Of a stretch of DNA of 64,000 nucleotides, positions 1 to 64,000 are shown one piece after another (position 1 is the stretch's first letter; the number at the start of each line of letters is the position of its first letter). The stretch is from IMG/VR virus record IMGVR_UViG_3300032265_001591, positions 1 through 64,000 of that record; one strand, written 5' to 3'. A program made the translations under genes and the position numbers. Below the pieces are notes generated by a model. That model was given only the letters and a program-made list of their open reading frames with translations, did not search any database and was not told where the DNA came from. Source of the stretch: a virus.

Positions 1-26
1 CTTCAGAATCAAAGGGTTAGACCCAG

Positions 27-135
27 GGCCACCAGTGGTATGGCACCCTCAGACCATACTGGGTATGGTAGGGCCATCAGTAGCCCCTTCCCTGGGGAAC
101 CATACCATACCCAGTATGGCCACCAGTGGTATGGC
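27..135. repeat. Nested direct and inverted repeats
   Basis: 18-bp direct repeat GGCCACCAGTGGTATGGC at 27-44 and 118-135; 17-bp inverted repeat CCATACTGGGTATGGTA at 54-70 / 103-119; many CCATAC/GTATGG units. Confidence 0.85.
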
Positions 136-207
136 CTGGGGACTGCCATACCATACACAGTGGGACTCATTCACACCAACTCCTATGGTACCACCTGCAC
201 AAAATTG

Positions 208-236
208 TGTACATATATTCATAAATGATATATGAT
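208..236 (+). promoter_or_regulatory. Sigma70-like phage early promoter with no downstream ORF
   Basis: TGTACA-17 nt-TATGAT, same consensus and spacer (TCATAAA) as the cassette promoters. Confidence 0.65.
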
Positions 237-354
237 GGTATGGCCTGGGACTCGACCCACGTCAGCGTTCAGACTACGTTTCTGTCACGCAGGCGCCCCG
301 TCCACCCCGGGAACTCCCCATCGACTGAGTCACTAAGCGTCAGACTATGAGCAG

Positions 355-383
355 ATTCTACCTTTTATGAATAAATATGTACA
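355..383 (-). promoter_or_regulatory. Leftward sigma70-like early promoter
   Basis: Reverse complement reads GTGTACA-TATTTATTCATAAAAGG(17)-TAGAAT. Confidence 0.7.
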
Positions 384-487
384 CCCTTCCTTCACCAGGA
401 TTCACCAGGATTCCCTGGGTCTAGACCTGTGTACATAATTAATGCATAAATGTAGAATGGTCTCCTAAACTGAATAAAGGAATGAAC

Positions 488-766
488 ATGACTGAAGACC
501 AACTGATGGCGGCGATGTCGATGAAGAACCGGCACTCCAGGAACTTCCTCATGTGCCTGGACCCGCAGGCCAGCGACTTCGACCAGCAAGTGGCAAGCCT
601 CCGGCGAGTGGCTCGCGTCAGTGGGCGTGGCATCAGGATTCGTGGTCGCCTGGGGAAGAACAACCCGCACCGACACCTGTATGCGGTAGGCGGCTCGCTG
701 TACCGGCCTAGCAGCCAGGACATTCGCATTGAGCACTCCGTGCGGGTTGACATCTACCTGAAGTAG
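488..766 (+). CDS. Hypothetical early protein (basic)
   Basis: ATG 6 nt after AAAGGA of cassette 1; GC3-rich codons. Confidence 0.8.
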   Translation: MTEDQLMAAMSMKNRHSRNFLMCLDPQASDFDQQVASLRRVARVSGRGIRIRGRLGKNNPHRHLYAVGGSLYRPSSQDIRIEHSVRVDIYLK

Positions 767-848
767 CGCCGACCCAGGGACACCTGGGGCCTGTACATAA
801 TTAATGCATAAATGTAGAATGGTCACCTCAATGCAAAAAGGAATCGAC

Positions 849-1025
849 ATGAACAACATCGACATCGAAGACATGGGCGCGGACGACCTGATGAACATCC
901 TGTTGACCCAGGGTCAGGACGCCTTCGAGGACGCCTTCAGTCAGTGGTACACCGACGAGAACCAGACCGTGTACGACCTGGTGATTCAACTGGTCGACCT
1001 GGTGAAGACCAACGCTTGCATGTAA
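849..1025 (+). CDS. Hypothetical early protein (acidic)
   Basis: ATG after cassette 2 RBS. Confidence 0.8.
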   Translation: MNNIDIEDMGADDLMNILLTQGQDAFEDAFSQWYTDENQTVYDLVIQLVDLVKTNACM

Positions 1026-1124
1026 AGAGTCCCTGGGTTCCCTGGTGAAATGATTCACCAGGGGCCTGTACATAATTAATGCATAAATGTAGAATGGCCT
1101 CCTAAACTGAATAAAGGAATCACC

Positions 1125-1325
1125 ATGATTAACGAAAAAGACGTCGAGATCCTCTTGGCCAATCTGTCCACCGGCACCGAGACGGAGTTCGCCAACCTGC
1201 TGTTCAACTTCATGCAGGCCGGTCTCGTCGACAAGGACCGGTTCCGGGACATCATCATCGGTGCCCGGGCGAAGGCCTACGACGACGGAATGGACGCGAA
1301 TTCTGACCGAGGCATTTGGACCTAA
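1125..1325 (+). CDS. Hypothetical early protein
   Basis: ATG after cassette 3 RBS. Confidence 0.8.
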   Translation: MINEKDVEILLANLSTGTETEFANLLFNFMQAGLVDKDRFRDIIIGARAKAYDDGMDANSDRGIWT

Positions 1326-1390
1326 CACGGCCTGTACATAATTAATTCATAAAGGTAGAATGGCTACCTCAGTTAAATAAAGGAATCATC

Positions 1391-1948
1391 ATGAACGACA
1401 TCACCTCCGCCCTTGCTTCCCTCAACGTCCCGGTTGGCACCAGCATCACCGAGGCCGTCAAGAACGTCCGCACCTACATCCAGGGCGACCTGGACCCCAC
1501 CGGCGAACTGGCTCGTGCCTACTCTGTGGCAGAGTCCCTGGGCGTCACTGACCCGGCCTCCATCCTGGGTGACAAGCCCCAGCGAGCCCGACTGTTTGCC
1601 ACCAGCCTGGTGGCCAGTGCCCTGGCGGTACCTACTCGGTTCGACGTCAAGGAAGCCATTGACACCGCCATCGAAAAGGTTGCCAACCTGGAGAAGATGG
1701 GTGTGGTGTCCAAGGGTACCAAGGAACCCAAGGCCAAGGTCGAGAAGCCGGTCAAGGCTCCCAAGGCGACCGGCACCAAGGCTCCTCGTGCCCCTTCGAC
1801 CCACGTCAACCTGGCCCAGGCCATCGCCATCTACCAGGCTGATCCCGGCTGCCGAGTGTACGACCTGGTGACCCGTGTGGCCGAGGCCTACAACGTCGAC
1901 CGCAACAAGGCCTACTCCATCCTTCACCGGGCTCGGAAGGCGGCCTGA
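1391..1948 (+). CDS. Hypothetical early protein, K/P/A-rich linker and possible C-terminal HTH
   Basis: ATG after cassette 4; 185 aa; basic helical C-terminus. Confidence 0.8.
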   Translation: MNDITSALASLNVPVGTSITEAVKNVRTYIQGDLDPTGELARAYSVAESLGVTDPASILGDKPQRARLFATSLVASALAVPTRFDVKEAIDTAIEKVANLEKMGVVSKGTKEPKAKVEKPVKAPKATGTKAPRAPSTHVNLAQAIAIYQADPGCRVYDLVTRVAEAYNVDRNKAYSILHRARKAA

Positions 1949-2065
1949 CCCAGGGCCTTCACCAGGGTACTCGTCCAACGGGGTACCCTGGTGAATCACC
2001 AGGCCTGTGTACATAATTAATCATAAAGTGTAGAATGGCTTCACAATATGGAAAAAGGAATGAAC

Positions 2066-2233
2066 ATGGCCACTCGACTTGACTACCTCCGCGATTGTGT
2101 TGCTGCCCTCCAGGAAGAACTGGCGGGCTACCTGGTGAACGGCGCCACGCCGGAAACCATCGAGGCCGTGACTTACGACCTGAACTGGCACCTGGATGCC
2201 TTCGAGGTCGAATACAACCTTGACTGCCAATAG
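2066..2233 (+). CDS. Hypothetical early protein
   Basis: ATG after cassette 5 RBS. Confidence 0.8.
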   Translation: MATRLDYLRDCVAALQEELAGYLVNGATPETIEAVTYDLNWHLDAFEVEYNLDCQ

Positions 2234-2243
2234 GAGGAACACC

Positions 2244-2423
2244 ATGAAGTACAGCGTTCACAGTCGTCTGACGGAATCCACCAGCTACCCCATCCAGTGG
2301 TACGTCTGCGACGAGCTCGGTCGGTGGGTTCACACCGAACCCTTCCTGACCAAGGAGATGGCCGAGGAATTCCTGAAGGGGTTCCTGGTGTGGGTTGAAT
2401 CAACTGAACCGGGAGTCCTTTAA
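2244..2423 (+). CDS. Hypothetical protein
   Basis: AGGAGG RBS then ATG. Confidence 0.75.
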   Translation: MKYSVHSRLTESTSYPIQWYVCDELGRWVHTEPFLTKEMAEEFLKGFLVWVESTEPGVL

Positions 2424-2632
2424 TGAGCAAGGGTATCACTCAAAAGATGGCTGACAAGATGGTCGAATACCGCATCATTGGTATGAATTCATTCGGGCCA
2501 TTCACTCACGGTCCGGATATCAAGTCATACGCCAAGGCGGTCAAGGAACTTGAGGGATATCGGAAGCGCCCGCATTCACCGTCGACCACCTATACGCTAA
2601 TCGAAGTCACTTGCACCGCCCTTCCAGTCTAG
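2423..2632 (+). CDS. Hypothetical protein
   Basis: TAATG stop/start coupling. Confidence 0.75.
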   Translation: MSKGITQKMADKMVEYRIIGMNSFGPFTHGPDIKSYAKAVKELEGYRKRPHSPSTTYTLIEVTCTALPV

Positions 2633-2697
2633 GAGGCCTGTGTACATTAATTCGCATAAAGTATAAGATCTATCCATATTCAAAAAGGAACTGATCA

Positions 2698-2892
2698 ATG
2701 AAGCTGCAGGTCACCATTGGTAACGACTTCACCATGAACACCACGCCCCAGGCCCTGGGTCGCTGCTTCAGCCAGGAGGACGCCAGCATCCTGAAAGACA
2801 TGCTGAACCTGTCGGCGGTCCTTCACCTGGAAGGCGAGAGCGTCAACCAGTACATCGACGGCGTCCGTTACGCCGTCACCGTCATCAAGTAA
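2698..2892 (+). CDS. Hypothetical early protein
   Basis: ATG after cassette 6. Confidence 0.8.
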   Translation: MKLQVTIGNDFTMNTTPQALGRCFSQEDASILKDMLNLSAVLHLEGESVNQYIDGVRYAVTVIK

Positions 2893-2902
2893 GGAGAATA
2901 CC

Positions 2903-3070
2903 ATGAGCAACCCCCTTGTGAACAACTTTTTCATTGACATGTTGCTGATCATCCTCCGCGACCAGGGCGAGGAAACCTTCTTCAAGCGTACCTTCAATGC
3001 CAAGGAGTATGGGCTCCTGAACCAGGAGGAATTCGAGTTCCTGATGGAAAAGGCTCTGGCCATCATCTAA
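2903..3070 (+). CDS. Hypothetical 55-aa protein (not in ORF track)
   Basis: AAGGAG RBS; MSNPLVNNFF...ALAII*. Confidence 0.75.
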   Translation: MSNPLVNNFFIDMLLIILRDQGEETFFKRTFNAKEYGLLNQEEFEFLMEKALAII

Positions 3071-3135
3071 AGGCCTGTGTACATTATTTGGTCATAAATG
3101 TAGAATAGCTACATCAAATGAATAAAGGAATGAAC

Positions 3136-3387
3136 ATGAACTACCGCAACGACATCCTTGACATGACCCGCCTGTACACCGCCCAGGAGTACAACCTCCC
3201 GGTGGCCAGCTACTGCTTGGCCCAAGCGGTTGAGCAGGTCGCTGATTACTGGTTCGAAGGCAACTTCGAGTTTGACTGCGGCATGGACGCGCAGGAAGCC
3301 GTGTGGACTGCCGGGTTGGTCCACATGGTGATGGTGAAGTACTTCGAGCTGGAACAGGAGGCCAACGTTCGTGGCGCAATGTTTTAA
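3136..3387 (+). CDS. Hypothetical early protein
   Basis: ATG after cassette 7. Confidence 0.8.
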   Translation: MNYRNDILDMTRLYTAQEYNLPVASYCLAQAVEQVADYWFEGNFEFDCGMDAQEAVWTAGLVHMVMVKYFELEQEANVRGAMF

Positions 3388-3451
3388 GGCCTGTGTACAT
3401 TAATTAGTCATAAAGGTAGAATAGCTCCATCAAATGGAAAAAGGAATCGAC

Positions 3452-3736
3452 ATGAACTACGCCTTCAACATCCTCGTCACCCTCCTTGCCACTCGCGCTG
3501 CCAACTCCCTGGGTCTGACCCTGGGCATGAAGAAGGTCGACCGCCTGGTCCGCGAAGCCACCGAGATCGTGGTGATGGACTGGTGCGAATTCGACTACGA
3601 CAAGGACGCCCAGTGGCTGGAACTGATCGCCAGCGTGGAAGCCGGTTCGGATGACGGCGAGGACCTGGTGAGTGCCATCATCAGTCAGATGAACTTCATG
3701 GGCACCCTCGTCCAGGTTGAACGCCTGGCGGCCTAA
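3452..3736 (+). CDS. Hypothetical early protein
   Basis: ATG after cassette 8. Confidence 0.8.
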   Translation: MNYAFNILVTLLATRAANSLGLTLGMKKVDRLVREATEIVVMDWCEFDYDKDAQWLELIASVEAGSDDGEDLVSAIISQMNFMGTLVQVERLAA

Positions 3737-3800
3737 GGCCTGTGTACATTAATTAGTCATAAAGGTAGAATGGTATCACCAAATGAATAAAGGAATGAAC

Positions 3801-4040
3801 ATGAAACTCTTCATCATCACCGACGTCCTTTCCGACTACACCACCGGCATGGTGGCCATCAAGGCCGAGTCCCTGGAACAGGCTCGTGAGTTCTTTGTGA
3901 AAGGCCAGTCCGAGTACATCGAGAGCGTCATCGAGGAATTTGATGACGCCATCAAGAATGGTTGCTACACCGAATTCGACCTGGCGGACACCGACGACAA
4001 AGATTCGGGTGTCATCGTTGAGGTTTATGGTGGCGGTTAG
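3801..4040 (+). CDS. Hypothetical early protein (acidic, ends VYGGG)
   Basis: ATG after cassette 9. Confidence 0.8.
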   Translation: MKLFIITDVLSDYTTGMVAIKAESLEQAREFFVKGQSEYIESVIEEFDDAIKNGCYTEFDLADTDDKDSGVIVEVYGGG

Positions 4041-4112
4041 TCACCAGGAACCTGTGTACATTAATTGCGCATAAAGGTAGAATAGCTCCATCAAATGGAA
4101 AAAGGAATCGAC

Positions 4113-4388
4113 ATGAAAAACGCATACCCCCGGTTGTCCCAAGAAGCAAAGACCAGCTGGAGATCCACTTACATGGATTTCTCCAAGAAGTCCCTTAAGA
4201 ACGCTCTGGCTACCATGAAAGACTACATTGAAATGGAAGGCGATGCTGAAGCTGTTCGCGAAGTCCAGGAGGCCTTGAAGAAGTGCCTGGACATTGTCAC
4301 TGACCTGGGCAAGAAAGAAGACGAGGCGATACGTGAATCGTACAAGAAGCGTGTGCGTGAGGAGTCTGAACAGGAAGCCATGGGTTAA
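4113..4388 (+). CDS. Hypothetical early protein (helical)
   Basis: ATG after cassette 10. Confidence 0.8.
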   Translation: MKNAYPRLSQEAKTSWRSTYMDFSKKSLKNALATMKDYIEMEGDAEAVREVQEALKKCLDIVTDLGKKEDEAIRESYKKRVREESEQEAMG

Positions 4389-4476
4389 TGACAACCCTGG
4401 TGATTCACCAGGAACCTGTGTACATTAATTAGTCATAAAGGTACAATGGCTACATCAAATGAATAAAGGAATCACC

Positions 4477-4665
4477 ATGACGCACACCGAACAGCTCGAC
4501 CTCCTGACCTCGCGCTTCCCGGACGCCAACTCCATCCTCAAGGTGGACGGCCTCTGGGAAGTGACCGAGTTTATCGGCGACATCAGCGAGGAGCGTGACC
4601 TCTACGCCTACGTCCCTGGGACCAAGAAGTTCAATTTCATCGGTCACATTTCAGTCGAAATCTAA
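4477..4665 (+). CDS. Hypothetical early protein
   Basis: ATG after cassette 11. Confidence 0.8.
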   Translation: MTHTEQLDLLTSRFPDANSILKVDGLWEVTEFIGDISEERDLYAYVPGTKKFNFIGHISVEI

Positions 4666-4676
4666 GGAGACACACC

Positions 4677-4913
4677 ATGCCTTCCATGTCATACTGCATG
4701 TTCGAGAACACCACCCTCGAGATGGATCAGATCCTCAACACCCTCGAGGAGGCCCTTGAACGGGGCCAGGACCTCAAGCTCTCGCGCGACGAACAGTACG
4801 CCTACGACCGGCTGGTCTTCCAATGCAAGCGGTTCCTTCGGTTCCAGGACCTCACGGCAGAAGAGGTTGACCTGACCGATAGCTGCTACATCGACGCCGA
4901 CGACCTGGTCTAA
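4677..4913 (+). CDS. Hypothetical protein (MSYCMFENT N-terminus)
   Basis: AAGGAG RBS; 78-aa ORF. Confidence 0.8.
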   Translation: MPSMSYCMFENTTLEMDQILNTLEEALERGQDLKLSRDEQYAYDRLVFQCKRFLRFQDLTAEEVDLTDSCYIDADDLV

Positions 4914-4923
4914 GGAGGACCAC

Positions 4924-5010
4924 ATGGAATATCTGACTGAGCTGACGATTTTGCTGTCCGTCGTGTGCCTCTGGGCCGTTCAAGCCTGGAATACCAGGAA
5001 TAACAAGTAA
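4924..5010 (+). CDS. 28-aa single-TM peptide
   Basis: AAGGAGG RBS; MEYLTELTILLSVVCLWAVQAWNTRNNK. Confidence 0.7.
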   Translation: MEYLTELTILLSVVCLWAVQAWNTRNNK

Positions 5011-5020
5011 GGAGGACCAC

Positions 5021-5098
5021 ATGGACTACATTTCAGAACTGATGATTGGCCTGGCCGTTTTCACCTACATCACTGTCCAAATCTGGGGGGACAAGTAA
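5021..5098 (+). CDS. 25-aa single-TM peptide
   Basis: AAGGAGG RBS; MDYISELMIGLAVFTYITVQIWGDK. Confidence 0.7.
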   Translation: MDYISELMIGLAVFTYITVQIWGDK

Positions 5099-5203
5099 AT
5101 GACCGCTGCCGACCTGGTCGAGGTAACCACCATCATCACCGTTGGCTGCTTGATCTACCTGCTGCTGTGGTGGCTCCAGGGCGGGGACCTCAAGGATGAT
5201 TAG
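5099..5203 (+). CDS. 34-aa single-TM peptide
   Basis: Starts immediately after previous stop; MTAADLVEVTTIITVGCLIYLLLWWLQGGDLKDD. Confidence 0.65.
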   Translation: MTAADLVEVTTIITVGCLIYLLLWWLQGGDLKDD

Positions 5204-5798
5204 TCCCGCCTAGCCTAGTCCCGCCTGGCCTGCCCAGCCCAGCCTAATCCCGCCCTACCTGCCCAGCAGCCAACCCTACCCCAGGTCCACGGCTGCGAGG
5301 GCTACAACACCCGCCACCACGGTCCACTAGTACTCCCCGCTAGGTACTAGATGGACCGTTGCCTTATGCGTGACCCGTGCAGACCCCCAGCCAGACCCAG
5401 GGGCTAACCTAGGGTAACCGGCAGGGGAGGGGTGGGAAGACCGGTTCCCTGGTGATCGGGGTCCGAACAATGGCGGCAAATCCAGAACAATGGCCATAGT
5501 GGAAAACTGGGTCCCATATTCTTCGCTGGGGACCCCATATATATGGATTCCTTAATTCTCTATGGGACTTCTACACATCACCTCCAGACTCTTACATGCA
5601 TTCTCTAAGGATCCACCACACACTTCTAAAAAACTTCCGTTTTCCAATCTAAGAGTTACTTCTAAGAACTGCATAAGAAAAAATTTCCGGGCCAGAAAAA
5701 TTCAAAAAACCCTCATTCAAATAAGAAGGCTATATACAATATACTCTATTCTGTATATAATCTCTTTATACTCTATAACAAAAGGAATATTTAAGTCT

Positions 5799-6224
5799 AT
5801 GAAAGATTATCTAACTGTTGGTATCACTGCAAGCTGTTTTGATCTGTTCCATGCTGGTCATGTACTCATGTTGGAAGAAGCTAAGGAGCACTGTCAGTAC
5901 CTGATTGCTGCTCTGCAGACCGACCCCACGCTGGACAGGCCGGAGAAGATGAAACCGATCCAGTCTGTATACGAGAGGTTTGTTCAGTTGTCTGCTTGTA
6001 AGTATGTGGACGAGGTTGTAGTCTATGATACCGAAGCTGACCTTCTGAATGTGCTGTCGTCTAGGCCGATCGATGTTCGGATCCTTGGCGAGGAGTACAT
6101 GAATAAAGAGTTTACCGGTAAGCACCTGGATCTCTTTGAGTGTGTGTTTAATAAGCGGCATCATTCCTATAGTAGTACTGAGCTGAAGCGGCGGATCGTT
6201 AAGCGTATGAGCAGTGGGGTCTGA
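5799..6224 (+). CDS. Cytidylyltransferase, glycerol-3-phosphate cytidylyltransferase (TagD)-like
   Basis: FDLFHAGH (HIGH) motif, YSSTELK C-terminal motif; start moved to ATG 5799. Confidence 0.85.
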   Translation: MKDYLTVGITASCFDLFHAGHVLMLEEAKEHCQYLIAALQTDPTLDRPEKMKPIQSVYERFVQLSACKYVDEVVVYDTEADLLNVLSSRPIDVRILGEEYMNKEFTGKHLDLFECVFNKRHHSYSSTELKRRIVKRMSSGV

Positions 6225-6225
6225 T

Positions 6226-6438
6226 ATGAACAAAGTAAGTGAACGAGTCTATATGAAAGTAAAGTTTGATCCTATGTCTGTGATTCATATTCGTGAGTAC
6301 CAGTCTTTTCTTAAGACTCGGTCTTGGAAGAAGGGGTGTCGGTTCTTGCTTGAGTGGCCTTATGTGTCAGTACCTGATATGATCAGCTCGAAGTTGATCG
6401 ACAAGCACCTTAAGACCATCTTGGAGAAAGTAGCTTGA
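6226..6438 (+). CDS. Hypothetical protein
   Basis: ORF in operon context. Confidence 0.7.
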   Translation: MNKVSERVYMKVKFDPMSVIHIREYQSFLKTRSWKKGCRFLLEWPYVSVPDMISSKLIDKHLKTILEKVA

Positions 6439-6686
6439 ACTACAAGCACAAGTATAATGGTTTCTCTTACGAGCCTGTTCAGTCCGGTAAGGGTGATAAG
6501 TACAACTTGGTTCATAACGTGACTAACACACAAACAAATGAAACTTTTCAAGCTGAGTTTACTCCTTATTGTCATATGAGTAAGATTGACTTTGAGAACT
6601 ACATCGACCTTGGATGTCCGCCTAAGCGTGAAGTACGAATGCTGTCAAGTGATACTCTTCGACGTATGAAAAATAAACAGCTATAA
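6435..6686 (+). CDS. Hypothetical protein
   Basis: TTG start overlapping previous stop, GGAG upstream. Confidence 0.65.
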   Translation: MNYKHKYNGFSYEPVQSGKGDKYNLVHNVTNTQTNETFQAEFTPYCHMSKIDFENYIDLGCPPKREVRMLSSDTLRRMKNKQL

Positions 6687-6689
6687 ATA
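6682..6689 (+). promoter_or_regulatory. T4-type late promoter upstream of speD-pqqA
   Basis: Exact TATAAATA. Confidence 0.65.
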
Positions 6690-6716
6690 ACTTTACTTTT
6701 TATTGGAGATCTGAAG

Positions 6717-7067
6717 ATGGCTTTAGGGTACCATACGATTCTTGAGTGCTACGAGTGTGATGAGGATTTACTCAAGGACCAGGCTATGCTTGAAGAATAC
6801 TTAGTCGCTTCAGCTCAAGAGGCGAGTGCTACTGTTCTTCATACTTATTTTCATAAGTTTGATCGGGGTGAAGGAGTGACCGGCGTGATTGCTTTGTCTG
6901 AATCCCACATCTCCGTTCACACCTGGCCTGAATATGGTTACATGGCCATCGACATCTTCATGTGCGGTGACAGCAATCCAATCGATGCTGCTGACTTCTT
7001 AATAAATAATTTAAGGATCGGGAAGTTTTCGATCAATACGATCAACCGTGGGGATGACTTTACTTAA
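6717..7067 (+). CDS. speD: S-adenosylmethionine decarboxylase proenzyme
   Basis: LSESHISVHTWPE autocleavage motif, DIFMCG. Confidence 0.92.
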   Translation: MALGYHTILECYECDEDLLKDQAMLEEYLVASAQEASATVLHTYFHKFDRGEGVTGVIALSESHISVHTWPEYGYMAIDIFMCGDSNPIDAADFLINNLRIGKFSINTINRGDDFT

Positions 7068-7078
7068 GGAGAACTCTT

Positions 7079-7150
7079 ATGTGGACAACACCAACATTTA
7101 ATGATGTACGTTTTGGCTTTGAAGTCACCATGTACATTCATACTCGATAA
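7079..7150 (+). CDS. pqqA: Pyrroloquinoline quinone precursor peptide
   Basis: MWTTPTFNDVRFGFEVTMYIHTR (23 aa): W-x-x-P, RFGFEVTMY with the E-x3-Y core; AAGGAG RBS. Confidence 0.93.
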   Translation: MWTTPTFNDVRFGFEVTMYIHTR

Positions 7151-7235
7151 GTATATAATATATCTGAAACAACACCCGTGACGCCTCTCCATGAAGCGCA
7201 CCAGCACGGGTTTTTAACCTTGAGGAAAGTAAATA

Positions 7236-7871
7236 ATGGCATTGATTCAAGCAGCACTCGATACTCTAGACTATGAACAAACAATTCGTCTAGCACAACG
7301 CATCTCACCCTATGTAGATATCATTGAACTCGGCACTCCATGTGTCAAATATAATGGTATTCGTATTGTTGAAACTGTTCACACATTGATTCCAAAGTGT
7401 CTAACACTTGCCGATCTTAAGACGATGGATGCTGGGTATTATGAAGCATTACCATTCTACGAAGTTGGGGCTGATATCGTCACCGTTCTTGGTGCTGCTG
7501 ATGCTGGTACAATCAAAGGAGTAGTTGAAGCGTCTAAGACTACTAAAGCCCAAGCACAAGTTGATCTTATTAATGTAAAGAATAAGCTAGAAACAGTTGC
7601 ACTTGCTTATGAGCTTGGTGCTCATATTATTGGTGTACATACTGGACTAGATCAGCAAGCAAAAGGTCAGACTCCTTTTGAAGATCTAAGGAAAGTTCAG
7701 CAAATGAAAGTTGGTCTAAAGATCTCTGTTGCTGGTGGTATCAATAAAGATACTGTTCGTCAAGCAATTGATGCTGGTGCTGATATCGTTGTAGTAGGTG
7801 CAGCGATCTACGGTGCTGCTGATCCTGTTCGCGCTGCAGCTGAGATTTGGGAAGCTGTTGAACGTGGCTAA
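7236..7871 (+). CDS. hxlA: 3-hexulose-6-phosphate synthase (HPS, RuMP pathway)
   Basis: ALD, IELGTP, DLKTMDAG, GVHTGLDQQA.GQTPF, VAGG, GAAIYGA motifs typical of methylotroph HPS. Confidence 0.95.
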   Translation: MALIQAALDTLDYEQTIRLAQRISPYVDIIELGTPCVKYNGIRIVETVHTLIPKCLTLADLKTMDAGYYEALPFYEVGADIVTVLGAADAGTIKGVVEASKTTKAQAQVDLINVKNKLETVALAYELGAHIIGVHTGLDQQAKGQTPFEDLRKVQQMKVGLKISVAGGINKDTVRQAIDAGADIVVVGAAIYGAADPVRAAAEIWEAVERG

Positions 7872-8430
7872 TTATTCTGATGTTCTTGATATTGTAAGAG
7901 ACGAACTACTTTATACCGAAAAGGAAACATGTCAGCAGCTTATTGATGTACTCATTCATACGATAAGTCGGAAAGAACATTATAACGGTGGAAGAGTGTT
8001 TATTGCTGCTGCTGGTAGATCTAAGATGGTTGCCAATATGTTTGCGATGCGAATGATGCATTGTGGGCTAAATGTGCAGGTAGTTGGAGAAACTACTACA
8101 ACTCAGATAACGAGATTTGATTCGCTTCTTCTTGTTTCCGGTTCGGGTGAGACTAAGCAGTTAATTACTTTTGCTGAGAAGGCAAAGTCAGTTCGTTCTG
8201 AAGTATTGTTAGTTACAGCAAATCCAACTTCTACTCTTAGGAATATGGCTGATGAGGTTTTTCAGATTGGTCCATCAAGTAGAGCTCTGTCTACAAACAA
8301 GAATCTTCCTCTTGGTAGCAGGTTTGAACTCTCTACTATGATATTCTTTGAGACAGTCATTCTTAATTTTATGGAACAACTTCAATTAAATGAAGATAAT
8401 CTAAGAGACTGTCATACTAACTTAGAATAA
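7864..8430 (+). CDS. hxlB: 6-phospho-3-hexuloisomerase (PHI, SIS fold)
   Basis: AGRS, FAMR.MH.G, VVGE, SGSGET, PLGSRFE, HTNLE C-terminus; GTG start overlapping hxlA stop. Confidence 0.92.
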   Translation: MANYSDVLDIVRDELLYTEKETCQQLIDVLIHTISRKEHYNGGRVFIAAAGRSKMVANMFAMRMMHCGLNVQVVGETTTTQITRFDSLLLVSGSGETKQLITFAEKAKSVRSEVLLVTANPTSTLRNMADEVFQIGPSSRALSTNKNLPLGSRFELSTMIFFETVILNFMEQLQLNEDNLRDCHTNLE

Positions 8431-8439
8431 TAAATAGTA

Positions 8440-8753
8440 TTGTTGGTATGGTCGTATGAAGTAAAGGGAAGGTATTCTGGACGCGGGTGCGAATCCCGCC
8501 ACCTCCACCAAAAGCATATTGGGATAAGCTTTCGTGTTTAGGCTTTAGAGTGCCGTATTAACGCCAATATGCTTTTGACGGGGGTGACTAGATTCGACAG
8601 GGTAAGATACTGATACAGACGACTCGGTAGGCGATGACCGTAAATCAAGCAAAAAATATAAAAGCCAACGATGACTTTTACGGAGATTATGCACTAGCTG
8701 CATAATTCTTCTGGGGTTTCGCCAGCTGTCCTTATTACCCAATCAGCTGGCAC
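8440..8753 (+). ncRNA. ssrA: Circularly permuted (two-piece) tmRNA
   Basis: T-arm and CACCUCC-A-CCA end at 8510 precede a hairpin spacer and the GGGGGUG 5' acceptor strand at 8580 (G3.U70 pair); tag frame 8664-8705 ANDDFYGDYALAA*; outer ends approximate. Confidence 0.9.
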
Positions 8754-8776
8754 TATTTAATCATTAGAGTTTTATT

Positions 8777-9205
8777 ATGGATACTCACCCGCGAAAGCGG
8801 AATCAAAAGATTCTTGACTTCCTCTCCAAAGCCGCTGAAGCCGCAGACCATGCCGGTATACGTGCTAAGTTAGCAGCCGCAGTTGTCATCAAAAATGAGA
8901 TTATTTCAATTGGATTCAATCGTAGAAAAACTCATCCCTTTCAAGCACAGTTTCAAACAAATGAACAACAGATTTATTTACATGCTGAAACCGATGCTAT
9001 CAATCGAGCACTCAAATACGTAACAAAAGAAGAGTTGCGCAAAGCTACTCTTTACGTTGCTCGTGTAAAATATAAAGACGGACGAAATAAACAAGCTATT
9101 TGGGCTGAGAGCAAACCGTGTATTGGTTGCCAAAAAGCCATCAAATCATATGGAATTGTTAATGTTATTCATACTTGCGATGGGGGTGTATACAAATCTA
9201 TCTAA
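8777..9205 (+). CDS. Cytidine/dCMP deaminase-family zinc protein
   Basis: HAE and PCxxC motifs. Confidence 0.8.
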   Translation: MDTHPRKRNQKILDFLSKAAEAADHAGIRAKLAAAVVIKNEIISIGFNRRKTHPFQAQFQTNEQQIYLHAETDAINRALKYVTKEELRKATLYVARVKYKDGRNKQAIWAESKPCIGCQKAIKSYGIVNVIHTCDGGVYKSI

Positions 9206-9241
9206 TAAATAGAAGATAACAGTTTCATTCAGGAATAGTCT

Positions 9242-10369
9242 ATGTTATCTTTTGTTCAATACATACTAGAAGTAGCTTTAAGTGCAAGCGGTAACCGCGC
9301 AGAATATCATGCTTCTAAATATTTGGACCCATATATCGGTGGGCATGAAACAGTTAAGCATGTACTTAATGCACCAACTCAAATAGGTGATATTTTACAC
9401 CCTGCCGGCACAGAGATTACTGTTCATGCTTCACGTGATGAACATGGTAATAGGATTACTAGAGGAAAGCATGGAGCTTTTCATAGTGTTGTATCTGTAA
9501 ATGGCGGCCCTCGTCATGAAATTTCAAATTCTAGGATTAAAAAACCTAATTTAGGTAATGCTAATGCAAACAATAAAGCATTTGCTGATGCATTTGAAGC
9601 ATATACTGTAAAAAGAATACATCATATGACAACACATAATAATGATGATCCAGTTCATAAAAAAAGAATGGCAGATATTCAACGTGCTTTTAATGAAGCA
9701 GCTAGTAAAATTCCAATGCATTTGCGTAAAAGAGCAAAAACCTTAGGTAAAAGAGCGGCAAACGCATATCTAAAAAGTTTAGAGAGTCAAGGAATAACTA
9801 AAGATGATATACATGAAGTTCATTTGACCAATAAAGGAATAAGCAACGCAATTGGAAGAGAAGTTTCACGTCGCAATAATCCACATGATATAATCATAAA
9901 AACTAAAGATGGTAAATTTCACGGAGCTTCATTAAAAGCTAGTGAAGGCACAGTGAGTAATAATGGTCTAAAGACATTTGATGAACATTCAATATTTAAT
10001 GGTAAACCTACCAATATAAAAGGAGCGTGGGTAGCACAATCAAATGGAAATGCTGCGGCTGAACACCATGCAAATATGTTTAATTCAGCAAATGATAAAG
10101 AAAAAAAAGATCACTTGCATTACTTACTTAAAAGTCATCCTGATGTGCCATATCATTATGTAGTTGCTGATCAAGATAAATCTATATCCATTGAAAACCA
10201 TCCTGTTATAAAAGCAATAAATAAAGCAACAAAAATAACAGCTGAACGTAGAGGTGCAAATGTTCATTTCTATGATCAAGATGGAAAACACTTAGCTTAC
10301 GTGGAACATCGTCGTCCAGGTAAAGGAAAATCACCACAAGCAAATGCTAAATTTGGGAGTTTAAAATGA
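9242..10369 (+). CDS. His-rich protein, possible PD-(D/E)XK nuclease fold, capsid-targeting-like N-terminus
   Basis: MLSFVQYILE; NPHDIIIK...GASLK. Confidence 0.55.
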   Translation: MLSFVQYILEVALSASGNRAEYHASKYLDPYIGGHETVKHVLNAPTQIGDILHPAGTEITVHASRDEHGNRITRGKHGAFHSVVSVNGGPRHEISNSRIKKPNLGNANANNKAFADAFEAYTVKRIHHMTTHNNDDPVHKKRMADIQRAFNEAASKIPMHLRKRAKTLGKRAANAYLKSLESQGITKDDIHEVHLTNKGISNAIGREVSRRNNPHDIIIKTKDGKFHGASLKASEGTVSNNGLKTFDEHSIFNGKPTNIKGAWVAQSNGNAAAEHHANMFNSANDKEKKDHLHYLLKSHPDVPYHYVVADQDKSISIENHPVIKAINKATKITAERRGANVHFYDQDGKHLAYVEHRRPGKGKSPQANAKFGSLK

Positions 10370-11313
10370 AATCATTTATTACATTCATCGTTGAATCAAT
10401 AAGACAAGGATTGCCACATATCACAAAGATGACTCGTGATCAATTTGACAATTTAACTAAAGATGGTAAAGTTCATTTAAATAAGATTACCGAAAAGACT
10501 GATGGCATGACCCATATGATGGGGTATGATGAACATGGGTTTTATACTCAAAGTTCTGGTTCAGGCAATGAGAAAATGAGAAGTCCTCAAGATTTTGTTG
10601 ATAGAGCAACAAGAAGATCACAAGAAACAGGCAAACCTCTTGATCTTACTGCAGCAAATTCATTTGGTCATATTCATAAGATTCTTCATGCTAACCAAGG
10701 CTTACAAGATCATTTAAGATCACAGTTTGAAAAAACTGGACAAGAAGTTAAAGTTCGTGGTGAAGCTTTTTATAAACCACTTTCGACTCCATCTGAAACA
10801 ACTCCAGGTGAAATTAAATTTGTTGGCACTTCATATGATCCTTCACATATGGGATCAGTTGGTAAATATGTTATTCATTCACAATTACCAGAAAATCATC
10901 ATGTAGATCTTGAGCATTTCAAATCACACTTATCTACACCTGAAATGAATTTTGATGATGATATCATTAAGCATAAGCCTGCGCATCTTGATGTATCTGA
11001 TGAAGTTAAAGATTATCATGGATTAAATCATGAACTTCTTGCTGCAAGAACATCTCCAAAAAATAAAGAAGCTAAAGAAGCAGAGAATGCTAAATTTGAT
11101 GCCATCAAGCAAAGAGTATCTGATAAAGTCGATGCTCATTTCAAATCAGCGGGGTTGACTCCTAAATGGGGAAGTGGTTCAGAAGGATTTGTAGTTCATC
11201 CTTCATCTGAAAATCCTGAAGCTCCTCGATTTAAAAAAACTTCAGATGATTTTAGAGCTTATAAAGCAAATCCTGAAAATGCTGCTAACTTTAAGAAAAG
11301 GCAAACGACATGA
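10366..11313 (+). CDS. RNA/DNA ligase-like covalent nucleotidyltransferase
   Basis: Motif I TEKTDG, III RGEAF, IV SEGFVV, V RFKK; N-terminus MKSFITFIVE. Confidence 0.65.
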   Translation: MKSFITFIVESIRQGLPHITKMTRDQFDNLTKDGKVHLNKITEKTDGMTHMMGYDEHGFYTQSSGSGNEKMRSPQDFVDRATRRSQETGKPLDLTAANSFGHIHKILHANQGLQDHLRSQFEKTGQEVKVRGEAFYKPLSTPSETTPGEIKFVGTSYDPSHMGSVGKYVIHSQLPENHHVDLEHFKSHLSTPEMNFDDDIIKHKPAHLDVSDEVKDYHGLNHELLAARTSPKNKEAKEAENAKFDAIKQRVSDKVDAHFKSAGLTPKWGSGSEGFVVHPSSENPEAPRFKKTSDDFRAYKANPENAANFKKRQTT

Positions 11314-12176
11314 TTAGATTTGTACAATTTATTTTAGAAGGTGGTAATATAAAGATCGGCGACGTATCAGCCGCGCCATTTTCTGTTACTGAAAAAAATA
11401 GAAGTGAGAGAGTTAAAGACGCTAAAGATGCTTTAAGTGAATTGCATGATTCATTCCATAAAGAACATGGTGAAGAATTATTTGGTAAAAATAAAAAGGG
11501 ATTAGCAAGCGGATCTATATTTGCAGGATCAACGCGACAACTAATGGATCCAAAAATTAGTGATAGCGAATTTGCTAAACATAAATCAACTGTTGGTGAC
11601 ATGGATGTTCAGGTGATGAGAGATCATGGTGATAAACTTACATCGCATTTAACACCCGGCAAACGATTTGGTAAATATACTGTAGTTGGAACTAAGAAAC
11701 ATGGTAATGAAATTTCAGCAGTGATGAAACACGACAATGGTGAACACCATCAATTTGATTTTGAAAAAGTGCATTATGAAAATGGTGAGCCAACTCCAGC
11801 TGAACAATTTCTTCATAGTGCAAATTGGGAAGATACAAAGGCAGGAATTAAAGGTGCTCATCATAAGATCCTTTTAAATGCTGCTGGTGGCACTACACAT
11901 AAGTTTTCAATCTCACACGGTTTACGTTCAAGAACTGATGAATCTGATCCGGGCGCACAACATCCAAATGATGTGTCAGCAAGACTGTTTGGCAATAAAG
12001 CAGATCATTCAAAAGTTACTTCATTCTTAGGAGTGTCTGATTTAATTAAGAATCATATTCCTAAAGAACAACACCAAGCAATCTATGATAAATTTAAAGA
12101 AGGTGTTTCACGATTAAAAGTTGATAATGAACCTGCGCTTGCACACTTAAGAAAAACATTAGGAGTTCATGACTAA
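11310..12176 (+). CDS. Pol-beta-superfamily nucleotidyltransferase-like protein
   Basis: AGS...GDMDV...QFDF motif pattern; N-terminus MIRFVQFILE. Confidence 0.6.
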   Translation: MIRFVQFILEGGNIKIGDVSAAPFSVTEKNRSERVKDAKDALSELHDSFHKEHGEELFGKNKKGLASGSIFAGSTRQLMDPKISDSEFAKHKSTVGDMDVQVMRDHGDKLTSHLTPGKRFGKYTVVGTKKHGNEISAVMKHDNGEHHQFDFEKVHYENGEPTPAEQFLHSANWEDTKAGIKGAHHKILLNAAGGTTHKFSISHGLRSRTDESDPGAQHPNDVSARLFGNKADHSKVTSFLGVSDLIKNHIPKEQHQAIYDKFKEGVSRLKVDNEPALAHLRKTLGVHD

Positions 12177-12784
12177 TGAAGAGCTTAAGGGCATTTATCT
12201 ACGAACAAGAAGTGCATCATGTGTCCGTTGTTCCTCTGGTTGGGTTTTCACCTTTATCTCACATGGGGCATGCACATGATTTAGGCGGAACTTTATCCAA
12301 TTTGCCAGGAAGTAAACATGTTGGAATATCAGCAAAGTCTGATGTGTTTACTCCAGAAGAAAGAAAAAATGTTTTAAATAGACAATGGGGTTCTAATGTA
12401 AAAGCAGAAGTTAGCAATTCTGGTGGAGCAACAATCGCTAATGCTTTTAATTCAATGCCTAAGACTGGTAAAAAGGTATTACACATTGTCGTTGGTTCAG
12501 ATCGTCTTGGGTTTGCTGAAGGATTAAAGAACAGTCTTGAAGCAGGAAAAATAAAAGAAATGGGTGATAATAATTTTGATGAGATTCATATTCATACTCC
12601 TAAAGATGAAGATAGAAGTCATGGAATGAGTGGAACAAACATGAGACAAGCTGCAACTAATGGCGATATTGAAACGTTCCATAAACATTTAGGAACAATG
12701 TTCTCAAGACAAGAAGCTCAAGACATGATGAAAAAAACAAAAGAAGCTATTGATTCAGGTAAACTAAAAGTTAAAAGGAAATAA
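12176..12784 (+). CDS. Cytidyltransferase-like (HIGH/NMNAT fold) protein
   Basis: FSPLSHMGH, VVGSDR, MSGTNMR motifs; N-terminus MKSLRAFIYE. Confidence 0.7.
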   Translation: MKSLRAFIYEQEVHHVSVVPLVGFSPLSHMGHAHDLGGTLSNLPGSKHVGISAKSDVFTPEERKNVLNRQWGSNVKAEVSNSGGATIANAFNSMPKTGKKVLHIVVGSDRLGFAEGLKNSLEAGKIKEMGDNNFDEIHIHTPKDEDRSHGMSGTNMRQAATNGDIETFHKHLGTMFSRQEAQDMMKKTKEAIDSGKLKVKRK

Positions 12785-12788
12785 TATT

Positions 12789-13436
12789 ATGAGTTATGCT
12801 ACATTAATAAATGTGCGAAATCAATTTGTAGATGAATATAGTAATTGGCTTTGGGTTGCTCAAGATTCTGGTGCATGGATAGGGCCTTCTCAAGAGTGGG
12901 CTTCACACAAAGCAATAATACAAAAGTATGTTAAGAAATATGATTGTATAGTTCAAGCCGGTGGAAATCTTGGTCTATATCCAATGCTATATTCAAGATT
13001 ATTTAAGACAGTATATACATTTGAACCAGATCCTTTAAATTTTCATTGCTTAGTGAATAACTGCCAATATGATAATATCGTCAAAATTCAAGCTGCATTA
13101 TCTGATTCTCATGAAATGATGAAAGTGAATCGTAATGGATTTTCAAATGTTGGTGCATACACCGTAAGTAGAGATAAAACAGCAATTATTCCATCACTTA
13201 AACTTGATGATTTTGATTTTGAAACTCTTGATGCAATTCACTTAGACATTGAAAACTTTGAAGAACATGCATTACGTGGCGCAATTGAAACAATCAATAA
13301 GCATAAACCAGTTCTTCTTTTAGAAAATGGACATCGTGTTGAAGTCATGACTGAGATACTAAAATTAGGTTATGAAGTTAGAGATAGATCCGGATCAGAT
13401 ACACTTTTTATGCCAATTAAAAATATAAATAGATAA
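12789..13436 (+). CDS. FkbM-family methyltransferase
   Basis: QAGGNLG, FEPD, LDIE.FE motifs. Confidence 0.85.
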   Translation: MSYATLINVRNQFVDEYSNWLWVAQDSGAWIGPSQEWASHKAIIQKYVKKYDCIVQAGGNLGLYPMLYSRLFKTVYTFEPDPLNFHCLVNNCQYDNIVKIQAALSDSHEMMKVNRNGFSNVGAYTVSRDKTAIIPSLKLDDFDFETLDAIHLDIENFEEHALRGAIETINKHKPVLLLENGHRVEVMTEILKLGYEVRDRSGSDTLFMPIKNINR

Positions 13437-13458
13437 AATAACTTTTTGGCTTAATAAA

Positions 13459-13881
13459 ATGCTTAATTTTATAGATTTTCTCGAACAAAATCCTTTAGAA
13501 GAAGGAAATATGGCCAGAAAATGGATTAATAGACTTAAATCTATTATATCTGGTAACACACGTAGACGAAGAATTGGTAGAGAATTCGCTGCATTTGATC
13601 AACCTCCAGAAAAATCAGTTGGATTAAAGCCAAGACAGCAAAAAACATTTGCTTCAAAGACAAATGCTAGTTTACTTACTCAAGAATTTGAACATAACTC
13701 ACTAAATGAGGCTTATGATTCATTTAATGTTGTAAAAGCAGCCGGTTATGGTACTTTTATGACTGCTAGAGACCTAGGAATTAAAATAAAAGCAGGGGTT
13801 GAACAACATCCAACAGTAGAAGAGGCTATCGAAGAGATCGAAGAGATAGAGGAGAAGAAAAATGATAAACGAATTGATTAA
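13459..13881 (+). CDS. Hypothetical late protein, capsid-targeting-like N-terminus
   Basis: TATAAATA at 13424-13431; MLNFIDFLE. Confidence 0.7.
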   Translation: MLNFIDFLEQNPLEEGNMARKWINRLKSIISGNTRRRRIGREFAAFDQPPEKSVGLKPRQQKTFASKTNASLLTQEFEHNSLNEAYDSFNVVKAAGYGTFMTARDLGIKIKAGVEQHPTVEEAIEEIEEIEEKKNDKRID

Positions 13882-14140
13882 AAAGATTATTTCATGGATT
13901 AATCCTTCTACAGTTGAACCTGTAGCGCAAATTGTTGAAGTTGCTCAAGTAGTTGTCCCTGAAGTGGTTCAGGAAGTCGTAGAACCAATCGTTCAAGTTG
14001 TTGAACCTGTAGTTGTTAAGCTTGACGAAGTAAAAGTTGTTGTAGAACCAGTTATTGAAGCTAAAAAAGCAACAAAACCTCGGAAACCAAAACCTGCAAA
14101 GGGGCCTAAGCCTAAGCGCAAGTCAAAAGGAACTATGTAA
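13862..14140 (+). CDS. Hypothetical V/E/P-repeat protein with basic tail
   Basis: Low-complexity VVEP repeats then KPRKPK tail. Confidence 0.7.
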   Translation: MINELIKKIISWINPSTVEPVAQIVEVAQVVVPEVVQEVVEPIVQVVEPVVVKLDEVKVVVEPVIEAKKATKPRKPKPAKGPKPKRKSKGTM

Positions 14141-14518
14141 ATGATTCGCACAATCATTTCTGTATTTTTAATGACGGTTTCTTTAAGTGGTTGTCTTTCT
14201 TTATCCATGTTACCTAGAGATCATGACCCAGTTCTAGCTGGTGCATATATTGATACACGACTTGAGATAAATAATTTAAAGTGTGAAGCAAAAGATGATT
14301 CTTTTGTTCAGATTAGTTGGCAATCAGCGTTGTATCATAGTAAATTTCTTAAAGAGTATACTACATTCAGAAATGATCCACAAGTTGAAACGGCAAGTGG
14401 AATTAGTGTAAATCTTCAGAAAGCTTTAGATGCAAAAAATGAAAAAATGTGTAATCATTGGCTAAAATTAACACAATCTAGAATGTCTGCTCTAGAAACA
14501 GCTTGGAAGGGTCGATAA
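14141..14518 (+). CDS. Putative lipoprotein
   Basis: Signal peptide with LSGC lipobox. Confidence 0.7.
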   Translation: MIRTIISVFLMTVSLSGCLSLSMLPRDHDPVLAGAYIDTRLEINNLKCEAKDDSFVQISWQSALYHSKFLKEYTTFRNDPQVETASGISVNLQKALDAKNEKMCNHWLKLTQSRMSALETAWKGR

Positions 14519-14760
14519 TGGAAGAACTTATAAAAGAGATTCTATCTCATAAGAATGAAGATGGTGTTATTGGCGAATTAGCTAATGAACTATATAACAT
14601 AATTGAAGATCATAAAGCTGGTCAAATCACAGATGAAGATCTTAAAGAATTATTGACAGAAACTATTAATGCTTTTAAAGCACATGAAAATGCTAATAAT
14701 GAAGTAATGATTAGATGGGCAGTTAAGATTGCACAACTTGCAGCAAAGGCAATGATATAA
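14518..14760 (+). CDS. Hypothetical protein
   Basis: TAATG coupling. Confidence 0.7.
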   Translation: MEELIKEILSHKNEDGVIGELANELYNIIEDHKAGQITDEDLKELLTETINAFKAHENANNEVMIRWAVKIAQLAAKAMI

Positions 14761-15197
14761 TGAATCTCATAGATGCAGTAAAAGTAGTACTAGCAAATAA
14801 TTTTGCACTTTATCTAAAGGCTCACTATTTTCATTGGAATGTAGAAGGTCCAGATTTTGCACAATTTCATGAATTCTTTGAAAATCTTTATACTGATATC
14901 TATAGCTCAATAGATCATTTTGCAGAAGAAATTAGAGCGTTGGACGCATACGCTCCTGGATCTTTTGAACGTTACGTTGAACTTTCTCAGATCAAAGGTG
15001 AAGAAAGAATTTTAACCGCCCCAGAAATGTTACGTCAGTTGCAAATTGATAATCAGACAATGATTGCTTCTATGAATACTGCTTATAATTTAGCTAATGC
15101 AGCAAATGAAATCGGACTTTCAAATTTTATTCAAGATAGAACTGACCAACATAAAAAACACGCTTGGATGATCAGATCATTCCTTAAGGGACAATAA
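14760..15197 (+). CDS. dps: Dps/ferritin-like DNA protection protein
   Basis: HYFHWNVEG.DF..FHEFFE, D.FAEEIR, KKHAWM motifs. Confidence 0.9.
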   Translation: MNLIDAVKVVLANNFALYLKAHYFHWNVEGPDFAQFHEFFENLYTDIYSSIDHFAEEIRALDAYAPGSFERYVELSQIKGEERILTAPEMLRQLQIDNQTMIASMNTAYNLANAANEIGLSNFIQDRTDQHKKHAWMIRSFLKGQ

Positions 15198-15838
15198 TGG
15201 ATAGGTACAAGTCTTTAGAAAGTGTAATACGGGATATGCCAAAGACAGTTGCAATGTTAGACAGCGTAGAATGGCGTTATTCTCGTGTTTGTTCTACTAT
15301 TAGAAAAATGTATGAACAAGCTAATCAGATTGAAAAGCATGAAGGTGATCAATTAGCTGTTGGTACTTATATGACAAAAGAATTTGAAGAATCTCCAAAA
15401 GCACAACTTCTATTTTCAAGTTTACCTAAGGATACCAATCCAGAGCATGCTGAAAAGTGTGCAATTCTTCTTGACAAACTATTTGCTATACAAAAAAATA
15501 CTAAAGCTTCTGAGAGCGCAACAAAACAAGAAATAAGTACAGCCGAAGACTTAGTTAAACAGATTAAAATGTTTGCTGATAAAATGAATTTTGGTAATAA
15601 AATGAATTTTGTTGATGCCAATCTTAATGCTATTAAAAAATATGCTGGTGTAGTTCCAGAAATGCCAATTGCAACTACGGATAAAGAAGTTGAGCGTCTT
15701 AAGTCAAAGACGCAGCCAACTCCTCCATCTGAAAGAAACCCAGATCCAAAGAAAGATCTTGATTTAGACTCTAAGCAGTTCTTAATTCGTCGAGATCTTA
15801 AAGGTCAAAGAAAAATAAAAATTATCGACGGAGATTAA
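15197..15838 (+). CDS. Hypothetical protein
   Basis: 213-aa coupled ORF. Confidence 0.75.
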   Translation: MDRYKSLESVIRDMPKTVAMLDSVEWRYSRVCSTIRKMYEQANQIEKHEGDQLAVGTYMTKEFEESPKAQLLFSSLPKDTNPEHAEKCAILLDKLFAIQKNTKASESATKQEISTAEDLVKQIKMFADKMNFGNKMNFVDANLNAIKKYAGVVPEMPIATTDKEVERLKSKTQPTPPSERNPDPKKDLDLDSKQFLIRRDLKGQRKIKIIDGD

Positions 15839-15850
15839 CGGAGAACTAAT

Positions 15851-17035
15851 ATGTCTAACCTAAAAAATACTTATGGCTTTTCACAGAGTCTTTTAGATGC
15901 AATTCTAAGCGTTCAAGAAAATGCTTTAAAAGGAAAGCAATCAAACATTGACGTAGCAGAACCCAAGGGTAAGATTACGGCTGCCGATTTTGCAAAGCTT
16001 CGTGCTATGAAAAAAGAAGAAGTCGAACAGATTGATGAAATTTCAAAAGAAACAAAACAACGGTATTTAGGCACAGCCGTTGGTGATCTTGCCACGCGTG
16101 CGTATAAGCATGGATTTAAAACTGCAGGAGCCTACAAGCGAACCGATAGCGAAATCGCTGCCGCTGAACGTAATATAAAAAATCGTCAAGCGGGTATTCA
16201 CCGTGCAACTAAAGAAGAAGTCGATCTTGATGAAGGTGGAATGCCTAGTTCAGTTATTCGGTCAAAACAAAAATATGCTGCCATGACCAATCAAGAATTT
16301 GCTGATCTACATGGACATAAAACTGAAGAGCAATTAAGACAAATGGCTTGGTCACATGGTTATGGTAAAATGAGTCCACATTATTGGAATCGAGTTCAAA
16401 AAGCTAAAGCAACTCAAATGAAAGAAGAAGTTGAACAGCTTGAAGAAGCACAAAATTTAATTCCACTTATTTCACAGCTTAAAGCACTACTAAGTTGGCT
16501 TGTAAGTTCTGGTGCAATTCGTAAGTTTGCAAAAGAAGAAGCTGATGTTGTTGGTATGCTTGAACTACTAGAGTATCGTACACCTGGTTCTAAAAATGGT
16601 CAGCGTAAAGAAAGAAAATCAACTGGCGCAGCGCGTGGTCGTCCTAAGAACTCAGATAGCATGCAATCAAAATCAAATGAAAATGAAGAATTAGACAGTG
16701 CTCCTGCATATGATTCAGCTAGTCGTGATACGAAAGAAGGATTTAGACACGTTTTAACCGATATACAAAATGCAGCAGACAGTTCTACTGGTGGTACAGT
16801 TGTACAAGATAAACAAAAACAAAGACATTTGCCACAAAAAACTGCACAGCAATTACTAAATATTTTTAGAACAGCAAAACCAGCAGTTAATGCTGAACTA
16901 TCTGGGCATATTTTTGCAAACAGAGAAATTCCATTGAGATCCCCACATCATATAGCTGCCTATAAAGCAATGAAAGGTGCTGGCGAAATTACTTCACTTC
17001 CCAATGGACGCGGTAGACCAGCAAACGAGCAATAA
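15851..17035 (+). CDS. Putative internal head protein with repeated (M)KEEVEQxxE linkers
   Basis: Repeated KEEVEQIDE / KEEVDLDE / KEEVEQLEE segments. Confidence 0.6.
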   Translation: MSNLKNTYGFSQSLLDAILSVQENALKGKQSNIDVAEPKGKITAADFAKLRAMKKEEVEQIDEISKETKQRYLGTAVGDLATRAYKHGFKTAGAYKRTDSEIAAAERNIKNRQAGIHRATKEEVDLDEGGMPSSVIRSKQKYAAMTNQEFADLHGHKTEEQLRQMAWSHGYGKMSPHYWNRVQKAKATQMKEEVEQLEEAQNLIPLISQLKALLSWLVSSGAIRKFAKEEADVVGMLELLEYRTPGSKNGQRKERKSTGAARGRPKNSDSMQSKSNENEELDSAPAYDSASRDTKEGFRHVLTDIQNAADSSTGGTVVQDKQKQRHLPQKTAQQLLNIFRTAKPAVNAELSGHIFANREIPLRSPHHIAAYKAMKGAGEITSLPNGRGRPANEQ

Positions 17036-17036
17036 T

Positions 17037-17225
17037 ATGACAATAAATGCTAACATTGTAATCATTGAACCAAAAAAGATAGAGTCTAAATTGGCTCTAT
17101 CTTTTGAATCCATACGTGAGAGTGCGGTTAGTAAGTCGTTAAGACAAGAAATGAAAGAACAAAATCAAATAAATACCATTAAAACTTCTAAATACCTAGA
17201 AGATCTCACGAATAAAGGAGACTAA
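17037..17225 (+). CDS. Hypothetical protein
   Basis: ATG right after previous stop. Confidence 0.55.
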   Translation: MTINANIVIIEPKKIESKLALSFESIRESAVSKSLRQEMKEQNQINTIKTSKYLEDLTNKGD

Positions 17226-17227
17226 AA

Positions 17228-18082
17228 ATGTCACAATGGAAAAACACAGATGCCGCCGGCAACTCAGTTCTCTGGGGTGTCACCGGGTTTAAACGAGTAG
17301 CTAATTCTGCTAACAGAGATGCTTTCTTTGGCAACACGACGGTAGATGGTTTAATCACAGGCTTAATCGTTGGTCAATTTGGTGTGGATCCCGCTGAAGC
17401 AAAATCTTCGAACGGTACCATCAACTCAGTAGTATTCACTTCTCGCGGTTCTGGTTATAGCGCAAATGCTACTATCACCGTTAGCGGTGGTTCTGGTTAT
17501 ACAACTGCAGCTGCAGCAAATGCATCTTCAAACTCAATTGGCCGTATTTCTGCTGTTAACTTTACAAATAATGGCGTTAATTATACTTCAGTTCCTACTC
17601 TTACAATTTCTGCACCTACTGCACAAACTTTCGTAGGAAATGCTACTTCAGTAACAGTTGGCAATACAACAAATACTGGTTGGATTTCACTTGGTACAAA
17701 TCGCCTATTCTTTGTGAATAATGATGTTGTTACTTATCTAGTTGGTGCCAGTAATACAGCTATTGGTGGTCTAACAAATAATGTATCTTATTACGTTACT
17801 ACTCCTAACAGTTCAATTATACAATTGTCTGCTACATCTGGCGGTGCACAGATTAATCTATCATCTGTTACAGCCACAGCTCAAGCTGGTCACTCAATCA
17901 CCGGTCAAACTGCAACAGCTTCAGCCGTTCTAAGTTCCGGTCTTCCAATTGCTCACGCTGGTTGGGTAGTACGCAAAGTTGGTACTGGTGGACGTGCTGG
18001 ACGCGTTCAATATGAAACTCTAGTAGCAATGGGTTCAATGACGGGTGATGCTTCTGACGATGCAATTCTAAAGGATGCTTAA
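17228..18082 (+). CDS. Virion structural protein
   Basis: G/S/T/N-rich; C-terminal HAGWV...GRAGRVQYETLVAM seen in T4-like structural proteins. Confidence 0.7.
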   Translation: MSQWKNTDAAGNSVLWGVTGFKRVANSANRDAFFGNTTVDGLITGLIVGQFGVDPAEAKSSNGTINSVVFTSRGSGYSANATITVSGGSGYTTAAAANASSNSIGRISAVNFTNNGVNYTSVPTLTISAPTAQTFVGNATSVTVGNTTNTGWISLGTNRLFFVNNDVVTYLVGASNTAIGGLTNNVSYYVTTPNSSIIQLSATSGGAQINLSSVTATAQAGHSITGQTATASAVLSSGLPIAHAGWVVRKVGTGGRAGRVQYETLVAMGSMTGDASDDAILKDA

Positions 18083-18086
18083 TTAA

Positions 18087-18371
18087 ATGTCTGATCGTGC
18101 TAAGAAAGTTAGTGAACTAACGGCACTTACTGCGCCTGTCGGAGAAGATTTTTTACTTATCGTAGACGATCCATCCGGTACGCCAATAAGTAAAAAAGTA
18201 ACTGTTGCTAATCTTTTAGGCAACTCATCAGCCAACGTTGTGATTTATAATACTACTCCAGCTAATAGTACTATTACAGTTAAGAAAGGTACTATTATGT
18301 TTGATAATAGCTATCTTTATATTGCTATTGCAAATAATACATTAAAGAGGGTCTCTTTAGGATCATTCTAA
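18087..18371 (+). CDS. Small structural/hypothetical protein
   Basis: KKVSELTAL N-terminus resembling tail-fibre-associated motifs. Confidence 0.65.
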   Translation: MSDRAKKVSELTALTAPVGEDFLLIVDDPSGTPISKKVTVANLLGNSSANVVIYNTTPANSTITVKKGTIMFDNSYLYIAIANNTLKRVSLGSF

Positions 18372-18376
18372 AATAA

Positions 18377-18766
18377 ATGAAATGTGAAACCTTGGATAAT
18401 AGTAATTTCTTATTATATGCTGCTAAACATTATGATAATCCACAATGTTTTGACACCAAAGAATTTTATGATGATCTCAAAAAGTTTAAGTATCTTAAAA
18501 GACTTTTTAATCGCTATAAAGAAACTGGTGAATTGAAAGAAAGATTGATAATTAATCATCTACAGATTCTTTATAATCTGTTTGGTATTGATGCAACTAC
18601 TAGAATGTTATTCTTGGCGCTTAAGAAACATCGAGAATGCCTTAAACCTTTTTTAATATTATTCAATACAATGCCGGATGTGGTTAAATGTATTGAGGGT
18701 AGTGATATTTACGAAAGCGATATAGCAATGGATCAAACCATTGTAGAAATACTAAGGAAGATCTAA
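18377..18766 (+). CDS. Conserved T4-like phage hypothetical protein
   Basis: NFLLYAAKHYDNP...KERLIINH..ILYN.FG pattern. Confidence 0.75.
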   Translation: MKCETLDNSNFLLYAAKHYDNPQCFDTKEFYDDLKKFKYLKRLFNRYKETGELKERLIINHLQILYNLFGIDATTRMLFLALKKHRECLKPFLILFNTMPDVVKCIEGSDIYESDIAMDQTIVEILRKI

Positions 18767-19110
18767 TGAAAACACTATCTCAATTTATTTTAGAAACTGT
18801 TTCTAAGATTGATCATGATCTCAGTGAAGAGTATATTGCGGAACGAGGTGAAGATTCTAAAGGATATAGACGTCCTACAGAAAAGGGTGCAGGGCTAACT
18901 CGCAAAGGTGTTATGTTTTATCGTCGTCAAAATCCCGGTTCAACCCTACAAACTGCAGTAACGGGTAAAGTCAAGCCCGGATCTAAAGCAGCAAAGCGTA
19001 GGAAATCTTTCTGTGCACGCATGTCGGGTATGCCTGGTCCTATGAAAGATGAAAAGGGCAGACCAACACGAAAAGCCATGTCTCTTAGAAGATGGAGATG
19101 CAGAACATGA
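18766..19110 (+). CDS. Basic hypothetical protein, capsid-targeting-like N-terminus
   Basis: MKTLSQFILE; RRKSFCARM...RRWRC. Confidence 0.75.
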   Translation: MKTLSQFILETVSKIDHDLSEEYIAERGEDSKGYRRPTEKGAGLTRKGVMFYRRQNPGSTLQTAVTGKVKPGSKAAKRRKSFCARMSGMPGPMKDEKGRPTRKAMSLRRWRCRT

Positions 19111-19805
19111 TATCTTTTAAAACTTTTCTGCAGAGTATTGAAGAATCTGCAGATAAAGGTTTAGCTGCTAAAGTGAAAGCATCTGGTATTTCTATTGGAA
19201 CTCTTCGTACGGTATATCGACGCGGTGTTGCAGCATGGAATTCTGGTCATCGTCCAGGTACAACTCCTCAACAATGGGGAATGGCCAGAGTCAACTCATA
19301 TATTACAAAAGGTAAAGGCACATATCATGGTGCCGATAAAGATCTTCATGAAGTAGATTCTAGATTACATAAAGAACCATATCAAAGAGGTATGAGTCCT
19401 TCTATTGCTGCCGCTAGAGTAAGACATTGGAAAAAGGCAGACAAATTATCTGATAGAAACCCAAGAGCATATGAACCAGCGCCAGGGGATGCTACTGCAA
19501 AAACTAAACTTAGTAAATTTACTAAAAAATATCATAAACTTTATGGTGAAGAAATTGGTATGCAAGAAGTTTGTTGGAAAGGCTATAAGAAAATTGGTAT
19601 GAAGAAAAAAAGCAGTAAAATGGTGCCAAACTGCGTACCTATAAAAGAAGATAGTGAAGGTGTTGCTGCAAATAACATTGGATCAGGCAACATAAAAGGG
19701 TTTGATCCAATATTAGGATTCTCGCCAATGCAGAAAAGAAAAAAACCTAATGTTTCAGTTTTTCTTGCAAAAATAATTAAATCAAAAAAAGATAGTGTAA
19801 AATAA
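19107..19805 (+). CDS. Basic modular hypothetical protein, capsid-targeting-like N-terminus
   Basis: MISFKTFLQSIEE; VYRRG.AAW, QQWGMARVNS, CWKGY...VPNCVP modules. Confidence 0.75.
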   Translation: MISFKTFLQSIEESADKGLAAKVKASGISIGTLRTVYRRGVAAWNSGHRPGTTPQQWGMARVNSYITKGKGTYHGADKDLHEVDSRLHKEPYQRGMSPSIAAARVRHWKKADKLSDRNPRAYEPAPGDATAKTKLSKFTKKYHKLYGEEIGMQEVCWKGYKKIGMKKKSSKMVPNCVPIKEDSEGVAANNIGSGNIKGFDPILGFSPMQKRKKPNVSVFLAKIIKSKKDSVK

Positions 19806-19814
19806 GATTTGATT

Positions 19815-20246
19815 ATGCAAATTAAACTCATTATTTTTATAGCAGTATTGACTTTATTAACCACGGTTATTGGTGGGTCTTATTATTATTATAAAACTTC
19901 TCAAGAATTAATAGCAGAACTTAATCAAAAGAACGCAACGCTAAACATAACAATTGAAGAACAAAAACGTGCTATAGATTCTATTCAACAGTCTTTACAA
20001 CAACAAACTGTTATTAGAGAAAAAATGCAAAAAGAAGTTCAATCTGCAAAAAAAGATATAGATAATTTACAAAATAAATTAAGTTCACATGATTTTAATA
20101 AAATTGCATCAAAAAAAATAACACTTCTTGAAAAAAAAATTAATATTGCAACTGATGACGTAATAAGATGTTTTGAAATAGCAACAGGAAATAAGGTAAA
20201 ACAAAATGAAACTAATCATCAGTGCCCTGATCTTATGCGTCCTTAG
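19815..20246 (+). CDS. Putative i-spanin (Rz-like)
   Basis: N-terminal TM helix plus long coiled coil, overlapped by a lipoprotein gene. Confidence 0.7.
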   Translation: MQIKLIIFIAVLTLLTTVIGGSYYYYKTSQELIAELNQKNATLNITIEEQKRAIDSIQQSLQQQTVIREKMQKEVQSAKKDIDNLQNKLSSHDFNKIASKKITLLEKKINIATDDVIRCFEIATGNKVKQNETNHQCPDLMRP

Positions 20247-20529
20247 TGGATGTTCAGCTTTTCAAACTAAAGAACCTGTAAAAATATCATGCATTCCTGT
20301 TGAAAAACCAAAATTACAAGTAGATCTACCTTCTCCAGTAGCGTTGCAGTCAGTAAATTGGTCTCTTTTAATGAATAATAATGTATTATTGATTGCGTTG
20401 GATGAGCAAGGATATAAAGCTTTAAGTTTAAATAATGCTAAAATTCTAAAATATATAAGAGAACAAAATTCACTTATAACAGCTTATAGGAAATACTATG
20501 AGTCAGACACCAAATCAGAAAAACATTAG
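20206..20529 (+). CDS. Putative o-spanin (Rz1-like lipoprotein)
   Basis: LSGC lipobox, Pro-rich linker, overlaps end of i-spanin. Confidence 0.7.
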   Translation: MKLIISALILCVLSGCSAFQTKEPVKISCIPVEKPKLQVDLPSPVALQSVNWSLLMNNNVLLIALDEQGYKALSLNNAKILKYIREQNSLITAYRKYYESDTKSEKH

Positions 20530-20530
20530 C

Positions 20531-20890
20531 ATGTTAGACAACGCTCAAGAATTAAAAACGCATGTTGCGCTTTTAGAAAAAGACGTAACGCAAATGACTA
20601 TGTTTGTTGAAAAACTTGATTCTGCAATTGAAAAACTAGCAGATGTTTCAGCTTCAATTAAAGAATTACTTGCTGTACATGATCATAAACTTAACCAACA
20701 GTCTCAAGTTAATTCAGAGATTTATGATATGATTAAACAATTGAAGATTGAAAATCATGCAGAACATTCTCAAACAAAACATGAACTTCAGAATTTAGCA
20801 AATCGAATTAATTCTCTTGAAAAATGGAAATATAGCGTTGTAGGTGGAGCATTTGTTTTTGGTTCAGTTGTTTCGTATTTGCTAAAATAG
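20531..20890 (+). CDS. Coiled-coil protein with C-terminal TM helix
   Basis: Heptad pattern, LEKWKY then hydrophobic tail. Confidence 0.7.
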   Translation: MLDNAQELKTHVALLEKDVTQMTMFVEKLDSAIEKLADVSASIKELLAVHDHKLNQQSQVNSEIYDMIKQLKIENHAEHSQTKHELQNLANRINSLEKWKYSVVGGAFVFGSVVSYLLK

Positions 20891-20892
20891 TA

Positions 20893-20921
20893 TTTACTTT
20901 TTTTCTCTTGATTGGTATAAT
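20893..20921 (+). promoter_or_regulatory. Sigma70-like promoter for primase
   Basis: TTTACT-17 nt-TATAAT. Confidence 0.6.
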
Positions 20922-20950
20922 CAACTAAGTGAAAAAACATAGTATACTGT

Positions 20951-21973
20951 ATGAGTATTTGGATAGATTTGCAATATCTTGGTTTGGTCTCAAACCGTCT
21001 AGATAGATTTAAACAGAAAGATAAAGAAGTATTTAATTGTCGTTGTCCTCTGTGTTTGGATTCACAGAAAAGCAAAACAAAGGCAAGAGGATGGTTTTTC
21101 TCTAAATCAAATAAGTTAAGGTACTACTGTCATAACTGTGGTGCTTCAATGTTATTTGGTACTTTCCTTAAAACATTTGATGCAATGTTGTATTCTGATT
21201 TCTTAAAAGAAACATTTATCGAAGATAACATTCATAATCCTTTGCCCGAGAAAACTCCTGATATAACGAATTTTGCTCCTCCTAAGTTCATGTCAGGCAC
21301 TTCGCCTTTAAAGAGTTTGAAAAAGATTTCATCTTTGCCTGTAGATCATGCCTATAAAAAGTATGTGATGAAGAGAAAGATTCCATCTCATCACCAGTAT
21401 AGATTATTCTATTGTGATTCATTTAAGAAATGGGTAAATACTTTTTTACCTGGTAAGTTTGAATCAACTGAAAATGATCATTCAAGATTAATTATTCCAT
21501 TCATTGATCGTGAAAAGAATTTCTTTGGTTGTCAGGGCAGGAGTTTATCTTTTACAGGAATTAGATATATAACAATCATACTAGATGAAAACAAACCCAG
21601 AGTGTTTGGTCTAGACACATGTGATCTTAAGAAAGATACGTATGTGTTTGAAGGACCAATTGATTCGTTGTTCTTTGATAATGCAATCGCCATGTGTGGA
21701 TCTGATCTGTCTAAGTCCCTTGATCTAGATAAGAGTAAAACTACTGTAGTGTTCGATAATGAACCTAGGTCAAAAGAGATCGTAAACAAGATTGATAAGT
21801 ATATTAATCTGGGGTATAAAGTATGCATCTGGCCCTCAAGGATTGAGCAGAAAGATGTGAACGATATGATCTTGGCGGGACGTGATCCCGAAGAACTTAA
21901 GATCATAGTTGATAGAAATACATTTAGTGGAATAGAAGCTCAATTGCAATTACAAACGTGGAGAAAATGTTGA
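20951..21973 (+). CDS. 61: DNA primase (T4 gp61-like)
   Basis: CRCPLC.DS...CHNC zinc finger; EGPIDS, FDNEPR, KDVND TOPRIM motifs. Confidence 0.93.
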   Translation: MSIWIDLQYLGLVSNRLDRFKQKDKEVFNCRCPLCLDSQKSKTKARGWFFSKSNKLRYYCHNCGASMLFGTFLKTFDAMLYSDFLKETFIEDNIHNPLPEKTPDITNFAPPKFMSGTSPLKSLKKISSLPVDHAYKKYVMKRKIPSHHQYRLFYCDSFKKWVNTFLPGKFESTENDHSRLIIPFIDREKNFFGCQGRSLSFTGIRYITIILDENKPRVFGLDTCDLKKDTYVFEGPIDSLFFDNAIAMCGSDLSKSLDLDKSKTTVVFDNEPRSKEIVNKIDKYINLGYKVCIWPSRIEQKDVNDMILAGRDPEELKIIVDRNTFSGIEAQLQLQTWRKC

Positions 21974-22692
21974 TGAATAAGCAAGTTAAACTTGTTAATT
22001 ATACCCGTGCTGATATGGATTTTATGATTGACAATGGAAATGTTATCTTAGTAGATGATGTACAAGAAATGATTGCTTTCTGTGCCCGAGTATCAAATCC
22101 TAGTAATCAACAAAATAGTTCTACTTCTGATAGGTTAATTAAGTACCTGGTAAAACATAAACATTGGTCTCCCTTTGAGATGGCAAGTGCCTGCATCGAG
22201 ATCAATACGACTCGTGATATTGCTCGACAGATCTTGAGACATCGTTCTTTTTCTTTTCAAGAATTTAGTCAGCGATATGCAGATCCAACACAGGATCTTG
22301 GGTTCGAGTATCGTGAAGCAAGACTTCAAGACACTAAGAATCGTCAGAACAGCATTGAAACAGATGATCGTGAATTAAATGCTATTTGGCTTGAGAAGCA
22401 ACAAGCAGTTATTCGTGCAGCAAAAGATGCATATGAATTTGCTATTACTCAGGGTATCGCAAAAGAACAAGCACGTGTAGTTCTTCCAGAAGGACTAACT
22501 ACTTCTAGGATGTATGTAAATGGAACAATTAGATCTTGGATTCATTACATTGAAGTACGTACAGATCCAAGTACACAAAAAGAACATCGTATCATTGCAG
22601 AACAATGCGCACAAGAACTATCTAAAGTAGTACCAATTATTTCTGAATTTGTATATAATAAGACACCTGTAGGTGAATGGCTAGGCCTCTAA
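21973..22692 (+). CDS. thyX: FAD-dependent thymidylate synthase
   Basis: HWSPFE, RHRSFSFQEFSQRY, TQKEHR. Confidence 0.95.
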   Translation: MNKQVKLVNYTRADMDFMIDNGNVILVDDVQEMIAFCARVSNPSNQQNSSTSDRLIKYLVKHKHWSPFEMASACIEINTTRDIARQILRHRSFSFQEFSQRYADPTQDLGFEYREARLQDTKNRQNSIETDDRELNAIWLEKQQAVIRAAKDAYEFAITQGIAKEQARVVLPEGLTTSRMYVNGTIRSWIHYIEVRTDPSTQKEHRIIAEQCAQELSKVVPIISEFVYNKTPVGEWLGL

Positions 22693-22710
22693 CACATAAC
22701 GAGAAGAACT

Positions 22711-24519
22711 ATGACAACAAAAACAAATTACATGGGCATCGACATTGATTACTCTCGTGATAATCTATTTGATGACTTAGGTGTTAAGCGGCTCAAAGAA
22801 TCATATATGCTTGATTATGAGACTTCACCACAAGAGAGGTTTGCATATGTTTCTAAAACTTTTGCATCGAATGATGCTCATGCTCAACGGCTGTATGAAT
22901 ATGCTTCTCATCATTGGTTGTCTTATTCTACTCCCATTCTTAGTTTTGGTCGTTCTGTTCGTGGCCTTCCCATTTCTTGTTTTCTTAATTATATTGAAGA
23001 TACTGCGGAAGGTTTGGTTAACAATCTCTCTGAAACGAGTTGGCTCAGTATGTTTGGCGGTGGTGTGGGGATTGGGTTTGGTATTCGCAGCGCCGGTGAT
23101 AAGTCTACTGGCGTTATGCCACATCTTAAGTTGTACGATGCGTCCAGTTTGGCGTTTAGGCAAGGACGTACTCGGCGTGGTTCTTATGCTGCCTATCTTG
23201 ATATTAGTCATCCCGATATCATTAATTTTCTTGAAATGCGAAAGCCTACGGGGGACCAAAACCTCAGAGCATTAAACATGCATCATGGAATTAATATCAC
23301 TGATGATTTTATGCAAATCATTGAAAGATGCATGTTAGATTCCGATGTTGATGATTCATGGAATCTAATTGATCCGCATAGCAAAGAAGTTCATGAAACA
23401 ATTTCTGCAAGGGATCTTTGGCAACGAATTCTAGAGACCAGAATGTTGACCGGTGAACCTTATTTGCATTTTATTGATACGAGTAATAAACATCTACCGC
23501 CCTGGCAAAAAGATCTAGGTCTTTCAGTTAAACAATCTAACCTTTGTTCAGAAATTGTTCTTCCTACTGGTAAGAACCGCACGGCAGTTTGTTGTTTGTC
23601 TTCAGTAAATTTGGAGTATTACGATGAGTGGAAAGATAATGAGTTATTTCTTAAAGACATTGCTGAAATGCTTGATAATGTATTACAGTATTTCATTGAT
23701 AACGCACCCGACTCTATCGCACGAGCAAAGTTTTCTGCTTGGTGTGAGCGTTCTATTGGGGTCGGTGCTCTTGGATTTCACGCGTATCTTCAAAGTAAAA
23801 TGATTCCTTGGGAGTCGTCAATGGCTGTGGGATTAAATAAGAAAATCTTTAAGCATATTCGTGATAAACTTAATATTGCTAACGTACAACTTGGATTGTT
23901 TCGTGGATCTCCTCAAGATGCATTTGGTACTGGGTTACGTTTTAGTCATCTAATGGCAATTGCTCCAAATGCTACAAGTTCAATCATCATGGGGAATACT
24001 TCTCCCTCTGTGGAACCATATAGAGCAAATGCATATCGTCAAGATACTTTATCTGGTTCTAGTTTTGTAAAGAATAAGTTTCTTGATAAACTATTATGGG
24101 AAAAGGTAGGCAATCACGATCATAATGAACAAGAGATGGCAGATATTTGGTCATCTATTATTGCAAATGATGGTTCAGTTCAGCATCTAACAATACTTAC
24201 TGATTGGGAAAAAGATGTATTTAAGACATCAATGGAAATTGATCAACGATGGGTAATTCAACATGCAGCGGACCGTCAAGAGCATATAGATCAAGCACAA
24301 TCATTAAACACATTTTTTCGACCAGATGTAAATATTAAATATCTTCATGCAGTTCATTTCATGGCTTGGAAACAAGGATTAAAGACTCTTTATTATTGTC
24401 GTTCAGAGAAGATTGGAAAAGCAGATAAAGTTTCTAAGAAGATTCAAAGACAGATCATTCAAGAGATTGATTTAAAACAACTAATAGACGGTGATACCTG
24501 TCTAGCTTGCGAAGGGTAA
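22711..24519 (+). CDS. nrdA: Class I ribonucleotide reductase alpha subunit (no ATP cone)
   Basis: PISCF, SNLCSEI, IAPNATSS, KTLYYCR, C-terminal CLAC. Confidence 0.95.
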   Translation: MTTKTNYMGIDIDYSRDNLFDDLGVKRLKESYMLDYETSPQERFAYVSKTFASNDAHAQRLYEYASHHWLSYSTPILSFGRSVRGLPISCFLNYIEDTAEGLVNNLSETSWLSMFGGGVGIGFGIRSAGDKSTGVMPHLKLYDASSLAFRQGRTRRGSYAAYLDISHPDIINFLEMRKPTGDQNLRALNMHHGINITDDFMQIIERCMLDSDVDDSWNLIDPHSKEVHETISARDLWQRILETRMLTGEPYLHFIDTSNKHLPPWQKDLGLSVKQSNLCSEIVLPTGKNRTAVCCLSSVNLEYYDEWKDNELFLKDIAEMLDNVLQYFIDNAPDSIARAKFSAWCERSIGVGALGFHAYLQSKMIPWESSMAVGLNKKIFKHIRDKLNIANVQLGLFRGSPQDAFGTGLRFSHLMAIAPNATSSIIMGNTSPSVEPYRANAYRQDTLSGSSFVKNKFLDKLLWEKVGNHDHNEQEMADIWSSIIANDGSVQHLTILTDWEKDVFKTSMEIDQRWVIQHAADRQEHIDQAQSLNTFFRPDVNIKYLHAVHFMAWKQGLKTLYYCRSEKIGKADKVSKKIQRQIIQEIDLKQLIDGDTCLACEG

Positions 24520-24520
24520 T

Positions 24521-25492
24521 ATGACAAATAAATTAAAACTTACAGACGAGCGTCAATATTTTAAACCGTTCTCTTATCCTTGGGCGTATGAATCGTGGCT
24601 TAAGCATGAACAATCTCATTGGATTCATACTGAAGTTCCTATGCTTGAGGATGTTAAAGATTGGAAGAAACGTTTAAGTAAAGAAGAACAAACGTTTCTT
24701 ACAAACATCTTTAGGTTCTTTACTCAGGGTGACATCGATGTGGCTGGTGGATATGTCAATAACTATCTACCATATTTTCCACAACCAGAAGTAAGAATGA
24801 TGCTTTGTGGTTTTGCTGCTCGCGAAGCTCTTCATGTTGCTGCATATTCTCATCTCATTGAGACTCTTGGAATGCCTGAGACAACATATAATGAATTCAT
24901 GCAATATGAAGAGATGAAGGCTAAGCATGATTTCTTTGCTCAGATTGCAGGACAAGATGCTCAGACTATCGCTCAACAGATTGCAGCATTCTCAGCATTT
25001 ACTGAGGGTATGCAGTTATTCTCATCATTCATCATGTTACTTAATTTCCCTCGGCATGGTAAAATGAAGGGTATGGGACAGATCATTACTTGGTCTATCG
25101 TTGATGAAACAATGCATGCTGAATCAATGATTAAATTGTTCAGAACGTTCATTGAAGAAAATAGAGATATTTGGAATGATGAACTGAAGTCTGAAATTTA
25201 TAAGATTGCAGAAAAGATGGTAGAACTTGAAGACAAATTTATTGATCTAGCATTTTCAATTGGACCAATGGAGGGATTAGATGGAGATGGTGTTAAGCGT
25301 TATATCAGGTATATTGCTGATCGTAGGCTTATCTCTCTTGGGCTTAAAGGGATTTTCAAAGTAAAGAAAAACCCATTACCTTGGGTTGAAGAGATGGTCA
25401 ATGCACCTATTCATACTAACTTCTTTGAGAATAGAGCTACAGATTATGCTAAGGGTGCGTTGACTGGTTCTTGGGAAAGTGTTTGGGCGTAA
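24521..25492 (+). CDS. nrdB: Class I ribonucleotide reductase beta subunit
   Basis: FFTQGD, EALH..AY, EG..LFSSF, DETMH, NFFE.R..DY. Confidence 0.95.
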   Translation: MTNKLKLTDERQYFKPFSYPWAYESWLKHEQSHWIHTEVPMLEDVKDWKKRLSKEEQTFLTNIFRFFTQGDIDVAGGYVNNYLPYFPQPEVRMMLCGFAAREALHVAAYSHLIETLGMPETTYNEFMQYEEMKAKHDFFAQIAGQDAQTIAQQIAAFSAFTEGMQLFSSFIMLLNFPRHGKMKGMGQIITWSIVDETMHAESMIKLFRTFIEENRDIWNDELKSEIYKIAEKMVELEDKFIDLAFSIGPMEGLDGDGVKRYIRYIADRRLISLGLKGIFKVKKNPLPWVEEMVNAPIHTNFFENRATDYAKGALTGSWESVWA

Positions 25493-25543
25493 TATTCAAT
25501 GAACAATAAATATTAGCATCAGGGTGAATATTATGGTGCTAAT

Positions 25544-25957
25544 ATGTGGTTTTACGAAGAAAAAGAAATAGATCATGAACTTTCAATTAAATACTACGGC
25601 TTTATATATTGCATTGAGCATATGCCATCAGGCAAAAAATATATAGGCCGTAAGTATTTCACTAAAGCTGCAACAAAGCAAGTCAAAGGAAAAAGAAAGA
25701 AGATCCGTAAAGACTCTGATTGGAAAGACTATTGGGGATCATCTACAAAACTCCTAGAAGAAATAGAAAAGCTCGGAAAAGAAAACTTTAAAAGAACAAT
25801 CATACGATTATGTAAGACGCGTGGTGAATGTAACTATTGGGAAGCTAAGTTACAATTTGAACAAGACGTATTATGCGCAACTATGCAAAATGGTGAACCA
25901 GCATACTATAATGAAAATATAATGATGAAGTTTACTCGAAGAAATATAGGAAAATAA
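25544..25957 (+). CDS. GIY-YIG family nuclease (short)
   Basis: GFIY...KKYIGRK...YWGSS. Confidence 0.75.
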   Translation: MWFYEEKEIDHELSIKYYGFIYCIEHMPSGKKYIGRKYFTKAATKQVKGKRKKIRKDSDWKDYWGSSTKLLEEIEKLGKENFKRTIIRLCKTRGECNYWEAKLQFEQDVLCATMQNGEPAYYNENIMMKFTRRNIGK

Positions 25958-25958
25958 T

Positions 25959-26843
25959 ATGAAAAGCATATATGAAACACAAAATTTAATGGTAAAACCT
26001 GCAAAGCATGGTATGTTTGCTTATTACATGGATGATGATCCAATTGGAACGTGTTTATTTTTCTATGGAGAATGGGCTGAACAAGAATTTGAAGTCATTA
26101 AACGATTGATTACACCTAATACTAATTGTATTGACGTTGGATCAAACATTGGTACACATTCTGTTTGGTTATCTAAACAATGCCCTGGTGGCTATGTATT
26201 TTCCATAGAACCACAATTTTATATCTTCCAGTTATTAAATACTAACATTGTTCTTAATGATTGTTTTAATGTTGTACCAATGAATATTGGTATTGCAAAC
26301 ACTACTGGACAAATGTTAGTGAAAGTTTCAACTACCGCTGGCGTAGGACACAAACAAAATTATGGTGAGTTCTCTCTTTTAAATCAACCTAATGATCAAG
26401 GTGTTCTAATTGACATTAAAAAATTGGATGATCTCGAGTACATGGGAAATGAAATTGGGTTTATGAAAGTTGATTGTGAGTTGCTTGAAGCTCAAGTTCT
26501 TATGTCAGCGAGCAATATACTAAAAACTAGTAAACCAAATATGTACATTGAATTTAATTCTGTAAATGGAAATGATGAAGTACTTAGAATCTTAAATGAA
26601 CATGATTATAATTGCTATTGGCATGTATATGAAAAATTTAATGTAGATAATTTCAATAAACATCCAACCAACATTTATCTTGATGCAGATTGCTCTAAGA
26701 CTGTGTATTACATATCAAAGTATTTTGAATCAAATTTGATTGCTATTCATAAAGATAAAGATGAAGGACTGTTTACTGATAAGATCGAGATGGGTGACAA
26801 CATTGCAAAGTGGCTATTACGGCATAAATGGATAACATTATAG
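25959..26843 (+). CDS. FkbM-family methyltransferase
   Basis: DVGSNIG, IEPQ, MKVDCE motifs. Confidence 0.85.
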   Translation: MKSIYETQNLMVKPAKHGMFAYYMDDDPIGTCLFFYGEWAEQEFEVIKRLITPNTNCIDVGSNIGTHSVWLSKQCPGGYVFSIEPQFYIFQLLNTNIVLNDCFNVVPMNIGIANTTGQMLVKVSTTAGVGHKQNYGEFSLLNQPNDQGVLIDIKKLDDLEYMGNEIGFMKVDCELLEAQVLMSASNILKTSKPNMYIEFNSVNGNDEVLRILNEHDYNCYWHVYEKFNVDNFNKHPTNIYLDADCSKTVYYISKYFESNLIAIHKDKDEGLFTDKIEMGDNIAKWLLRHKWITL

Positions 26844-26872
26844 TGTACTTATATGTTAATCTATAGTAGTAT
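26844..26872 (+). promoter_or_regulatory. Promoter for tRNA cluster
   Basis: TGTACT-17 nt-TAGTAT. Confidence 0.55.
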
Positions 26873-26883
26873 AGATATGTATT

Positions 26884-26957
26884 CTGCCTATAGCTCAGTT
26901 GGATAGAGCACTAGCCTTCTAAGCTGGTGGTCGGGGGTTCGAATCCCTCTAGGCAGG
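26884..26957 (+). tRNA. tRNA-Arg(UCU), CCA not encoded
   Basis: Cloverleaf; anticodon arm CTAGC-CT TCT AA-GCTGG; GGTTCGAATCC. Confidence 0.92.
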
Positions 26958-27012
26958 CCCTTGGAGTCTTAGTCAAGACTCGAACTTTTATAAATAAGTG
27001 TAGGAGGCTTTT

Positions 27013-27648
27013 ATGCACTACACAATTTATAAAGTTACAAACAAGATAGATGGCAAGATCTATATTGGATCTCATAAGACCAAAAATCTTGATGACGGCT
27101 ACATGGGTTCAGGTAAGTATCTTAAACGAGCAATAGAGAAATACGGTATTGAAAATTTTGAAAAAGAAATACTGTTCGTTTACGACAACCCTGAAGCTAT
27201 GTATCAAAAAGAAGGCGAAATTGTTAACGAAGATTTTCTCTCTACAGAAAACACTTACAACTTGAAAGTTGGTGGATTTGGTGGATGGGATTACATAAAT
27301 CAGAATGACTTAAGTGGCGGAGGTTGGCGAAAGTCATCATCAGAAAAAAAATCTAAATCTGGTAGATTTGGAGGAATTACAGCATTCAATAAAAAAGTTG
27401 GAATCTTTAGTGAAGAGTCAAAAAATAAATCAAAAAAGACGCTGTTGGAAAAATATCCTAACGGCACCTTTTATGGAAAAACTCATTCCGAAGAAGCCAA
27501 AAAGATTATATCGCAACGAAATTCTATGATGCAATCCGGTGAAAAAAATTCACAATATGGCACGATGTGGATCACTAATGGCATTAAAAATGCAAAAATT
27601 AAAAGAAATGACGCTATTCCGGATGGGTGGCAAAAAGGAAGAAAATGA
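27013..27648 (+). mobile_element. Free-standing GIY-YIG homing endonuclease (Seg-like, NUMOD3) within tRNA cluster
   Basis: TIY...IYIG.H...YMGSG; FYGKTHSEEAKK; own late promoter TATAAATA at 26989-26996. Confidence 0.85.
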
Positions 27649-27650
27649 AC

Positions 27651-27727
27651 GCGAGTGTAATCCAATCGGTAGAGATAAGGGACTTAAAATCCCTAAAGTG
27701 TGGGTTCGAATCCCACCACTCGTACCA
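27651..27727 (+). tRNA. tRNA-Leu(UAA), short variable loop
   Basis: AGGGA-CT TAA AA-TCCCT; T arm; ACCA end. Confidence 0.88.
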
Positions 27728-27735
27728 AACACAAC

Positions 27736-27811
27736 GCCCACGTAGCTCAGTGGTTAGAGCAGACGGCTTATATCCGTCCGGTCGGTGGTTCAATTCCATC
27801 CGTGGGTACCA
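27736..27811 (+). tRNA. tRNA-Ile(UAU)
   Basis: GACGG-CT TAT AT-CCGTC; ACCA end. Confidence 0.9.
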
Positions 27812-27821
27812 AATAAAATAT

Positions 27822-27914
27822 GGGTGAGTTGATGCTATGGTGTGTGCATCTCCAGACTGTAAATCTGGTCCCTCTGGGTAAACATTGTCAGTTCGACTCT
27901 GACCTCACCCACCA
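27822..27914 (+). tRNA. tRNA-Tyr(GUA)
   Basis: CCAGA-CT GTA AA-TCTGG; long variable region; ACCA end; enlarged D arm. Confidence 0.85.
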
Positions 27915-27924
27915 TATAAAATGC

Positions 27925-27999
27925 GGGATTGTGGTGAAATGGTATCACAACGGACTTTTAATCCGTAAATTTTGGGTTCGAGCCCCAACGATCCTACCA
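27925..27999 (+). tRNA. tRNA-Lys(UUU)
   Basis: ACGGA-CT TTT AA-TCCGT; ACCA end. Confidence 0.88.
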
Positions 28000-28018
28000 A
28001 ATATATAAGGATTATGGT

Positions 28019-28555
28019 ATGATAGAATTTTTAGTGTGTTTATATTGTGCTATAGCAGATCGAGTTCGCGGAGGATTTCCTAGTGACAGATTTTGGAAAA
28101 TTAAACCTTGGTGGAAACCACCTTTGCGCTCGTCTATTTGGTATGTTTCTGGTGGTATTCTCTCCGCTAGTATTCTTAATCCACATGATATTAAATCTTT
28201 TCTAATCTGTTTGCTTGCATCTATTCTTTTTGCTCTAGGTGAACGTCAGAACATGGGTGTAATTGGTTGGTTATATCCTACCAGTAAAAAGCAATTTCAA
28301 GGATGGATTCAGCAATTTCGAATTGGTGGTTTGTGGGCATTGATTGTCTCGCCTCTTTATTTTCTAGATTCAAACCTTTGGGTTTTAATTCCGGCTTGTT
28401 TTTTTGGTCCTGCTTTGGGTGCGCTATTTGCACGATTCTTATGGGTAAAATTGCCAGATCTTTGTCTTGAGCTTAATGGTCAATGGGCATGGACGGAATT
28501 TTATCGTGGATTGTTTATGGCATTAATTGCGGTAAGTCTTAAATTATTTTGGTAA
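28019..28555 (+). CDS. Multi-pass membrane protein
   Basis: Several hydrophobic Trp-rich segments. Confidence 0.7.
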   Translation: MIEFLVCLYCAIADRVRGGFPSDRFWKIKPWWKPPLRSSIWYVSGGILSASILNPHDIKSFLICLLASILFALGERQNMGVIGWLYPTSKKQFQGWIQQFRIGGLWALIVSPLYFLDSNLWVLIPACFFGPALGALFARFLWVKLPDLCLELNGQWAWTEFYRGLFMALIAVSLKLFW

Positions 28556-28561
28556 TATAAA

Positions 28562-29065
28562 ATGAAAGTTTACATCGGTCCATTTAAGAAAAATTCTGAT
28601 GAGCGTAAGATTGATGTTCGTATCGATAAGCATGATACATGGAACATGGATTCTACTCTCGCATATATTGTTCTTCCTATGCTTAAGCAATTGAAGGCAA
28701 CTATACATGGGTCTCCTGGAGATCTTATTGAGTTTCAACAGACTTCAAATTCAGCTCAATACTCTTTTGACTTCTATGAAGAAGGCGATAAACTTGCTTG
28801 GGAAAAGGGACATGAACATTGGCACCAAATTCTTGATAAGATGATTTGGTCATTTGAGCAGATAAATACTGATTGGGAAGATCAGTTTCATTCTGGCGTG
28901 TTAGACGTTTACTTCGAAGAAGTTGAAGGAACTGAACATTCTATTATGAAAATTGGTCCTAATGATACGCATAAATTTGATTCTAAAGGTTGTCTTCAGT
29001 TTCAAGATCGTATGCAAGAAGGATTCGAGTTGTTTGGTAAATATTATAGAAACTTATGGGATTAA
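28562..29065 (+). CDS. Conserved phage hypothetical protein
   Basis: DTWNMD.TLA.I.LPML...GF.LFGKYY..LWD. Confidence 0.75.
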   Translation: MKVYIGPFKKNSDERKIDVRIDKHDTWNMDSTLAYIVLPMLKQLKATIHGSPGDLIEFQQTSNSAQYSFDFYEEGDKLAWEKGHEHWHQILDKMIWSFEQINTDWEDQFHSGVLDVYFEEVEGTEHSIMKIGPNDTHKFDSKGCLQFQDRMQEGFELFGKYYRNLWD

Positions 29066-29067
29066 AC

Positions 29068-29718
29068 ATGAAAATAAAATTAATTACTTTTCTTACATCA
29101 CTTCTATGCTTAAATGTATATGCAACTGAGTGCAATCAGTTCTTTCCTAATGGTAAAGAAATTGTCATTCCCGGAACTACTGCGCTATGTAATAGCTTCT
29201 TTGTAGTGCTGTTTGATACTAAACATGAAGCTCCTATGGTTTCAGCTGAGATTACACAACCTAAAGATCAGCGTGCTAATCGCACAAATGATTTTCATGG
29301 TGATTCGCGGTTAAAGAATGATTCACCTCTTCCAAGTGATTATGATAATTCTGGATTTGATCGTGGTCACATGACACCTGCTGCTGATGCATCAACTCCA
29401 AAGCAAATGAGTGAAACGTTTCTCATGACAAATATGACTCCACAGGCTCCTAAATTGAATCGGGTTGCATGGAGATTGATGGAAGAAAAAGTTCGTGGAA
29501 TGGATAGCCAGTATATTGTAACTGGTGCAATTTATAAGTATCCTGCTAAGACAATTGGTAAGCATAATGTTCCAGTGCCAGTTTCTTACTATAAAGTAGT
29601 TTATCTTAAAGATGGTAAGAAAGTTGCATTTAATGCTACGAATTTAAATGAAGCAGATGTAACTGAGATTTCTTTTGAACATCTACAAGAAATGTTGGAG
29701 TATAAACTTCCAAATTGA
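29068..29718 (+). CDS. DNA/RNA non-specific endonuclease with signal peptide
   Basis: DRGHM, NMTPQ...LNR motifs. Confidence 0.88.
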   Translation: MKIKLITFLTSLLCLNVYATECNQFFPNGKEIVIPGTTALCNSFFVVLFDTKHEAPMVSAEITQPKDQRANRTNDFHGDSRLKNDSPLPSDYDNSGFDRGHMTPAADASTPKQMSETFLMTNMTPQAPKLNRVAWRLMEEKVRGMDSQYIVTGAIYKYPAKTIGKHNVPVPVSYYKVVYLKDGKKVAFNATNLNEADVTEISFEHLQEMLEYKLPN

Positions 29719-29730
29719 TGAGGTTTTGAT

Positions 29731-29913
29731 ATGAAAAGATTTATAATAAAAGACTCGCCTTCTCATGTGTTTGAAGATGATGTAGATTATTCTATTCCTT
29801 CACATTCTGATTTAACACAGGTATGCGAAGCGTTTACTTTTTTTCTAAAAGCGTGTGGCTATAATCTCGATGGACAATATGTAACAATTGATTTTCACGA
29901 TGACTTAAAATGA
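29731..29913 (+). CDS. Hypothetical protein
   Basis: GAGG RBS, 60 aa. Confidence 0.65.
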   Translation: MKRFIIKDSPSHVFEDDVDYSIPSHSDLTQVCEAFTFFLKACGYNLDGQYVTIDFHDDLK

Positions 29914-30632
29914 AAACTTATATTTTTGATGTAGATGGTGTATTGGCTTTACCCAATCAGCCAATTGAACCTCATTTTATGAGAATGTTTGAACACTGGA
30001 TGCTTAAGAAAGACGTATATATTTGCACGAATAACACTTATCAAAACATTATGCCTAGGCTTGGACGTAGGATTATTGATAATTGTCAAGCTGTATTCAC
30101 CAGTGGTGGTAACTCTATATGGAAAGAAAATAAAGAACATGTGGTGAGCAATTGGCGGCCATCATATGAATTAATTTCTTTTCTTGAATCTCTTCTAAAG
30201 ATGTCGGATCTTAAGACAAGATCTGGACCGAATATTGAATATCGTACAGGAATGATTAGTTTTTCTTTAGTTGGAAAGACAGCATCAGAAGATGAGATTA
30301 AGAGATATCAGCAATGGGATAAGATTTCAAAAGAAAAGAAAACTTTTGCCGAAAGCATTAAGAAAGCTTTTCCAAATTTAGGCATATGCTTCGGTAGTGA
30401 TACATCTATTGACATCAGTGAATCATGTTACGATAAAGCAAACATTTATAATTTTCTTAAGTTTAAAACAAATGTTACTTCAGTGTATCATTCAGTATAT
30501 GGTAATAACAAAGACACACAAGAACGTATAAAAAACATAACTGAACAAGCTATGTCAATTAATAAAAAAGCAGTATATAATACTATTATTAGCAATAGTC
30601 CTGAAGATACACAAAAATATTTGAGATTGTAA
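29910..30632 (+). CDS. HAD-superfamily (phosphomannomutase-like) protein
   Basis: FDVDG.L motif I; IEYR.GM..FS..G. Confidence 0.75.
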   Translation: MKTYIFDVDGVLALPNQPIEPHFMRMFEHWMLKKDVYICTNNTYQNIMPRLGRRIIDNCQAVFTSGGNSIWKENKEHVVSNWRPSYELISFLESLLKMSDLKTRSGPNIEYRTGMISFSLVGKTASEDEIKRYQQWDKISKEKKTFAESIKKAFPNLGICFGSDTSIDISESCYDKANIYNFLKFKTNVTSVYHSVYGNNKDTQERIKNITEQAMSINKKAVYNTIISNSPEDTQKYLRL

Positions 30633-30634
30633 TT

Positions 30635-31042
30635 ATGATGATATTTATGAATTCTTCTTCCAAAAAGAAGAAAACAAAATTGACTAAAGCAAAACAAAAA
30701 GTTCTTGATGACTATAACGCTTGGAGAAAACAGAATAAATTACCTGCTGTTTCTTCTTTGAATGCTGAAAAGATCTCAAGCTCTTTTCAAGAGTATAAGC
30801 CTAAGGTATCACATGCTCGTAGTACTTCTCATATCAAATCACTTGAGAGCACTGCACCAGCTGTATGCGCGCGGAACTCTATCATGGATAGAACGTCTCT
30901 TGATAAAGAACCTGAACATGTTCGCGAACAGATCATTGCTAAGAGCAAAAGAATTGCACTGATGTATAACAAAGGTGCATATCAATACATTAGCGATGAA
31001 ATTGATATCACTACAATTGGAACCCGCAATAGAAGAATGTAG
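30635..31042 (+). CDS. Hypothetical protein
   Basis: Basic; YNKGAYQYI C-terminal motif. Confidence 0.7.
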   Translation: MMIFMNSSSKKKKTKLTKAKQKVLDDYNAWRKQNKLPAVSSLNAEKISSSFQEYKPKVSHARSTSHIKSLESTAPAVCARNSIMDRTSLDKEPEHVREQIIAKSKRIALMYNKGAYQYISDEIDITTIGTRNRRM

Positions 31043-31071
31043 TGTACATTATTTCCATATAGTATTACTAT
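31043..31071 (+). promoter_or_regulatory. Early-type promoter (cassette consensus)
   Basis: TGTACA-17 nt-TACTAT. Confidence 0.65.
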
Positions 31072-31131
31072 ATGGTTATGGGTGCTAGTGACCTACACTA
31101 AAAATTTGTTAATTATTAATTGGAGATTATT

Positions 31132-31368
31132 ATGACTAAGACCGAAAAGCTTCTTGATGCATTTAAGAATGGCACTCGACTGACGAGCAAGCAGATTTCT
31201 GCACGCTTTGGTCTAAAGAACCCAACTGCAGCGATCACCGCTCTACGCCAGGAAGGTTATGCTATTCACTTCAATAAGCGTAAGACTATGGCTTCGTACT
31301 TCAAGCTTGGTACGCCAAGCCGAGCAGTAGTTGCTGCTGGGTATAAGGCTCTAGCGCATAACGGCTAA
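31132..31368 (+). CDS. Small winged-HTH-like DNA-binding protein
   Basis: LTSKQI..RFG..NPTA.I..LR.EGY.I pattern. Confidence 0.7.
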   Translation: MTKTEKLLDAFKNGTRLTSKQISARFGLKNPTAAITALRQEGYAIHFNKRKTMASYFKLGTPSRAVVAAGYKALAHNG

Positions 31369-31381
31369 ACCTTGAATAAGA

Positions 31382-31411
31382 AGAAGGGCCCTTGTGGCCC
31401 TTCTCTCTTTT
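31382..31411 (+). terminator. Rho-independent terminator
   Basis: AGAAGGGCC-CTTGT-GGCCCTTCT followed by pyrimidine/T run. Confidence 0.7.
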
Positions 31412-31421
31412 GGAGATTATT

Positions 31422-31676
31422 ATGATTACTCGTCAAGAACTTTCAGATCTTCTACACAATCACATGATGAAGATTTGCTTTATGAAAAAAGATGAGACTC
31501 AGCGTGAAATGCTGTGTACTCTACAAAAAGATCTTCTTCCTTTAGTTGAGGAAACCACAGAAGAAGTAACTAACAAACCTATCAATGAAACGTTGATTCC
31601 CGTTTGGGATGTGATTAATAATGGTTGGCGTTCTATCATTATAGATAGAATATACCATTATGAAATTGTGGAGTAA
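31422..31676 (+). CDS. Conserved phage Sm-like/WYL_2 protein
   Basis: F.KKD.T.R.M.CTL...VWD....GWRS. Confidence 0.75.
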   Translation: MITRQELSDLLHNHMMKICFMKKDETQREMLCTLQKDLLPLVEETTEEVTNKPINETLIPVWDVINNGWRSIIIDRIYHYEIVE

Positions 31677-31679
31677 ATT

Positions 31680-32621
31680 ATGCCTATTGCTATTGATGAA
31701 TTATCCAAGAATGCTCTTGGTGGAACCGAGAGAATGAAGTATGCTCTAGCAGAAAAGCTAGATCAGACTATCTTAGATAAATTTCAAATCATTTGTTCCA
31801 GGGTTAGAGACATTGATCCTAAGCTCATCCCTATCTACTGGCTTCATGATCTTCCTGGTGACCCAGAATCAAACCACTTAGCACAAGGTGGTTACACCAA
31901 GTTTGAACGTCTTGTATTTGTTTCTAATTGGCAGATGCAAAACTATCTAAATCACTATAGGATTCCTTGGTATAAATCTTGTGTTATTCAGAACGCAATT
32001 GAGCCTATTCCTTTTGTTGAAAAATCAAAAGAAAAAATTAAACTCATTTATCATACAACGCCACATCGTGGATTGAACATTGTTGTTCCTGTATTTGCTA
32101 AGCTTGCAGAAAAGTACGATAACATTGAATTGGATGTATTCTCATCATTTAAAATTTATGGATGGGAAGAACGTGATGAACCCTTTAAACAATTATTTGA
32201 CTTCTGTGAAAATCACCCTAAAATAAACTATCATGGGTTCCAACCAAATGAAGTGGTGCGAAAAGCTTTACAAGAAGCTCACATCTTTGCTTATCCATCA
32301 ATTTGGCTTGAGACTTCATGCATTGCTCTACTTGAAGCAATGAGCGCTGGTTGCTTATGTGTACATCCTAATTATGGTGCACTCTATGAAACAGCAGCAA
32401 ACCTTACTTGGATGTATCAATATCAAGAAGATCCTAGGGATCATACTAATACATTCTATAATATGCTTGATGTAGCAATTCAAAAAGTTCAAAGTGATAG
32501 TGTTCAATTGTCTTTAGAATCAACTAAGAACTATGTTGATACTCTTTACAATTGGGACCGCCGAGTTGCTGAATGGAATACTTTACTCACTTCAATCTTA
32601 ATTAAGAAGAAACTTATCTAA
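31680..32621 (+). CDS. Glycosyltransferase (GT-B, family 4-like)
   Basis: GGTE, P.RGL, YPS.W.ETSCI..LEAM.AG. Confidence 0.88.
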   Translation: MPIAIDELSKNALGGTERMKYALAEKLDQTILDKFQIICSRVRDIDPKLIPIYWLHDLPGDPESNHLAQGGYTKFERLVFVSNWQMQNYLNHYRIPWYKSCVIQNAIEPIPFVEKSKEKIKLIYHTTPHRGLNIVVPVFAKLAEKYDNIELDVFSSFKIYGWEERDEPFKQLFDFCENHPKINYHGFQPNEVVRKALQEAHIFAYPSIWLETSCIALLEAMSAGCLCVHPNYGALYETAANLTWMYQYQEDPRDHTNTFYNMLDVAIQKVQSDSVQLSLESTKNYVDTLYNWDRRVAEWNTLLTSILIKKKLI

Positions 32622-33748
32622 TGAGCGTTAATAAACTTGCTGATAAATTGATCGCTAAAAAGTTTTGGGGTGACGAACCAATTCATAAAAAAGTAATCAC
32701 ATCTAAAATTGATGATATGCTTTGCAAAATGTTAAATTGGTACAATATCATGTCTGATGAAAAAGACAAAGATAGATGGCTAATTGAATACATGAAAAAT
32801 AATGGTTACAGTAAGACTGATATTTTAAATATCATGAATCTTAATGCTTTAGGTTCAGTTTGCAAAAATTCAGCAAGTGTTTTGGCGCGGATTGAATCCA
32901 ATGGTGCTACTTTTGATGGTGAAATAAAAGGAATCGTTGCTTCTAAAATTAGACAAGCTTTGTCTTATAATCAAAAAGAAATAAAAGAAGATATTACTAG
33001 TGCAAAAGTAGTATCTATCCAAGATAGAATCAAAGCATTAGCAGAACCACACATTGTGCATATCGATGAGGAGATTCATTCATGGTATTATGAACGTAAG
33101 ACTAAAATTGTTTTCTCTTTGTATACGTATCTTCAGCGCAATCAGCTTAATGCACAGATCTGTAATCATATCAAAACATTGATTTCTAAGATTCATGATG
33201 AACACGCTGAAATGCTGCAAGGTGAAGATGAACAATTGAATGAAGCATATGCTTACCTTCCTAATACTTCAAAGAAAGCTATTATGAAGCAATTAACTGC
33301 TTGTATGGAAGATATTGCTCGATTTGTTGGTAATGCTAAAGCTTCTAAACCTAAGAAGCCGCGTAAAAAGAAAGAAGTAACTGCATCTAAACTAATAAAT
33401 AAACTAAACTATCAGAAAGAGTTTAATAAACTTAAGATCAAGTCTATTATGCCTGAATCTATTATTGGTAGTCAGCAGTTATGGTTATATAACACTAAGT
33501 ATGATCAACTGATCATGTTAAACGCCATTAGTCCAACCGGATTAAGCGTTAAAGGTTCAACTATTATAGACTTTGATCCAGATGCTTCTATTAAAAAGAA
33601 AGTTAGGAAACCAGAAGATACAATTCAAAAAGTTCTTAGTGGAGGAAAGCAAGTTCTAATTAAACTCATGTCAACCTTAACTACTAAACCTATTGAAGTT
33701 AATGGCCGAATTAATAATGATACTATCATCCTTAGAGCCATTAAATAG
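32621..33748 (+). CDS. Conserved T4-like hypothetical protein
   Basis: 375 aa; QL.EAY, RKPE, NGRIN..TI.L. Confidence 0.75.
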   Translation: MSVNKLADKLIAKKFWGDEPIHKKVITSKIDDMLCKMLNWYNIMSDEKDKDRWLIEYMKNNGYSKTDILNIMNLNALGSVCKNSASVLARIESNGATFDGEIKGIVASKIRQALSYNQKEIKEDITSAKVVSIQDRIKALAEPHIVHIDEEIHSWYYERKTKIVFSLYTYLQRNQLNAQICNHIKTLISKIHDEHAEMLQGEDEQLNEAYAYLPNTSKKAIMKQLTACMEDIARFVGNAKASKPKKPRKKKEVTASKLINKLNYQKEFNKLKIKSIMPESIIGSQQLWLYNTKYDQLIMLNAISPTGLSVKGSTIIDFDPDASIKKKVRKPEDTIQKVLSGGKQVLIKLMSTLTTKPIEVNGRINNDTIILRAIK

Positions 33749-33756
33749 GAGCGTCT

Positions 33757-34143
33757 ATGTCAGTAATAAAAACAAAAAAAGCATCTGACAATGTCGTAAT
33801 ATTCCCTAAGTCAAAGGCTAATGTTCCCCCTATGACAATAGAGGAACTTAATGAAAAACTAAAATGTTCTAAGTTAGAAGTAGCAGAACACTTAGCAGAA
33901 GAATTAACACATGAAGTTGGAAGAATCATGTCTGATAATGGGTATATGATTACTCATGTTGCAGATCTTGCGTTCCTTCTTATTACTGTGAAAGCAGTTC
34001 TTCTAAGACATGAAAAAATATATCATCCAGTTCAAGATTTTATTGATGAGAATATTATCTTAACAGAAGGCGATGAAGACGAAGAAGACGAAGAAGACGA
34101 AGAAGACGAAGAAGACGAAGAAACAATTGACATTGAAACTTAA
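33757..34143 (+). CDS. Hypothetical protein with acidic tail
   Basis: NVVIFP; (EDE)n tail. Confidence 0.75.
   Translation: MSVIKTKKASDNVVIFPKSKANVPPMTIEELNEKLKCSKLEVAEHLAEELTHEVGRIMSDNGYMITHVADLAFLLITVKAVLLRHEKIYHPVQDFIDENIILTEGDEDEEDEEDEEDEEDEETIDIET
34075..34119 (+). repeat. In-frame tandem repeat (GAAGACGAA)x5
   Basis: Five exact 9-bp units. Confidence 0.9.
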
Positions 34144-34155
34144 ATAATATACTAT
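34127..34155 (+). promoter_or_regulatory. Sigma70 promoter for rnh
   Basis: TTGACA-17 nt-TACTAT. Confidence 0.65.
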
Positions 34156-34184
34156 TAGCATACATATACATTTTGGAGTAAACA

Positions 34185-35060
34185 ATGATTATCGTTGACT
34201 TGAATCAAGTCATGATTGCAAATATTATGGCGCTTTATGGCCGGCACATTGGCGAAACACCAATTGAATTGGATCTATTCCGATCCGCTACACTTAATAC
34301 TATCAGATCATTTAATAAGAAATTTTCTGGTCAGTTTGGAGAAATGGTCATTGCGGCCGATGGCAGACGTAGTTGGCGTAAAGACGTATTTCCATTCTAT
34401 AAAGCAAATCGTAAAAAGAGTCGTGACAAATCTGATGTAGATTGGACTCTTATCTTTAATAATCTTAATACTGTCCGTGAAGAACTTAAAGAGTTCTTTC
34501 CTTATCGAGTTATTCACCTAGATAGCGCTGAAGCTGATGATGTAATTGGTGTTCTTGTTACAGAACTGTCTAATAGAGTTGGATATAAAAAAGAAAATAT
34601 CTTAATTCTATCTGGTGATAAAGATTTTATTCAGCTTCAAGCATATAATTCTTCTGTTGCAGTCAAGCAATACGATCCCATAAATAAGAAATATATTGAT
34701 TGTTCTGATGCTAAACAGTTTATGAAAGAACATATCCTCAAAGGTGATGTAGGTGATGGTATCCCTAATTTTCTTTCTGCAGATAATAGTTTCGTAGATA
34801 ATGTTAGACAGAAACCAATTATGAAGAAAAATCTTAATGAATGGCTTCTTCTTCCAATAGAACAGTTTTGTAACGAAGAGATGCTTAGAAATTTTAAACG
34901 AAATGAAACGTTAATTGATTTAAGTAAAACGCCACAAATTATTCGTGAAAAAATTATTACTGAATATGAACAACAATCAGGAAAAGATAGATCCAAATTG
35001 TTTAATTACTTCATCAAGAATAAACTGAAAGTGTTGATGGAATCTATTAATGACTTTTAA
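34185..35060 (+). CDS. rnh: T4 RNase H (5'-3' exonuclease)
   Basis: YKANR, EADD.I, SGDKDF.QL, GD.GDGIPN. Confidence 0.93.
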   Translation: MIIVDLNQVMIANIMALYGRHIGETPIELDLFRSATLNTIRSFNKKFSGQFGEMVIAADGRRSWRKDVFPFYKANRKKSRDKSDVDWTLIFNNLNTVREELKEFFPYRVIHLDSAEADDVIGVLVTELSNRVGYKKENILILSGDKDFIQLQAYNSSVAVKQYDPINKKYIDCSDAKQFMKEHILKGDVGDGIPNFLSADNSFVDNVRQKPIMKKNLNEWLLLPIEQFCNEEMLRNFKRNETLIDLSKTPQIIREKIITEYEQQSGKDRSKLFNYFIKNKLKVLMESINDF

Positions 35061-35069
35061 AGGTTAATC

Positions 35070-35510
35070 ATGCATAAATCACTATACCAAATTCTAAAAG
35101 AAATCTCTGAGCTTAAGACCAATAAAGAAAAAATTGAAGCTCTAAGAACCAATCGATACGCAGAAGCTTTTAAGTGTATATTTCATTATACATATCATTC
35201 TCAGATTAAATGGCTTTTACCGGAAGGTGATGCACCATATAAGCCATGTGAATTTTTAGATGCTGAAGGGCGATTGCTTATTGAACTTAGAAAGCTATAT
35301 CTTTTTATAGAAGGCGGTAATCCAAATTTAGTTCAAGCTAGACGAGAATTTCTTTTCATTCAAACATTAGAAAGCGTTTATCCAAAAGATGCTGAACTTT
35401 TGATTTCTATGAAAGATAGAAAATTACCATTTAAAGGTCTTAATAAGAAGCTTGTTGTGCAGGCTTTTCCAGAACTAGATTTAGGAACACAGGAGGAAGT
35501 AGAAGTATAA
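35070..35510 (+). CDS. Conserved T4-like hypothetical protein
   Basis: W.LPEG..PY, RRE.LFIQ.LE. Confidence 0.75.
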   Translation: MHKSLYQILKEISELKTNKEKIEALRTNRYAEAFKCIFHYTYHSQIKWLLPEGDAPYKPCEFLDAEGRLLIELRKLYLFIEGGNPNLVQARREFLFIQTLESVYPKDAELLISMKDRKLPFKGLNKKLVVQAFPELDLGTQEEVEV

Positions 35511-35511
35511 T

Positions 35512-35682
35512 ATGAGCAAATCATATAAAGAACAACGGCGTGATCGTGAGTATGATCCTCTCGAACGTGCTTCTAAACAGAAAAAAATGCCAAAAATTAA
35601 GCAAAGAAAAGAAAAATTATTTAATAATGCTTTGAGATCAACAAATTTACCAGAATTAATTAAGTATTCTGAGGAAGAATAA
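35512..35682 (+). CDS. Hypothetical 56-aa protein (not in ORF track)
   Basis: Fills the gap between neighbours, TAATG-coupled to next gene. Confidence 0.6.
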   Translation: MSKSYKEQRRDREYDPLERASKQKKMPKIKQRKEKLFNNALRSTNLPELIKYSEEE

Positions 35683-35918
35683 TGCCAACCTATACATTTC
35701 GTAATAGTGAGACTGAAGAATTGTTTGAACAATTTTTTAGTTCGTATGCAAAAAAGGATGAGTTTCTTGTGCAAAATCCACAACTACAACAAGTACTCCA
35801 GCCGGTTGCATTTGGAGATTCAATACGGATGGGGCTGAGGAAACCCGATGATGCGTTCAGAGATAAACTCAAAGACATTAAACGAGCACATAGACATAGC
35901 ACAGTCAACACATTCTAA
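35682..35918 (+). CDS. FmdB-like small protein
   Basis: MPTYTF start, usual neighbour of phoH in T4-like phages. Confidence 0.7.
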   Translation: MPTYTFRNSETEELFEQFFSSYAKKDEFLVQNPQLQQVLQPVAFGDSIRMGLRKPDDAFRDKLKDIKRAHRHSTVNTF

Positions 35919-36645
35919 TAAATCTGAAAAGAAAAAAAAGAAAAATCAATACACAAAAGATAATTCATCTTTAACTGTTCAAAAGCAAAGCTTATCTCTT
36001 AAACAAATTAAACCAATTACTGAGAATCAAAATATTGCTTTTTCAGATTGGAAAGAAGGTCAAAATTTACTTCTACATGGATTAGCCGGAACCGGTAAAT
36101 CGTATATTTCCTTATATCTTGCCTTAAAAGAACTATTCACCCAAGGTTCATATTATAAACATATTTTAATTGTCAGAAGTGTAGTACCTACTCGCGACAT
36201 GGGGTTTTTGCCTGGGTCTGTAAAAGATAAATCAAAAGTATATGAAGCCCCTTATCAAGGAATATGTACTGATTTATTCGGTCGCGCAGATGCTTATGAA
36301 TTATTAAAAACTAAACATATAATAGACTTTACCACAACATCATTTATTCGTGGAAATACTTTTCATGATACTATCGTAATTGTAGATGAAGTTAACAACT
36401 TAACATTTCATGAACTTGATTCTGTCATTACACGATTAGGTGATAATTGTAGAATAATGTTATGTGGTGACTATAGACAATCAGATCTAATCTATCAAAA
36501 TGATAGAAATGGATTAATTACATTTATAGAAGTAATTCGTAAATTGAAAGGATTTTCACATATAGAATTTGGAATAGATGATATTGTTAGATCTGGTTTA
36601 GTTAAATCATATATAATTGCAAAACATGAACTTGGAATAACCTAA
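35848..36645 (+). CDS. phoH: PhoH-like ATPase (start uncertain)
   Basis: GLAGTGKS, GFLPG, FIRG.T, DEVNN, GDYRQSD, DIVRS. Confidence 0.92.
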   Translation: MMRSEINSKTLNEHIDIAQSTHSNKSEKKKKKNQYTKDNSSLTVQKQSLSLKQIKPITENQNIAFSDWKEGQNLLLHGLAGTGKSYISLYLALKELFTQGSYYKHILIVRSVVPTRDMGFLPGSVKDKSKVYEAPYQGICTDLFGRADAYELLKTKHIIDFTTTSFIRGNTFHDTIVIVDEVNNLTFHELDSVITRLGDNCRIMLCGDYRQSDLIYQNDRNGLITFIEVIRKLKGFSHIEFGIDDIVRSGLVKSYIIAKHELGIT

Positions 36646-36655
36646 GGACTTTGAC

Positions 36656-37336
36656 TTGTTTAATAATATTCAAATTGAAAGAAAAACTTTCATTCGAGAA
36701 GACATTCAATTTACTGAATTAGAATCTTTTAATGAAGACGGCAAAAGATTTTACAAGACACCAACTGGTGAAAACTACCCATCAGTAACAACTGTATTGG
36801 GTAGTAGTCTTGATAAACGTAAATTGTTTGAATGGAGAAAGCGTGTAGGTGAAGCTGAAGCTCAAAAAATATCTACACGAGCTGCAAACAGAGGAACTCT
36901 ACTGCATTCAATGTGCGAAAAGTATATGTTAAATGATGAAACATTTTGTCAAAAGCAAATGCCATTGACTATTGACCTATTTAAGTCTATTCAAAAATAC
37001 ATTGATGCAGTAGAGGTTGTTTATGGGAACGAAATTCCTCTATATTCTCATGATCTAAAGACTGCAGGAAGATCTGATGTCTTTTGTCGGATTGGTGGAA
37101 AGAATGCAATTCTTGACTTCAAGACATCAAGTCGATTAAAGACCGAAGAAGATATCGAGAGTTATTTCTTGCAATGCACCACGTACTCTCTGATGATTCG
37201 AGAGTTAAAGCAAATCGAAGTTCCAAGGATTGTTATTCTTATTGCAGTAGAAAGTGAAAAGCCACAATACTTTATTAAGTCTACGTCTGATTATGAAGAA
37301 AAAGTGAGAAGCATATTCTATAACTATCATAGGTAG
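36656..37336 (+). CDS. PD-(D/E)XK exonuclease
   Basis: YPSVTTVL, RGT..H, AGR.D, DFKTS, Y.LQ...Y. Confidence 0.85.
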   Translation: MFNNIQIERKTFIREDIQFTELESFNEDGKRFYKTPTGENYPSVTTVLGSSLDKRKLFEWRKRVGEAEAQKISTRAANRGTLLHSMCEKYMLNDETFCQKQMPLTIDLFKSIQKYIDAVEVVYGNEIPLYSHDLKTAGRSDVFCRIGGKNAILDFKTSSRLKTEEDIESYFLQCTTYSLMIRELKQIEVPRIVILIAVESEKPQYFIKSTSDYEEKVRSIFYNYHR

Positions 37337-37341
37337 CAACT

Positions 37342-37788
37342 ATGAATATACGTATCTATAAGTGCCCAGATCAAGAATTAAAGAAGCAAATTAAAGATTT
37401 ATGTATTCTAACTTTAGAAACATTAGTTACAAGCAAAAGAGTGCTTGACAATACATCAATTTCAATAAGACTTGATGATGAATTCTTATCTGATAAGAAT
37501 GCTTGGGGAATGTGCTGGTGGAATGATAAGAATGTTAATCCAAGAAAATTTTCAATAATTTTAAGTGAAAATCTTTGTCCAAGAGCATTCAAAAAAACAC
37601 TCATACATGAATTAATACATATAAAACAATACTTATTAAATGAAATGAAAGATTTTTCATCTGGTCAAGTGAAATGGAAATCAAAAATCTTTGAAGAATC
37701 AGAAGATATTAAAGTAATTTTGAAATTTCCTTGGGAAAAAGAAGCATACAAATTAAGTGAAAAATTGTACATTAAGCTATGTACCTAA
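37342..37788 (+). CDS. Zinc metallopeptidase-like protein
   Basis: HELIH.KQ, PWE.EAY. Confidence 0.75.
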   Translation: MNIRIYKCPDQELKKQIKDLCILTLETLVTSKRVLDNTSISIRLDDEFLSDKNAWGMCWWNDKNVNPRKFSIILSENLCPRAFKKTLIHELIHIKQYLLNEMKDFSSGQVKWKSKIFEESEDIKVILKFPWEKEAYKLSEKLYIKLCT

Positions 37789-37808
37789 TTTAAAAGATAA
37801 TATATAAT
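37780..37808 (+). promoter_or_regulatory. Promoter for tRNA-Thr
   Basis: TGTACC-17 nt-TATAAT. Confidence 0.6.
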
Positions 37809-37818
37809 ACTACAATAC

Positions 37819-37894
37819 GCTGGCGTAGCTCAGCAGGCAGAGCAGGGGTTTTGTAAACCTCAGGTCGGGAGTTCGATTCTCTCCGCCAGCACCA
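37819..37894 (+). tRNA. tRNA-Thr(UGU)
   Basis: GCTGGCG/CGCCAGC acceptor stem, TGT anticodon, ACCA end. Confidence 0.93.
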
Positions 37895-37910
37895 TTTACC
37901 CAAGATATAT

Positions 37911-38141
37911 ATGAATATACTTCAACTAGATCCACTTATTCCTTTAGATACTCCAAAAGGAAAAGGATGGGCCCATTTTATTATAGATAGATCTCAAGAA
38001 CACCATCTTGAATGGGTAGTCTTTATAGATAAAACTGGAGAATGTTGGACATTTCAAAATACTGAAGTACGAATCCAACATAACTTTACTATGAATAGAG
38101 TATACACTACGTCTAAATCTGCAGGCGTTAATCATGATTAA
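37911..38141 (+). CDS. Hypothetical protein
   Basis: QL.P.IP..TPKG.G.A...GECWT. Confidence 0.7.
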   Translation: MNILQLDPLIPLDTPKGKGWAHFIIDRSQEHHLEWVVFIDKTGECWTFQNTEVRIQHNFTMNRVYTTSKSAGVNHD

Positions 38142-38195
38142 GCGATTCTTTTAACAGGACAATATTGTCCTCTCCCTTAAATAAGGAGAACACAT

Positions 38196-38699
38196 ATGTT
38201 CACAGAAATAATTATGTGCATGATTCTAACATGCGCCTCACCTCAACCAGTTATGCCAAATGTAGATGCACTTCAGTCACAAAAAGTAGGGTATAAACCA
38301 TATACTCAAGTTTTAAACGAAAAAGATGTAAAATGTTTAACGGATAACATCTACTTCGAAGCAAGAAATGAAAAAGATATAGGTAAAAAAGCTGTTGCAC
38401 TAGTCACATTAAACAGACTAAAAGAAGATGATTATCCAAATACAATATGTAAAATTGTTCATCAGAGAGATGGTGGCAACTGCCAGTTTTCTTGGACTTG
38501 TTCTAAAGTAAGAATAACCGATCTTTATACTTATAAGAAATGTCGTTCAATTGCTAAAGATGTTTTAATGAATTATGAAGTAATGCGTGACGTAACTAAA
38601 GGCGCAACAAACTTTCATCGAAGAGATATTCGTCCAACCTGGGCTAAACGTACTAAACGTACAATAATCATTGGGAAACATATATTTTACAAACTATGA
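38196..38699 (+). CDS. Cell wall hydrolase (SleB/Hydrolase_2)
   Basis: CL..NIYFEAR.E, V..VTLNR, CQFSW, IG.HIFY. Confidence 0.9.
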   Translation: MFTEIIMCMILTCASPQPVMPNVDALQSQKVGYKPYTQVLNEKDVKCLTDNIYFEARNEKDIGKKAVALVTLNRLKEDDYPNTICKIVHQRDGGNCQFSWTCSKVRITDLYTYKKCRSIAKDVLMNYEVMRDVTKGATNFHRRDIRPTWAKRTKRTIIIGKHIFYKL

Positions 38700-38938
38700 A
38701 TACACTAAAAGTAAATTTAGTTAAACCTATTCACGAATTCATTAAAGAGATAGATGATCTAGTAAAGAAATCAAAGATTGATTATATTGATGCAGTCATC
38801 TCCTATTGTGAAAAGAATGGTATTGAAATTGAAACAGCAGCATCATTAATTAAAAGCTCAAGTAAGATCAAGGCTAAAATTCAAAATGAAGCGGAAGAAA
38901 TGAACTATCTTCCACGAAGTGCAAAGTTGCCTATCTAA
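38696..38938 (+). CDS. 33: Late transcription coactivator gp33
   Basis: YIDAV..YCE.N.IE.E...K.KIQ.EA...N.L; synteny 33-59-32. Confidence 0.85.
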   Translation: MNTLKVNLVKPIHEFIKEIDDLVKKSKIDYIDAVISYCEKNGIEIETAASLIKSSSKIKAKIQNEAEEMNYLPRSAKLPI

Positions 38939-39510
38939 TGGACGCTTTTACTGCTTTTCAAAAATACCTTGCATTGAAGCAACACTTCAATAAAGATGGA
39001 TATGATTATTTTAAGTATGGTGGAAAAATAACTGCAAAGATCTCTTCTTTTGAAATGCGCAAGGACAAGTATATGTTCCATAAGCTTTCAAAGAAGAAAG
39101 ATCTTGAAGGATTTATTCTTTCTAATATGCTTGAGAATGAAAATATCTGGGTAAGAGATATGTTGACTTCTGAGTCAGATCAGATCTTTACTGAATGGCT
39201 TAAACGTCAACAATCTATCTCTTACATATTTGAATCAGACATCGCTAAACTAAACGATGATTTGAATGAGAACCTTATCATTAAAGACAATGAGTATCCC
39301 TACTTACTCAAACTCTTTATGCGTAAGGAGATCTGTATCGAGACTCTTATCATTTGCAATGATGTTTTAAACTTCTTTGGTCATTGGAACAAGCACATCA
39401 CAGACCCAGTAATCTGGCCTGGTGCTTATAAAAAGTGTATGAAGTATAAGCCATTCATTAAGTATGATAGGGACCGATGTAAGCAAATCTTGAAGCAAAG
39501 ATTTGTGTAA
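38938..39510 (+). CDS. 59: Helicase loader gp59
   Basis: YLALK.HF...YDYFKY.GK; synteny. Confidence 0.9.
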   Translation: MDAFTAFQKYLALKQHFNKDGYDYFKYGGKITAKISSFEMRKDKYMFHKLSKKKDLEGFILSNMLENENIWVRDMLTSESDQIFTEWLKRQQSISYIFESDIAKLNDDLNENLIIKDNEYPYLLKLFMRKEICIETLIICNDVLNFFGHWNKHITDPVIWPGAYKKCMKYKPFIKYDRDRCKQILKQRFV

Positions 39511-39601
39511 CTATTATTCTTTATGTGGTAGAATAAATAGGTCTATACTATGTTTATGTGGACACACTGTAAAAATATATTGTTAATACGGAGAAATACA
39601 T

Positions 39602-40498
39602 ATGACTACTTCTTTTGCACAACTTAAAAACAATCGTCAGTCACAGTTTGAAAAGCTTGCCAATGACCTAAACAAGCAAGGCAACTTTGAATCCAAGGAA
39701 GACAATCGGTTCTGGAAACCTGATGTCGACAAGGCTGGCAATGGTTATGCGGTTATTCGATTCCTTCCTGCACCTAAGGGTGAAGATACTCCCTTTGTTC
39801 GTATCTGGGATCATGGATTCCAAGGTCCAGGCGGATGGTATATTGAAAAGTCTTTGACGACTCTAGGTCAAAAGGATCCAATTTCAGAGTATAACACTCA
39901 ACTTTGGAATACTGGTGTTGATGAGAACAAAGAAATTGTTCGTAAACAGAAGCGTCGTCTTCACTACATCAGCAACATCCTTGTGGTTAAGGACCCAGCT
40001 CATCCAGAAAATGAAGGTAAGGTCTTTCTATATCAATATGGAAAGAAGATCTTTGACAAACTCAACGATCTAATGAGCCCTCAGTTCCAGGATGAAGAAC
40101 CAATCAACCCATTTGATATGTGGGAAGGCGCCAACTTCAAGCTTAAGATTCGTCAGGTTGAAGGCTATCGTAATTACGACAAGTCTGAATTTGATAATCG
40201 TGCACCTATCACGGGTGATGATGATGAACTTGAAGCCCTATGGCACAAGGAACATTCTTTACAGGCTTTCCTCCAGCCCTCTAACTTTAAGTCCTATGAT
40301 GAACTAAAGGCTCGTCTGCATAAGGTTCTTGGTTGGAACAACAATGCTTTTGAAGAACGTCCTCAGATGTCTGCCAGTGCAGAGAGCATGAAGTTTGAAG
40401 AGCCCAAGAGCCATAAGGCAACTCCTTTCAGTGAAAATATCTCTGAGGAAGATGACGATGGTTTGGACTTCTTTAAGAAACTTGCTGAAGAAGACTAA
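39602..40498 (+). CDS. 32: Single-stranded DNA binding protein gp32
   Basis: DKAGNGYAVIRFLP, GKKIFDK, NYDKSEF, acidic tail. Confidence 0.95.
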   Translation: MTTSFAQLKNNRQSQFEKLANDLNKQGNFESKEDNRFWKPDVDKAGNGYAVIRFLPAPKGEDTPFVRIWDHGFQGPGGWYIEKSLTTLGQKDPISEYNTQLWNTGVDENKEIVRKQKRRLHYISNILVVKDPAHPENEGKVFLYQYGKKIFDKLNDLMSPQFQDEEPINPFDMWEGANFKLKIRQVEGYRNYDKSEFDNRAPITGDDDELEALWHKEHSLQAFLQPSNFKSYDELKARLHKVLGWNNNAFEERPQMSASAESMKFEEPKSHKATPFSENISEEDDDGLDFFKKLAEED

Positions 40499-40516
40499 GA
40501 CTTAATAGTCGAATGT

Positions 40517-40542
40517 AATAAGGGGACTTCGGTCCCCTTATT
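40517..40542. terminator. Bidirectional terminator between convergent genes
   Basis: AATAAGGGGAC-TTCG-GTCCCCTTATT with cUUCGg tetraloop. Confidence 0.85.
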
Positions 40543-40543
40543 C

Positions 40544-41692
40544 TTATGCAAGACTTCTATATTGACGTTTTAATTCATCTGGAGATGGTAAAGAATCTGA
40601 CACAGTTGTATCAGAACCTGACACAGTTTGTTGAGCTATTTGTGTTACAATAGTTTCACGTGTAATGTTATTTGTTACAGTTTTTACATTTGGCTTTTGT
40701 TTAGATTCGGCTATTTGCTTAACGTTATTATTATTGATTGGTGATTCGCGTATAGGCTCAACTTTTGCTTGAGGATTTTCTATTTCTGAAGCTTTAGCAG
40801 TTTGTGTTTGCTGTTGCACTTTGAGAGCATCAGTATAAGCTTGTCTAAAGCCCTCATTGGTTTGGTTTGTTTCAATTCCACCAGTTAAAGAAGTCCATTG
40901 ATTTTTTAAAGACTCTTGTATCTTGGCAAATGTGTTTGCATCAGCTGTTTCCAAATCTTCTTGCAAATTTTGACCAGTATCTTTTAAATACTCTTCTTGA
41001 GCTAAATACCATGCGGCTTTATCTTGATTTTCAGGAGAAAAATCGGTTAAATCAGGATGTTTTTTAACTAATCCTTCCCAAGTAGTCTTTGTAAATTGGT
41101 ATCTTCCAGCAGCAGTACTAGGTCCATTATTAGTTCGCATCCCAATAATTCCAGGATGTTTACTAAAATCACTGAATGTGGCTGGAGCTCTTTCATAGCC
41201 TTTTTTTCTATTTGCTGCTTTATCTTCCTCAGTTAATCCTTGTTCTGATCCCATACCTACTATAACATCATATCTTCCTTGCGATTCTTTCACAGAAATT
41301 GCATCTAATAATGATTTACCTTCAATAGTAACTTCTTTAGATATAGCTATTTGAGTTAATTCTTTGTTATCATTACGTTTTAAATCACGATTGGTGCTTG
41401 CTTCAGTATTTCCAGAAAATAAACTACCACCAATTCCTGCAGCAGCAAGACCACCACCCAACAATAACTTACTTAATAATGAGGATTCTTCTTTTTCAAC
41501 ACTAGTTTTTTCTGCTATTGCTTGTGGTCTTTGCTTTCTTTCTTCAAGAATAGCTTCATATTCTTGTTCTCTTTGAATACTTTTTATATTAATAAGCTTA
41601 GTCTTAACAGAATCCAATAAATCTTTTGTAAGATATTGAAGACGACTAAGTTCTGTCTCCAGAGTGTCAATTAAACTTTGTGATATGTTCAT
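40544..41692 (-). CDS. Tail-associated protein with lambda-type lysozyme domain
   Basis: ES.GRYD, STAAGRYQF...TW, DFSPENQD..AW. Confidence 0.8.
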   Translation of the reverse strand: MNISQSLIDTLETELSRLQYLTKDLLDSVKTKLINIKSIQREQEYEAILEERKQRPQAIAEKTSVEKEESSLLSKLLLGGGLAAAGIGGSLFSGNTEASTNRDLKRNDNKELTQIAISKEVTIEGKSLLDAISVKESQGRYDVIVGMGSEQGLTEEDKAANRKKGYERAPATFSDFSKHPGIIGMRTNNGPSTAAGRYQFTKTTWEGLVKKHPDLTDFSPENQDKAAWYLAQEEYLKDTGQNLQEDLETADANTFAKIQESLKNQWTSLTGGIETNQTNEGFRQAYTDALKVQQQTQTAKASEIENPQAKVEPIRESPINNNNVKQIAESKQKPNVKTVTNNITRETIVTQIAQQTVSGSDTTVSDSLPSPDELKRQYRSLA

Positions 41693-42936
41693 TAAAATTT
41701 ACAATCTAAAGTTTCTGGTAATGATCTATCACAACTTGGAACATCACTTACACTCGGTGAAGAAGTTTGTGATTGCGGTGTGGAGGGTGCAGGTTGACTA
41801 ACTTGTTGTGGTGGTAAATTGATATTATTTACTTCAGGTTTATTGTTGTTTGAAGTTTCTGCACTTTCTTGATTTAATCTTTTACCAACATTACTGTTAT
41901 CAAATAAGCTTTCAACAGCATACTCTCCTGCAGCATATCCACCTACGCCTCCAGCAAATGAACCAACCGGACCAGCCGCAGCAGTCCCAACTAAACCACC
42001 AACTGTTCCAAGTGCAAGACCGCCTGCCATACTTGCTGCTACTCTGAATGGGCTCTCACCTTTATCTAAACGAGTATAAGCTTCAATTGGAAGTAAGAAA
42101 GGAGCAACTTTGCTTGCTGCTTTTCCTATAAATCCTAATCCTTTTGAAACTATTCCACTTCCTGGGATTTTTTGAACTGCACTGCCTACTTTTTGTACAT
42201 ATTTTGGTGATTGAACATTAGGCATTGGAAGTTTTTCTAAAGTTTTTCCTGCTACAGCAGCTGTTGCGGCGCCACCTAATTTCTCTGTTGTACTTACATT
42301 TGGATTAGTGGTTGATGGCGATTCTAAAGGTTCAGTTGGTGGTATATTAGTTGAAGTCTCAGCCGGCGTCTCTGGTGAACCTGGAGGGCTTCCTGCCATA
42401 TTTGTAGGCGGAGTTTGTGGTGTAGTTGATTCAGGTGGAGGAGTCTCTTCTTTTTTTCCTCCACCAAATACATTACTTAATAAACTTGCGCCGCCAACTC
42501 CTGCAGCAATAGATCCTAATAAACCTAATCCGCCCGTAGAATCTGTTTGATTAGTGCTTGATATTTTTTCAATAGGATTAGTTGCTGATCTAGATTGTGC
42601 CGTCTTAGTTGGAAACAGAGTATCAATTACATCTGTAATGACCGAAGAAAGATTCTCTATATTTGTATTAACTGCATCTAGCGTTGATGACATCAGCTCA
42701 AAGAAACTTGAATAGTCAGTGTTATCTACAGCATTTGAATTCTGTTGTGGTAGCGCTATATCATCACTATTTAAAGGTTGAACTGCTTCAACAGGAACAG
42801 CAGCGGTTTGACCCTGAGATCCCTGAGCTTGTATTTGAGATAACGTTTTAGTTTCATTTACATTATCAGAAATAGCACTTCCTACTATCCCTGAATTGTA
42901 TACTGATTGTTGAACTTGCTGTTGTGTTTCGTTCAT
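41692..42936 (-). CDS. Tape-measure-like/hub protein
   Basis: Low complexity, Gly/Ala-rich hydrophobic stretch; position after gp26/gp51. Confidence 0.5.
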   Translation of the reverse strand: MNETQQQVQQSVYNSGIVGSAISDNVNETKTLSQIQAQGSQGQTAAVPVEAVQPLNSDDIALPQQNSNAVDNTDYSSFFELMSSTLDAVNTNIENLSSVITDVIDTLFPTKTAQSRSATNPIEKISSTNQTDSTGGLGLLGSIAAGVGGASLLSNVFGGGKKEETPPPESTTPQTPPTNMAGSPPGSPETPAETSTNIPPTEPLESPSTTNPNVSTTEKLGGAATAAVAGKTLEKLPMPNVQSPKYVQKVGSAVQKIPGSGIVSKGLGFIGKAASKVAPFLLPIEAYTRLDKGESPFRVAASMAGGLALGTVGGLVGTAAAGPVGSFAGGVGGYAAGEYAVESLFDNSNVGKRLNQESAETSNNNKPEVNNINLPPQQVSQPAPSTPQSQTSSPSVSDVPSCDRSLPETLDCKF

Positions 42937-43211
42937 TGCTTAGTAGCCCAAGTAGTAAATCCCATGTAAGCACCTACTACTGACGCCATAGCTAAATAGA
43001 AAGCACTAAATACGCCATCTAAAACTTTGATTCTTTCATTATCAATATAAGGAGTGAGTAAAATAGCAGTAAAAGAAACCATAGCGCCCATAGCCAACCA
43101 CGCCATTCGACGTCTATTTTTAAATCTAGTTTCAGCTACGCTGATTTCTTTATTACTCACTTTTCCATCCCCATCAAGATCAATCTTTTCTTCTAAGACT
43201 TCACTCGACAT
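42933..43211 (-). CDS. Two-TM membrane protein with EF-hand-like loop
   Basis: DLDGDGKVSNKE, RRRMAW, two hydrophobic helices. Confidence 0.7.
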   Translation of the reverse strand: MSSEVLEEKIDLDGDGKVSNKEISVAETRFKNRRRMAWLAMGAMVSFTAILLTPYIDNERIKVLDGVFSAFYLAMASVVGAYMGFTTWATKQ

Positions 43212-43221
43212 TTATTGCCCT

Positions 43222-43401
43222 CTATTGATTATTGAGTCTTTCTTTTTCTTTTTGTAAAAAGTCTAATAACATATCAACATAAATGTCTCTTTCAAATGGA
43301 ATCAAGTTTTCAATCTCTGATATAGAATATTTGTGGTGCTGAGCCAAAGCGAATATTAACGTAAAGTAATTATTCAGCGTGGTATGACTCAGCGCTACAT
43401 A
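43222..43401 (-). CDS. gp51-like baseplate hub assembly frame (no usable ATG; probably reached by -1 frameshift)
   Basis: 59 codons: ...NYF...FALAQHHKYSISEIENLIPFERDIYV.ML; absent from ORF track. Confidence 0.8.
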   Translation of the reverse strand, partial: YVALSHTTLNNYFTLIFALAQHHKYSISEIENLIPFERDIYVDMLLDFLQKEKERLNNQ

Positions 43402-44090
43402 AAAAAATCTTTGATTCCTTGTATTTCTATTACTCTAGGAGTTCCATTAGAATTGACATATTCAAGCCTATGTAGTAATTTAGGCATTGTATTGAAGAAA
43501 TGCTGTATCTTCTCAAAAGTAGGAACATCTAAGTTATCAATGAAATTTTTAGCTTCTTCAAATGAGTACTCATTCATCTTGAATATTTCATTATCATTAT
43601 ATACTTTATCAATACAATTTACAATCATCTTATAAAATACATCATCCTGTGAAACCATTTTAATTTGATCAGGAAGATCAATCCCAGGATACTTCATTAG
43701 AATTGTATATTGATCATTGATTTTAATCTTATTCGTATGATTTAAATCATAGATAATGTCAACGTTATCTAGATCAACTTCAAAAGTATAGACCTTATCA
43801 TCTTCTTTGTCTCTGTACTTGAGTTCAACTAGGTTATTGACAGACCTAGCTCTTAACTTTAAAAAGATATATTCCAAATCAAAACTGGCAAGTGATGAAA
43901 TGTTTAGGTCTTCCAAGCAACAGTTGTTAATGATCTGTGTAATTGCATCTAAAAGATCACTATCATTTCCTTGTTGTGCAAGCAAAAGTATCTTTTCTTC
44001 TTTTACAAGAAATGGACGAAACTTCTTTGTCTTTTTAATAGATGGTATTTCGATATTAAAAATCGGTGTTTGAATCTTAGGTAATTGCAT
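43395..44090 (-). CDS. 26: Baseplate hub assembly protein gp26-like
   Basis: LPKI.TP, FRPFLVKEEK.LL.A, FDLEYIFL.LRARSV, FF.TMPKL. Confidence 0.9.
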   Translation of the reverse strand: MQLPKIQTPIFNIEIPSIKKTKKFRPFLVKEEKILLLAQQGNDSDLLDAITQIINNCCLEDLNISSLASFDLEYIFLKLRARSVNNLVELKYRDKEDDKVYTFEVDLDNVDIIYDLNHTNKIKINDQYTILMKYPGIDLPDQIKMVSQDDVFYKMIVNCIDKVYNDNEIFKMNEYSFEEAKNFIDNLDVPTFEKIQHFFNTMPKLLHRLEYVNSNGTPRVIEIQGIKDFFM

Positions 44091-44103
44091 ATCTCACTCC
44101 AAA

Positions 44104-45084
44104 TTAAAAAATACTTCTGGAATTACGTCCAATAATATTTACGTTATTATATGTTTGAATTATGTCGGCTATGCTATTAGGAACACCAATAGCTGAAAAG
44201 GTAGAATAAATTGAACCAAGTTTTAAAAGGCTTTGTATGAACTTTAATCCTGGAAGTTGTGCTTTAATCATGTTTGCTGTGTCAAATCTTTCTGATTTCC
44301 AGTTCAAAAACGAAAATTGAGATATGACTGACATTAAACTGTTTTGACTCTCTGCGGCCCAAGATAATTCTGCATCACGTAAAGCTACTGGAAAAGCTTT
44401 ATATAATGTATACTTGTCAATAGTGCCACCGGCTGTATTATATGTTTCAATTACTACTTCGGTTTGAAATTCTTTCTTATAAGCAACTTCACCCGGTTCC
44501 CATAAATACGCCCCATCTACTGATTGCTGAGGTGCGGATAAATCATGCGCATTTGAAAATGCTACAATTTTATTCATCCATGTCTCAAAGAAATTTAATA
44601 CATGCCCTTGACCATCACCTATGAATCGTAAAAAGATTTCATTAAAAGCAGCACCATATGGAACTTGTTCTTGAAATCCTACACCAAATCTTTTATAATC
44701 ATTTGTAGTAAAAAGACCAACGCCAGGTAATGTTGCATCGTGGCATAATAATACTAAATCTTGTTCTTTAAATCGTGAGTCACTTATAAATCTATTGCTA
44801 TTCTTTATAGTTACGGTGAATAAGTTTGTCTTTTGAACATTAACCTTTGAAAGAGTTTCTTTTAATTTGCTTATTCTAAATTTGTTTGGATCTACTGGAT
44901 CATATGGAGGAGGCGTTGGCGTTGCTCCTCTTTCAAATACAGGTTTTGAATAAGTTGATCTAAATTGCTCAGTGGTTATTTCGCCAGTTCCTGTTTTTGC
45001 ATCTTCAAAATATAATGCACGTAATTGATCTTCTCTTACGGCTTTTTGAGTAGTTGCATCTAAAATTTCATTACCTGTTGCCAT
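44104..45084 (-). CDS. Tail tube initiator gp54-like / tube-fold protein
   Basis: LC....LPG, FFE.WM..I, L..AFP......L.W pattern. Confidence 0.65.
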   Translation of the reverse strand: MATGNEILDATTQKAVREDQLRALYFEDAKTGTGEITTEQFRSTYSKPVFERGATPTPPPYDPVDPNKFRISKLKETLSKVNVQKTNLFTVTIKNSNRFISDSRFKEQDLVLLCHDATLPGVGLFTTNDYKRFGVGFQEQVPYGAAFNEIFLRFIGDGQGHVLNFFETWMNKIVAFSNAHDLSAPQQSVDGAYLWEPGEVAYKKEFQTEVVIETYNTAGGTIDKYTLYKAFPVALRDAELSWAAESQNSLMSVISQFSFLNWKSERFDTANMIKAQLPGLKFIQSLLKLGSIYSTFSAIGVPNSIADIIQTYNNVNIIGRNSRSIF

Positions 45085-45579
45085 TTATCGTATTCCTAAT
45101 TTCTTTTTGCTTTCGGCCCAGACTGCTGTTTTGTTGGACTTTCTAAATGCTTCTATTGGTAGCAATATAGCTTTTTCCCATTCATCAGGATTGATGTACA
45201 TCATCTTTGATGCTACATGACCAAATAAGTAATGTTTTATGCACGGCTCAAAGAAACTAGCAGACATTATATTTATGGCTCGTGTAGTATTGTCTTTCTT
45301 ATTATTATTTAAAGACAAACTGTTAATTAAACCAGATCTTAAAGCATATGGTAAATAGTGTAAGTTTAATCCATAGAATCCAGTTGTTTCAATTCTAAAC
45401 GGAAACACCAATGGCAAAGTATCATAGTACTTAAGAGTAGCGGCGTGCTTTGGATTATAGCCAAATAAAAACATTTGGCCTACTCCATTTCTAATATTAC
45501 CCTGCTTCATGCTTCCAGGAGCAGAGATGCTTTTCAATTCTTCTACTTTATCTTTAAACCAATCAAGAGGAGTTGCCAT
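45085..45579 (-). CDS. 2: DNA end protector protein gp2
   Basis: Y.PKH...L.YYD..PLVFP, GLNLHYLP. Confidence 0.88.
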   Translation of the reverse strand: MATPLDWFKDKVEELKSISAPGSMKQGNIRNGVGQMFLFGYNPKHAATLKYYDTLPLVFPFRIETTGFYGLNLHYLPYALRSGLINSLSLNNNKKDNTTRAINIMSASFFEPCIKHYLFGHVASKMMYINPDEWEKAILLPIEAFRKSNKTAVWAESKKKLGIR

Positions 45580-46019
45580 TAGAGTTTAATCCCAAGTTCT
45601 TTTTCTGAAGCTATTAAAAATTTCCAGCCTTTTGCATTACAATATTTATTTGCGGATTCCCATTTTGCTTGGTTTACACCCCAAGTTTGCACCTCAGTTA
45701 AGTACCGCTTGTCTATTTGTTTCTTGGGAACTGGAGGAATGGTTTGAATATATGGCTTGACTTCAACCACGACGGTTTCAATTATGCCTTCTGTGTTTCT
45801 TTTTTTGATCCAGAAATCAGGAAAATAACGATGAACTTTTCCATCTATAGGAGACTTATAGGGTATAAAGAACTCTTCTGATGCCCACTCCAACACGTTT
45901 GGATTCTTATCCAAGTGCGCCATTAGCTTTAGTTCGTATAAAGACCGATAAATAATAGTAGTCGGGTTGCCTTTATATTTACTTGGATATTTTGCTTTGA
46001 AGTAACCTTTATAGCTCAT
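45579..46019 (-). CDS. 4: Head completion nuclease gp4
   Basis: KYKG.P..I.YRS.YE, HRYFPDF, EVKP, NQAKW; late promoter TATAAATA on minus strand at 46025-46032. Confidence 0.92.
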   Translation of the reverse strand: MSYKGYFKAKYPSKYKGNPTTIIYRSLYELKLMAHLDKNPNVLEWASEEFFIPYKSPIDGKVHRYFPDFWIKKRNTEGIIETVVVEVKPYIQTIPPVPKKQIDKRYLTEVQTWGVNQAKWESANKYCNAKGWKFLIASEKELGIKL

Positions 46020-46043
46020 AATCGTATTTATAGGAAAACATAA

Positions 46044-47264
46044 ATGTCAGTAAGTAGTTATACAAATAAAGCGGTTAACGGCGTCATTGGTGGTGTCACT
46101 AATGCGGCAGGAAGTCTATTAGATGGTGCATCAAAAGCGGTAGGTGGTTTATTTGATGGTGTTTCTGGAGCCGTTGGAGATGTCCTTGGCATATTTACTT
46201 CAGCTACAAGTGAGAAACATTGTACGATTACGCTAAGTTCTTGTGGAATTGGTGATGGAATTAAAAATGACCAAGTAGATCGATCTGGAATCAACAGATT
46301 AAATGAACAAAGACCCAAAGCAAAAAATATTACTGATGAAATGAATAAATATAAAGATGATAAGTCTTATAAGTTTCAAACATATCCTCCAGATTTAACA
46401 TATAGCAATTATTTTATACAATTAGAATTTGGTGAATACGTCAGACCATATTTTGGCGACAATAAACAAGATAGTACTAAATTTAATCCTTCATATAGGG
46501 TTGATCTACCGTTGCCACCCCAGTTAACAGATGCACAAGGGTTAGGTTGGCACACAGCTAACTTTGGAGCAACTGGATTAGCAATGAATGCTGTTCAAAA
46601 GATTGGAAATCTTGATTGGCAAAATAATCTTAGTGCAAGTTCTTGGACAGGACTTGCAAAAAAACTTGAAAATACTGCGGTAGGAATAGGTGAAGCGGCT
46701 TTATATGGATTAGGAACAGCAATGCAAAATCCAAACAGCAAAGTTCCAAATAGTGTTCTTGGTGTAGATCTTGCTGCGTCAATAGGAAATTTATTAGGTT
46801 ATTCAATGAACCCCTTTCCTGGGGCTTTTTACGTTGGACCAGAGCTTAGAGCATTTCAATTTTCATGGATATTTGTTCCAGAATCACGAGAAGAAATGCT
46901 TCTTCTTAAATCTATTATTAAACAGATAAGAAAAAGAACACTATCACAACCTGCTGGAGAAATAGGAGCATTCTTAAAATATCCTGAAATATGTAAAATA
47001 AAACTTTATCCTGATAAATTAAGTTCAATGTTTCCAATCAAAGAATGCGCGCTAACAGCAATCAATGTTGACTATGCACCATATGGGTTATCATTTCATA
47101 ATGATAAAAATCCAACAGCTATTGGAATTGGACTAGTGTTTGCTGAAATACGACCATTATTTAGAGAAGATATTGATGATACTGGAGAATTTTATGATAC
47201 TTCTGGAAAAGTCGTTCCAAATGCAATTAAGCCATTAGATCCTTTGGGAGTATTCACTAAATGA
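46044..47264 (+). CDS. Baseplate tail tube cap gp48-like
   Basis: NP.....Y.GP.LR.F.F.W.F.P.S..E, C.LT.I.VDY.P. Confidence 0.75.
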   Translation: MSVSSYTNKAVNGVIGGVTNAAGSLLDGASKAVGGLFDGVSGAVGDVLGIFTSATSEKHCTITLSSCGIGDGIKNDQVDRSGINRLNEQRPKAKNITDEMNKYKDDKSYKFQTYPPDLTYSNYFIQLEFGEYVRPYFGDNKQDSTKFNPSYRVDLPLPPQLTDAQGLGWHTANFGATGLAMNAVQKIGNLDWQNNLSASSWTGLAKKLENTAVGIGEAALYGLGTAMQNPNSKVPNSVLGVDLAASIGNLLGYSMNPFPGAFYVGPELRAFQFSWIFVPESREEMLLLKSIIKQIRKRTLSQPAGEIGAFLKYPEICKIKLYPDKLSSMFPIKECALTAINVDYAPYGLSFHNDKNPTAIGIGLVFAEIRPLFREDIDDTGEFYDTSGKVVPNAIKPLDPLGVFTK

Positions 47265-48094
47265 AATATTTTTCAAATCTTCCAATCATATCTTATGCTA
47301 ATAATCTTGCACGGAATATTTTTTCACGTGTCAAGATAAGTAATACACCTCAGTATTACCCATATACCATGAATGAAGGACAAAAAATTGAACATATTGC
47401 ATATGACTATTACCAAGATTCGGATGATGTTTGGATATTACATCATATCAATAATGTAGTAGACCCATATTTTGATTATTCTTTAAGTCGAATTGATTTT
47501 GATCGTTACATTGAAAAGAAATATGGTTCAATATATAAGGCTCAAAGAGACATTGCTTTCTATCATACCCATTATTACAATGATGATTCTACTTTAGATG
47601 TATCAGAATATAATTCTCTTACACCGAGTTCACGTAAAAAGTATTGGGCTCCAGTCTTGGATTTATATGGTAATCCCTATGAATACGTTAGGTCTAAAGA
47701 AGATATTGTGATTTCAACAAATAAAATAATTAGTGCAAATATTACTTTAACAACTAACACCACTTTCGCTACTGGTGAAAAGATAACTCAAAGCACAAGT
47801 GGAGGAACAGCTTTCGTTGCATTTAGTAATTCATCTATGCTAACAATACAGCATATTACTGGAACTATTAATGCTAATAATATTACTGGTAATGATTCCG
47901 GTGCAGTTGCAACTGTTCAAGATGTAACGACCATAAGCACTCCAATATCAGAAGATGAGTTTGTATACTTCATACCAATTTCTTATTATGATTATGAATT
48001 AGATTTAAACACAAAGAAAAAGAATATTAATGTTCTCGATAAAGCTTATACGGATATTGTAAGTTCTCAATTTAGGCAATTGATCAATGACTAA
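47261..48094 (+). CDS. 53: Baseplate wedge protein gp53
   Basis: YF..LP.I.Y, IAYDYY....W.L...N...DP, YI.KKYGS. Confidence 0.85.
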   Translation: MKYFSNLPIISYANNLARNIFSRVKISNTPQYYPYTMNEGQKIEHIAYDYYQDSDDVWILHHINNVVDPYFDYSLSRIDFDRYIEKKYGSIYKAQRDIAFYHTHYYNDDSTLDVSEYNSLTPSSRKKYWAPVLDLYGNPYEYVRSKEDIVISTNKIISANITLTTNTTFATGEKITQSTSGGTAFVAFSNSSMLTIQHITGTINANNITGNDSGAVATVQDVTTISTPISEDEFVYFIPISYYDYELDLNTKKKNINVLDKAYTDIVSSQFRQLIND

Positions 48095-49343
48095 TAACAA
48101 TGAATTGAATTATGACATATTAATAACTGCAATTAATATCATATCTTATGATGGAAAAACTAAACAGAGTATAATCTCTCAAGTCTCCAGTATTGACATT
48201 TATGAATCAATATTCAATGCGCTCGTAAGCTGCGATGTTGAAATAATTGACCAGATCAATATCATTGAAACATTTCCTTTATTGAGACAAAAAGTATATC
48301 TTGAGATGGAATACTCTACTCCTAAACTTGAAGGCAGTGTGAAAAGAAGATTTATTGTAAATGAGATTGGATTGCGTACATATGACAATCAACTTAAAAC
48401 TTCTAAATATGTTTTACAGTGCTTAAGCGAAGAAGTTATTCAACATTCAAACCAAGTTGTGACAGAAGCAATTACTGGAGAAGAGATCTCTAAAGCAATT
48501 CCTCGATTCGTAAAAACATATTTAAACTCTAATAAAAAAGTATCAGTAGATAATACTAAAGGCACTCAGTCTATTCAAGTTCTAAATCTCAAACCGTTAA
48601 AAGCAATAGATTTCTTAAGAAAGAAAGCAATATCTAAATCATATGTATCCAATACTTTTCTTTTCTTTGAGAACGTACATGGGTTTCATTTTGTGACGCT
48701 TGAATGGTTAATAAGCAATATCAAAGGTCCGGCCGATGCTAAGTTTTTTCTTAAATTAGGTGATGATCCATCAGTTGCAAGATTTAGAAACATATTAGGT
48801 TATCAGGGAATAGTGCAAGATAACGCTACAGATATTATTGCATCAGGTGGTTTACATACAGTTCATAAACGTTTAGATATTGCAACTGGTGTAGTAACTG
48901 AGTTTGTGACTAAACCAAACATTGAAGCATTCCTTAGAGGCGCTGGAGTCAATATTTCTCCTCATCTTTCTACGTTCATTACTGATAACAGCAAACAGCC
49001 TGCAATCACAGTGTTTACAGTATGGGATTCTACTCAAGGTGAAACGTTCTCATATGAACAACCTTTAAGAGATTTTTATATTAATTTATGCACAAGTAAT
49101 ATAACGAGAATACACGTGTATGGTGATGCAGCATTGACATGTGGAGACACAGTTGATCTACAGTTGCCAGTAGCAAGTAGTGATGTAGAAGATATGAAAA
49201 AAGTTAACTATAGCAAATACATGTCTGGGAAATTTCTAATTTCAAAAATTAGACATATGATAAGCGTTCAAGGAAATGCTTCATTTTCATATCGTATGTC
49301 TTTAGAGTTAATACGACCAGCATATGGAGAAACTATACTATGA
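48087..49343 (+). CDS. Baseplate hub (gp27-like)
   Basis: IDIYESI, FLFFEN..GF.F, V.GD..L..G, SGK.LI..IRH; lies between gp53 and gp5. Confidence 0.7.
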   Translation: MTNNNELNYDILITAINIISYDGKTKQSIISQVSSIDIYESIFNALVSCDVEIIDQINIIETFPLLRQKVYLEMEYSTPKLEGSVKRRFIVNEIGLRTYDNQLKTSKYVLQCLSEEVIQHSNQVVTEAITGEEISKAIPRFVKTYLNSNKKVSVDNTKGTQSIQVLNLKPLKAIDFLRKKAISKSYVSNTFLFFENVHGFHFVTLEWLISNIKGPADAKFFLKLGDDPSVARFRNILGYQGIVQDNATDIIASGGLHTVHKRLDIATGVVTEFVTKPNIEAFLRGAGVNISPHLSTFITDNSKQPAITVFTVWDSTQGETFSYEQPLRDFYINLCTSNITRIHVYGDAALTCGDTVDLQLPVASSDVEDMKKVNYSKYMSGKFLISKIRHMISVQGNASFSYRMSLELIRPAYGETIL

Positions 49344-50071
49344 ATAGTTTAAATGATTTAGGAGGAGACGGACTTCTTCGGTGGTTCATAGGTACAGTAG
49401 AAGACATCAATGATCCTTTAAAATTAGGCAGAGCTAAAGTAAGAATTCCTGCATTACAAGATGGAATCTATACTGAAAACTTAATCTGGGCTCGTCCAAT
49501 TAGTCCAGTGCAAAGCGCAAGCTATTATGGGATTGGAATCTCACCTAATGGTCTTCTCAATGGATCACAAGTCTTTGGTTTCTTTTTAACAGGAACTGAA
49601 GGAAATATTCCAATGATAATTGGATCAATTTCTAAACACAATAACAATGATCCAAATTTAAGTGATGTGAATGCTCTTGCTAGAGAAGTAAATGACATAC
49701 CAAAAACACAAATTGATTATGAAAGTTCTGCTAACCCTGGCGTAACATTCAAAGAACCAAAACCAACATACGCTGCTAAGTACCCTTATAATCATGTAAT
49801 GAGAACTATATCTGGGCACACTGTTGAATTTGATGATACGCCTGGTGCAAATAGAATTCACATTTATCATTCATCTGGAACATACATTGAGATTTCCGCA
49901 GATGGCAGTCAGGCTACTCATATTAAAGGTAACAATACAAACGTTACTCTTAAAGATGAAAAAGTCTTTGTTGAAGGTAAGTCAACCATCATCGTAAAGG
50001 GAGAAGCAGAAATCTATTCAGATACTAAGATAACACTTCAAGCTCCTGAAGTAAGTATAAACGGAGGTTGA
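49340..50071 (+). CDS. 5: Baseplate spike gp5 (OB fold plus beta-helix, no lysozyme domain)
   Basis: WF.G.VED..DPL.LGR.KVRI, YPYNHV..T.SGH..EFDDTPG. Confidence 0.88.
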   Translation: MNSLNDLGGDGLLRWFIGTVEDINDPLKLGRAKVRIPALQDGIYTENLIWARPISPVQSASYYGIGISPNGLLNGSQVFGFFLTGTEGNIPMIIGSISKHNNNDPNLSDVNALAREVNDIPKTQIDYESSANPGVTFKEPKPTYAAKYPYNHVMRTISGHTVEFDDTPGANRIHIYHSSGTYIEISADGSQATHIKGNNTNVTLKDEKVFVEGKSTIIVKGEAEIYSDTKITLQAPEVSINGG

Positions 50072-50072
50072 T

Positions 50073-51164
50073 ATGGTTATCGTATGTATGAATGGACCAT
50101 TTGGTGGATTTGATTCTTTATACAATCAAATCAAAGACAGTTTAACGCATCCTCCTTTGTTTTCAAGAATTGTAGTTCCAGACATCATTGGAACCCTCCA
50201 AGAAAAGATGTTCTCGACGGTTGAAGATATTGTTGATGCTGCAGGTAATTTAGTTGAAAGAACTAGATCTTATATCAGCATCGTTAACATGGAAGTTTGT
50301 CATTTACTATCACATTTAAATGATATGTCTTTTTTTGATCTAATCATTAAAGGCGTTAAAAAGATACTTGATTTTGTTGGGCTTAGTAATCTTTTTCGTT
50401 CATTCTTTCCAAAGATTTTAGGATTAGGAATATCCATTTACGATATTATTGTTGGCGGAATATCTCCTAAAGAAATCTACAAAGCAATACGAGAAGCAAT
50501 TGACAATGGTTTAGATGTTCTTTGGAGTTTTGTTCCAAAACCATTTTATATTGATTTAAATCTTCCTGACATTTCTTTACCTAATATTTTTCAAATGATT
50601 ATGAAACAATATAAGGACATTATTTTAAAGCCAATCATGGATTTGGTAGGTATACTTACTGACTTTTTAGATAGCATATCTTTAGGCTTATTTAGTTTTA
50701 CTCTTCCTCAAGTTCCATCTATTGGTGAAATAGTCAATAAGCTTTATGAAAAAATTAAAGTGTTTGCAATTGCTAAGGCTATTGATTTAAAAGATATGGT
50801 CATGGGAGGATTTAATGAGGTAATGTCTCTTGCTAGAAAAATGATGAATTTTGGAATGAAAATTTCTGATCTACTAAATGGATTATCTTTTGGCAGTCTT
50901 ACGGGATGGCTATTTAAAGCAATAGACAATATGTTTAATACAGTGAAAATGATGAGTGTTGAATTGCTGATGCAAGTTAATAATATGATTGATTCAATTT
51001 ACAATTTTCTGTATAAGACAATATGGGATTTTATTACAAGTTTACCCGTGATCGGTGATATAATTAAAGCTATATTTTCTCCAATATGTATTCCAATTCC
51101 AACTGTTCAAGATGCGGTAAATGAAGCAACGAGTGTGGTTGCTTCTGCTATTCCGCGGGTATAA
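50073..51164 (+). CDS. Hypothetical amphipathic/hydrophobic protein
   Basis: 363-aa ORF between gp5 and gp25. Confidence 0.7.
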   Translation: MVIVCMNGPFGGFDSLYNQIKDSLTHPPLFSRIVVPDIIGTLQEKMFSTVEDIVDAAGNLVERTRSYISIVNMEVCHLLSHLNDMSFFDLIIKGVKKILDFVGLSNLFRSFFPKILGLGISIYDIIVGGISPKEIYKAIREAIDNGLDVLWSFVPKPFYIDLNLPDISLPNIFQMIMKQYKDIILKPIMDLVGILTDFLDSISLGLFSFTLPQVPSIGEIVNKLYEKIKVFAIAKAIDLKDMVMGGFNEVMSLARKMMNFGMKISDLLNGLSFGSLTGWLFKAIDNMFNTVKMMSVELLMQVNNMIDSIYNFLYKTIWDFITSLPVIGDIIKAIFSPICIPIPTVQDAVNEATSVVASAIPRV

Positions 51165-51185
51165 ATAGGAATAAAAAGAACTACT

Positions 51186-51611
51186 ATGGATATAACTTTT
51201 TCAGATAGAAAAACTACAGTACTTCCAAAAACTGAATACTTCAGTGACTTTCTCGTCAATTTGGATGCCCATCCAGATAACATGCAATTGGTAAAAAACA
51301 TCAATGAAAAGGCTGTAATTAGATCTATTAGGAATCTTTTATTTACAAATAAATATGAAAGACTATTTCAACCAGACATTGGTTGTGAGATAAACAAGAT
51401 ACTTTTTGAACCACTCACTCCAGCATCAGTATCTGCTTTAAAGACGGTAATTGAAAATACTATTCAAAGATATGAACCAAGAGCTGGACTTTTAGAAGTA
51501 ATAGTAACTCCATATATAGAACAAAATTTATTAGTAGTTACTATTAAGTTTTTCATCTCAAATAGTCAGCAGCCTGTATCTTTCACCGTTCAACTATCAA
51601 GAGTTCGATAA
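51186..51611 (+). CDS. 25: Baseplate wedge protein gp25
   Basis: SIRNL..T...ER.FQP..G, YEPR; late promoter TATAAATA at 51160-51167. Confidence 0.92.
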   Translation: MDITFSDRKTTVLPKTEYFSDFLVNLDAHPDNMQLVKNINEKAVIRSIRNLLFTNKYERLFQPDIGCEINKILFEPLTPASVSALKTVIENTIQRYEPRAGLLEVIVTPYIEQNLLVVTIKFFISNSQQPVSFTVQLSRVR

Positions 51612-53401
51612 TGGCAAATAACAGTATAAATTTAGTCAATCTTGACTTTGCTTCATTCAAAACTCAGTTAAAAACATATCTTAAATCACAAGATATTTTT
51701 AAAGATTATGATTTTGAAGGAAGTAATATGTCCGTTCTATTGGACATACTTTCATATAATACTTATACGAACTCATTCTATTTGAACATGATTGGTAATG
51801 AAATGTTTATGGATACTGCTGTATTACGTGACAGCGTAGTCTCTCATGCTAAGATGTTGAATTATGTTCCAAGATCTTTTAAGTCAGCTCGTGCCATCGT
51901 TGATCTTACAGTTTATGGTGGAAACACATCAGTTACTTCAATCATTGCACCAAAGGGCACCTCGTTCACTTCTAGGGTTGGTTCTAATAACTTCGTATTT
52001 GTCACTGATCAGAATCTAATTCTTACCGGAACCGATGGAACATACTCAGCTGAAAATGTAGACATTTACGAAGGTGATTACGTTAGTGAAAGTTTTGTTG
52101 TCAATTATGCAAATACTACTCAACGATACATTTTAAATAGCACTAATATTGATACGGATTCAATTACCATTGCTTCTATTGAAGATAATGGTGGTAATAC
52201 TATCCATTATACACTAGCAACATCATTACTTGATAAGACTAGCAATTCGCAAATATATTTTGTTCAAGCTGCACAAAATGAAAAATATGAAGTTTTATTT
52301 GGTGATGGAATTAGTGGTAGAAAACCAAAAGATAATGCTGTTGTCTTATGTGAATATCGTGTAACAAATGGTGAAATTCCTAATGGTGCATTTAAATTTA
52401 TATCTGACGGCGCTATTGGCGGACTATCAAACGTTCAAGTTGGCACAATTGCTGCCGCAATAGGTGGTTCAGTTAATGAATCAATTGAATCTGTTAAATT
52501 TAATGCTCCACGTTATTTTACGGCTCAGGAAAGAGCAATCACTACTGAAGATTATGAAAATCTTTTGAAAATTAATTTTCCAGAAGTTCTTGCTGTATCA
52601 GCTTATGGCGGTCAAGATGTAGATCCTCCACAATATGGTCGGGTGTTTGTTGCTGTTGATATTGATCAAGTTGATGGCTTACCTGCAAGTAAGCGTGATG
52701 AGTATTATAGTTTCTTAAAGACAAGATGCCCGGTATCTATTGAACCAATTATCATTGAGCCTGAAATGACATTTGTTTATATTTCAAGTCTTGTTCGTTA
52801 CAATATTAACACTACAGATTTGTCAGCTGGTGATATTAAATCATTTGTCTTATCAGCCATTAGCACTTATTCTACTACTTATCTAAATGATTTTAATAAA
52901 ACATTAAGATATAGTCAATTAGTCACTACTATTGATAATGCAAATGAAAACATTGTTGGTAATGAAACGGACATTGAAGCAGTTAAGAAGATTCGCCCAC
53001 AATTGAATAGTAATACTCCTATTGTATTAGATTTTAATTTTGCTTTAGAGAGTGGTGTTACTTCTGGTAAATTGCGGCATAATAATAGAAGTACTAGTCC
53101 AGTATTTTCTAGTAGTTTTGATTTTCAAAATCGTGTCGCTAGATTACAAGATGATGGTTTAGGTAGTCTTAATATAGTAAAAGCAGATAGTACTTCAATT
53201 GAGAAATTAGCTCCGGCTGGAACCGTCGACTATACAACTGGAAGATTGAATATTACAGGATTAAATATTCAATCATATTATGGTTCAAGCATTAAAATTT
53301 ATGTTAGACCTCTACTTAAAGATATATTCTCAACTAAGAATTCAATATTGCAAATAGTTGCAGACGATGTTGAAATTGCAATTGAACAGGTTCGTATATA
53401 A
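51611..53401 (+). CDS. 6: Baseplate wedge protein gp6
   Basis: LDF...K..L, DYDFEGS..S.LLD.L.YNT, FGDG..G, Q.RA.T..DY. Confidence 0.93.
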   Translation: MANNSINLVNLDFASFKTQLKTYLKSQDIFKDYDFEGSNMSVLLDILSYNTYTNSFYLNMIGNEMFMDTAVLRDSVVSHAKMLNYVPRSFKSARAIVDLTVYGGNTSVTSIIAPKGTSFTSRVGSNNFVFVTDQNLILTGTDGTYSAENVDIYEGDYVSESFVVNYANTTQRYILNSTNIDTDSITIASIEDNGGNTIHYTLATSLLDKTSNSQIYFVQAAQNEKYEVLFGDGISGRKPKDNAVVLCEYRVTNGEIPNGAFKFISDGAIGGLSNVQVGTIAAAIGGSVNESIESVKFNAPRYFTAQERAITTEDYENLLKINFPEVLAVSAYGGQDVDPPQYGRVFVAVDIDQVDGLPASKRDEYYSFLKTRCPVSIEPIIIEPEMTFVYISSLVRYNINTTDLSAGDIKSFVLSAISTYSTTYLNDFNKTLRYSQLVTTIDNANENIVGNETDIEAVKKIRPQLNSNTPIVLDFNFALESGVTSGKLRHNNRSTSPVFSSSFDFQNRVARLQDDGLGSLNIVKADSTSIEKLAPAGTVDYTTGRLNITGLNIQSYYGSSIKIYVRPLLKDIFSTKNSILQIVADDVEIAIEQVRI

Positions 53402-56400
53402 TGAAAGATATTGAAAAAAATATATCGACATTAATCCAGTCACAATTTCCTTCTTTCTATAATGAAGAAGGAGAGATGTTCATTGCTTTTGTTAAAGCGT
53501 ACTATGAATGGTTAGAAGAAAACGGAAATACTCTATATCATTCTCGCCGTCTTTTAGAATATAGTGATGTTGATAGAACTTTAGATACTTTCATAAAGCA
53601 ATTTAAAGAACAATATTTAAAGAATATTGTATTCACTACTGATTCAAATAAACAACTTTTTATTAAGCACGCATTAGAATTCTATAAGTCTAAAGGATCT
53701 CAAAGATCTATAGACCTATTTTTTAGACTAGTCTATGGTATTCCTGCAGAAGTTTATGTTCCAGCAGATGACATCTTTAGGTTATCTGCTAGTGAATACA
53801 CAACTCCGTATTATCTTGAAGTCACTCGTCAACCTAATAATATCAATTTTGTAGGAAGCCAAATTACAGGAGCTCTTTCTGGCGCTACGGCTTTCGTTGA
53901 AAAATTAATTAGAAAAAGAATTAATTCTCAAAACATTGATGTTTTTTTCATATCAAACATCAATAAAGATTTTCAAGTTCATGAACCAATTTCTTATTCT
54001 AACAATTTTAGTGATTCACCTAGAATCATTGGATCACTTTCTAGGTTTGAAGTAATTGCAGGTGGTTCAGGATTTGCTGTAGGAGACATCGTTGATATTG
54101 ATTCAACTACTACAGGAGCTCAAGCAAAAGGTCGAGTAACAGAAGTTGATAATGTTACAGGCGTTGTTGAATTTGCATTAGTCGATGGCGGATGGGGATT
54201 TTCTACTAATGCTCAAGTCATTGTGTCTGAGAGAGTATTAGTTGTTAATAATGTGATTATGGCAAATACCTCTGTTCCAAACACATACTTGCTATTTGAG
54301 AAAGTTACACAACCATTAGCAAATATCATATTCACAACGATAACGGGTGCGTTTGCTCCAAAAGATGTATTTCAAAAATATCATTCAAATGGTTCGCTTG
54401 CAGCAAATGGAAGAATTTTAGCAGTCACTCAAAATACTGTAACTAAAACTGGTGAGTTGTTAGTCAATACGAACAGAGGAAATGTTGAACTTGGAACAAG
54501 CACGCTTTACATATCTGGAAATGCTACGTATGCTACTGCTACAAGCATTACTGATAAGACAGCAACCGCAAATGTTATGGGTGTTTCTAGCAATATAGTT
54601 TTATATTGCTATGATTCACATGGTTCATTTAAAATAAATGATGAAGTTTATCAAGGAAATTCAACTGTTGAATGGGCAAATGGCATAGTCTATAATGCAA
54701 TAGGAACATCAGCAAATCTAACATTAACAATATCTAATGTCAATGGGATATTCCGACCATCCGTTGCAAATATATACGCAAGAGCTTCCATTTCTACATA
54801 TGCACAAGTAAATTCATTTTCTACAGCCATTGGGGTTTACGATGTAGATAATGCATTTTCTAAACTTGAATCAAATTATATTAGAGCTCAAACTCCATCT
54901 GGGTTTGTAGTTGTTTCTACTGGTGGTGCTGGATTTGTTAATGCTCAAGCATTAACTTTGATTGGTGGTACTTCAACTATTAGCACGGCTACTGCCACAG
55001 CTACTACAAATGCTACTGGTGGATTAACAAGAGTAACCATTACATCAGGATTATCTAATTACATAGATAATGAAACTCTCACAATTCAAAGTGGAACATC
55101 ATCTACAAATGCTACTGGTGTCATCAATATTATTCCTGGCTCATCAACTATAGCAAATATCGAACTTGTTAGTGAAGGTTCTCTAGCCGGATTCTCAGTT
55201 GGCGGTTTATCACATGAAGAAACTGTAGTAGTTAATCAAGATTTAATTTCTTCAAACAATGCAGCAAACGTATATTTTACAAATACTGCATTTATCTTAG
55301 ATGGTACTGGTTCTGGCATTTCTTCAAATGGTTATGGGTTTATTAAATTTCCAGTTGGAAACATAAATTCTATTATTCTTGACTGTTTAGATATTTCAAG
55401 CAAAGTAGTTGGTACTATTACTGCAATTACTGGTATTAGTAAGGGCACAAACTATACGCTTGATCCATTTGTTGCAGTAGTTGAACCTGCAATTGTTGCA
55501 CAGGGTGCAAATGATTATATCTTTACAGTTATGAACGCAACAGGAAACTTTGCTAATGGTGAATTAATTCAACAAAGTAGAAACATTGCAAATGTTAACA
55601 TATTAACAGTATCAAGTGCTACGAGTGGTAATGTAGATATACTCACTGTTACTGATGCAACCGCTCCTTTCACTCTTGGAGAAATAATTTATCAATCAAA
55701 TGGCACTGCAAATATTGGTTATGGTACTTTGCAAACTTCTGTCATTACTTCTAATGCTGGAACGATGACCATCAGGCCAGTATCAAATGGGTTTTCAAAT
55801 GGTGTTTATAAAATAAAAGGTGCAACTTCAGGTGCAAATGCGACTGTAACATTAGTAAGTTATAACTTCTTCCAGGTAAATGAACAAATTCAACAATATG
55901 CCAATAGCACGACAGTTGTTGCTAATGCAATTGTTCAAAGTGTTTCTATAAACCCAACAACACGAGTTGGATCAATTACAATTAATTCTGTTTCTTCTAA
56001 TTTTCAAGTGTCTTCGAATAGTTCAAATGGTTTGATTAGAGGAACTTTAACCGTTGCAAACGCTATTGTTGACACCGTGAATACTGCTAACATAACCGTC
56101 AACACGCAAGCCCTTATTCACGGTGTTGTAAATGATTCAACACTATATGTTAAACGGTTAAGCCTTGCAAATTTCTTTGAAGTCACAACTAATAGTATGG
56201 TTATTGGTTTATCTTCAGGTGTTTCTGCTAACTTAGTAGCATTTGATTATGATGATACAAAGTCAGGAATCAATGCAAACGTTACTGCTAATTCAACTAT
56301 CGCCAATGGTCACGTAGTTTCACTTGACTTAGCTGATTCTGGCTTTGGATATGCAAATGGTGATGTTTTAGATTTTATCTCACAAGATGGTTCACTACTT

Positions 56401-57825
56401 GGAACAGCTAAGTTAATTCTTGAAAAGCAAGGAAAAGGTGAAGGATATTTTAGAAATCAAAAAGGCTTCTTGAGTCAAAATTCAAACTTATTTGATGGTC
56501 AATTCTATCAAGAATATTCTTATCAGATTATTTCTAGACTACCATTTGAAAAATATTCAGACATGTTTAAGAAAGTTTTACATGTAGCAGGTACTGAAGT
56601 ATTTGGTAAAGTACTACTCGAAGAAATTAATGAGTTACCAATAGAGATTGCTAATGTAAATCTAACGACAGCTAATGTGGTATTTAAAAATGTAGCAAAT
56701 ACTGAAGAGATTATTCCTAATCTTTTTGTGTATCAAACAAATGGTTCAGTCAACACTGCAACTGGTTATGCTAAAGATTATCCGTCTGCTGAATTAGTAT
56801 TAAGCAATACTACAGTTTCATATGAAGTAGGAGCAACAGTATATCAGTCTAATACACAAGTAAATGCTGCATCTGGTTATTTGCAATATAAGAGTTCAAA
56901 CGCAACTCACACAACTCTATACTTATCAAATACTAGAGGAACTTTTGCAAATACTTCAAATATTGAATCAATCATTCAACGTAAGATAGTAGTTAATCCT
57001 TTAGTTGATATTATTACGAAGAATGTATCTTTACCAAGCAATACTACTCAATCGTTTGTCTCTGGTGAAAGAGTGTATCAGGGTTCAGTTGGATCAGAAA
57101 CATTTATTGGAACAGTTATTGCATCTAATTCATCATTGATTAGAGTATCAACTACTTCAGGTTCAATTACTAACAATGCAACAATTTTAAGTTCTAATTC
57201 ATCTACTACTGCAATCGCTAATGGTGTTACATCAACAACTTTCTCAACATCACAAACAGCATATCAGCAAGTAAAGACATTATTCTTGAGTAATGTTTCT
57301 AATTCTTTCTCAAATGGTGAATCAGTTTATCAATATAAACTTAATTCAAGCGTATCTGCTAATGTTTATAATGTAAATACTGCAATAGGTAAAGTCGTAT
57401 CAGTCAATTCAACCGCAATTCAAGTGGTTAATATCTTTGGTAATTTTGCTAATACTAGACAAGTATTTGGTTCTACTTCCAATTCATATGGTGTAATAAA
57501 TTCGATAGTTTCTCAAAATTCAGCAACAGGAAACGTAGTGCTTTCAAATACTACAACATTAATTGTAAAAGACGTTGTTGGATCATTCGTGTCTAACCAA
57601 CAAATTCTTGGGGCAAACAGTGTAGCTAATGCTACATCAATAACATCAAATACTCAAATTATTCGTGAAAGCAATATTGCATCAGTAATAAATATACTAG
57701 TAATCTCAAATACGCAAGGCACTTTCAGTGCTAATTCGACTTCCAATGGTGTAGTAGTATTGTATTCTAATAATACAACTGCCGCAACCGCTAATTTAAC
57801 CGCAGTAAAGATAGAATCATTGTAA
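53401..57825 (+). CDS. Baseplate wedge initiator gp7-like
   Basis: QFP.F, FVKAYYEWLE, FY.SKGS..S..LFF, YQEYSY, H.AG. Confidence 0.8.
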   Translation: MKDIEKNISTLIQSQFPSFYNEEGEMFIAFVKAYYEWLEENGNTLYHSRRLLEYSDVDRTLDTFIKQFKEQYLKNIVFTTDSNKQLFIKHALEFYKSKGSQRSIDLFFRLVYGIPAEVYVPADDIFRLSASEYTTPYYLEVTRQPNNINFVGSQITGALSGATAFVEKLIRKRINSQNIDVFFISNINKDFQVHEPISYSNNFSDSPRIIGSLSRFEVIAGGSGFAVGDIVDIDSTTTGAQAKGRVTEVDNVTGVVEFALVDGGWGFSTNAQVIVSERVLVVNNVIMANTSVPNTYLLFEKVTQPLANIIFTTITGAFAPKDVFQKYHSNGSLAANGRILAVTQNTVTKTGELLVNTNRGNVELGTSTLYISGNATYATATSITDKTATANVMGVSSNIVLYCYDSHGSFKINDEVYQGNSTVEWANGIVYNAIGTSANLTLTISNVNGIFRPSVANIYARASISTYAQVNSFSTAIGVYDVDNAFSKLESNYIRAQTPSGFVVVSTGGAGFVNAQALTLIGGTSTISTATATATTNATGGLTRVTITSGLSNYIDNETLTIQSGTSSTNATGVINIIPGSSTIANIELVSEGSLAGFSVGGLSHEETVVVNQDLISSNNAANVYFTNTAFILDGTGSGISSNGYGFIKFPVGNINSIILDCLDISSKVVGTITAITGISKGTNYTLDPFVAVVEPAIVAQGANDYIFTVMNATGNFANGELIQQSRNIANVNILTVSSATSGNVDILTVTDATAPFTLGEIIYQSNGTANIGYGTLQTSVITSNAGTMTIRPVSNGFSNGVYKIKGATSGANATVTLVSYNFFQVNEQIQQYANSTTVVANAIVQSVSINPTTRVGSITINSVSSNFQVSSNSSNGLIRGTLTVANAIVDTVNTANITVNTQALIHGVVNDSTLYVKRLSLANFFEVTTNSMVIGLSSGVSANLVAFDYDDTKSGINANVTANSTIANGHVVSLDLADSGFGYANGDVLDFISQDGSLLGTAKLILEKQGKGEGYFRNQKGFLSQNSNLFDGQFYQEYSYQIISRLPFEKYSDMFKKVLHVAGTEVFGKVLLEEINELPIEIANVNLTTANVVFKNVANTEEIIPNLFVYQTNGSVNTATGYAKDYPSAELVLSNTTVSYEVGATVYQSNTQVNAASGYLQYKSSNATHTTLYLSNTRGTFANTSNIESIIQRKIVVNPLVDIITKNVSLPSNTTQSFVSGERVYQGSVGSETFIGTVIASNSSLIRVSTTSGSITNNATILSSNSSTTAIANGVTSTTFSTSQTAYQQVKTLFLSNVSNSFSNGESVYQYKLNSSVSANVYNVNTAIGKVVSVNSTAIQVVNIFGNFANTRQVFGSTSNSYGVINSIVSQNSATGNVVLSNTTTLIVKDVVGSFVSNQQILGANSVANATSITSNTQIIRESNIASVINILVISNTQGTFSANSTSNGVVVLYSNNTTAATANLTAVKIESL

Positions 57826-57826
57826 A

Positions 57827-60800
57827 ATGGCAGCAAATACACATAAACTTGTCACAAATAATTTTAAAAACTATTCGGTTAATCAGTTTATTGAATCATT
57901 AACTGAACCCGCAAATACTATTTTTTATGCGTTTGCCGGTAAACATACTGAATATACTGGTGGTGATTCTAATGTTGCGTATCCAAATAATAGCACTCAA
58001 TCATTGAGTATTGATGCTTATAGACAGATGGTATTTGGAAAACAAATTACCGGTAATGATGTTAAAGTTATGATTCCACGGTATGATTGGACAGCCGGGA
58101 CAGTGTACACACAATACAGCGATCAAGATGGTGAATTATTTGGAAAGATGTTTTATACAATATCGCGTGCTGGAAGCAATTATTACGTATTTAAATGCTT
58201 GTTTAATAACAATGGTGCGTCATCTACAATTAGACCTGATTATAATGAAACTGCAGCAGATGATATTATCTATGAAACTTCAGATGGATATCAGTGGAAA
58301 TATCTTTTTACAATTACTAAAGATGTATTTGATAAATTTGCAACAACTAGTTACATACCAGTAGTAGAAGATACTAATGTCACTGCAAATGCAATATTTG
58401 GTGCAATTGATGTTATTACAGTTTCAAGTAATGGTGCCGGATATAATAATTTTTATAGCGGGCAATTTAAAACTGAAGACGTTGCTGTAAATGGTAATAA
58501 TTTAGTATATAACGTAGGATCTGATGCTTCTCCTGCAAATAATCAATATTATAGTTGTATCATTAAGATCACTGAAGGAAAAGGAAAAGGCGGTTACAGA
58601 AAAGTAAATGGTTATCGGGTTTCAGGAAATACTAAACAGATCATAGTCAATAGTGCATTTACTACTACGCCAGATGCAACTTCTACTTATGAAATTTCTC
58701 CTTTAGTTTTAATCACTGGTGATGGAAAACAAACTACCGAAGCTGAAGCACGAGCACTGGTCAATACTGCAGCAAGCAATTCAATCTATAAAGTTGAAGT
58801 ATTAAATAGAGGCGCCGGATATTACTTTGCTTTTGCAAATGTTCAAGTTTCAAATGTTATCTCTATTTCTAATTCTGCTAATCTGTCGGTTGTTATACCT
58901 CCACGGGGTGGTCACGGCGCAAATGTTCAAGCCGAACTTGGAGGTTCCAGAGCAGGAATTAGTGTTTCATTTGCAAATGGTGAATCTAATACTATTCTTA
59001 CTGAAAACGATTATAGAGTAATCGGTATCATTAAAGATCCTGCATTCTCAAACGTTGGATTAACTGTTGGAAATATTTCTGGTACATTTACAGCAAATGA
59101 AAAGCTTTATCAAGTAAGACCAATTAAAATAGACGGAATGGTTACGATTAGTAATATAAGTAATACTATTACTTCAAATAGTATTAATCTTCAAGACACG
59201 TTTAAAGTAAATGACTATGTTTACATTGCAGATCTTAAAGGTTCAGAAGTAACTAACATTCTTGTTTCTCAAGGCGGAAGTGGTTACGTTACTGGTGAAA
59301 GCTTAACTTTCACAGGTGGCGGTGGTTCAAACGCAGTAGCATATGCTGTAACTGTAAATGGAGCAATCACGGAAGTAAGATTCAATAGCATCACTAATCT
59401 TACATTCTTCTCAGGTGGATCAGGATTCAGAAATAATCAATCTTTGGGAATTACGGGTCAAACTTCCGGAAATTCTTCAGCTATTGGGTTTGCCACAACA
59501 AATGCTACTGGTGGACTTACAAGCATTACTCTTACTTCCGGAGGAAAAGGGTATACGAATAATGAAACAGTAACTGTTCGAGGCCAAGCAAGTTACGTAA
59601 ATGGAACTGTTCTATTTTCTAATACTACAGCTCAAACTTTCTTTGGTAACACAACTTCTGTTTTAATAGGTAATTCTACAACTAATGGATTTATTGGTCT
59701 TGGCACAAACCAAACGAGATTTGTTAACAATGATATTGTAACATATATTGCAAACAGTGGAAACACAGTTTTGGGTGGATTAACTAATAATACTTCTTAT
59801 TTTGTAATTACAACAAATGCTACTCATATTCAATTAACAGCAACAAATAGTGGTGCTGCTATTAATTTAACATCAGTTCCTACATCAATACAAACACATT
59901 CTCTTACACCACTTAGTGCATCATTAACTAATGCAGTATACACGGCTACAGTTCCTAATGGAGGTGCTGGGTTTACAAATAACCAAACAGTAAACATCAA
60001 AGGTGTAAATTCTGTAGTGAATGTTGCAACTGGATTAGCTACAACAAATGTAACTGGTGGATTAACTTCTGTGACTATTGTTGAAAATGGATTTTGTTAT
60101 GTAGAAAATGAATCAGTTCAAATTAGTAGTTCAACTTCAAGTTCTAATGCTTCAGGTACAGTTGACACCGCAAATGGCGTTATACGTTCAGCTATTTTGA
60201 GTTCTTCGGGATATGATTATTCATCAGCGCCATCAGTTGGAGTAACCACGACGGGTGGATCTGGTGCAAGTTTATCTGCAGTAGTTAATACAACTCCTGT
60301 TTCTTTACGAAGAATGTTAGCAAAAATTGGTTCAATTGCAAACACAACGTCTATAAGTTTAATGTCAAATGGGTTGTTTACAGATTCAACTGCTACAATC
60401 TTCTTAGCAAATGTTGGTGCATCTGGAACGATTGATACGTTTGATGTTGACTTAATTCAAGTTCAGAATAGTGTAGGTTTCTTTACTGTTAACTCGTTTG
60501 TAATTGGTAACACATCTCTTGCAACTGCAAACATTAATTCTATTCAGATTAGTAGCGCAACTAAGCCTTATACTACTTTTCTTCAAGCTAAGAGATATGA
60601 AGGATCTATTGCAATCAGTGGAACTTATGTAGAAGACGAAAAAGTAATTCAAGGTACTGCTGGTGCATTCCTTGCTAATGCATATCTGCATACTGCTAAT
60701 ACTTTAAACAATACGATTTATGTAACAGAAGAGCAAGGAAACTTTTTAATAGCTAATACTATTACTGGTGCTAATAGCGGTGCTACATTAACTATAAATA

Positions 60801-60919
60801 AGATTTACAAAGGCGACTTGGTTCCTTGGTCTGGCGATGTAGTATACATTCAAAACATGGACCCAATTGCACGTTCAGCTGAACAAACAGAGACAATAAA
60901 GATCATCTTGGAGCTCTAA
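57827..60919 (+). CDS. Baseplate wedge gp8-like with large insertions
   Basis: R.DW..GT.Y..Y, V.KCL.N, DGYQWKYL, P.GGHG, R..EQTE.IK.ILE. Confidence 0.8.
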   Translation: MAANTHKLVTNNFKNYSVNQFIESLTEPANTIFYAFAGKHTEYTGGDSNVAYPNNSTQSLSIDAYRQMVFGKQITGNDVKVMIPRYDWTAGTVYTQYSDQDGELFGKMFYTISRAGSNYYVFKCLFNNNGASSTIRPDYNETAADDIIYETSDGYQWKYLFTITKDVFDKFATTSYIPVVEDTNVTANAIFGAIDVITVSSNGAGYNNFYSGQFKTEDVAVNGNNLVYNVGSDASPANNQYYSCIIKITEGKGKGGYRKVNGYRVSGNTKQIIVNSAFTTTPDATSTYEISPLVLITGDGKQTTEAEARALVNTAASNSIYKVEVLNRGAGYYFAFANVQVSNVISISNSANLSVVIPPRGGHGANVQAELGGSRAGISVSFANGESNTILTENDYRVIGIIKDPAFSNVGLTVGNISGTFTANEKLYQVRPIKIDGMVTISNISNTITSNSINLQDTFKVNDYVYIADLKGSEVTNILVSQGGSGYVTGESLTFTGGGGSNAVAYAVTVNGAITEVRFNSITNLTFFSGGSGFRNNQSLGITGQTSGNSSAIGFATTNATGGLTSITLTSGGKGYTNNETVTVRGQASYVNGTVLFSNTTAQTFFGNTTSVLIGNSTTNGFIGLGTNQTRFVNNDIVTYIANSGNTVLGGLTNNTSYFVITTNATHIQLTATNSGAAINLTSVPTSIQTHSLTPLSASLTNAVYTATVPNGGAGFTNNQTVNIKGVNSVVNVATGLATTNVTGGLTSVTIVENGFCYVENESVQISSSTSSSNASGTVDTANGVIRSAILSSSGYDYSSAPSVGVTTTGGSGASLSAVVNTTPVSLRRMLAKIGSIANTTSISLMSNGLFTDSTATIFLANVGASGTIDTFDVDLIQVQNSVGFFTVNSFVIGNTSLATANINSIQISSATKPYTTFLQAKRYEGSIAISGTYVEDEKVIQGTAGAFLANAYLHTANTLNNTIYVTEEQGNFLIANTITGANSGATLTINKIYKGDLVPWSGDVVYIQNMDPIARSAEQTETIKIILEL

Positions 60920-63900
60920 ATGCCTATTAAGACAAACCTTGAATCACCACCATATTTTGATGACTATGATGGTAATAATGACTACTATAAGGTACTTTTT
61001 AAGCCTGGAGTTCCTGTTCAGGTTAGAGAACTTAATCAGCTTCAAACCATGCTTCAGTCACAGATTGAACGGTTTGGCGATAATATCTTTAAGCGCGGAA
61101 CAATAATTGATGGTTGTGGTTTTACTTTTCATGACAATATTCCATATATTAAAATCAAAGATAGTGAAGCCAATACCGGAGCTCCAGTAAACGTTGCAGG
61201 TTATCCTGGTCTATATGCACGGAATGAAACCACAAACGTTCATGCGTATGTTATTGCATCCAACACTGGGTTCGAAACGCAAGCTCCCGATTTAAATACT
61301 CTATACTTAAAGTATATAAACAGTGGTACTGCCGGTGAAGCATCATTTTCTTCAAATGACCAAATTATAATCTATAATAAAGAAGAATCAGTTTATGAAG
61401 TTGGTATTGATAATGGAAGCACAGGATTTTCAAATACAGATTCAGTATTATTTTTAAGTTCCATAACAGTACAGAATTCTTCTTCAGGAAAGACATTCTC
61501 AAATAGTTCAGGACTTCTTTCTACATTTTCTGCTGGCCAAACAATTATTGGATCTACTTCTGGTGCTCAAGCTGTAGTTGTAGAAGCAAATACTACAGCA
61601 AATGCTGAAGCAATTGTTCTCAAAATAAGACCAGTTTATACAGACCTAACCGCAAACCCAGCAAATACTGCAAAGTGGACTTTTGCTTCTGAAGAAAATA
61701 TTACAGTAACTACTGGCCCAACAAATGCACGATTAATTAATAAAATTGGTTCAGGCGCAACTGGTTCACTCGTCACAGATGGTGCAGGTAAGCTTATAAC
61801 ACTTACCGTTACTTCTGGTGGCCAAGGATATTATGTTCCTCCTTTTGCTACTATTATTTCTACTGGAGGCACTCCAAGCGCTCTTTCTTTAGAATCAAGA
61901 AATTATTTTGCTAAAGTTATTGTTGCAACTGTAGACTCTTCTGTAGGAACCGGATATGGTTTCTCTATTAGTAATGGCGTAATATATCAATTAGGTTATT
62001 TTTCAAGAGTTGCAAATCAGTTTACCATTGTTGAAAAGTATTCAAATACACCTGACGCAAAAGTAGTTGGGTTTGATACCACAGAAATTATTAAGAACAG
62101 CAATCAAGATCAGTCTCTTCTTGATAATGCTTTAGGAACATTTAATTATACAGCACCAGGCGCAGATCGTCTTGAACTAGTTCCTACTCTTGTAGTTCTT
62201 GATAAAACTGATGCTGATGCAAACAATGACTTCTTCTCTATTGTTGAATTTTCTGAAGGTAAACCCTTTAAACAGAATAGAGTAACACAGTATAAAGCAA
62301 TTGAAGATGAACTTGCTAAAAGAACATACGAAGAAAGTGGTGATTATGTTCTTGATCCTTTCTTGGTTTCTACTCTTTCTGATGAAAATTTTGAATGGAC
62401 TGATGCTGGTACTTCAAACGAAGCAAACAATTTTGATATAATCATTGATCCAGGCAAGGCATATATTAGTGGTTATCGCGTAGAGACGATGGGTAACTAC
62501 AGAGCAACTCTTGATAAATCTGTTGACACCGAAATTGCATTGAATAGATCTGCTGGTGTAAATTATGAAAACTTTATTCACGTTAAGAACGTTGCAGGAG
62601 TATTCTTATTCTCAACAGGTGACGTAGTTTCTTTACGCGATACTGCTAAAACATTCTTAACGACTGGATCAAACTACGGCATTGCACCAACTGCTGCTGG
62701 TTCTGAAATTGGTTCTGCAAGAATTAGGTCAATGATATATGAATCAGGAATTCCTGGTTCAAATCAAGCAATATATCGGTTATACCTATTTGATATTTCA
62801 ATGAACACTGGCAAGAACTTTAAAGATGTTCGCTCATTGTTCTATGATGGTGCAACTTATGATGGTGTAGCTGATGTTATTTTAGACACAACTTCATTAG
62901 GCACAAGCATTGCATCTCTTCAAGGAACAGCTAATGATATATTAGTTTTCCGAGTTGGTGAAAAAGCAGTTAAATCTGTCAACAACATTTCATATACGTA
63001 TAGAACAATTAATCAAACTGCGCTAACTGCAAACGCAGCTGGTAAGATTACAATAACAGTTACTGGTAATGAAACATTCCCTTATCTTGGTACGCTCAAT
63101 TCAAATGAAAAAGAAGACATTATTGTAATTCCCCTTGCCAATATTGCTGCTGCAGCTGCTATCACCGGAACTATTTCAGTCAATACTACAACGACAAATG
63201 TAGTTGGAACTGGAACAAGTTTTACTACTCAATTTGAAGCTGGTGATTATATTAAAATTTCTGCAAACTCTACTGGTGGATTTGATCATAGAAGAATCAC
63301 AAGCATTACGAATGGTACATTTTTAACTATTGATTCTTATGCTTCTTTTACAAATGCTGTTTCGACCGCCACGTTTGCTTTCCCTGCTTTTATTCCTGTT
63401 CCTCTTTCAACAAGAACTGGGCGTGTTGCAAACGTTGATATCGCTCAACAAACAATGATCATTGATTTAAACCAGACATTGAGCGGCGCAAATAACGTTG
63501 CTGTTGCATATAATGTAAAAGTAACTAATGCTACTCCAATTGCTAAGCAAGCTCAAAGAAATCTATTTGTTCGTATAGACTGCTCCAATAATACGGGTAA
63601 CACTTCTGGTCCTTGGACTCTAGGCGTACCAGATGTATTCAGACTGAGAAAAGTTTATAAGGGAACAACAAATACATTCACATCTGCTACATCCGGAATA
63701 GAAGATGTTACAAGAAACTTTGTGATTGATCATAATCAAGATGAGAACGTATATAACCAAAGCTATCTTTACATTAAGCCTGGTACCAATCAGACTTTGG
63801 TGGGTGGTGATAGACTATTAGTTCAATTTGATTGTTTCTCCAACAATTTATCAAATACGCTATTCAGTATTGGTTCATATACTGAAAATGATACTAAACT

Positions 63901-64000
63901 ATTAGCTAATCTTACTATAAGCGTTAACAGATTAGAAATTCCTCAGATGATTACTTCTAGAGGACAGAATGTAGATTTAATTGAATACTTTGATTTTAGA
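60920..64000 (+). CDS. Large virion structural/tail protein (DUF4815/VrlC-like), runs off window end
   Basis: Begins MPIKTNLESPPYFDDY...LFKPG.PVQ.RELNQLQ; later APGADRL and RTYEESGDY; full frame continuity not checked base by base. Confidence 0.85.
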   Translation, partial: MPIKTNLESPPYFDDYDGNNDYYKVLFKPGVPVQVRELNQLQTMLQSQIERFGDNIFKRGTIIDGCGFTFHDNIPYIKIKDSEANTGAPVNVAGYPGLYARNETTNVHAYVIASNTGFETQAPDLNTLYLKYINSGTAGEASFSSNDQIIIYNKEESVYEVGIDNGSTGFSNTDSVLFLSSITVQNSSSGKTFSNSSGLLSTFSAGQTIIGSTSGAQAVVVEANTTANAEAIVLKIRPVYTDLTANPANTAKWTFASEENITVTTGPTNARLINKIGSGATGSLVTDGAGKLITLTVTSGGQGYYVPPFATIISTGGTPSALSLESRNYFAKVIVATVDSSVGTGYGFSISNGVIYQLGYFSRVANQFTIVEKYSNTPDAKVVGFDTTEIIKNSNQDQSLLDNALGTFNYTAPGADRLELVPTLVVLDKTDADANNDFFSIVEFSEGKPFKQNRVTQYKAIEDELAKRTYEESGDYVLDPFLVSTLSDENFEWTDAGTSNEANNFDIIIDPGKAYISGYRVETMGNYRATLDKSVDTEIALNRSAGVNYENFIHVKNVAGVFLFSTGDVVSLRDTAKTFLTTGSNYGIAPTAAGSEIGSARIRSMIYESGIPGSNQAIYRLYLFDISMNTGKNFKDVRSLFYDGATYDGVADVILDTTSLGTSIASLQGTANDILVFRVGEKAVKSVNNISYTYRTINQTALTANAAGKITITVTGNETFPYLGTLNSNEKEDIIVIPLANIAAAAAITGTISVNTTTTNVVGTGTSFTTQFEAGDYIKISANSTGGFDHRRITSITNGTFLTIDSYASFTNAVSTATFAFPAFIPVPLSTRTGRVANVDIAQQTMIIDLNQTLSGANNVAVAYNVKVTNATPIAKQAQRNLFVRIDCSNNTGNTSGPWTLGVPDVFRLRKVYKGTTNTFTSATSGIEDVTRNFVIDHNQDENVYNQSYLYIKPGTNQTLVGGDRLLVQFDCFSNNLSNTLFSIGSYTENDTKLLANLTISVNRLEIPQMITSRGQNVDLIEYFDFR

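Follow-up and report, generated by a model that had tools for sequence, protein, structure and literature searches.

Why would a phage carry the precursor peptide of pyrroloquinoline quinone (PQQ) together with both enzymes that fix formaldehyde in the ribulose monophosphate (RuMP) pathway? This arrangement is found in the window analysed here, 64,000 nt (positions 1 to 64,000) of the IMG/VR virus record IMGVR_UViG_3300032265_001591 (G000), whose full contig is a 73.7-kb fragment of a T4-like myovirus, about 44% complete. The initial annotation described speD, a 23-residue PqqA, 3-hexulose-6-phosphate synthase (HPS) and 6-phospho-3-hexuloisomerase (PHI) in tandem with intact motifs, and placed them inside a phage genome. 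On both points it holds: all four genes lie on the plus strand, score above the curated NCBIfam cut-offs and retain their catalytic motifs, and the rest of the window is T4-like, with core genes for the gp6 baseplate wedge, primase, NrdAB, ThyX, RNase H, gp59, gp32, PhoH and SegE.

The HPS gene, hxlA (7236 to 7871, plus strand), scores 232.9 bits against TIGR03128 (cut-off 200; 232.4 bits in a six-frame genome scan), and its product covers 204 of the 205 model positions and can be aligned over its whole length with 3AJX, the HPS structure from M. gastri (144 bits). Residues E31, D60, K62, D65 and H135 are invariant in the alignment and match the positions in 3AJX and in 3-keto-L-gulonate-6-phosphate decarboxylase (KGPDC); from KGPDC and HPS, we take them to be the metal-binding Glu and Asp, the Lys and Asp of the D-x-K-x-x-D motif and the catalytic His. 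At the KGPDC specificity positions E112, R139 and T169, which differ between wild-type KGPDC and engineered variants, HxlA carries the HPS-type residues D110, L138 and A166. It also scores higher against the engineered variants 1XBX (76.4 bits; D, V and A at the three positions) and 1XBY (75.1 bits; D and A, with R139 kept) than against wild-type 1KV8 (71.4 bits). By these sequence criteria phage HxlA is an HPS, predicted to convert formaldehyde and D-ribulose-5-phosphate to D-arabino-3-hexulose-6-phosphate.

The adjacent hxlB (7864 to 8430, plus strand) encodes PHI, a SIS-domain protein, and starts at a GTG codon at 7864 that overlaps the hxlA stop; in the related contig L004 the same codon is ATG. 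HxlB passes TIGR03127 narrowly (164.6 bits, cut-off 160), with residues 40–188 matching model positions 28–178 and a divergent N-terminal stretch of 39 residues lying outside the model. It aligns with Bacillus subtilis YckF (1M3S) at 103 bits and contains the motifs AAGRS, SGSGET, P(L)GS.FE and a terminal HTNLE (HxNLE), and all phage copies retain this C-terminus. All phage contigs, and many methylotroph genomes, have the two genes side by side in this order.

Upstream, pqqA (7079 to 7150, plus strand) encodes the 23-residue precursor peptide MWTTPTFNDVRFGFEVTMYIHTR (TIGR02107, 43.9 bits, cut-off 20) and is preceded by an AAGGAG ribosome-binding site. The peptide belongs to the PqqA family (TIGR02107, PF08042) and has the cross-link pair E-x3-Y (EVTMY); a peptide with this pair is kept in 13 other phage-type contigs, PqqA otherwise varying. 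Further upstream, speD (6717 to 7067, plus strand), a gene known from cyanomyophages, encodes a Bacillus-type S-adenosylmethionine decarboxylase proenzyme (PF02675, 3.5e-37; TIGR03330, 129 bits, cut-off 75.65) with the self-cleavage region ESH...HTWPE. The inclusion of speD in the module could not be upheld. It is 98% identical in the collinear contig L112, but lies between nrdA and nrdB in L002 and at the contig start in L109, and the conserved unit is pqqA, hxlA and hxlB with a transfer-messenger RNA (tmRNA).

This tmRNA, of the two-piece (permuted) type with the tag ANDDFYGDYALAA, occupies 8408 to 8796 on the plus strand (8418–8796 by ARAGORN, 8408–8763 by Rfam) and matches RF04321 at 147.1 bits (gathering score 47) and RF01850 at 121.5 bits (gathering score 84). 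Its acceptor/T-arm piece precedes the coding piece, and the tag frame ends in ALAA. ARAGORN also finds a two-piece tmRNA 3' of hxlB in L002, L003 and L007 and none in L004/L005, where a DNA similarity of 74% to window positions 8440–8743 is all that is seen. The constant partner of pqqA-hxlAB is the two-piece tmRNA and not speD, the two being linked in most related contigs. A permuted ssrA has been described in the OM43 phage Melnitz (PMC9004378), likewise a T4-like phage of aquatic bacteria with a tmRNA unlike the host type. However, its gp6 is only 34% identical to that of G000, whose tmRNA matches the permuted and beta-type Rfam models best and is tied to hxlB. A glutamine riboswitch was not found in the window at the Rfam threshold.

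The surroundings of the cassette vary. The usual downstream neighbor is a dCMP/cytidine deaminase-like gene (8777 to 9205, plus strand; PF00383, 2e-11), found 3' of the cassette at 82–92% identity in L003, L105, L107, L109, L110 and L112. Upstream of speD, a small ORF without assigned function (6435 to 6686, plus strand), for which a Pfam search gave no match, is kept in related phage contigs (97% identity in L112, 44% in L107/L109). A cytidylyltransferase-like gene (5793 to 6224, plus strand; PF01467, 1.2e-14), with weak, sub-cut-off matches to rfaE domain II and glycerol-3-phosphate cytidylyltransferase and a promoter-like TATACA-N17-TATAAT site at 5733–5761, is a neighbor outside the conserved cassette. 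About 1.2 kb upstream of the module, a GC-rich island (1–5560, 50–63% GC), to which the first reading of the module gave no weight, borders the AT-rich genome; an exact 40-mer across this junction (near 5540) has no match in other viral contigs.

The cassette pqqA-hxlA-hxlB, with or without the tmRNA, recurs in some 13 further contigs of viral or metagenome origin (L002, L003, L004/L005 and L007 from IMG/VR; L105–L113 from metagenomes) and in at least four phage contexts, among them after nrdB, after a GC-rich small-gene block and before a dCMP deaminase. In L004/L005 it lies directly 3' of nrdAB, while L112, an independent contig, is collinear with window positions 6453–13417. Hence, more than one independent genome has these host-type genes with viral neighbors on either side, as is expected of auxiliary metabolic genes, and since the cassette recurs in independent contigs, the worry of a mis-assembled chimera is largely removed.

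The copies are mosaic. In L112 the backbone is 97–100% identical to the window and hxlA only 71%; in L107/L109 hxlA is 94% but hxlB 49% identical; and in L002 HPS is 96% identical, with core proteins at only 45–58%. These identities show that phages have exchanged their hxlA and hxlB alleles independently of each other. Both genes are under purifying selection, with dN/dS values of 0.06–0.22 at divergences up to a dS of about 1.8, and all copies are intact. In an unrooted tree without an outgroup, 21 viral and metagenome HPS sequences form one clade (support 95) outside the HPS of Methylophilaceae, Methylophaga and Methylococcaceae, and the metagenome relatives comprise about 34 HPS clusters (at least 83% identity) and 47 PHI clusters (at least 82%). 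Among 50,697 GenBank phage records searched at the DNA and protein level, there was no genuine phage carrier of HPS or PHI; what matched were entries of host DNA under a phage label, or unrelated sequences.

The initial annotation also placed a late promoter upstream of the module. A T4 late-promoter-like TATAAATA does exist at 6682 to 6689 on the plus strand, 28 nt before speD begins, but the window shows no enrichment of this motif (six copies, 7.5 expected) and hxlAB has a promoter of its own. All six copies lie upstream of a start codon on the same strand, five of them within about 35 nt, and the copy at 6682 could perhaps serve speD and pqqA. The promoter of hxlA is a sigma-70-like, early-type TGTACA-N17-TATAAT (7131 to 7159, plus strand), a motif found 18 times against 0.79 expected, with 14 copies in the GC-rich island and three in the AT-rich core; it is kept in L003, and in L004 with TTTACA replacing TGTACA. 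The hxlA leader that follows contains a conserved hairpin and U5 (7174 to 7216, plus strand), a putative terminator or PeSL-like stem-loop, which is common to the window, L002, L003 and L004 with two basal pairs altered on both sides. As a known RNA the leader was rejected, no Rfam family matching at the gathering score. It resembles the PeSL cassettes of T4-like phages (Arbiol 2010, PMC2839356; Comeau 2014, PMC4122927) in that an early promoter and stem-loop border a variable block found at differing genome sites. In contrast to PeSL, recombination at this leader is putative, and its hairpin is no more stable than shuffled sequences (z 0.2).

The host is most likely a RuMP methylotroph, with Methylophilaceae foremost. 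The closest bacterial HPS sequences are from Methylophilaceae (60–63% identity, 63% being the maximum to any bacterial HPS), and the phage clade is equidistant from several methylotroph families. Phage PHI is 36–49% identical to bacterial PHIs, best in Methylococcaceae and Methylophaga. PqqA is slightly nearer to Methylophaga (17/23 identities, 15/23 for Methylophilaceae), and was set aside as a host discriminator, its core RFGFEVTMY being identical in both groups. The tmRNA was equally rejected as a host link: the phage RNA fits the beta two-piece model, and none of four Methylophilaceae genomes has such a tmRNA above threshold. Among the matches listed to 301 Methylophilaceae genomes, all were in hxlA (65–70% nucleotide identity), and no spacer-like match to the phage was found in these genomes. 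Each of the four Methylophilaceae genomes examined contains five scattered pqqA copies, which suggests that PqqA supply matters in this family, and stand-alone extra copies are normal in these genomes. A further pointer to this family is that G000 shares a GC content of about 35%, the T4-like type, PqqA and a cytidylyltransferase with Methylophilaceae phages from Lake Baikal (PMC7678222). In G000 and four related viral records (13–44% complete), neither methanol dehydrogenase nor PqqE (TIGR02109, the one member of pqqB-E that was sought) was found. The phage peptide would need the processing enzymes of the host.

Taken together, we consider it reasonably probable that pqqA-hxlA-hxlB, with its physically linked two-piece tmRNA, is a genuine auxiliary-metabolism cassette of T4-like myoviruses and of one or more unrelated large phages, and that it sustains PQQ supply and formaldehyde fixation in their hosts, which would be PQQ-dependent methylotrophs with a RuMP cycle, most likely Methylophilaceae. 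A scenario for the host, the timing of expression, the direction of flux and the benefit of the cassette would run as follows. With host transcription shut down, the phage would add PqqA, the sole component of the PQQ pathway that is consumed one-for-one, which host PqqB-E would process, and would also add fresh HPS and PHI. Formaldehyde from methanol dehydrogenase would be joined to ribulose-5-phosphate and converted by HPS and PHI to fructose-6-phosphate; with this flow maintained, the infected cell would be spared formaldehyde poisoning. Carbon would flow on into the assimilatory and cyclic-oxidative RuMP routes, yielding NAD(P)H and pentose phosphates that would feed nucleotide synthesis by the phage RNR, ThyX and dCMP deaminase. 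The cassette itself sits in hyperplastic regions, has a PeSL-like early promoter and stem-loop, and is traded among phages by recombination. A role in maintaining PQQ and fixing formaldehyde in such a host would be consistent with all findings, and given the recurrence of the cassette in many viral contigs, phages of methylotrophs probably keep the host formaldehyde sink going during infection. A counterpoint is that the host's own HPS and PHI are abundant and stable, and the need for more is not obvious.

Both reactions are reversible, and archaea without an oxidative pentose phosphate pathway run them in reverse. The phage could do likewise, converting fructose-6-phosphate via hexulose-6-phosphate to ribulose-5-phosphate and formaldehyde and so drawing pentose phosphate for dNTPs from host hexose. 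Adjacency to nucleotide genes (the dCMP deaminase downstream in most contigs, nrdAB upstream in L004/L005) fits such a use, but the enzymes group with the HPS of methylotrophic Proteobacteria and not with archaeal fusion forms. Moreover, co-travel with pqqA points to a host that makes formaldehyde by a PQQ dehydrogenase, and in such a cell the reverse direction would presumably be thermodynamically disfavored and add toxin. Hence, we consider reverse operation unlikely.

It is very unlikely that the enzymes provide fructose-6-phosphate for phage sugar-nucleotide synthesis and thereby for attaching glycans to virion proteins, to DNA or to the cell envelope. The window does contain, besides the cytidylyl/adenylyltransferase gene at 5793–6224, genes for a phosphomannomutase-like protein (29910–30632) and a GT1 glycosyltransferase (31680–32621), and in L003 a GDP-mannose-dehydratase/epimerase-like gene lies directly upstream of pqqA. 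However, these sugar-gene neighbors do not accompany the cassette from contig to contig, neither a mannose-6-phosphate isomerase nor a guanylyltransferase is present among the scanned ORFs, and pqqA would be left unexplained.

The variable positions and swapped alleles, the promoter and stem-loop of PeSL type (compare PMC4122927) and the SegE-type homing endonuclease genes in the same regions could be taken to indicate a selfish passenger without metabolic benefit to the phage, spread through hyperplastic regions by recombination or homing and perhaps riding with the tmRNA. The selection described above, acting on intact copies over long divergences, and the fact that all three coding genes belong to one-carbon (methanol and formaldehyde) metabolism make a mere passenger highly improbable. 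That the module is host DNA mis-assembled onto phage, or cellular contamination of the viral record, might be suspected from the sharp GC break near 5550 and the intermediate GC content of the module (about 41%, between 50–63% in the island and 33–36% in the core), but is effectively refuted by T4-like genes flanking the cassette in independent assemblies of other samples, including the collinear L112, by the lack of any bacterial genome with a match above 63% amino acid or 70% nucleotide identity, and by homologs of the small island genes beside AT-rich phage DNA in L002 and L109.

How far does the sustained PQQ supply and formaldehyde fixation favored here go beyond known systems? The T4-like Methylophilaceae phages VP_139 and VP_266 from Lake Baikal carry PqqA, methanol dehydrogenase, SAM-cycle genes and RNR, and have been read as enhancing methylotrophy in support of nucleotide synthesis (Coutinho 2020, PMC7678222). 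Compared by description, they resemble G000 as uncultivated T4-like myoviruses of about 35% GC with PqqA, a glycerol-3-phosphate-cytidylyltransferase-like gene and RNR; in contrast, HPS and PHI are not mentioned in PMC7678222, whereas G000 has both, with no methanol dehydrogenase seen in the available 44%. Both hxlA and hxlB appear in a KEGG-based list of viral auxiliary genes from freshwater mesocosms published in 2025 (PMC12370912), and hxlB has been reported on viral contigs of the cattle gut (bioRxiv 10.1101/2025.05.24.655612). Such lists name the same two genes by KEGG number only and hold no analysis of integrity, context, linkage to pqqA and tmRNA, phylogeny or host. Bacterial HxlA and HxlB (TIGR03128 and TIGR03127; 3AJX, 1M3S, 1JEO) are of the same families as the phage proteins, with full-length alignment, the same metal, Lys and His residues, HPS-type specificity residues and gene order. 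However, the phage proteins are virus-encoded, fall into a clade of their own (no bacterial copy exceeds 63% identity for HPS or about 49% for PHI) and have independently recombining alleles.

T4-like cyanophages provide a conceptual parallel, as they also carry host-derived central-carbon enzymes, which are thought to steer flux to NADPH and pentose phosphate for dNTPs. Thompson et al. are said to have described in 2011 the cyanophage carbon-metabolism genes talC, zwf, gnd and cp12. Those genes concern the Calvin cycle and pentose phosphate pathway, whereas this cassette, known from sequence, concerns formaldehyde and the RuMP cycle and includes a cofactor precursor peptide. The initial annotation knew of no description of the complete set in a phage. 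As a claim of novelty this goes too far, since PqqA with methanol dehydrogenase (PMC7678222) and a listing of hxlA and hxlB (PMC12370912) were already available; the pqqA-hxlA-hxlB cassette itself appears to be undescribed. Novelty is moderate, and because PqqA and methanol dehydrogenase in such phages have already been published, the advance is incremental and not conceptual.

A broader hypothesis can be put forward tentatively and is, in our view, possible without being the expected outcome. The pqqA-hxlA-hxlB-tmRNA unit may be a self-contained, promoter-bearing mobile cassette that has long circulated among unrelated methylotroph phages (T4-like myoviruses and a phage estimated at about 360 kb), forming a virus-specific pool of HPS and PHI alleles that recombine independently, and phage enzymes may control the formaldehyde node, both detoxification and RuMP entry, in a sizeable share of the methylotrophs that are infected. 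Of the methanol and other one-carbon compounds set free in lakes and coastal seas, a large part is consumed by Methylophilaceae and related RuMP methylotrophs, for which formaldehyde is at once the central intermediate and the chief toxin. The cassette is small and easily tested and is widespread, and the distinct viral HPS clade could serve as a marker for tracking methylotroph phages in metagenomes. If phages supply both enzymes of the formaldehyde node and the PQQ precursor, the one-carbon flux of an infected cell would be partly under viral control, and the paradigm of photosynthesis and pentose-phosphate genes in cyanophages would extend to methylotrophy. If phage enzymes do control the formaldehyde node on this scale, viral infection would be a direct factor in the fate of methanol carbon.

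The module occupies positions 6717–8430 of the window on the plus strand and consists of four closely packed genes, all of which score above their TIGR cut-offs, so that the tandem of intact speD, PqqA, HPS and PHI described in the initial annotation holds. The first gene, speD (6717–7067), codes for a Bacillus-type S-adenosylmethionine decarboxylase (TIGR03330, 129 bits against a cut-off of 75.7) and is followed by pqqA (7079–7150), a 23-codon ORF with an AAGGAG ribosome-binding site (TIGR02107, 43.9 bits against 20), whose product contains both the PQQ-forming Glu and Tyr at a spacing of three residues. The 3-hexulose-6-phosphate synthase (HPS) is encoded by hxlA (7236–7871; TIGR03128, 232.9 bits against 200) and the 6-phospho-3-hexuloisomerase (PHI) by hxlB (7864–8430; TIGR03127, 164.6 bits against 160); the hxlB start codon, GTG at 7864, overlaps the hxlA stop and is ATG at the same codon in one relative. 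The phage HPS and the solved enzyme of Mycobacterium gastri align over their full length, and E31, D60, K62, D65 and H135 are retained in the phage protein. Three positions distinguish the related decarboxylase KGPDC from its engineered variants; there the phage HPS carries D110, L138 and A166, and it therefore scores higher against the variants 1XBX and 1XBY than against wild-type KGPDC. PHI aligns with YckF of B. subtilis, and the alignment takes in the sugar-phosphate loops as well as the HxNLE at the end of the protein. The phage probably tops up PqqA and supplies HPS and PHI so that formaldehyde stays trapped as fructose-6-phosphate. It is unlikely that HPS and PHI run in reverse and supply pentose, and quite unlikely that they feed sugar-nucleotide synthesis or that the cassette (pqqA, hxlA, hxlB and a tmRNA) is a selfish passenger. 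Neither methanol dehydrogenase nor pqqE was found in the window's record or in four related viral fragments, all of which are incomplete.

An IMG/VR virus record of 73.7 kb, rated 44% complete by CheckV, is the source of the window, which covers its first 64 kb and encodes the T4-type proteins gp6, primase, NrdAB, ThyX, RNase H, gp59, gp32 and PhoH as well as SegE-type endonucleases and six tRNAs. Based on gp6, the closest isolate is Caulobacter phage Cr30 (41%), while the OM43 phage Melnitz and pelagimyophages reach 34%. The GC content is 50–63% in bases 1–5560, 33–36% in the core and about 41% in the module, a compositional warning sign for the assembly and the point in favor of a chimeric module; whether all parts belong to one molecule was judged from independent assemblies. 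The cassette recurs in further IMG/VR contigs (L002, L003, L004/L005 and L007) and in the metagenome contigs L105–L113, and the dCMP-deaminase-like gene that follows the tmRNA in the window is also found downstream of the cassette in L003, L105, L107, L109 and L110. L112 is collinear with window positions 6453–13417 (speD 98%, PqqA 100% and an ORF matching window 10366–11313 97% identical), which agrees with the original placement of the module within a phage genome. In bacterial genomes, the nearest counterparts of the phage genes reach no more than 63% identity in protein and 70% in DNA. Together with the recurrence of the cassette in independent contigs, this effectively excludes host contamination as well as a chimeric module.

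The constant core of the conserved unit is hxlA-hxlB; in nearly all cases pqqA closely precedes this pair and the tmRNA closely follows it. The initial annotation had listed speD in the same tandem, but this gene lies outside the unit and is located elsewhere in other phages. In L002, pqqA is on the opposite strand, 2.2 kb downstream, and in L007, part of an 89.9-kb record that is 25% complete, no pqqA is present within the 20 kb of sequence examined. As gp32 is not detectable in the L007 record and its flanking proteins are dissimilar to those of the window, hxlA-hxlB-tmRNA is also carried by a quite different, probably very large phage. A few kb upstream of these genes, L007 encodes two adjacent proteins of about 630 amino acids with weak amidoligase (PF12224) matches (100–3872); almost none of its other neighbors has a Pfam match. 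The window contains two SegE-type GIY-YIG homing-endonuclease genes (25544–25957 and 27013–27648), the first of which directly follows nrdB, the exact site of pqqA-hxlA-hxlB in L004/L005. From this arrangement, the site after nrdB looks like an insertion hot spot. Further host-type genes in the window code for a ferritin-like protein (14760–15197), a phosphomannomutase-like protein (29910–30632) and a GT1 glycosyltransferase (31680–32621), and in L003 a GDP-mannose-dehydratase/epimerase-like gene (62–883) is found immediately upstream of pqqA.

A late promoter, TATAAATA, had been proposed at 6682. The motif is indeed present there upstream of a same-strand start codon, as are all six copies in the window (five within about 35 nt), but it is not enriched. 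Between pqqA and hxlA, a promoter, TGTACA-N17-TATAAT, is predicted at 7131–7159 on the plus strand, followed by a conserved hairpin with a U-run (U5; 7174–7216). The leader of about 75 nt upstream of hxlA (7160–7235) is conserved in L002, L003 and L004, and two basal pairs of its hairpin are changed on both sides (CCCGUG...CACGGG in the window, CCCACG...CGUGGG in the others). In stability the hairpin does not exceed shuffled sequence, and the leader matches no Rfam family. The hairpin may terminate pqqA transcripts, act as an attenuator or represent a PeSL stem-loop. Placed at the border of a mobile gene block, the promoter and stem-loop of the cassette resemble PeSL elements, by which T4-like phages shuffle genes (PMC4122927). 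Directly 3' of hxlB lies a two-piece tmRNA (ARAGORN 8418–8796; Rfam 8408–8763, 147 and 121.5 bits), which agrees with the permuted and the beta-type model of Rfam and has counterparts at the same place in L002 (11187–11575), L003 (2234–2633) and L007 (11619–12009). These tmRNAs sit in unrelated phage backbones and have the tags ANDDFYGDYALAA, VAANDDLFEGYALAA and VASNDDHYEMALAA. Four Methylophilaceae genomes were tested and lack a tmRNA of this two-piece type, so that it does not speak for that family as host.

The GC-rich block at 1–5560 consists of small plus-strand genes, most of which are preceded by a repeat unit of about 60–90 nt (9–14 copies) comprising TGTACA, 17 nt, TAGAAT, the ribosome-binding site AAAGGAAT and ATG. 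Promoters of the type TGTAC-N18-TANNAT occur at 18 sites in total (0.79 expected), including four positions of the AT-rich part (7131, 26844, 31043 and 37780). Homologs of two of the small genes adjoin the cassette in L002, and homologs of others are found on the cassette contig L109, where a GC-rich patch also adjoins AT-rich DNA. These homologs and the recurring promoter type argue that the island is a real part of the phage. At 5200–5790, about 600 nt lack a credible ORF and the GC content flips from 64% to 33%, the GC-rich half containing low-complexity repeats (CCCGCC, TAGCC and CCCAGCC). As the 40-mer across the junction occurs in no other viral contig, this join is less secure, and it is the one place where the window may be mis-assembled. 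Three successive tiny ORFs (4924–5203; 25–34 amino acids) encode hydrophobic peptides, which may be small membrane proteins at the end of the early island; in two of the ORFs the start region, TAAGGAGGACCACATGGA, is duplicated.

Among the phage copies of hxlA and hxlB, pairwise dN/dS values are 0.06–0.22 up to a dS of about 1.8; hence both proteins have long been under selection in phage genomes. In an unrooted tree of 121 HPS sequences, obtained with a quick maximum-likelihood method, all 21 viral and metagenome sequences (the latter presumed viral) form one clade (support 95), apart from the Methylophilaceae clade and the Methylophaga/Methylococcaceae clade. Metagenomes contain about 34 HPS clusters with at least 83% and 47 PHI clusters with at least 82% identity to the phage proteins. 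HPS of L002 is 96% identical to that of the window, whereas the core proteins share only 45–58%. Conversely, HxlA of L112 (784–1425) is only 71% identical, with neighboring genes at 97–100%, and HxlB of L107 (5831–6361) and L109 (7897–8427) only 49%, with HxlA at 94%. Single-gene allele replacement within the cassette and exchange among phages are evident from these comparisons.

Methylophilaceae are favored as the putative hosts. The best bacterial HPS matches belong to this family (60–63%), and Lake Baikal phages assigned to it by Coutinho et al. (PMC7678222) have in common with the window phage a GC content of about 35%, the T4-like type, PqqA and a cytidylyltransferase. The best bacterial matches of PHI are from Methylococcaceae and Methylophaga (36–49% identity overall), the PqqA sequence does not discriminate among candidate hosts, and 301 Methylophilaceae genomes contained no spacer-like match to the phage. 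In four Methylophilaceae genomes, pqqA is present five times per genome at scattered positions and the encoded peptides are nearly identical, which fits the idea of a precursor peptide that is a consumable, limiting part of PQQ synthesis; a Methylophaga genome has two tandem copies.

The novelty claimed initially needs to be narrowed, as PqqA and methanol dehydrogenase have been published for T4-like methylotroph phages (PMC7678222), and hxlA with hxlB in freshwater mesocosms (a KEGG-based viral gene list; PMC12370912) and hxlB in a cattle-gut virome (bioRxiv 10.1101/2025.05.24.655612) have been listed without analysis. Beyond these lists, our literature search found no description of phage HPS or PHI, and the paper on OM43 phage Melnitz (PMC9004378) mentions neither. 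What is new is the link to pqqA and the tmRNA, the virus-specific clade and the independent allele exchange, and the cassette is a well-supported case of phage auxiliary metabolic genes. Phage PqqA would top up the PQQ pathway of the host while phage HPS and PHI would still trap formaldehyde, and self-poisoning of the infected cell would thus be avoided; the resulting fructose-6-phosphate may enter RuMP (ribulose monophosphate pathway) routes and so supply the phage nucleotide genes with pentose phosphate and reducing equivalents.

Follow-up and report, generated by a model that had tools for sequence, protein, structure and literature searches.

What is a 23-codon gene for PqqA, the PQQ precursor peptide, doing in a phage genome with none of the genes that process this peptide beside it, and would the phage gain anything from carrying it? 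The gene lies in a stretch of 64,000 nucleotides, referred to here as the window, which represents the first 64 kb of a 73,723-base IMG/VR virus record estimated by CheckV to be about 44% complete. We consider it quite probable that the open reading frame (ORF) works in the phage as an auxiliary metabolic gene (AMG), a pqqA copy that would be expressed to the benefit of the phage by feeding substrate peptide to the host PqqB-E.

The contig is that of a T4-like myovirus, encoding T4-type baseplate wedge proteins, tail proteins and a class I ribonucleotide reductase (RNR), as well as six tRNAs and a two-piece tmRNA. A megablast search with 5 kb of the window against a phage collection returned no match. 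Its GC content is about 54% over positions 1-5,560, 39-44% over 5.6-9.2 kb and 33-36% over 9-64 kb, and the GC-rich end contains 9-10 copies of a promoter-plus-RBS cassette placed before small ORFs. The core of this cassette, TGTAC-N18-TAnnAT, occurs at 18 sites in the window against 0.8 expected, of which 14 lie within 185-4447, one at 7131 and the remaining three in the AT-rich core, at 26844, 31043 and 37780, two of them directly upstream of tRNA genes. As this promoter motif is found on either side of the shift in GC content at about 5,560, we read the contig as one genome and rejected a chimeric assembly as the explanation for pqqA; the gene is, moreover, contiguous with an hxlAB-tmRNA block common to six other viral contigs. 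It lies on the phage-core side of the step and is flanked on both sides by viral genes and signals, though the first 5.56 kb have 54% GC against about 35% elsewhere. The host most likely belongs to the Methylophilaceae, a family of betaproteobacterial methylotrophs, as suggested by hxlA similarity, the betaproteobacterial type of the tmRNA and the phage relatives.

The ORF at 7079-7150 on the plus strand comprises 23 codons, translated as MWTTPTFNDVRFGFEVTMYIHTR, and a stop. ATG 7079 is the sole start of this frame, which opens only seven codons upstream, there being no ATG, GTG or TTG between the upstream stop at 7055-7057 and this ATG. The peptide matches the Pfam PqqA model PF08042 with 43.5 bits (cut-off 21.1, E 2.8e-11), covering model positions 1-19 of 19, and the NCBIfam PqqA equivalog model TIGR02107 with 43.9 bits (cut-off 20). 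A six-frame PqqA search of the whole 73,723-base record returned this site and no other (41.3 bits, E 2.2e-11), confirming that the PqqA identity of the ORF is far beyond chance. These scores, together with an AAGGAG 7 nt upstream, uphold the call of a genuine PqqA with a good ribosome-binding site (RBS) made in an earlier note on this DNA. The Glu-x-x-x-Tyr pair is intact, reading E15-V-T-M-Y19, and so is the N-terminal W-x-x-P...R-x-G part (W2, P5, R11, G13), which is presumably recognized by PqqD/PqqE. The product is of the short ribosomal peptide type (about 20-40 aa), with its own start codon and RBS, and ends in an unusual C-terminal tail, IHTR, that differs from all bacterial copies sampled. 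A PDB search with the 23-aa peptide gave no match.

Table 1. Features surrounding pqqA, ordered by position in the window.
Feature	Position	Strand	Evidence or remark
T4-type late-promoter-like box, TATAAATA	6682..6689	+	28 nt upstream of speH start
speH-type S-adenosylmethionine decarboxylase gene	6717..7067	+	PF02675 127.5 bits; TIGR03330 129 bits, cut-off 75.65
Shine-Dalgarno AAGGAG	7066..7071	+	7 nt before pqqA ATG
pqqA, PQQ precursor peptide gene	7079..7150	+	residues W2, P5, R11, G13, E15, Y19
Promoter-like TGTACA-N17-TATAAT	7131..7159	+	reads toward hairpin and hxlA
Two-tier hairpin, outer stem ACCCGTG/CACGGGT, then TTTTT	7174..7216	+	motif and fold prediction
hxlA, 3-hexulose-6-phosphate synthase (RuMP pathway)	7236..7871	+	TIGR03128 232.9 bits, cut-off 200
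hxlB, 6-phospho-3-hexuloisomerase	7864..8430	+	TIGR03127 164 bits, cut-off 160
Two-piece (permuted) tmRNA, betaproteobacterial type	8408..8796	+	ARAGORN, tag ANDDFYGDYALAA

On its upstream side, pqqA is preceded by speH (Table 1), which ends 11 nt before it, with its stop just before the pqqA RBS; this adjacency is not conserved among relatives. The late-promoter-like box ahead of speH is a weak lead to a possible promoter of a speH-pqqA transcript, its motif not being enriched in the window (6 sites against 7.5 expected). A cytidylyltransferase gene is located at about 5790-6224 of the window. On the downstream side, hxlA and hxlB, a pair that goes unmentioned in the earlier note, encode the two signature enzymes of RuMP formaldehyde fixation. 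For hxlA, identity is 85-96% with four IMG/VR contigs and 72-75% with two more, the closest named bacterial proteins being from Methylophilaceae at about 60-63%. The start of hxlB is uncertain (GTG 7864 or TTG 7858) and the gene overlaps the end of hxlA, which it follows in all six relatives. The tmRNA, whose position after hxlB is also conserved in relatives, scores 121.5 bits against Rfam RF01850 (beta_tmRNA, cut-off 84) and 147.1 bits against RF04321. The next gene after it encodes a dCMP deaminase.

No pqqB, pqqC, pqqD or pqqE was found on the whole 73,723-base record, about 44% of the genome, and no PQQ-dependent alcohol dehydrogenase was found on it either. The pqqC model used was silent in control genomes and, as a positive control, recovered the gene in five of five named Methylophilaceae genomes, with more than 330 bits each. 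The earlier observation that no pqqB-E accompanies pqqA thus extends from the window to the full 73.7-kb record, and the proposed look for pqqB-E or xoxF on the rest of it turned up none, an answer that covers the roughly 44% of the genome that the record represents. Stand-alone status is therefore valid for this contig only, which is less than half of the phage genome. Adjacency to pqqB-E, typical of PqqA genes without defining them, is not seen here, and this does not disqualify the window copy because Methylophilaceae themselves keep several copies far from pqqC.

On the host side, PqqA was present in 61 of 61 Methylophilaceae genomes sampled, in 1-12 copies per genome (median 4, with at least two in 59), and a streamlined Ca. 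Methylopumilus genome of 1.3 Mb has three, all far from pqqC. When bacteria were scanned for the FGFEVTMY motif with one genome per species, the matches listed came almost only from methylotrophs (Methylophilaceae, Methylococcales and Methylophaga). Every carbon and nitrogen atom in PQQ originates from the Glu and Tyr of its precursor peptide (PMC2294125), in agreement with the earlier note's statement that PqqA is consumed as the pathway substrate. Changing this E to D or Y to F abolishes PQQ synthesis, and in Klebsiella PqqA is about 20-fold in excess of PqqC/PqqE (PMC2294125). According to PMC9851590, which cites Ge et al. 2015, methylotrophs have multiple pqqA copies that are differentially expressed. 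Methylophilaceae thus themselves keep pqqA dispersed, stand-alone and in multiple copies, as would suit a need for much more substrate peptide than enzyme. The distinction between K-tail and R-tail peptides, which parallels orphan and operon classes, is a statistical tendency only and is confounded by taxonomy, and it therefore plays no part in the argument.

Lone pqqA genes are also found well beyond this contig. Our IMG/VR scan, based on a degenerate DNA motif for the FGFEVTMY core and therefore giving lower bounds, identified at least 120 contigs, and 120 of the 120 matches listed are intact PqqA ORFs of 23-25 aa. The 1.02 Mb of DNA flanking these 120 matches contained no pqqB-E, hxlA/B or speH. 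The 112 ORFs of 23 codons among the matches listed correspond to 100 distinct DNA sequences and only 40 peptides; for the codons that the search motif does not cover, these 100 sequences give a pN/pS of 0.26, and W2, P5 and R11, residues that the motif left free, are the same in all of them. Among the matches listed, the most frequent viral peptides have exactly the sequence of the most frequent Methylophilaceae/bacterial variants. The window PqqA itself has no identical bacterial peptide in the sample, the best matches listed agreeing at 17 of 23 positions, and we assume that it is compatible with the PqqD/E of its real host.

The gene is equally evident in phages that have been brought into culture. 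A tblastn search against GenBank phages recovered Melnitz (four isolates), P19250A, Venkman, MEP301, MEP401/402 and the Manatee Spring podovirus, and the cultured Methylophilales phages with pqqA comprise at least four unrelated types, with scores of 37-43 bits that are all above the Pfam cut-off. The search across phage genomes suggested in the earlier note was thus positive both in environmental contigs and in cultured isolates. None of the GenBank records of cultured phages that were examined annotates the homologous ORF, which is either passed over or displaced by an antisense “hypothetical protein”, as happened for Melnitz and Manatee Spring. A gene caller with a minimum length of 90 nt misses pqqA and sometimes places an antisense ORF there. 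The complete genomes of Melnitz-1, P19250A, Venkman, MEP301 and MEP402 contain pqqA and lack pqqC and pqqE. These five complete Methylophilales phage genomes fit the idea of a phage carrying only this gene of the pathway, which would still be conjecture for the present phage, the contig being less than half of its genome. Two matches labeled “Acinetobacter phage MD-2021a” were rejected as a chromosomal pqqABCDE operon, with ppk (polyphosphate kinase) and a membrane dipeptidase gene in the flanks.

To follow the locus independently of the peptide, relatives were ascertained in IMG/VR through hxlA, a query that does not select for pqqA. Six contigs share hxlA-hxlB-tmRNA, and three of them, L250, L251 and L252, have an intact 23-codon pqqA at exactly the same place, preceded by an invariant AAGGAG. 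Their peptides have diverged, with W2, P5, R11, G13, E15 and Y19 all kept; even where the core has become GFEISLY, in L251 and L252, the Glu and Tyr are still there. In L249, pqqA is found elsewhere in the locus and on the other strand, and in L257 and L258 no pqqA was found within 3 kb of hxlA. At this position the gene is dispensable, since one relative has it differently placed and two are without a copy near hxlA.

Within the synteny set, pairwise pN/pS values for pqqA are 0.39, 0.30 and 0.22, with pS reaching 0.68, near saturation. Between the window and L251, 9 of 19 differences are synonymous against an expectation of 21% (binomial p = 0.011). For hxlA, L249 was left out of the pN/pS comparisons owing to an indel shift. 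Together with the wider set, these values show that pqqA is a selected gene and not debris, being maintained intact by purifying selection both in this phage clade and in over 100 further viral contigs.

The same comparisons bear on whether pqqA might be a neutral passenger that does nothing for the phage, either a captured fragment of host DNA or what is left of an att site or a recombination event. Such an origin would be favored by the 1-12 dispersed host copies, which represent many chances of capture, and by the variable position of pqqA among close relatives, but all 120 viral copies listed are intact, pN/pS is 0.2-0.4 with synonymous sites saturated, and pqqA is present in strictly T4-like phages. 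In addition, nucleotide similarity between viral pqqA and bacterial loci extends no more than about 75 nt beyond the ORF, at 74-85% identity, and for the window copy the best bacterial locus sampled gives 88 nt at 74%. So short and low-identity a match shows no att-like identity and no recent capture, and an att-site remnant or a recent host capture was therefore rejected; we regard the passenger explanation as a whole as very improbable. The window pqqA is instead an old resident of phage genomes and not a fresh capture, because the bacterial sample holds no identical peptide and the best nucleotide match is 74% over 88 nt. The hxlA data agree with long phage residency, since identity is 85-96% within the viral cluster and then falls to about 60-63% for Methylophilaceae. 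Joint acquisition of pqqA and hxlA from the host as one block was rejected for the sample, in which hxlA/B was found near bacterial pqqA in 0 of 120 loci among the matches listed (flanks of at most 8 kb).

The spacer between pqqA and hxlA consists of two parts, a box and a hairpin with a T-run. The TGTACA hexamer of the promoter-like site lies inside pqqA codons 18-20, its TATAAT starts 3 nt past the pqqA stop, and the CGATAAGTATATAAT box that completes the site is invariant in L250, L251 and L252. Conservation across the spacer reaches 87%, above that of synonymous sites in both genes. The consensus fold of the hairpin that follows has 13 pairs, 2 of them with compensatory changes; the window differs from the other relatives in two outer-stem pairs, both compensatory, so that the covariation amounts to one event. 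What speaks for the hairpin is its conservation and these two compensatory pairs, because the fold of the 101 nt that follow pqqA is matched in stability by shuffled sequences (z = 0.09). A simple terminator scan gave no call at the hairpin, whose loop exceeds 8 nt. The hairpin is kept in L249 and L258, both without pqqA at that spot, and its core was not found in 61 Methylophilaceae genomes. We infer that it may act as a terminator or attenuator that would end the pqqA message and gate read-through or re-initiation into hxlAB.

Such an arrangement raises the question of whether this phage clade retains the DNA chiefly for its regulatory effect on hxlA-hxlB, with coding as a secondary matter. 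The overlap of the promoter-like site with the 3' end of pqqA, and a box and spacer more conserved than synonymous sites, speak for this explanation. The motif, however, overlaps the last 20 nt only, whereas conservation covers the entire ORF together with its start and RBS; L249 and L258 retain the hairpin and hxlA without pqqA there, and over 100 contigs conserve a lone pqqA without an hxlA in the vicinity. We thus give a mainly regulatory function scarcely any weight. A further reading, to which we lend somewhat less than even credence, is that the phage has assembled a one-carbon cassette composed of pqqA, a promoter in its last codons, a conserved leader/terminator, hxlA-hxlB and the tmRNA, in which the hairpin would serve as a phage-specific switch setting the ratio of short pqqA message to hxlAB read-through, and in which the virus-encoded RuMP genes would be previously unreported.

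If pqqA is, as we favor, an AMG supplying the host pathway, the 23-aa peptide would be translated from the AAGGAG site during infection, from a message probably shared with speH and ending at the downstream hairpin. Host PqqD/PqqE would bind the phage PqqA and cross-link Glu15 to Tyr19, after which host proteases, PqqB and PqqC would trim and mature the peptide to PQQ. The added peptide would sustain or raise the PQQ supply for periplasmic XoxF/MxaF methanol dehydrogenase, and sustained methanol oxidation would in turn yield energy and carbon needed by the phage. Phage HxlA and HxlB might then draw the resulting formaldehyde into fructose-6-phosphate, or, operating in reverse, could instead yield pentose phosphate for nucleotides. 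pqqA and the hxlA-hxlB block read as a small one-carbon module.

Purifying selection tells us that the sequence of the peptide is important and is silent on its use, and the peptide might accordingly have been selected for a role outside PQQ synthesis, either as a decoy for PqqD/PqqE or a PqqF-type protease, or as a regulatory or signaling peptide re-tuning one-carbon metabolism; a C-terminal tail unlike that of any bacterial copy sampled would suit such a role. We nevertheless find it very improbable, because no residue with a known requirement in PQQ formation has been lost, the commonest viral variants are the commonest Methylophilaceae variants, and in a decoy one would expect Glu or Tyr to have gone. 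Besides, the co-location with hxlA/hxlB and the viral methanol dehydrogenase reported elsewhere point to boosting, and not blocking, methylotrophy.

A supply of substrate peptide, the reading we prefer, has its own difficulty in that PQQ is stable and reusable, so that a supply limit within a single infection cycle is not obvious unless new apo-dehydrogenase is made as well, and none is encoded on the contig. The earlier proposal that PqqA would run out first after host shut-off is not borne out by the present analysis.

Methylotroph phages exert control over bacteria through which methanol and other one-carbon compounds are connected to the carbon cycle, and a phage supplying the sole consumed ingredient of the PQQ pathway would reveal the step that limits methanol oxidation in infected cells. 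In addition, lone pqqA is a near-universal and mostly unannotated mark of Methylophilaceae phages and is thus of use in predicting hosts.

Viral PqqA has been on record since 2020, from a T4-like Lake Baikal phage population of 35% GC, VP_266, with Methylophilaceae as the predicted host (Coutinho et al. 2020, Microbiome 8:163, PMC7678222), where it was proposed to boost PQQ for methanol oxidation; the novelty implied in the earlier note was thus overstated. The window resembles these phages in the GC content of its core (33-36%) and in its T4-like type. It differs from them in two respects: VP_266 representatives are reported with a methanol dehydrogenase, which the 73.7-kb window contig lacks, and hexulose-phosphate genes have 0 occurrences in that paper, whereas the window pqqA lies directly upstream of hxlA-hxlB (PMC7678222). 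The reference list of the same paper includes work on the B. subtilis CTP:glycerol-3-phosphate cytidylyltransferase, a possible hint that the Baikal phages have such a gene too. In full-text searches, only Coutinho et al. 2020 and one 2026 reservoir study brought pqqA together with viral auxiliary metabolism, and our literature search found no paper describing hxlA/hxlB (hexulose/ribulose-monophosphate genes) in a virus. A lone phage pqqA is thus already known and its link to viral hxlA/hxlB seems to be unreported, the present locus adding clear evidence of selection for so small a gene and a direct physical link of pqqA to phage-borne formaldehyde-fixing genes.

The cultured Methylophilales phages (Melnitz, Venkman, MEP301, MEP401/402 and P19250A) share with the window an intact PqqA of 23-24 aa, the RFGFEVTMY core and the RBS, and Melnitz, a myophage, is in addition T4-like and encodes a two-piece tmRNA. 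The peptides of these phages share 56-68% identity with the window PqqA and are mostly of the '...VMNK' tail type, whereas the window peptide has an '...R' tail; no hxlA/hxlB was found with pqqA in these cultured phages, and the Melnitz tmRNA has been described as alphaproteobacterial-like, in contrast to the betaproteobacterial scores of the one in the window. The term pqqA is absent from the text of the Melnitz, Venkman and MEP301 papers, and PQQ figures in the Melnitz paper only as a medium supplement.

On the bacterial side, the closest parallels are the orphan, multi-copy pqqA genes of methylotrophs, with five copies described in a Hyphomicrobium strain (PMC9851590). Such genes, in Methylophilaceae and in other methylotrophs such as this strain and Methylovorus sp. 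MP688 (Ge et al. 2015, cited in PMC9851590), share family and length with the window copy and are dispersed, stand-alone and far from pqqB-E. The window copy differs from such genes in being virus-encoded, with about 74% identity over 88 nt to the best bacterial locus sampled, and in lying between phage-side regulatory elements not found in 61 host-family genomes. The phage pqqA looks like one more orphan copy, supplied in trans.

A broader parallel is provided by cyanophage psbA and similar AMGs, in which the phage encodes the part that turns over fast or is consumed and the host supplies the rest. The psbA product is a protein subunit that is damaged and replaced, whereas PqqA is a peptide chemically consumed to make a small-molecule cofactor. 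Phage pqqA would thus follow the same logic as cyanophage psbA, with a consumed precursor in the place of a replaced subunit.

Both signature enzymes of the RuMP pathway, HxlA and HxlB, are encoded by the phage itself, each scoring above its own NCBIfam equivalog cut-off, and the hxlA-hxlB-tmRNA block is retained in six further IMG/VR contigs. Within the viral cluster, hxlA identity ranges from 85 to 96%, compared with only about 60-63% to named Methylophilaceae proteins. A literature search found no published report of viral hxlA or hxlB.

The spacer between pqqA and hxlA is more conserved than the synonymous sites of the flanking coding sequences, and its hairpin carries compensatory changes at two stem pairs in the window. 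No copy of the hairpin core was found among 61 Methylophilaceae genomes. The spacer could serve hxlAB as a leader or attenuator specific to the phage. The position of pqqA itself varies: in a close relative (IMGVR_UViG_3300032248_000908, hxlA 96% identical), no pqqA precedes hxlA, and an intact copy lies about 3 kb downstream of it on the opposite (minus) strand, thus indicating that the micro-gene moves within the clade.

Features of the window and their coordinates
Feature	Position	Details
Promoter-like cassette, 70-94 nt	within 1-5560	9-10 copies; TGTACA-N17-TAGAAT, AAAGGAAT, ATG; small ORF behind each
Cytidylyltransferase-like gene	5790-6224	PF01467, 53.4 bits
pqqA	7079-7150 (+)	
pqqA-hxlA spacer	7151-7235	
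CGATAAGTATATAAT box	within 7151-7235	invariant
Two-tier hairpin with T-run	within 7151-7235	
hxlA and hxlB	7236-8430	
Two-piece tmRNA	8408-8796	tag ANDDFYGDYALAA; betaproteobacterial type, RF01850 at 121.5 bits
dCMP deaminase ORF	8777-9205	

PqqA peptides fall into types ending in ...NK or ...R, the former accounting for 109 of the 120 viral copies among the matches listed, while the window carries the rarer ...R type. Among the listed matches to bacterial loci, a comparison confounded by taxonomy, ...NK peptides were orphan in 28 cases and adjoined pqqB in 10, whereas ...R peptides adjoined pqqB in 33 and were orphan in 18.

In GenBank phage records, the true pqqA ORF is covered by an antisense "hypothetical protein" in Melnitz-1 (MZ577095.1, 74882-74953) and in MW202481.1 (2119-2187), and the pqqA site is left without any annotation in P19250A, Venkman, MEP301, and MEP402. 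In Melnitz, a tRNA-Leu gene lies about 10 nt past the end of pqqA. Another match, CAKLQF020000010.1 ("Acinetobacter phage MD-2021a"), has a chromosomal-looking pqqABCDE operon with ppk (polyphosphate kinase) on one side and a membrane dipeptidase gene on the other, and appears to be bacterial sequence catalogued as a phage.

The first 5.56 kb of the window have a GC content of about 54%, compared with 33-36% in the phage core; a chimeric join is unlikely, since the promoter-like motif of the cassettes at this end recurs at 7131, 26844, 31043, and 37780. The cytidylyltransferase-like gene opens a moderately GC-enriched AMG block. A study of Lake Baikal Methylophilaceae phages (PMC7678222) includes in its reference list a paper on the B. 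subtilis CTP:glycerol-3-phosphate cytidylyltransferase, a citation that may reflect a related gene set in those phages.

The tmRNA overlaps its neighbours, sharing sequence with the end of hxlB on one side and with the start of the dCMP deaminase ORF on the other. Its betaproteobacterial scoring differs from the related OM43 myophage Melnitz, whose tmRNA was published as alphaproteobacterial-like.

Follow-up and report, generated by a model that had tools for sequence, protein, structure and literature searches.

Four adjacent genes of an uncultured T4-like phage, P1 to P4, all on the plus strand and translationally coupled through overlapping stop and start codons, begin with variants of one ten-residue N-terminus (Table 1), and the question raised by this locus is what that shared start does for the proteins that carry it. 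Combining an analysis of the window (the whole 64,000-nt stretch of phage DNA) with 65 related IMG/VR loci, predicted structures and published virion proteomes, we find it probable, as the best explanation overall, that P1–P4 are a phage-head cargo operon whose enzymes are packaged and injected.

Table 1. Features of the tagged locus and further tagged ORFs in the window (feature, position, strand, details)
P1	9242..10369	+	375 aa; tag MLSFVQYILE at 9242-9271
P2	10366..11313	+	315 aa; tag MKSFITFIVE at 10366-10395
P3	11310..12176	+	288 aa; tag MIRFVQFILE at 11310-11339
P4	12176..12784	+	202 aa; tag MKSLRAFIYE at 12176-12205
Late-promoter-like AATAAATA	9204..9211	+	30 nt 5′ of P1 start
Further tagged ORF	13459..13881	+	looser tag MLNFIDFLE; exact TATAAATA at 13424-13431 upstream
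Further tagged ORF	18766..19110	+	tag MKTLSQFILE
Further tagged ORF	19107..19805	+	starts MISFKTFLQSIEE

When the strict motif M-x(1,2)-[FLM]-x2-[FY]-[ILVF]-x(1,2)-E was scored at the N-termini of 92 crude window genes, it was present in five, namely P1–P4 and the ORF at 18766, against an expectation of 0.07 from the motif's internal rate and 0.08 from shuffled N-termini, which gave at most two per run in 1000 shuffles; two looser copies start the ORFs at 13459 and 19107. The tag-coding DNA of the four genes is only 40–73% identical and the upstream sequences are unlike, so the tags are not a repeated DNA cassette. In both predicted structures (P1 and P2) they form low-confidence N-terminal segments. 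P1–P4 also contain 5.9–7.7% His, compared with 2.06 ± 1.29% in 60 other ORFs, and not one Cys in 1180 residues. A sequence-only reading of this DNA had described four coupled, His-rich ORFs with capsid-targeting-like N-termini, and was accurate in coordinates, coupling, tags and composition alike.

The late-promoter-like AATAAATA sits within the 36-nt gap between a dCMP deaminase gene and P1 and is a one-base variant of TATAAATA, whose exact form occurs six times in the window, five of them 5–27 nt 5′ of ORF starts; the ORFs behind these copies include baseplate/tail genes and the tagged ORF at 13459. The assignment of a late promoter to P1 is only suggestive. The ORF at 13459, for which Pfam and PHROG searches gave no family match, probably encodes additional cargo for this system and is not part of the finding; the match of the ORF at 19107 to phrog_3041 is confined to the C-terminal end of that family, whose N-terminal part is matched by P4.

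Several lines of evidence point to the phage head as the destination of these proteins. In T4, the capsid-targeting sequence MKTYQEFIAE sends whatever protein is fused to it into the head and undergoes a single cleavage (PMC8442874, PMC3012670), and T4-type prohead proteases cleave after Glu (PMC5694885); the candidate sites after Glu10 in P1 to P4 are ILE/V, IVE/S, ILE/G and IYE/Q, respectively. A homologue of P3 (hhalign probability 99.8%, E 2.4e-27), gene 1-56 of Campylobacter phage IBB_35, starts MKLSELMFILEGGN and was among the proteins detected in virions (17% coverage; PMC3322345 supplement). Likewise, the cyanophage S-CREM2 report (PMC10665884) lists the ORF154 cytidylyltransferase, a relative of P4 that starts MKNFSSFLTE (hhalign probability 91.8%), as detected in virions by mass spectrometry, and its authors warn that abundant non-structural proteins can be carried along when virions are purified. 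These detections cover two of the four families, P3 and P4, in two unrelated T4-like groups. Each of the four module-carrying relatives with a completeness of 90% or more encodes a gp21-type protease (Peptidase_S77), and none was found on the phage's own 73.7-kb contig, which is 44% complete and comes without the head module. The earlier suggestion that the enzymes are packaged is strengthened by this protease, by the virion homologues and by the retention of the tag on separate pieces, described below.

Across the related loci, P2–P3–P4 is a conserved module and P1 a variable accessory: the order P2, P3, P4 is universal in all 65, and P1 lies near it in about five. P1 belongs to a large set of tagged accessories that replace one another beside the triad, and the proposal that the four genes would co-occur as one unit does not survive the comparison. 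In 49 loci P2 stands apart from a fused P3-P4, four are fully fused, and four more, together with the window, separate P3 from P4, a split that is real because relatives 97% and 91% identical are likewise 288 aa long. Fused forms comprise P3-P4, P2-P3-P4, P2-P4-P3 and P2-P4, and at least four fused/split changes are required on the tree. In most relatives the triad is a polyprotein whose linkers are of the protease type, [ILVM]-x-E, and no piece that is translated separately lacks a tag of its own. Among 28 distinct fused P3-P4 junctions, 23 carry [ILVM]-x-E and the other five [AT]-N-E; P2-P3 junctions place hydrophobic-x-E immediately before GGN, some keeping a relict Met, as in AMSFRDFIAE/E, and P3 of the window would start GGNIK if cleaved after its tag. 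Read as a natural experiment, this repeated fusion and fission shows that separate polypeptides each need a tag.

Examples of fused relatives run from 806 to 2202 aa, with ligase, NTase, HxGH and kinase domains joined to DUFs. A Zeta_toxin/AAA_33 P-loop kinase lies behind the triad or is fused to it in 12 of the 65 loci, and an adjacent tagged protein in 18 carries HAD-phosphatase motifs (DxDxT...T...K...DD), an assignment by motifs only, with a Pfam score below threshold and no PDB profile match. Neither an end-healing kinase nor a phosphatase was found within the window, which therefore does not encode a full RNA-repair pathway. It has been argued for polyvalent proteins that fusion may serve co-delivery and need not mark one pathway (PMC5512222); in the same way, the protease-cut fusion of the triad may serve co-delivery instead of indicating a single pathway.

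What, then, are the proteins themselves? P2 is best described as an RNA-ligase-like covalent nucleotidyltransferase of putative activity with all five motifs invariant: its motif I, E43-K44-T45-D46-G47, is a KxDG with the catalytic Lys, invariant in 21 sequences, and is followed in order by the equally invariant motifs III (G132-E133), IIIa (KFVGTSY), IV (E273-G274-x-V-V-H278) and V (R288-F-K290), all assigned by position and order rather than by residue-level structural alignment. The confident predicted structure has the covalent nucleotidyltransferase fold with no OB domain, and its nearest structures are the RNA ligases Rnl5 (Naegleria NgrRnl), Rnl1, REL1 (Trypanosoma) and Rnl2. P2 has no sequence-family match in Pfam, PHROG, NCBIfam or PDB profiles and is therefore filed as ligase-like and not under a named Rnl family. 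Compared with the ATP-dependent RNA ligases NgrRnl, T4 Rnl1/Rnl2 and REL1, to which it is 9–16% identical, a relationship that profiles do not detect, P2 differs in its large helical inserts (about aa 74–124 and 211–262), in having none of the known accessory domains, and in its capsid-targeting tag.

P3 is, at the level of motifs, a putative pol-beta-type nucleotidyltransferase with invariant G73-S74, G96-D97-M-D99 and D150. With 22 residues, the spacing from GS to DxD exceeds the usual 9–13. Pfam (17 members, E<=1), NCBIfam and PDB profiles gave no match, and a protein atlas returned as leads only NTP_transf_2, DNA_pol_B_palm and DNA_pol_B_thumb, which the tool rates weak. P4 appears to be an HxGH enzyme of the cytidylyl/adenylyl-transferase superfamily, again of putative activity. 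Its motifs are H29-M-G31-H32, G107-x-D109-R110 and S152-G-T154-x-x-R157; HxGH and SxTxxR are invariant or nearly so in 33 sequences and align with the motifs of PPAT and MJ0951, which are also its best PDB profile matches (E about 0.3, over these two motifs). P4 matches phrog_3041 ‘cytidyltransferase’ at 4e-15 and has no Pfam match itself; its distant homologue P0351 passes both PF01467 CTP_transf_like (30.3 vs 21 bits) and TIGR00125 (29.2 vs 27.7 bits).

The accessory P1 is predicted to consist of the tag, an SH3-like beta-barrel (about aa 36–100) and a PD-(D/E)XK fold domain (about aa 107–375) with a HinP1I/MspI-like restriction-endonuclease alpha/beta core, which makes it a putative nuclease. 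E119, H215-D216 and S230-L-K232 are invariant, and E119, D216 and S230-L-K232 fall on the expected strands of the model, with Ser at the first position of the x-K motif. HinP1I and MspI, monomeric type II restriction endonucleases, share 10–11% identity with P1, which amounts to no sequence similarity; they have Gln or Asn where P1 has that Ser, and P1 has the extra SH3-like domain and the capsid tag. Neither GCGC nor CCGG is avoided in the phage DNA. Of the four families guessed earlier from the letters alone, three hold: a PD-(D/E)XK-like nuclease for P1 fits the predicted fold, and the KxDG and HIGH-type signatures seen in P2 and P4 proved to be invariant family motifs. For P3, the pol-beta guess stays at the level of its motif, which is present and invariant, and found no profile support.

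We suggest a mechanism modelled on T4, in which P1–P4 would be made late, be carried by the ten-residue capsid-targeting sequence into the prohead scaffolding core, be trimmed after Glu10 by a prohead protease of the gp21 type, remain with the DNA inside the mature head and then enter the host together with it. The injected enzymes would act ahead of any phage gene expression: P2 and the NTase may repair or modify nucleic-acid ends, with RNA as the most likely and favoured substrate, P4 may make or transfer a nucleotide-linked cofactor, and P1 might cut host DNA. Capsid targeting, protease trimming and probable injection of these enzymes are well supported, and the phage most probably injects ready-made enzymes along with its DNA; their activity after injection, whether RNA or DNA end repair or NAD+ salvage, we infer. 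The activities put forward in the earlier reading, healing of tRNA or RNA, restoration of NAD+ and adenylylation of host targets, are likewise conjectural.

A narrower version of this cargo reading would have the enzymes packaged and injected specifically for RNA repair, as a kit that restores tRNAs or other RNAs after cleavage by anticodon nucleases of the host or by further abortive-infection systems aimed at translation. Delivery in finished form would make sense because phage repair genes cannot be translated in a cell whose tRNAs are cut. The RNA-ligase neighbours of P2 and its want of a DNA-ligase OB domain argue for this role, as do the kinases and tagged HAD-motif proteins beside the triad, which recall T4 Pnk, a kinase and HAD phosphatase in one that works with Rnl1. 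Yet the window has neither partner, the HAD assignment is by motif, the activity of P3 is only putative, and we know of no HxGH enzyme in known RNA-repair pathways, so that we consider the specialized role unlikely, though with an appreciable chance of being right. The broader statement that marine and freshwater T4-like phages inject an RNA repair kit of ligase and terminal nucleotidyltransferase, often with kinase and phosphatase, to undo abortive-infection tRNA/RNA cleavage ahead of all phage protein synthesis we regard as rather unlikely; if true, such a packaged kit would be the first of its kind, and a new activity linked to repair would fall to its conserved HxGH partner.

Quite unlikely, in our estimation, is packaging for the sake of nucleotide cofactors, by which NAD+ or a similar compound would be restored or rewired against NAD+-depleting defences, or a starved, streamlined host primed, with P4 adenylylating NMN or another substrate and the remaining enzymes on unrelated tasks. 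P4 does belong to the superfamily that contains NMNAT, PPAT and FAD synthetase, P0351 joins an HxGH domain to a P-loop kinase-like region with a weak match to the NadR NMNAT model (7e-4), and the S-CREM2 authors guess likewise for their virion cytidylyltransferase (PMC10665884). However, no NMNAT-specific model reaches threshold for P4 itself, its best PDB profile match is PPAT at E 0.28, and no role would be left for the ligase-like and pol-beta-like proteins, to which P4 is fused in most relatives. The packaged enzymes might instead form a DNA end-processing kit for the phage genome, with the nuclease, a PolX-like polymerase and the ligase trimming, filling and sealing or protecting the DNA after its injection, much as the particles of some large eukaryotic DNA viruses contain repair enzymes. 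The GDMDV of P3 is like the Pol-beta palm (GDMDVLL), the atlas leads for P3 include polymerase palm and thumb, and P1 has a restriction-endonuclease fold, but P2 ranks with RNA ligases and has no OB domain, the atlas tool itself grades its leads weak and P1 is missing from most loci, which leaves this reading improbable. Least credible is that the tag is an amphipathic helix for an intracellular enzyme complex or membrane association, and that the unpackaged enzymes act late in the infected cell. The protease missing from the phage's own contig, virion detections known from homologues alone and the possible co-purification raised by the S-CREM2 authors (PMC10665884) would suit it; against it stand the close match to the T4 sequence ending in a protease-site Glu, the bare [ILVM]-x-E linkers that replace the tag in fused forms, as befits a cleavage site and not an assembly helix, the homologues in virions of two unrelated T4-like groups, and the absence of Cys from all four proteins.

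The head-cargo reading would have wide reach. So far the T4 tag has been known mainly from a few small coliphage anti-restriction proteins and as a head-loading tool; it now marks a conserved three-enzyme module found on at least 65 contigs of viruses and, among uncultured T4-like phages, in hundreds of protein clusters from metagenomes, and it also marks virion-detected relatives in Campylobacter phages and cyanophages. If the reading is correct, infection by many abundant environmental phages brings a ligase-type enzyme and two nucleotidyltransferases into the cell at time zero, and the targets of these enzymes become a concrete question for defence and counter-defence. A tag on each separate polypeptide offers a simple rule for spotting head cargo in T4-like genomes and a possible route for loading proteins into phages of non-model hosts.

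Like the internal head proteins of T4, P1–P4 have a ten-residue tag, M-[KLI]-x-[YFL]-x-x-[FY]-I-x-E, that ends in a protease-site Glu, and variable cargo genes clustered in a plastic locus, and relatives of this phage encode the gp21-type protease. Alt of T4 shows that an enzyme can be capsid-targeted cargo. In contrast to T4, whose cargo consists of small basic anti-restriction proteins, a conserved set of nucleotidyl-transfer enzymes and a nuclease is found here, P2–P3–P4 is often a polyprotein with internal cleavage-type linkers, and packaging and cleavage are predicted. As in the polyvalent proteins of Iyer et al. 2017 (PMC5512222), relatives string together unrelated enzyme domains that probably enter with the DNA as infection begins; unlike them, delivery would use the T4 capsid-targeting sequence and prohead protease and not MuF/portal fusion or type IV secretion, and in the window the domains have separate genes. 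A keyword search of that paper brought up no ligase-like or HxGH domains among polyvalent proteins; the paper states that their 2H domains never associate with RNA ligases. The T4-like cyanophage cytidylyltransferases homologous to P4, S-CREM2 ORF154 and Syn19_174 (hhalign probability 96.4% for the latter), have similar tags (MKKFSAFLNE in Syn19_174); hhalign found no P2 or P3 relatives beside either gene, and the accessible part of PMC10665884 holds no mention of a targeting tag or a link to a ligase/NTase module. New here are the conserved P2–P3–P4 module, its fusion and split forms, the tag on each separate piece and the protease-type sites at the junctions.

Four overlapping genes of the window, for a restriction-endonuclease-like nuclease (P1), an RNA-ligase-like protein (P2), a putative pol-beta-type nucleotidyltransferase (NTase; P3) and an HxGH nucleotidyltransferase (P4), all open with a ten-residue peptide resembling MKTYQEFIAE, the capsid-targeting sequence (CTS) of T4. 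Of 92 crude gene starts in the window, 5 carry this tag in its strict form, namely P1–P4 and 18766 (MKTLSQFILE), where 0.07 would be expected from its internal frequency and 0.08 from shuffled N-termini; looser copies lie at 13459 and 19107. Because the tag-coding DNA is just 40–73% identical among ORFs and the upstream sequences differ, conservation is at the level of the peptide, and the same two observations rule out that the N-termini are alike because a DNA cassette was repeated. In T4, the prohead protease makes a single cut in MKTYQEFIAE, and proteins fused to this sequence are retained in the head (PMC8442874), the tag is the sole common feature of the internal proteins (PMC3012670), and T4-type prohead proteases cleave after Glu (PMC5694885). 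The sequence-only reading had described this signal and its cleavage after Glu in agreement with PMC8442874 and PMC5694885, and gave the four coupled ORFs and their N-termini exactly as they are. Its remark that the proteins are His-rich holds for all four (5.9–7.7% against a background of 2.1%), and several of these histidines are invariant within their families; Cys is absent from the 1180 residues of P1–P4 (background 1.3%), an avoidance that would make sense for proteins that are outside cells for a while and have to pass through a tail.

The window covers 64 kb of an IMG/VR viral contig that is 73.7 kb long and 44% complete by its rating; it belongs to a low-GC T4-like myophage with baseplate, tail and ribonucleotide reductase genes; positions 1–6000 of the window have a GC content of 0.51–0.56, against 0.32–0.40 elsewhere in it, and many short ORFs. 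The stop and start codons of neighbouring genes overlap from P1 to P4, and 30 nt upstream of P1 is a T4 late promoter variant one base off (AATAAATA); the window has six exact TATAAATA copies, of which five sit 5–27 nt upstream of ORF starts. Directly 5' of the operon are speD, two RuMP genes and dCMP deaminase, and directly 3' is an untagged FkbM-family methyltransferase (12789–13436; PF05050 7.8e-09, phrog_8156 6e-40). Neither a DNA search with the whole region nor tblastn with P1 and P2 gave a match among 50,697 phage records, a collection that may leave out those closest to the window.

The four operon genes of the window and recurrent neighbour families in related IMG/VR loci (L-numbers)
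Feature	Coordinates	Length	N-terminus or remark
P1	9242-10369	375 aa	MLSFVQYILE
P2	10366-11313	315 aa	MKSFITFIVE
P3	11310-12176	288 aa	MIRFVQFILE
P4	12176-12784	202 aa	MKSLRAFIYE
HAD-motif tagged family	L009:10435-11037		motifs right after tag
HAD-motif tagged family	L025:10457-11062		motifs right after tag
HAD-motif tagged family	L040:6667-7287		motifs right after tag
HAD-motif tagged family	L041:6305-7063		motifs right after tag
Zeta_toxin/AAA_33 kinase	L040:10420-11565
Zeta_toxin/AAA_33 kinase	L028:7998-14603		aa 949-1103

The enzyme families that the sequence-only reading had guessed for the four products fared well, with P3 standing on motifs. P2, which it took for a KxDG ligase-type enzyme, belongs to a family of more than 250 clusters at 58–90% identity with invariant TEKTDG, RGExFY, KFVGTSYDPSH, SEGxVxHP and APRFKxTS motifs; no sequence profile recognises it, those of the PDB included. 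The fold check proposed there, carried out on P2, gave a confident AlphaFold model (pLDDT 88.7; residues 1–13 disordered) that comes closest in structure to RNA ligases (TbREL1 and a Naegleria RNA ligase, at Foldseek probabilities of 0.98–1.0) and lacks an OB domain; we class P2 as an RNA-ligase-like covalent nucleotidyltransferase. P1 likewise has the anticipated nuclease-like fold in a predicted model, PDB profile searches with P1, as with P2, P3 and the HAD-like family of related loci, giving nothing significant. As to P1 being a HinP1I/MspI-like four-base cutter, the window shows neither a depletion of GCGC or CCGG nor a clear avoidance of any palindrome, and its specificity therefore cannot be inferred from site avoidance.

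For P4, the proposed HIGH-type nucleotidyltransferase is borne out by invariant HxGH and SGTxxR motifs, a match to phrog_3041 ‘cytidyltransferase’ at 4e-15, and a link to PF01467 and TIGR00125 through its distant homologue P0351; its best PDB profile matches, which span these two motifs in PPAT and MJ0951, are not significant. In P3, the proposed pol-beta enzyme, GS, GDxD and a later D are invariant, and a protein atlas feature search gives NTP_transf_2 and the Pol-beta palm as leads, but no profile supports the assignment (17 relatives against Pfam, distant relatives against NCBIfam, and PDB profiles). The pol-beta assignment is therefore a putative one at motif level. The tagged ORF at 19107–19805 matches just the C-terminal end (604–674 of 678) of phrog_3041, the N-terminal part of which is the region matched by P4, and for ORF 18766–19110 the matches are to C-terminal ends as well, in several long PHROG families without a known function. 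There seems to be domain shuffling among the tagged cargo proteins.

How the tag behaves when these genes fuse and split offers the most telling evidence. P2, P3 and P4 follow one another in this order in all 65 related IMG/VR loci wherever the contig continues, so that the co-occurrence envisaged for the four genes stands for this triad but not for P1, whose like lies near it in just ~5 of the 65. Most P3 homologues are ~490 aa long and consist of P3 fused to P4: in 49 loci a separate P2 precedes this fusion, in 4 a single ORF encodes the triad, and in 4, as in the window, P3 and P4 are separate genes; representatives show further fusions (P2-P3-P4, P2-P4-P3 and P2-P4). Among 28 distinct P3-P4 junctions of fused proteins, 23 have KD-x-[ILVM]-x-E-E/S as the linker; the remaining five, a single clade, have [AT]-N-E. 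Where the two are split, P3 ends right after the KD or HD of the linker, and P4 opens with a full tag not present in fused proteins (MKSLRAFIYE, MLSFLKFLIRE, MISFKHFINE, MVKNFYTFISE). In triple fusions the P2-P3 junction has hydrophobic-x-E immediately before a conserved GGN, sometimes with a relict Met (for example KEMFSLLNE before GGN), and in a P2-P4 fusion the junction reads AMSFRDFIAE before EQT. In whichever direction fusion and fission went, each polypeptide translated alone is tagged, and each internal junction has a cleavage-type site only. A maximum-likelihood tree of the mature domains, tag columns excluded, requires at least four changes between fused and split states, forced by well-supported branches. 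A frameshift artefact or sequencing error at the P3/P4 split is ruled out, since the first ten residues of P4 are extra and absent from fused forms, and since the P3 proteins most akin to that of the window share its length of 288 aa, being split as well. As read from these sequences, the pattern is what a targeting-and-processing signal would predict, and it is hard to explain otherwise. As to joint function, fusion within a protease-cut polyprotein may reflect co-delivery only; polyvalent proteins join unrelated activities in one polypeptide in this manner (PMC5512222).

Two homologues have been found in virions. Gene 1-56 of Campylobacter phage IBB_35, which is homologous to P3 by BLASTP (5e-23) and by hhalign (99.8% probability, 258 columns) and begins MKLSELMFILE-GGN, is among 38 purified-virion proteins detected by ESI-MS/MS, with 17% coverage (PMC3322345 supplement). 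The ‘cytidylyltransferase’ ORF154 of cyanophage S-CREM2 was detected by 3 peptides (11.2% coverage) in a proteome of its virions, the authors of which state that kinases and cytidyltransferases are often found in cyanophage virions and caution about co-purification (PMC10665884). ORF154 opens with MKNFSSFLTE, and hhalign relates it to P4 at 91.8% over 176 columns, as it does Syn19_174 (MKKFSAFLNE; 96.4%). A cyanophage version of the whole operon is ruled out, as only this P4 link holds: hhalign detected no homology between Syn19_172 and P1, Syn19_173 and P2, or S-CREM2 ORF156 and P3 (the last at a probability of 0.3%); Syn19_173 carries a KWDG motif and ORF156 GG...SDIDL. ORF156 (L074:4013-4723), a second MS-detected cyanophage virion protein, has a classical minimal pol-beta NTase signature, GG...SDIDLHLVV. 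A protease of the type of gp21, the T4 prohead protease (Peptidase_S77), is encoded by all four module-bearing relatives of at least 90% completeness; it was not found in the incomplete contig to which the window belongs.

Additional tagged ORFs, in varying combinations, flank the module in relatives, resembling the plastic internal-protein loci of T-even phages. In 18 of 65 loci it adjoins a member of one recurrent tagged family with the motifs of HAD phosphatases (FDVDxTL ... TAR ... K ... YDD), Pfam matches below threshold and no PDB sequence match. In 12 of 65 the triad is followed by, or forms one protein with, a Zeta_toxin/AAA_33 P-loop kinase, once inside a 2202-aa polyprotein ending in DUF6321 (L028). 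One fused protein, L039:8960-10783, has a sigma-70 region 4 domain (PF04545, 6e-10) inserted between its P3 and P4 parts, a hint that it contacts promoters or the host's RNA polymerase. None of these extras occurs in the window.

With a tag on every separate piece, two homologues in virions and Peptidase_S77 in 4/4 relatives, the packaging of these enzymes, as the sequence-only reading had proposed, is well supported. By analogy with T4, the tagged proteins would be targeted to the scaffolding core, cleaved after Glu10, retained in the head in trimmed form and then ejected. For their action in the host we tentatively favour repair or modification of nucleic-acid ends by P2 and P3, with RNA a likelier substrate than DNA in view of the resemblance of P2 to RNA ligases and of the kinase and phosphatase partners that relatives add; the target of P4 might be a nucleotide cofactor and that of P1 host DNA, both suggestions being equally tentative.

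Our literature search found no paper describing a tagged ligase/NTase/HxGH module; the Melnitz methylophage paper leaves these genes unmentioned, and the available portion of the S-CREM2 paper (PMC10665884) mentions neither tag nor module beside the virion cytidylyltransferase. A virion cytidylyltransferase of cyanophages is itself already noted in the literature. The closest known system is the CTS/gp21 cargo of T4 (IPI–III and Alt): the kind of system is known, its cargo here is not.
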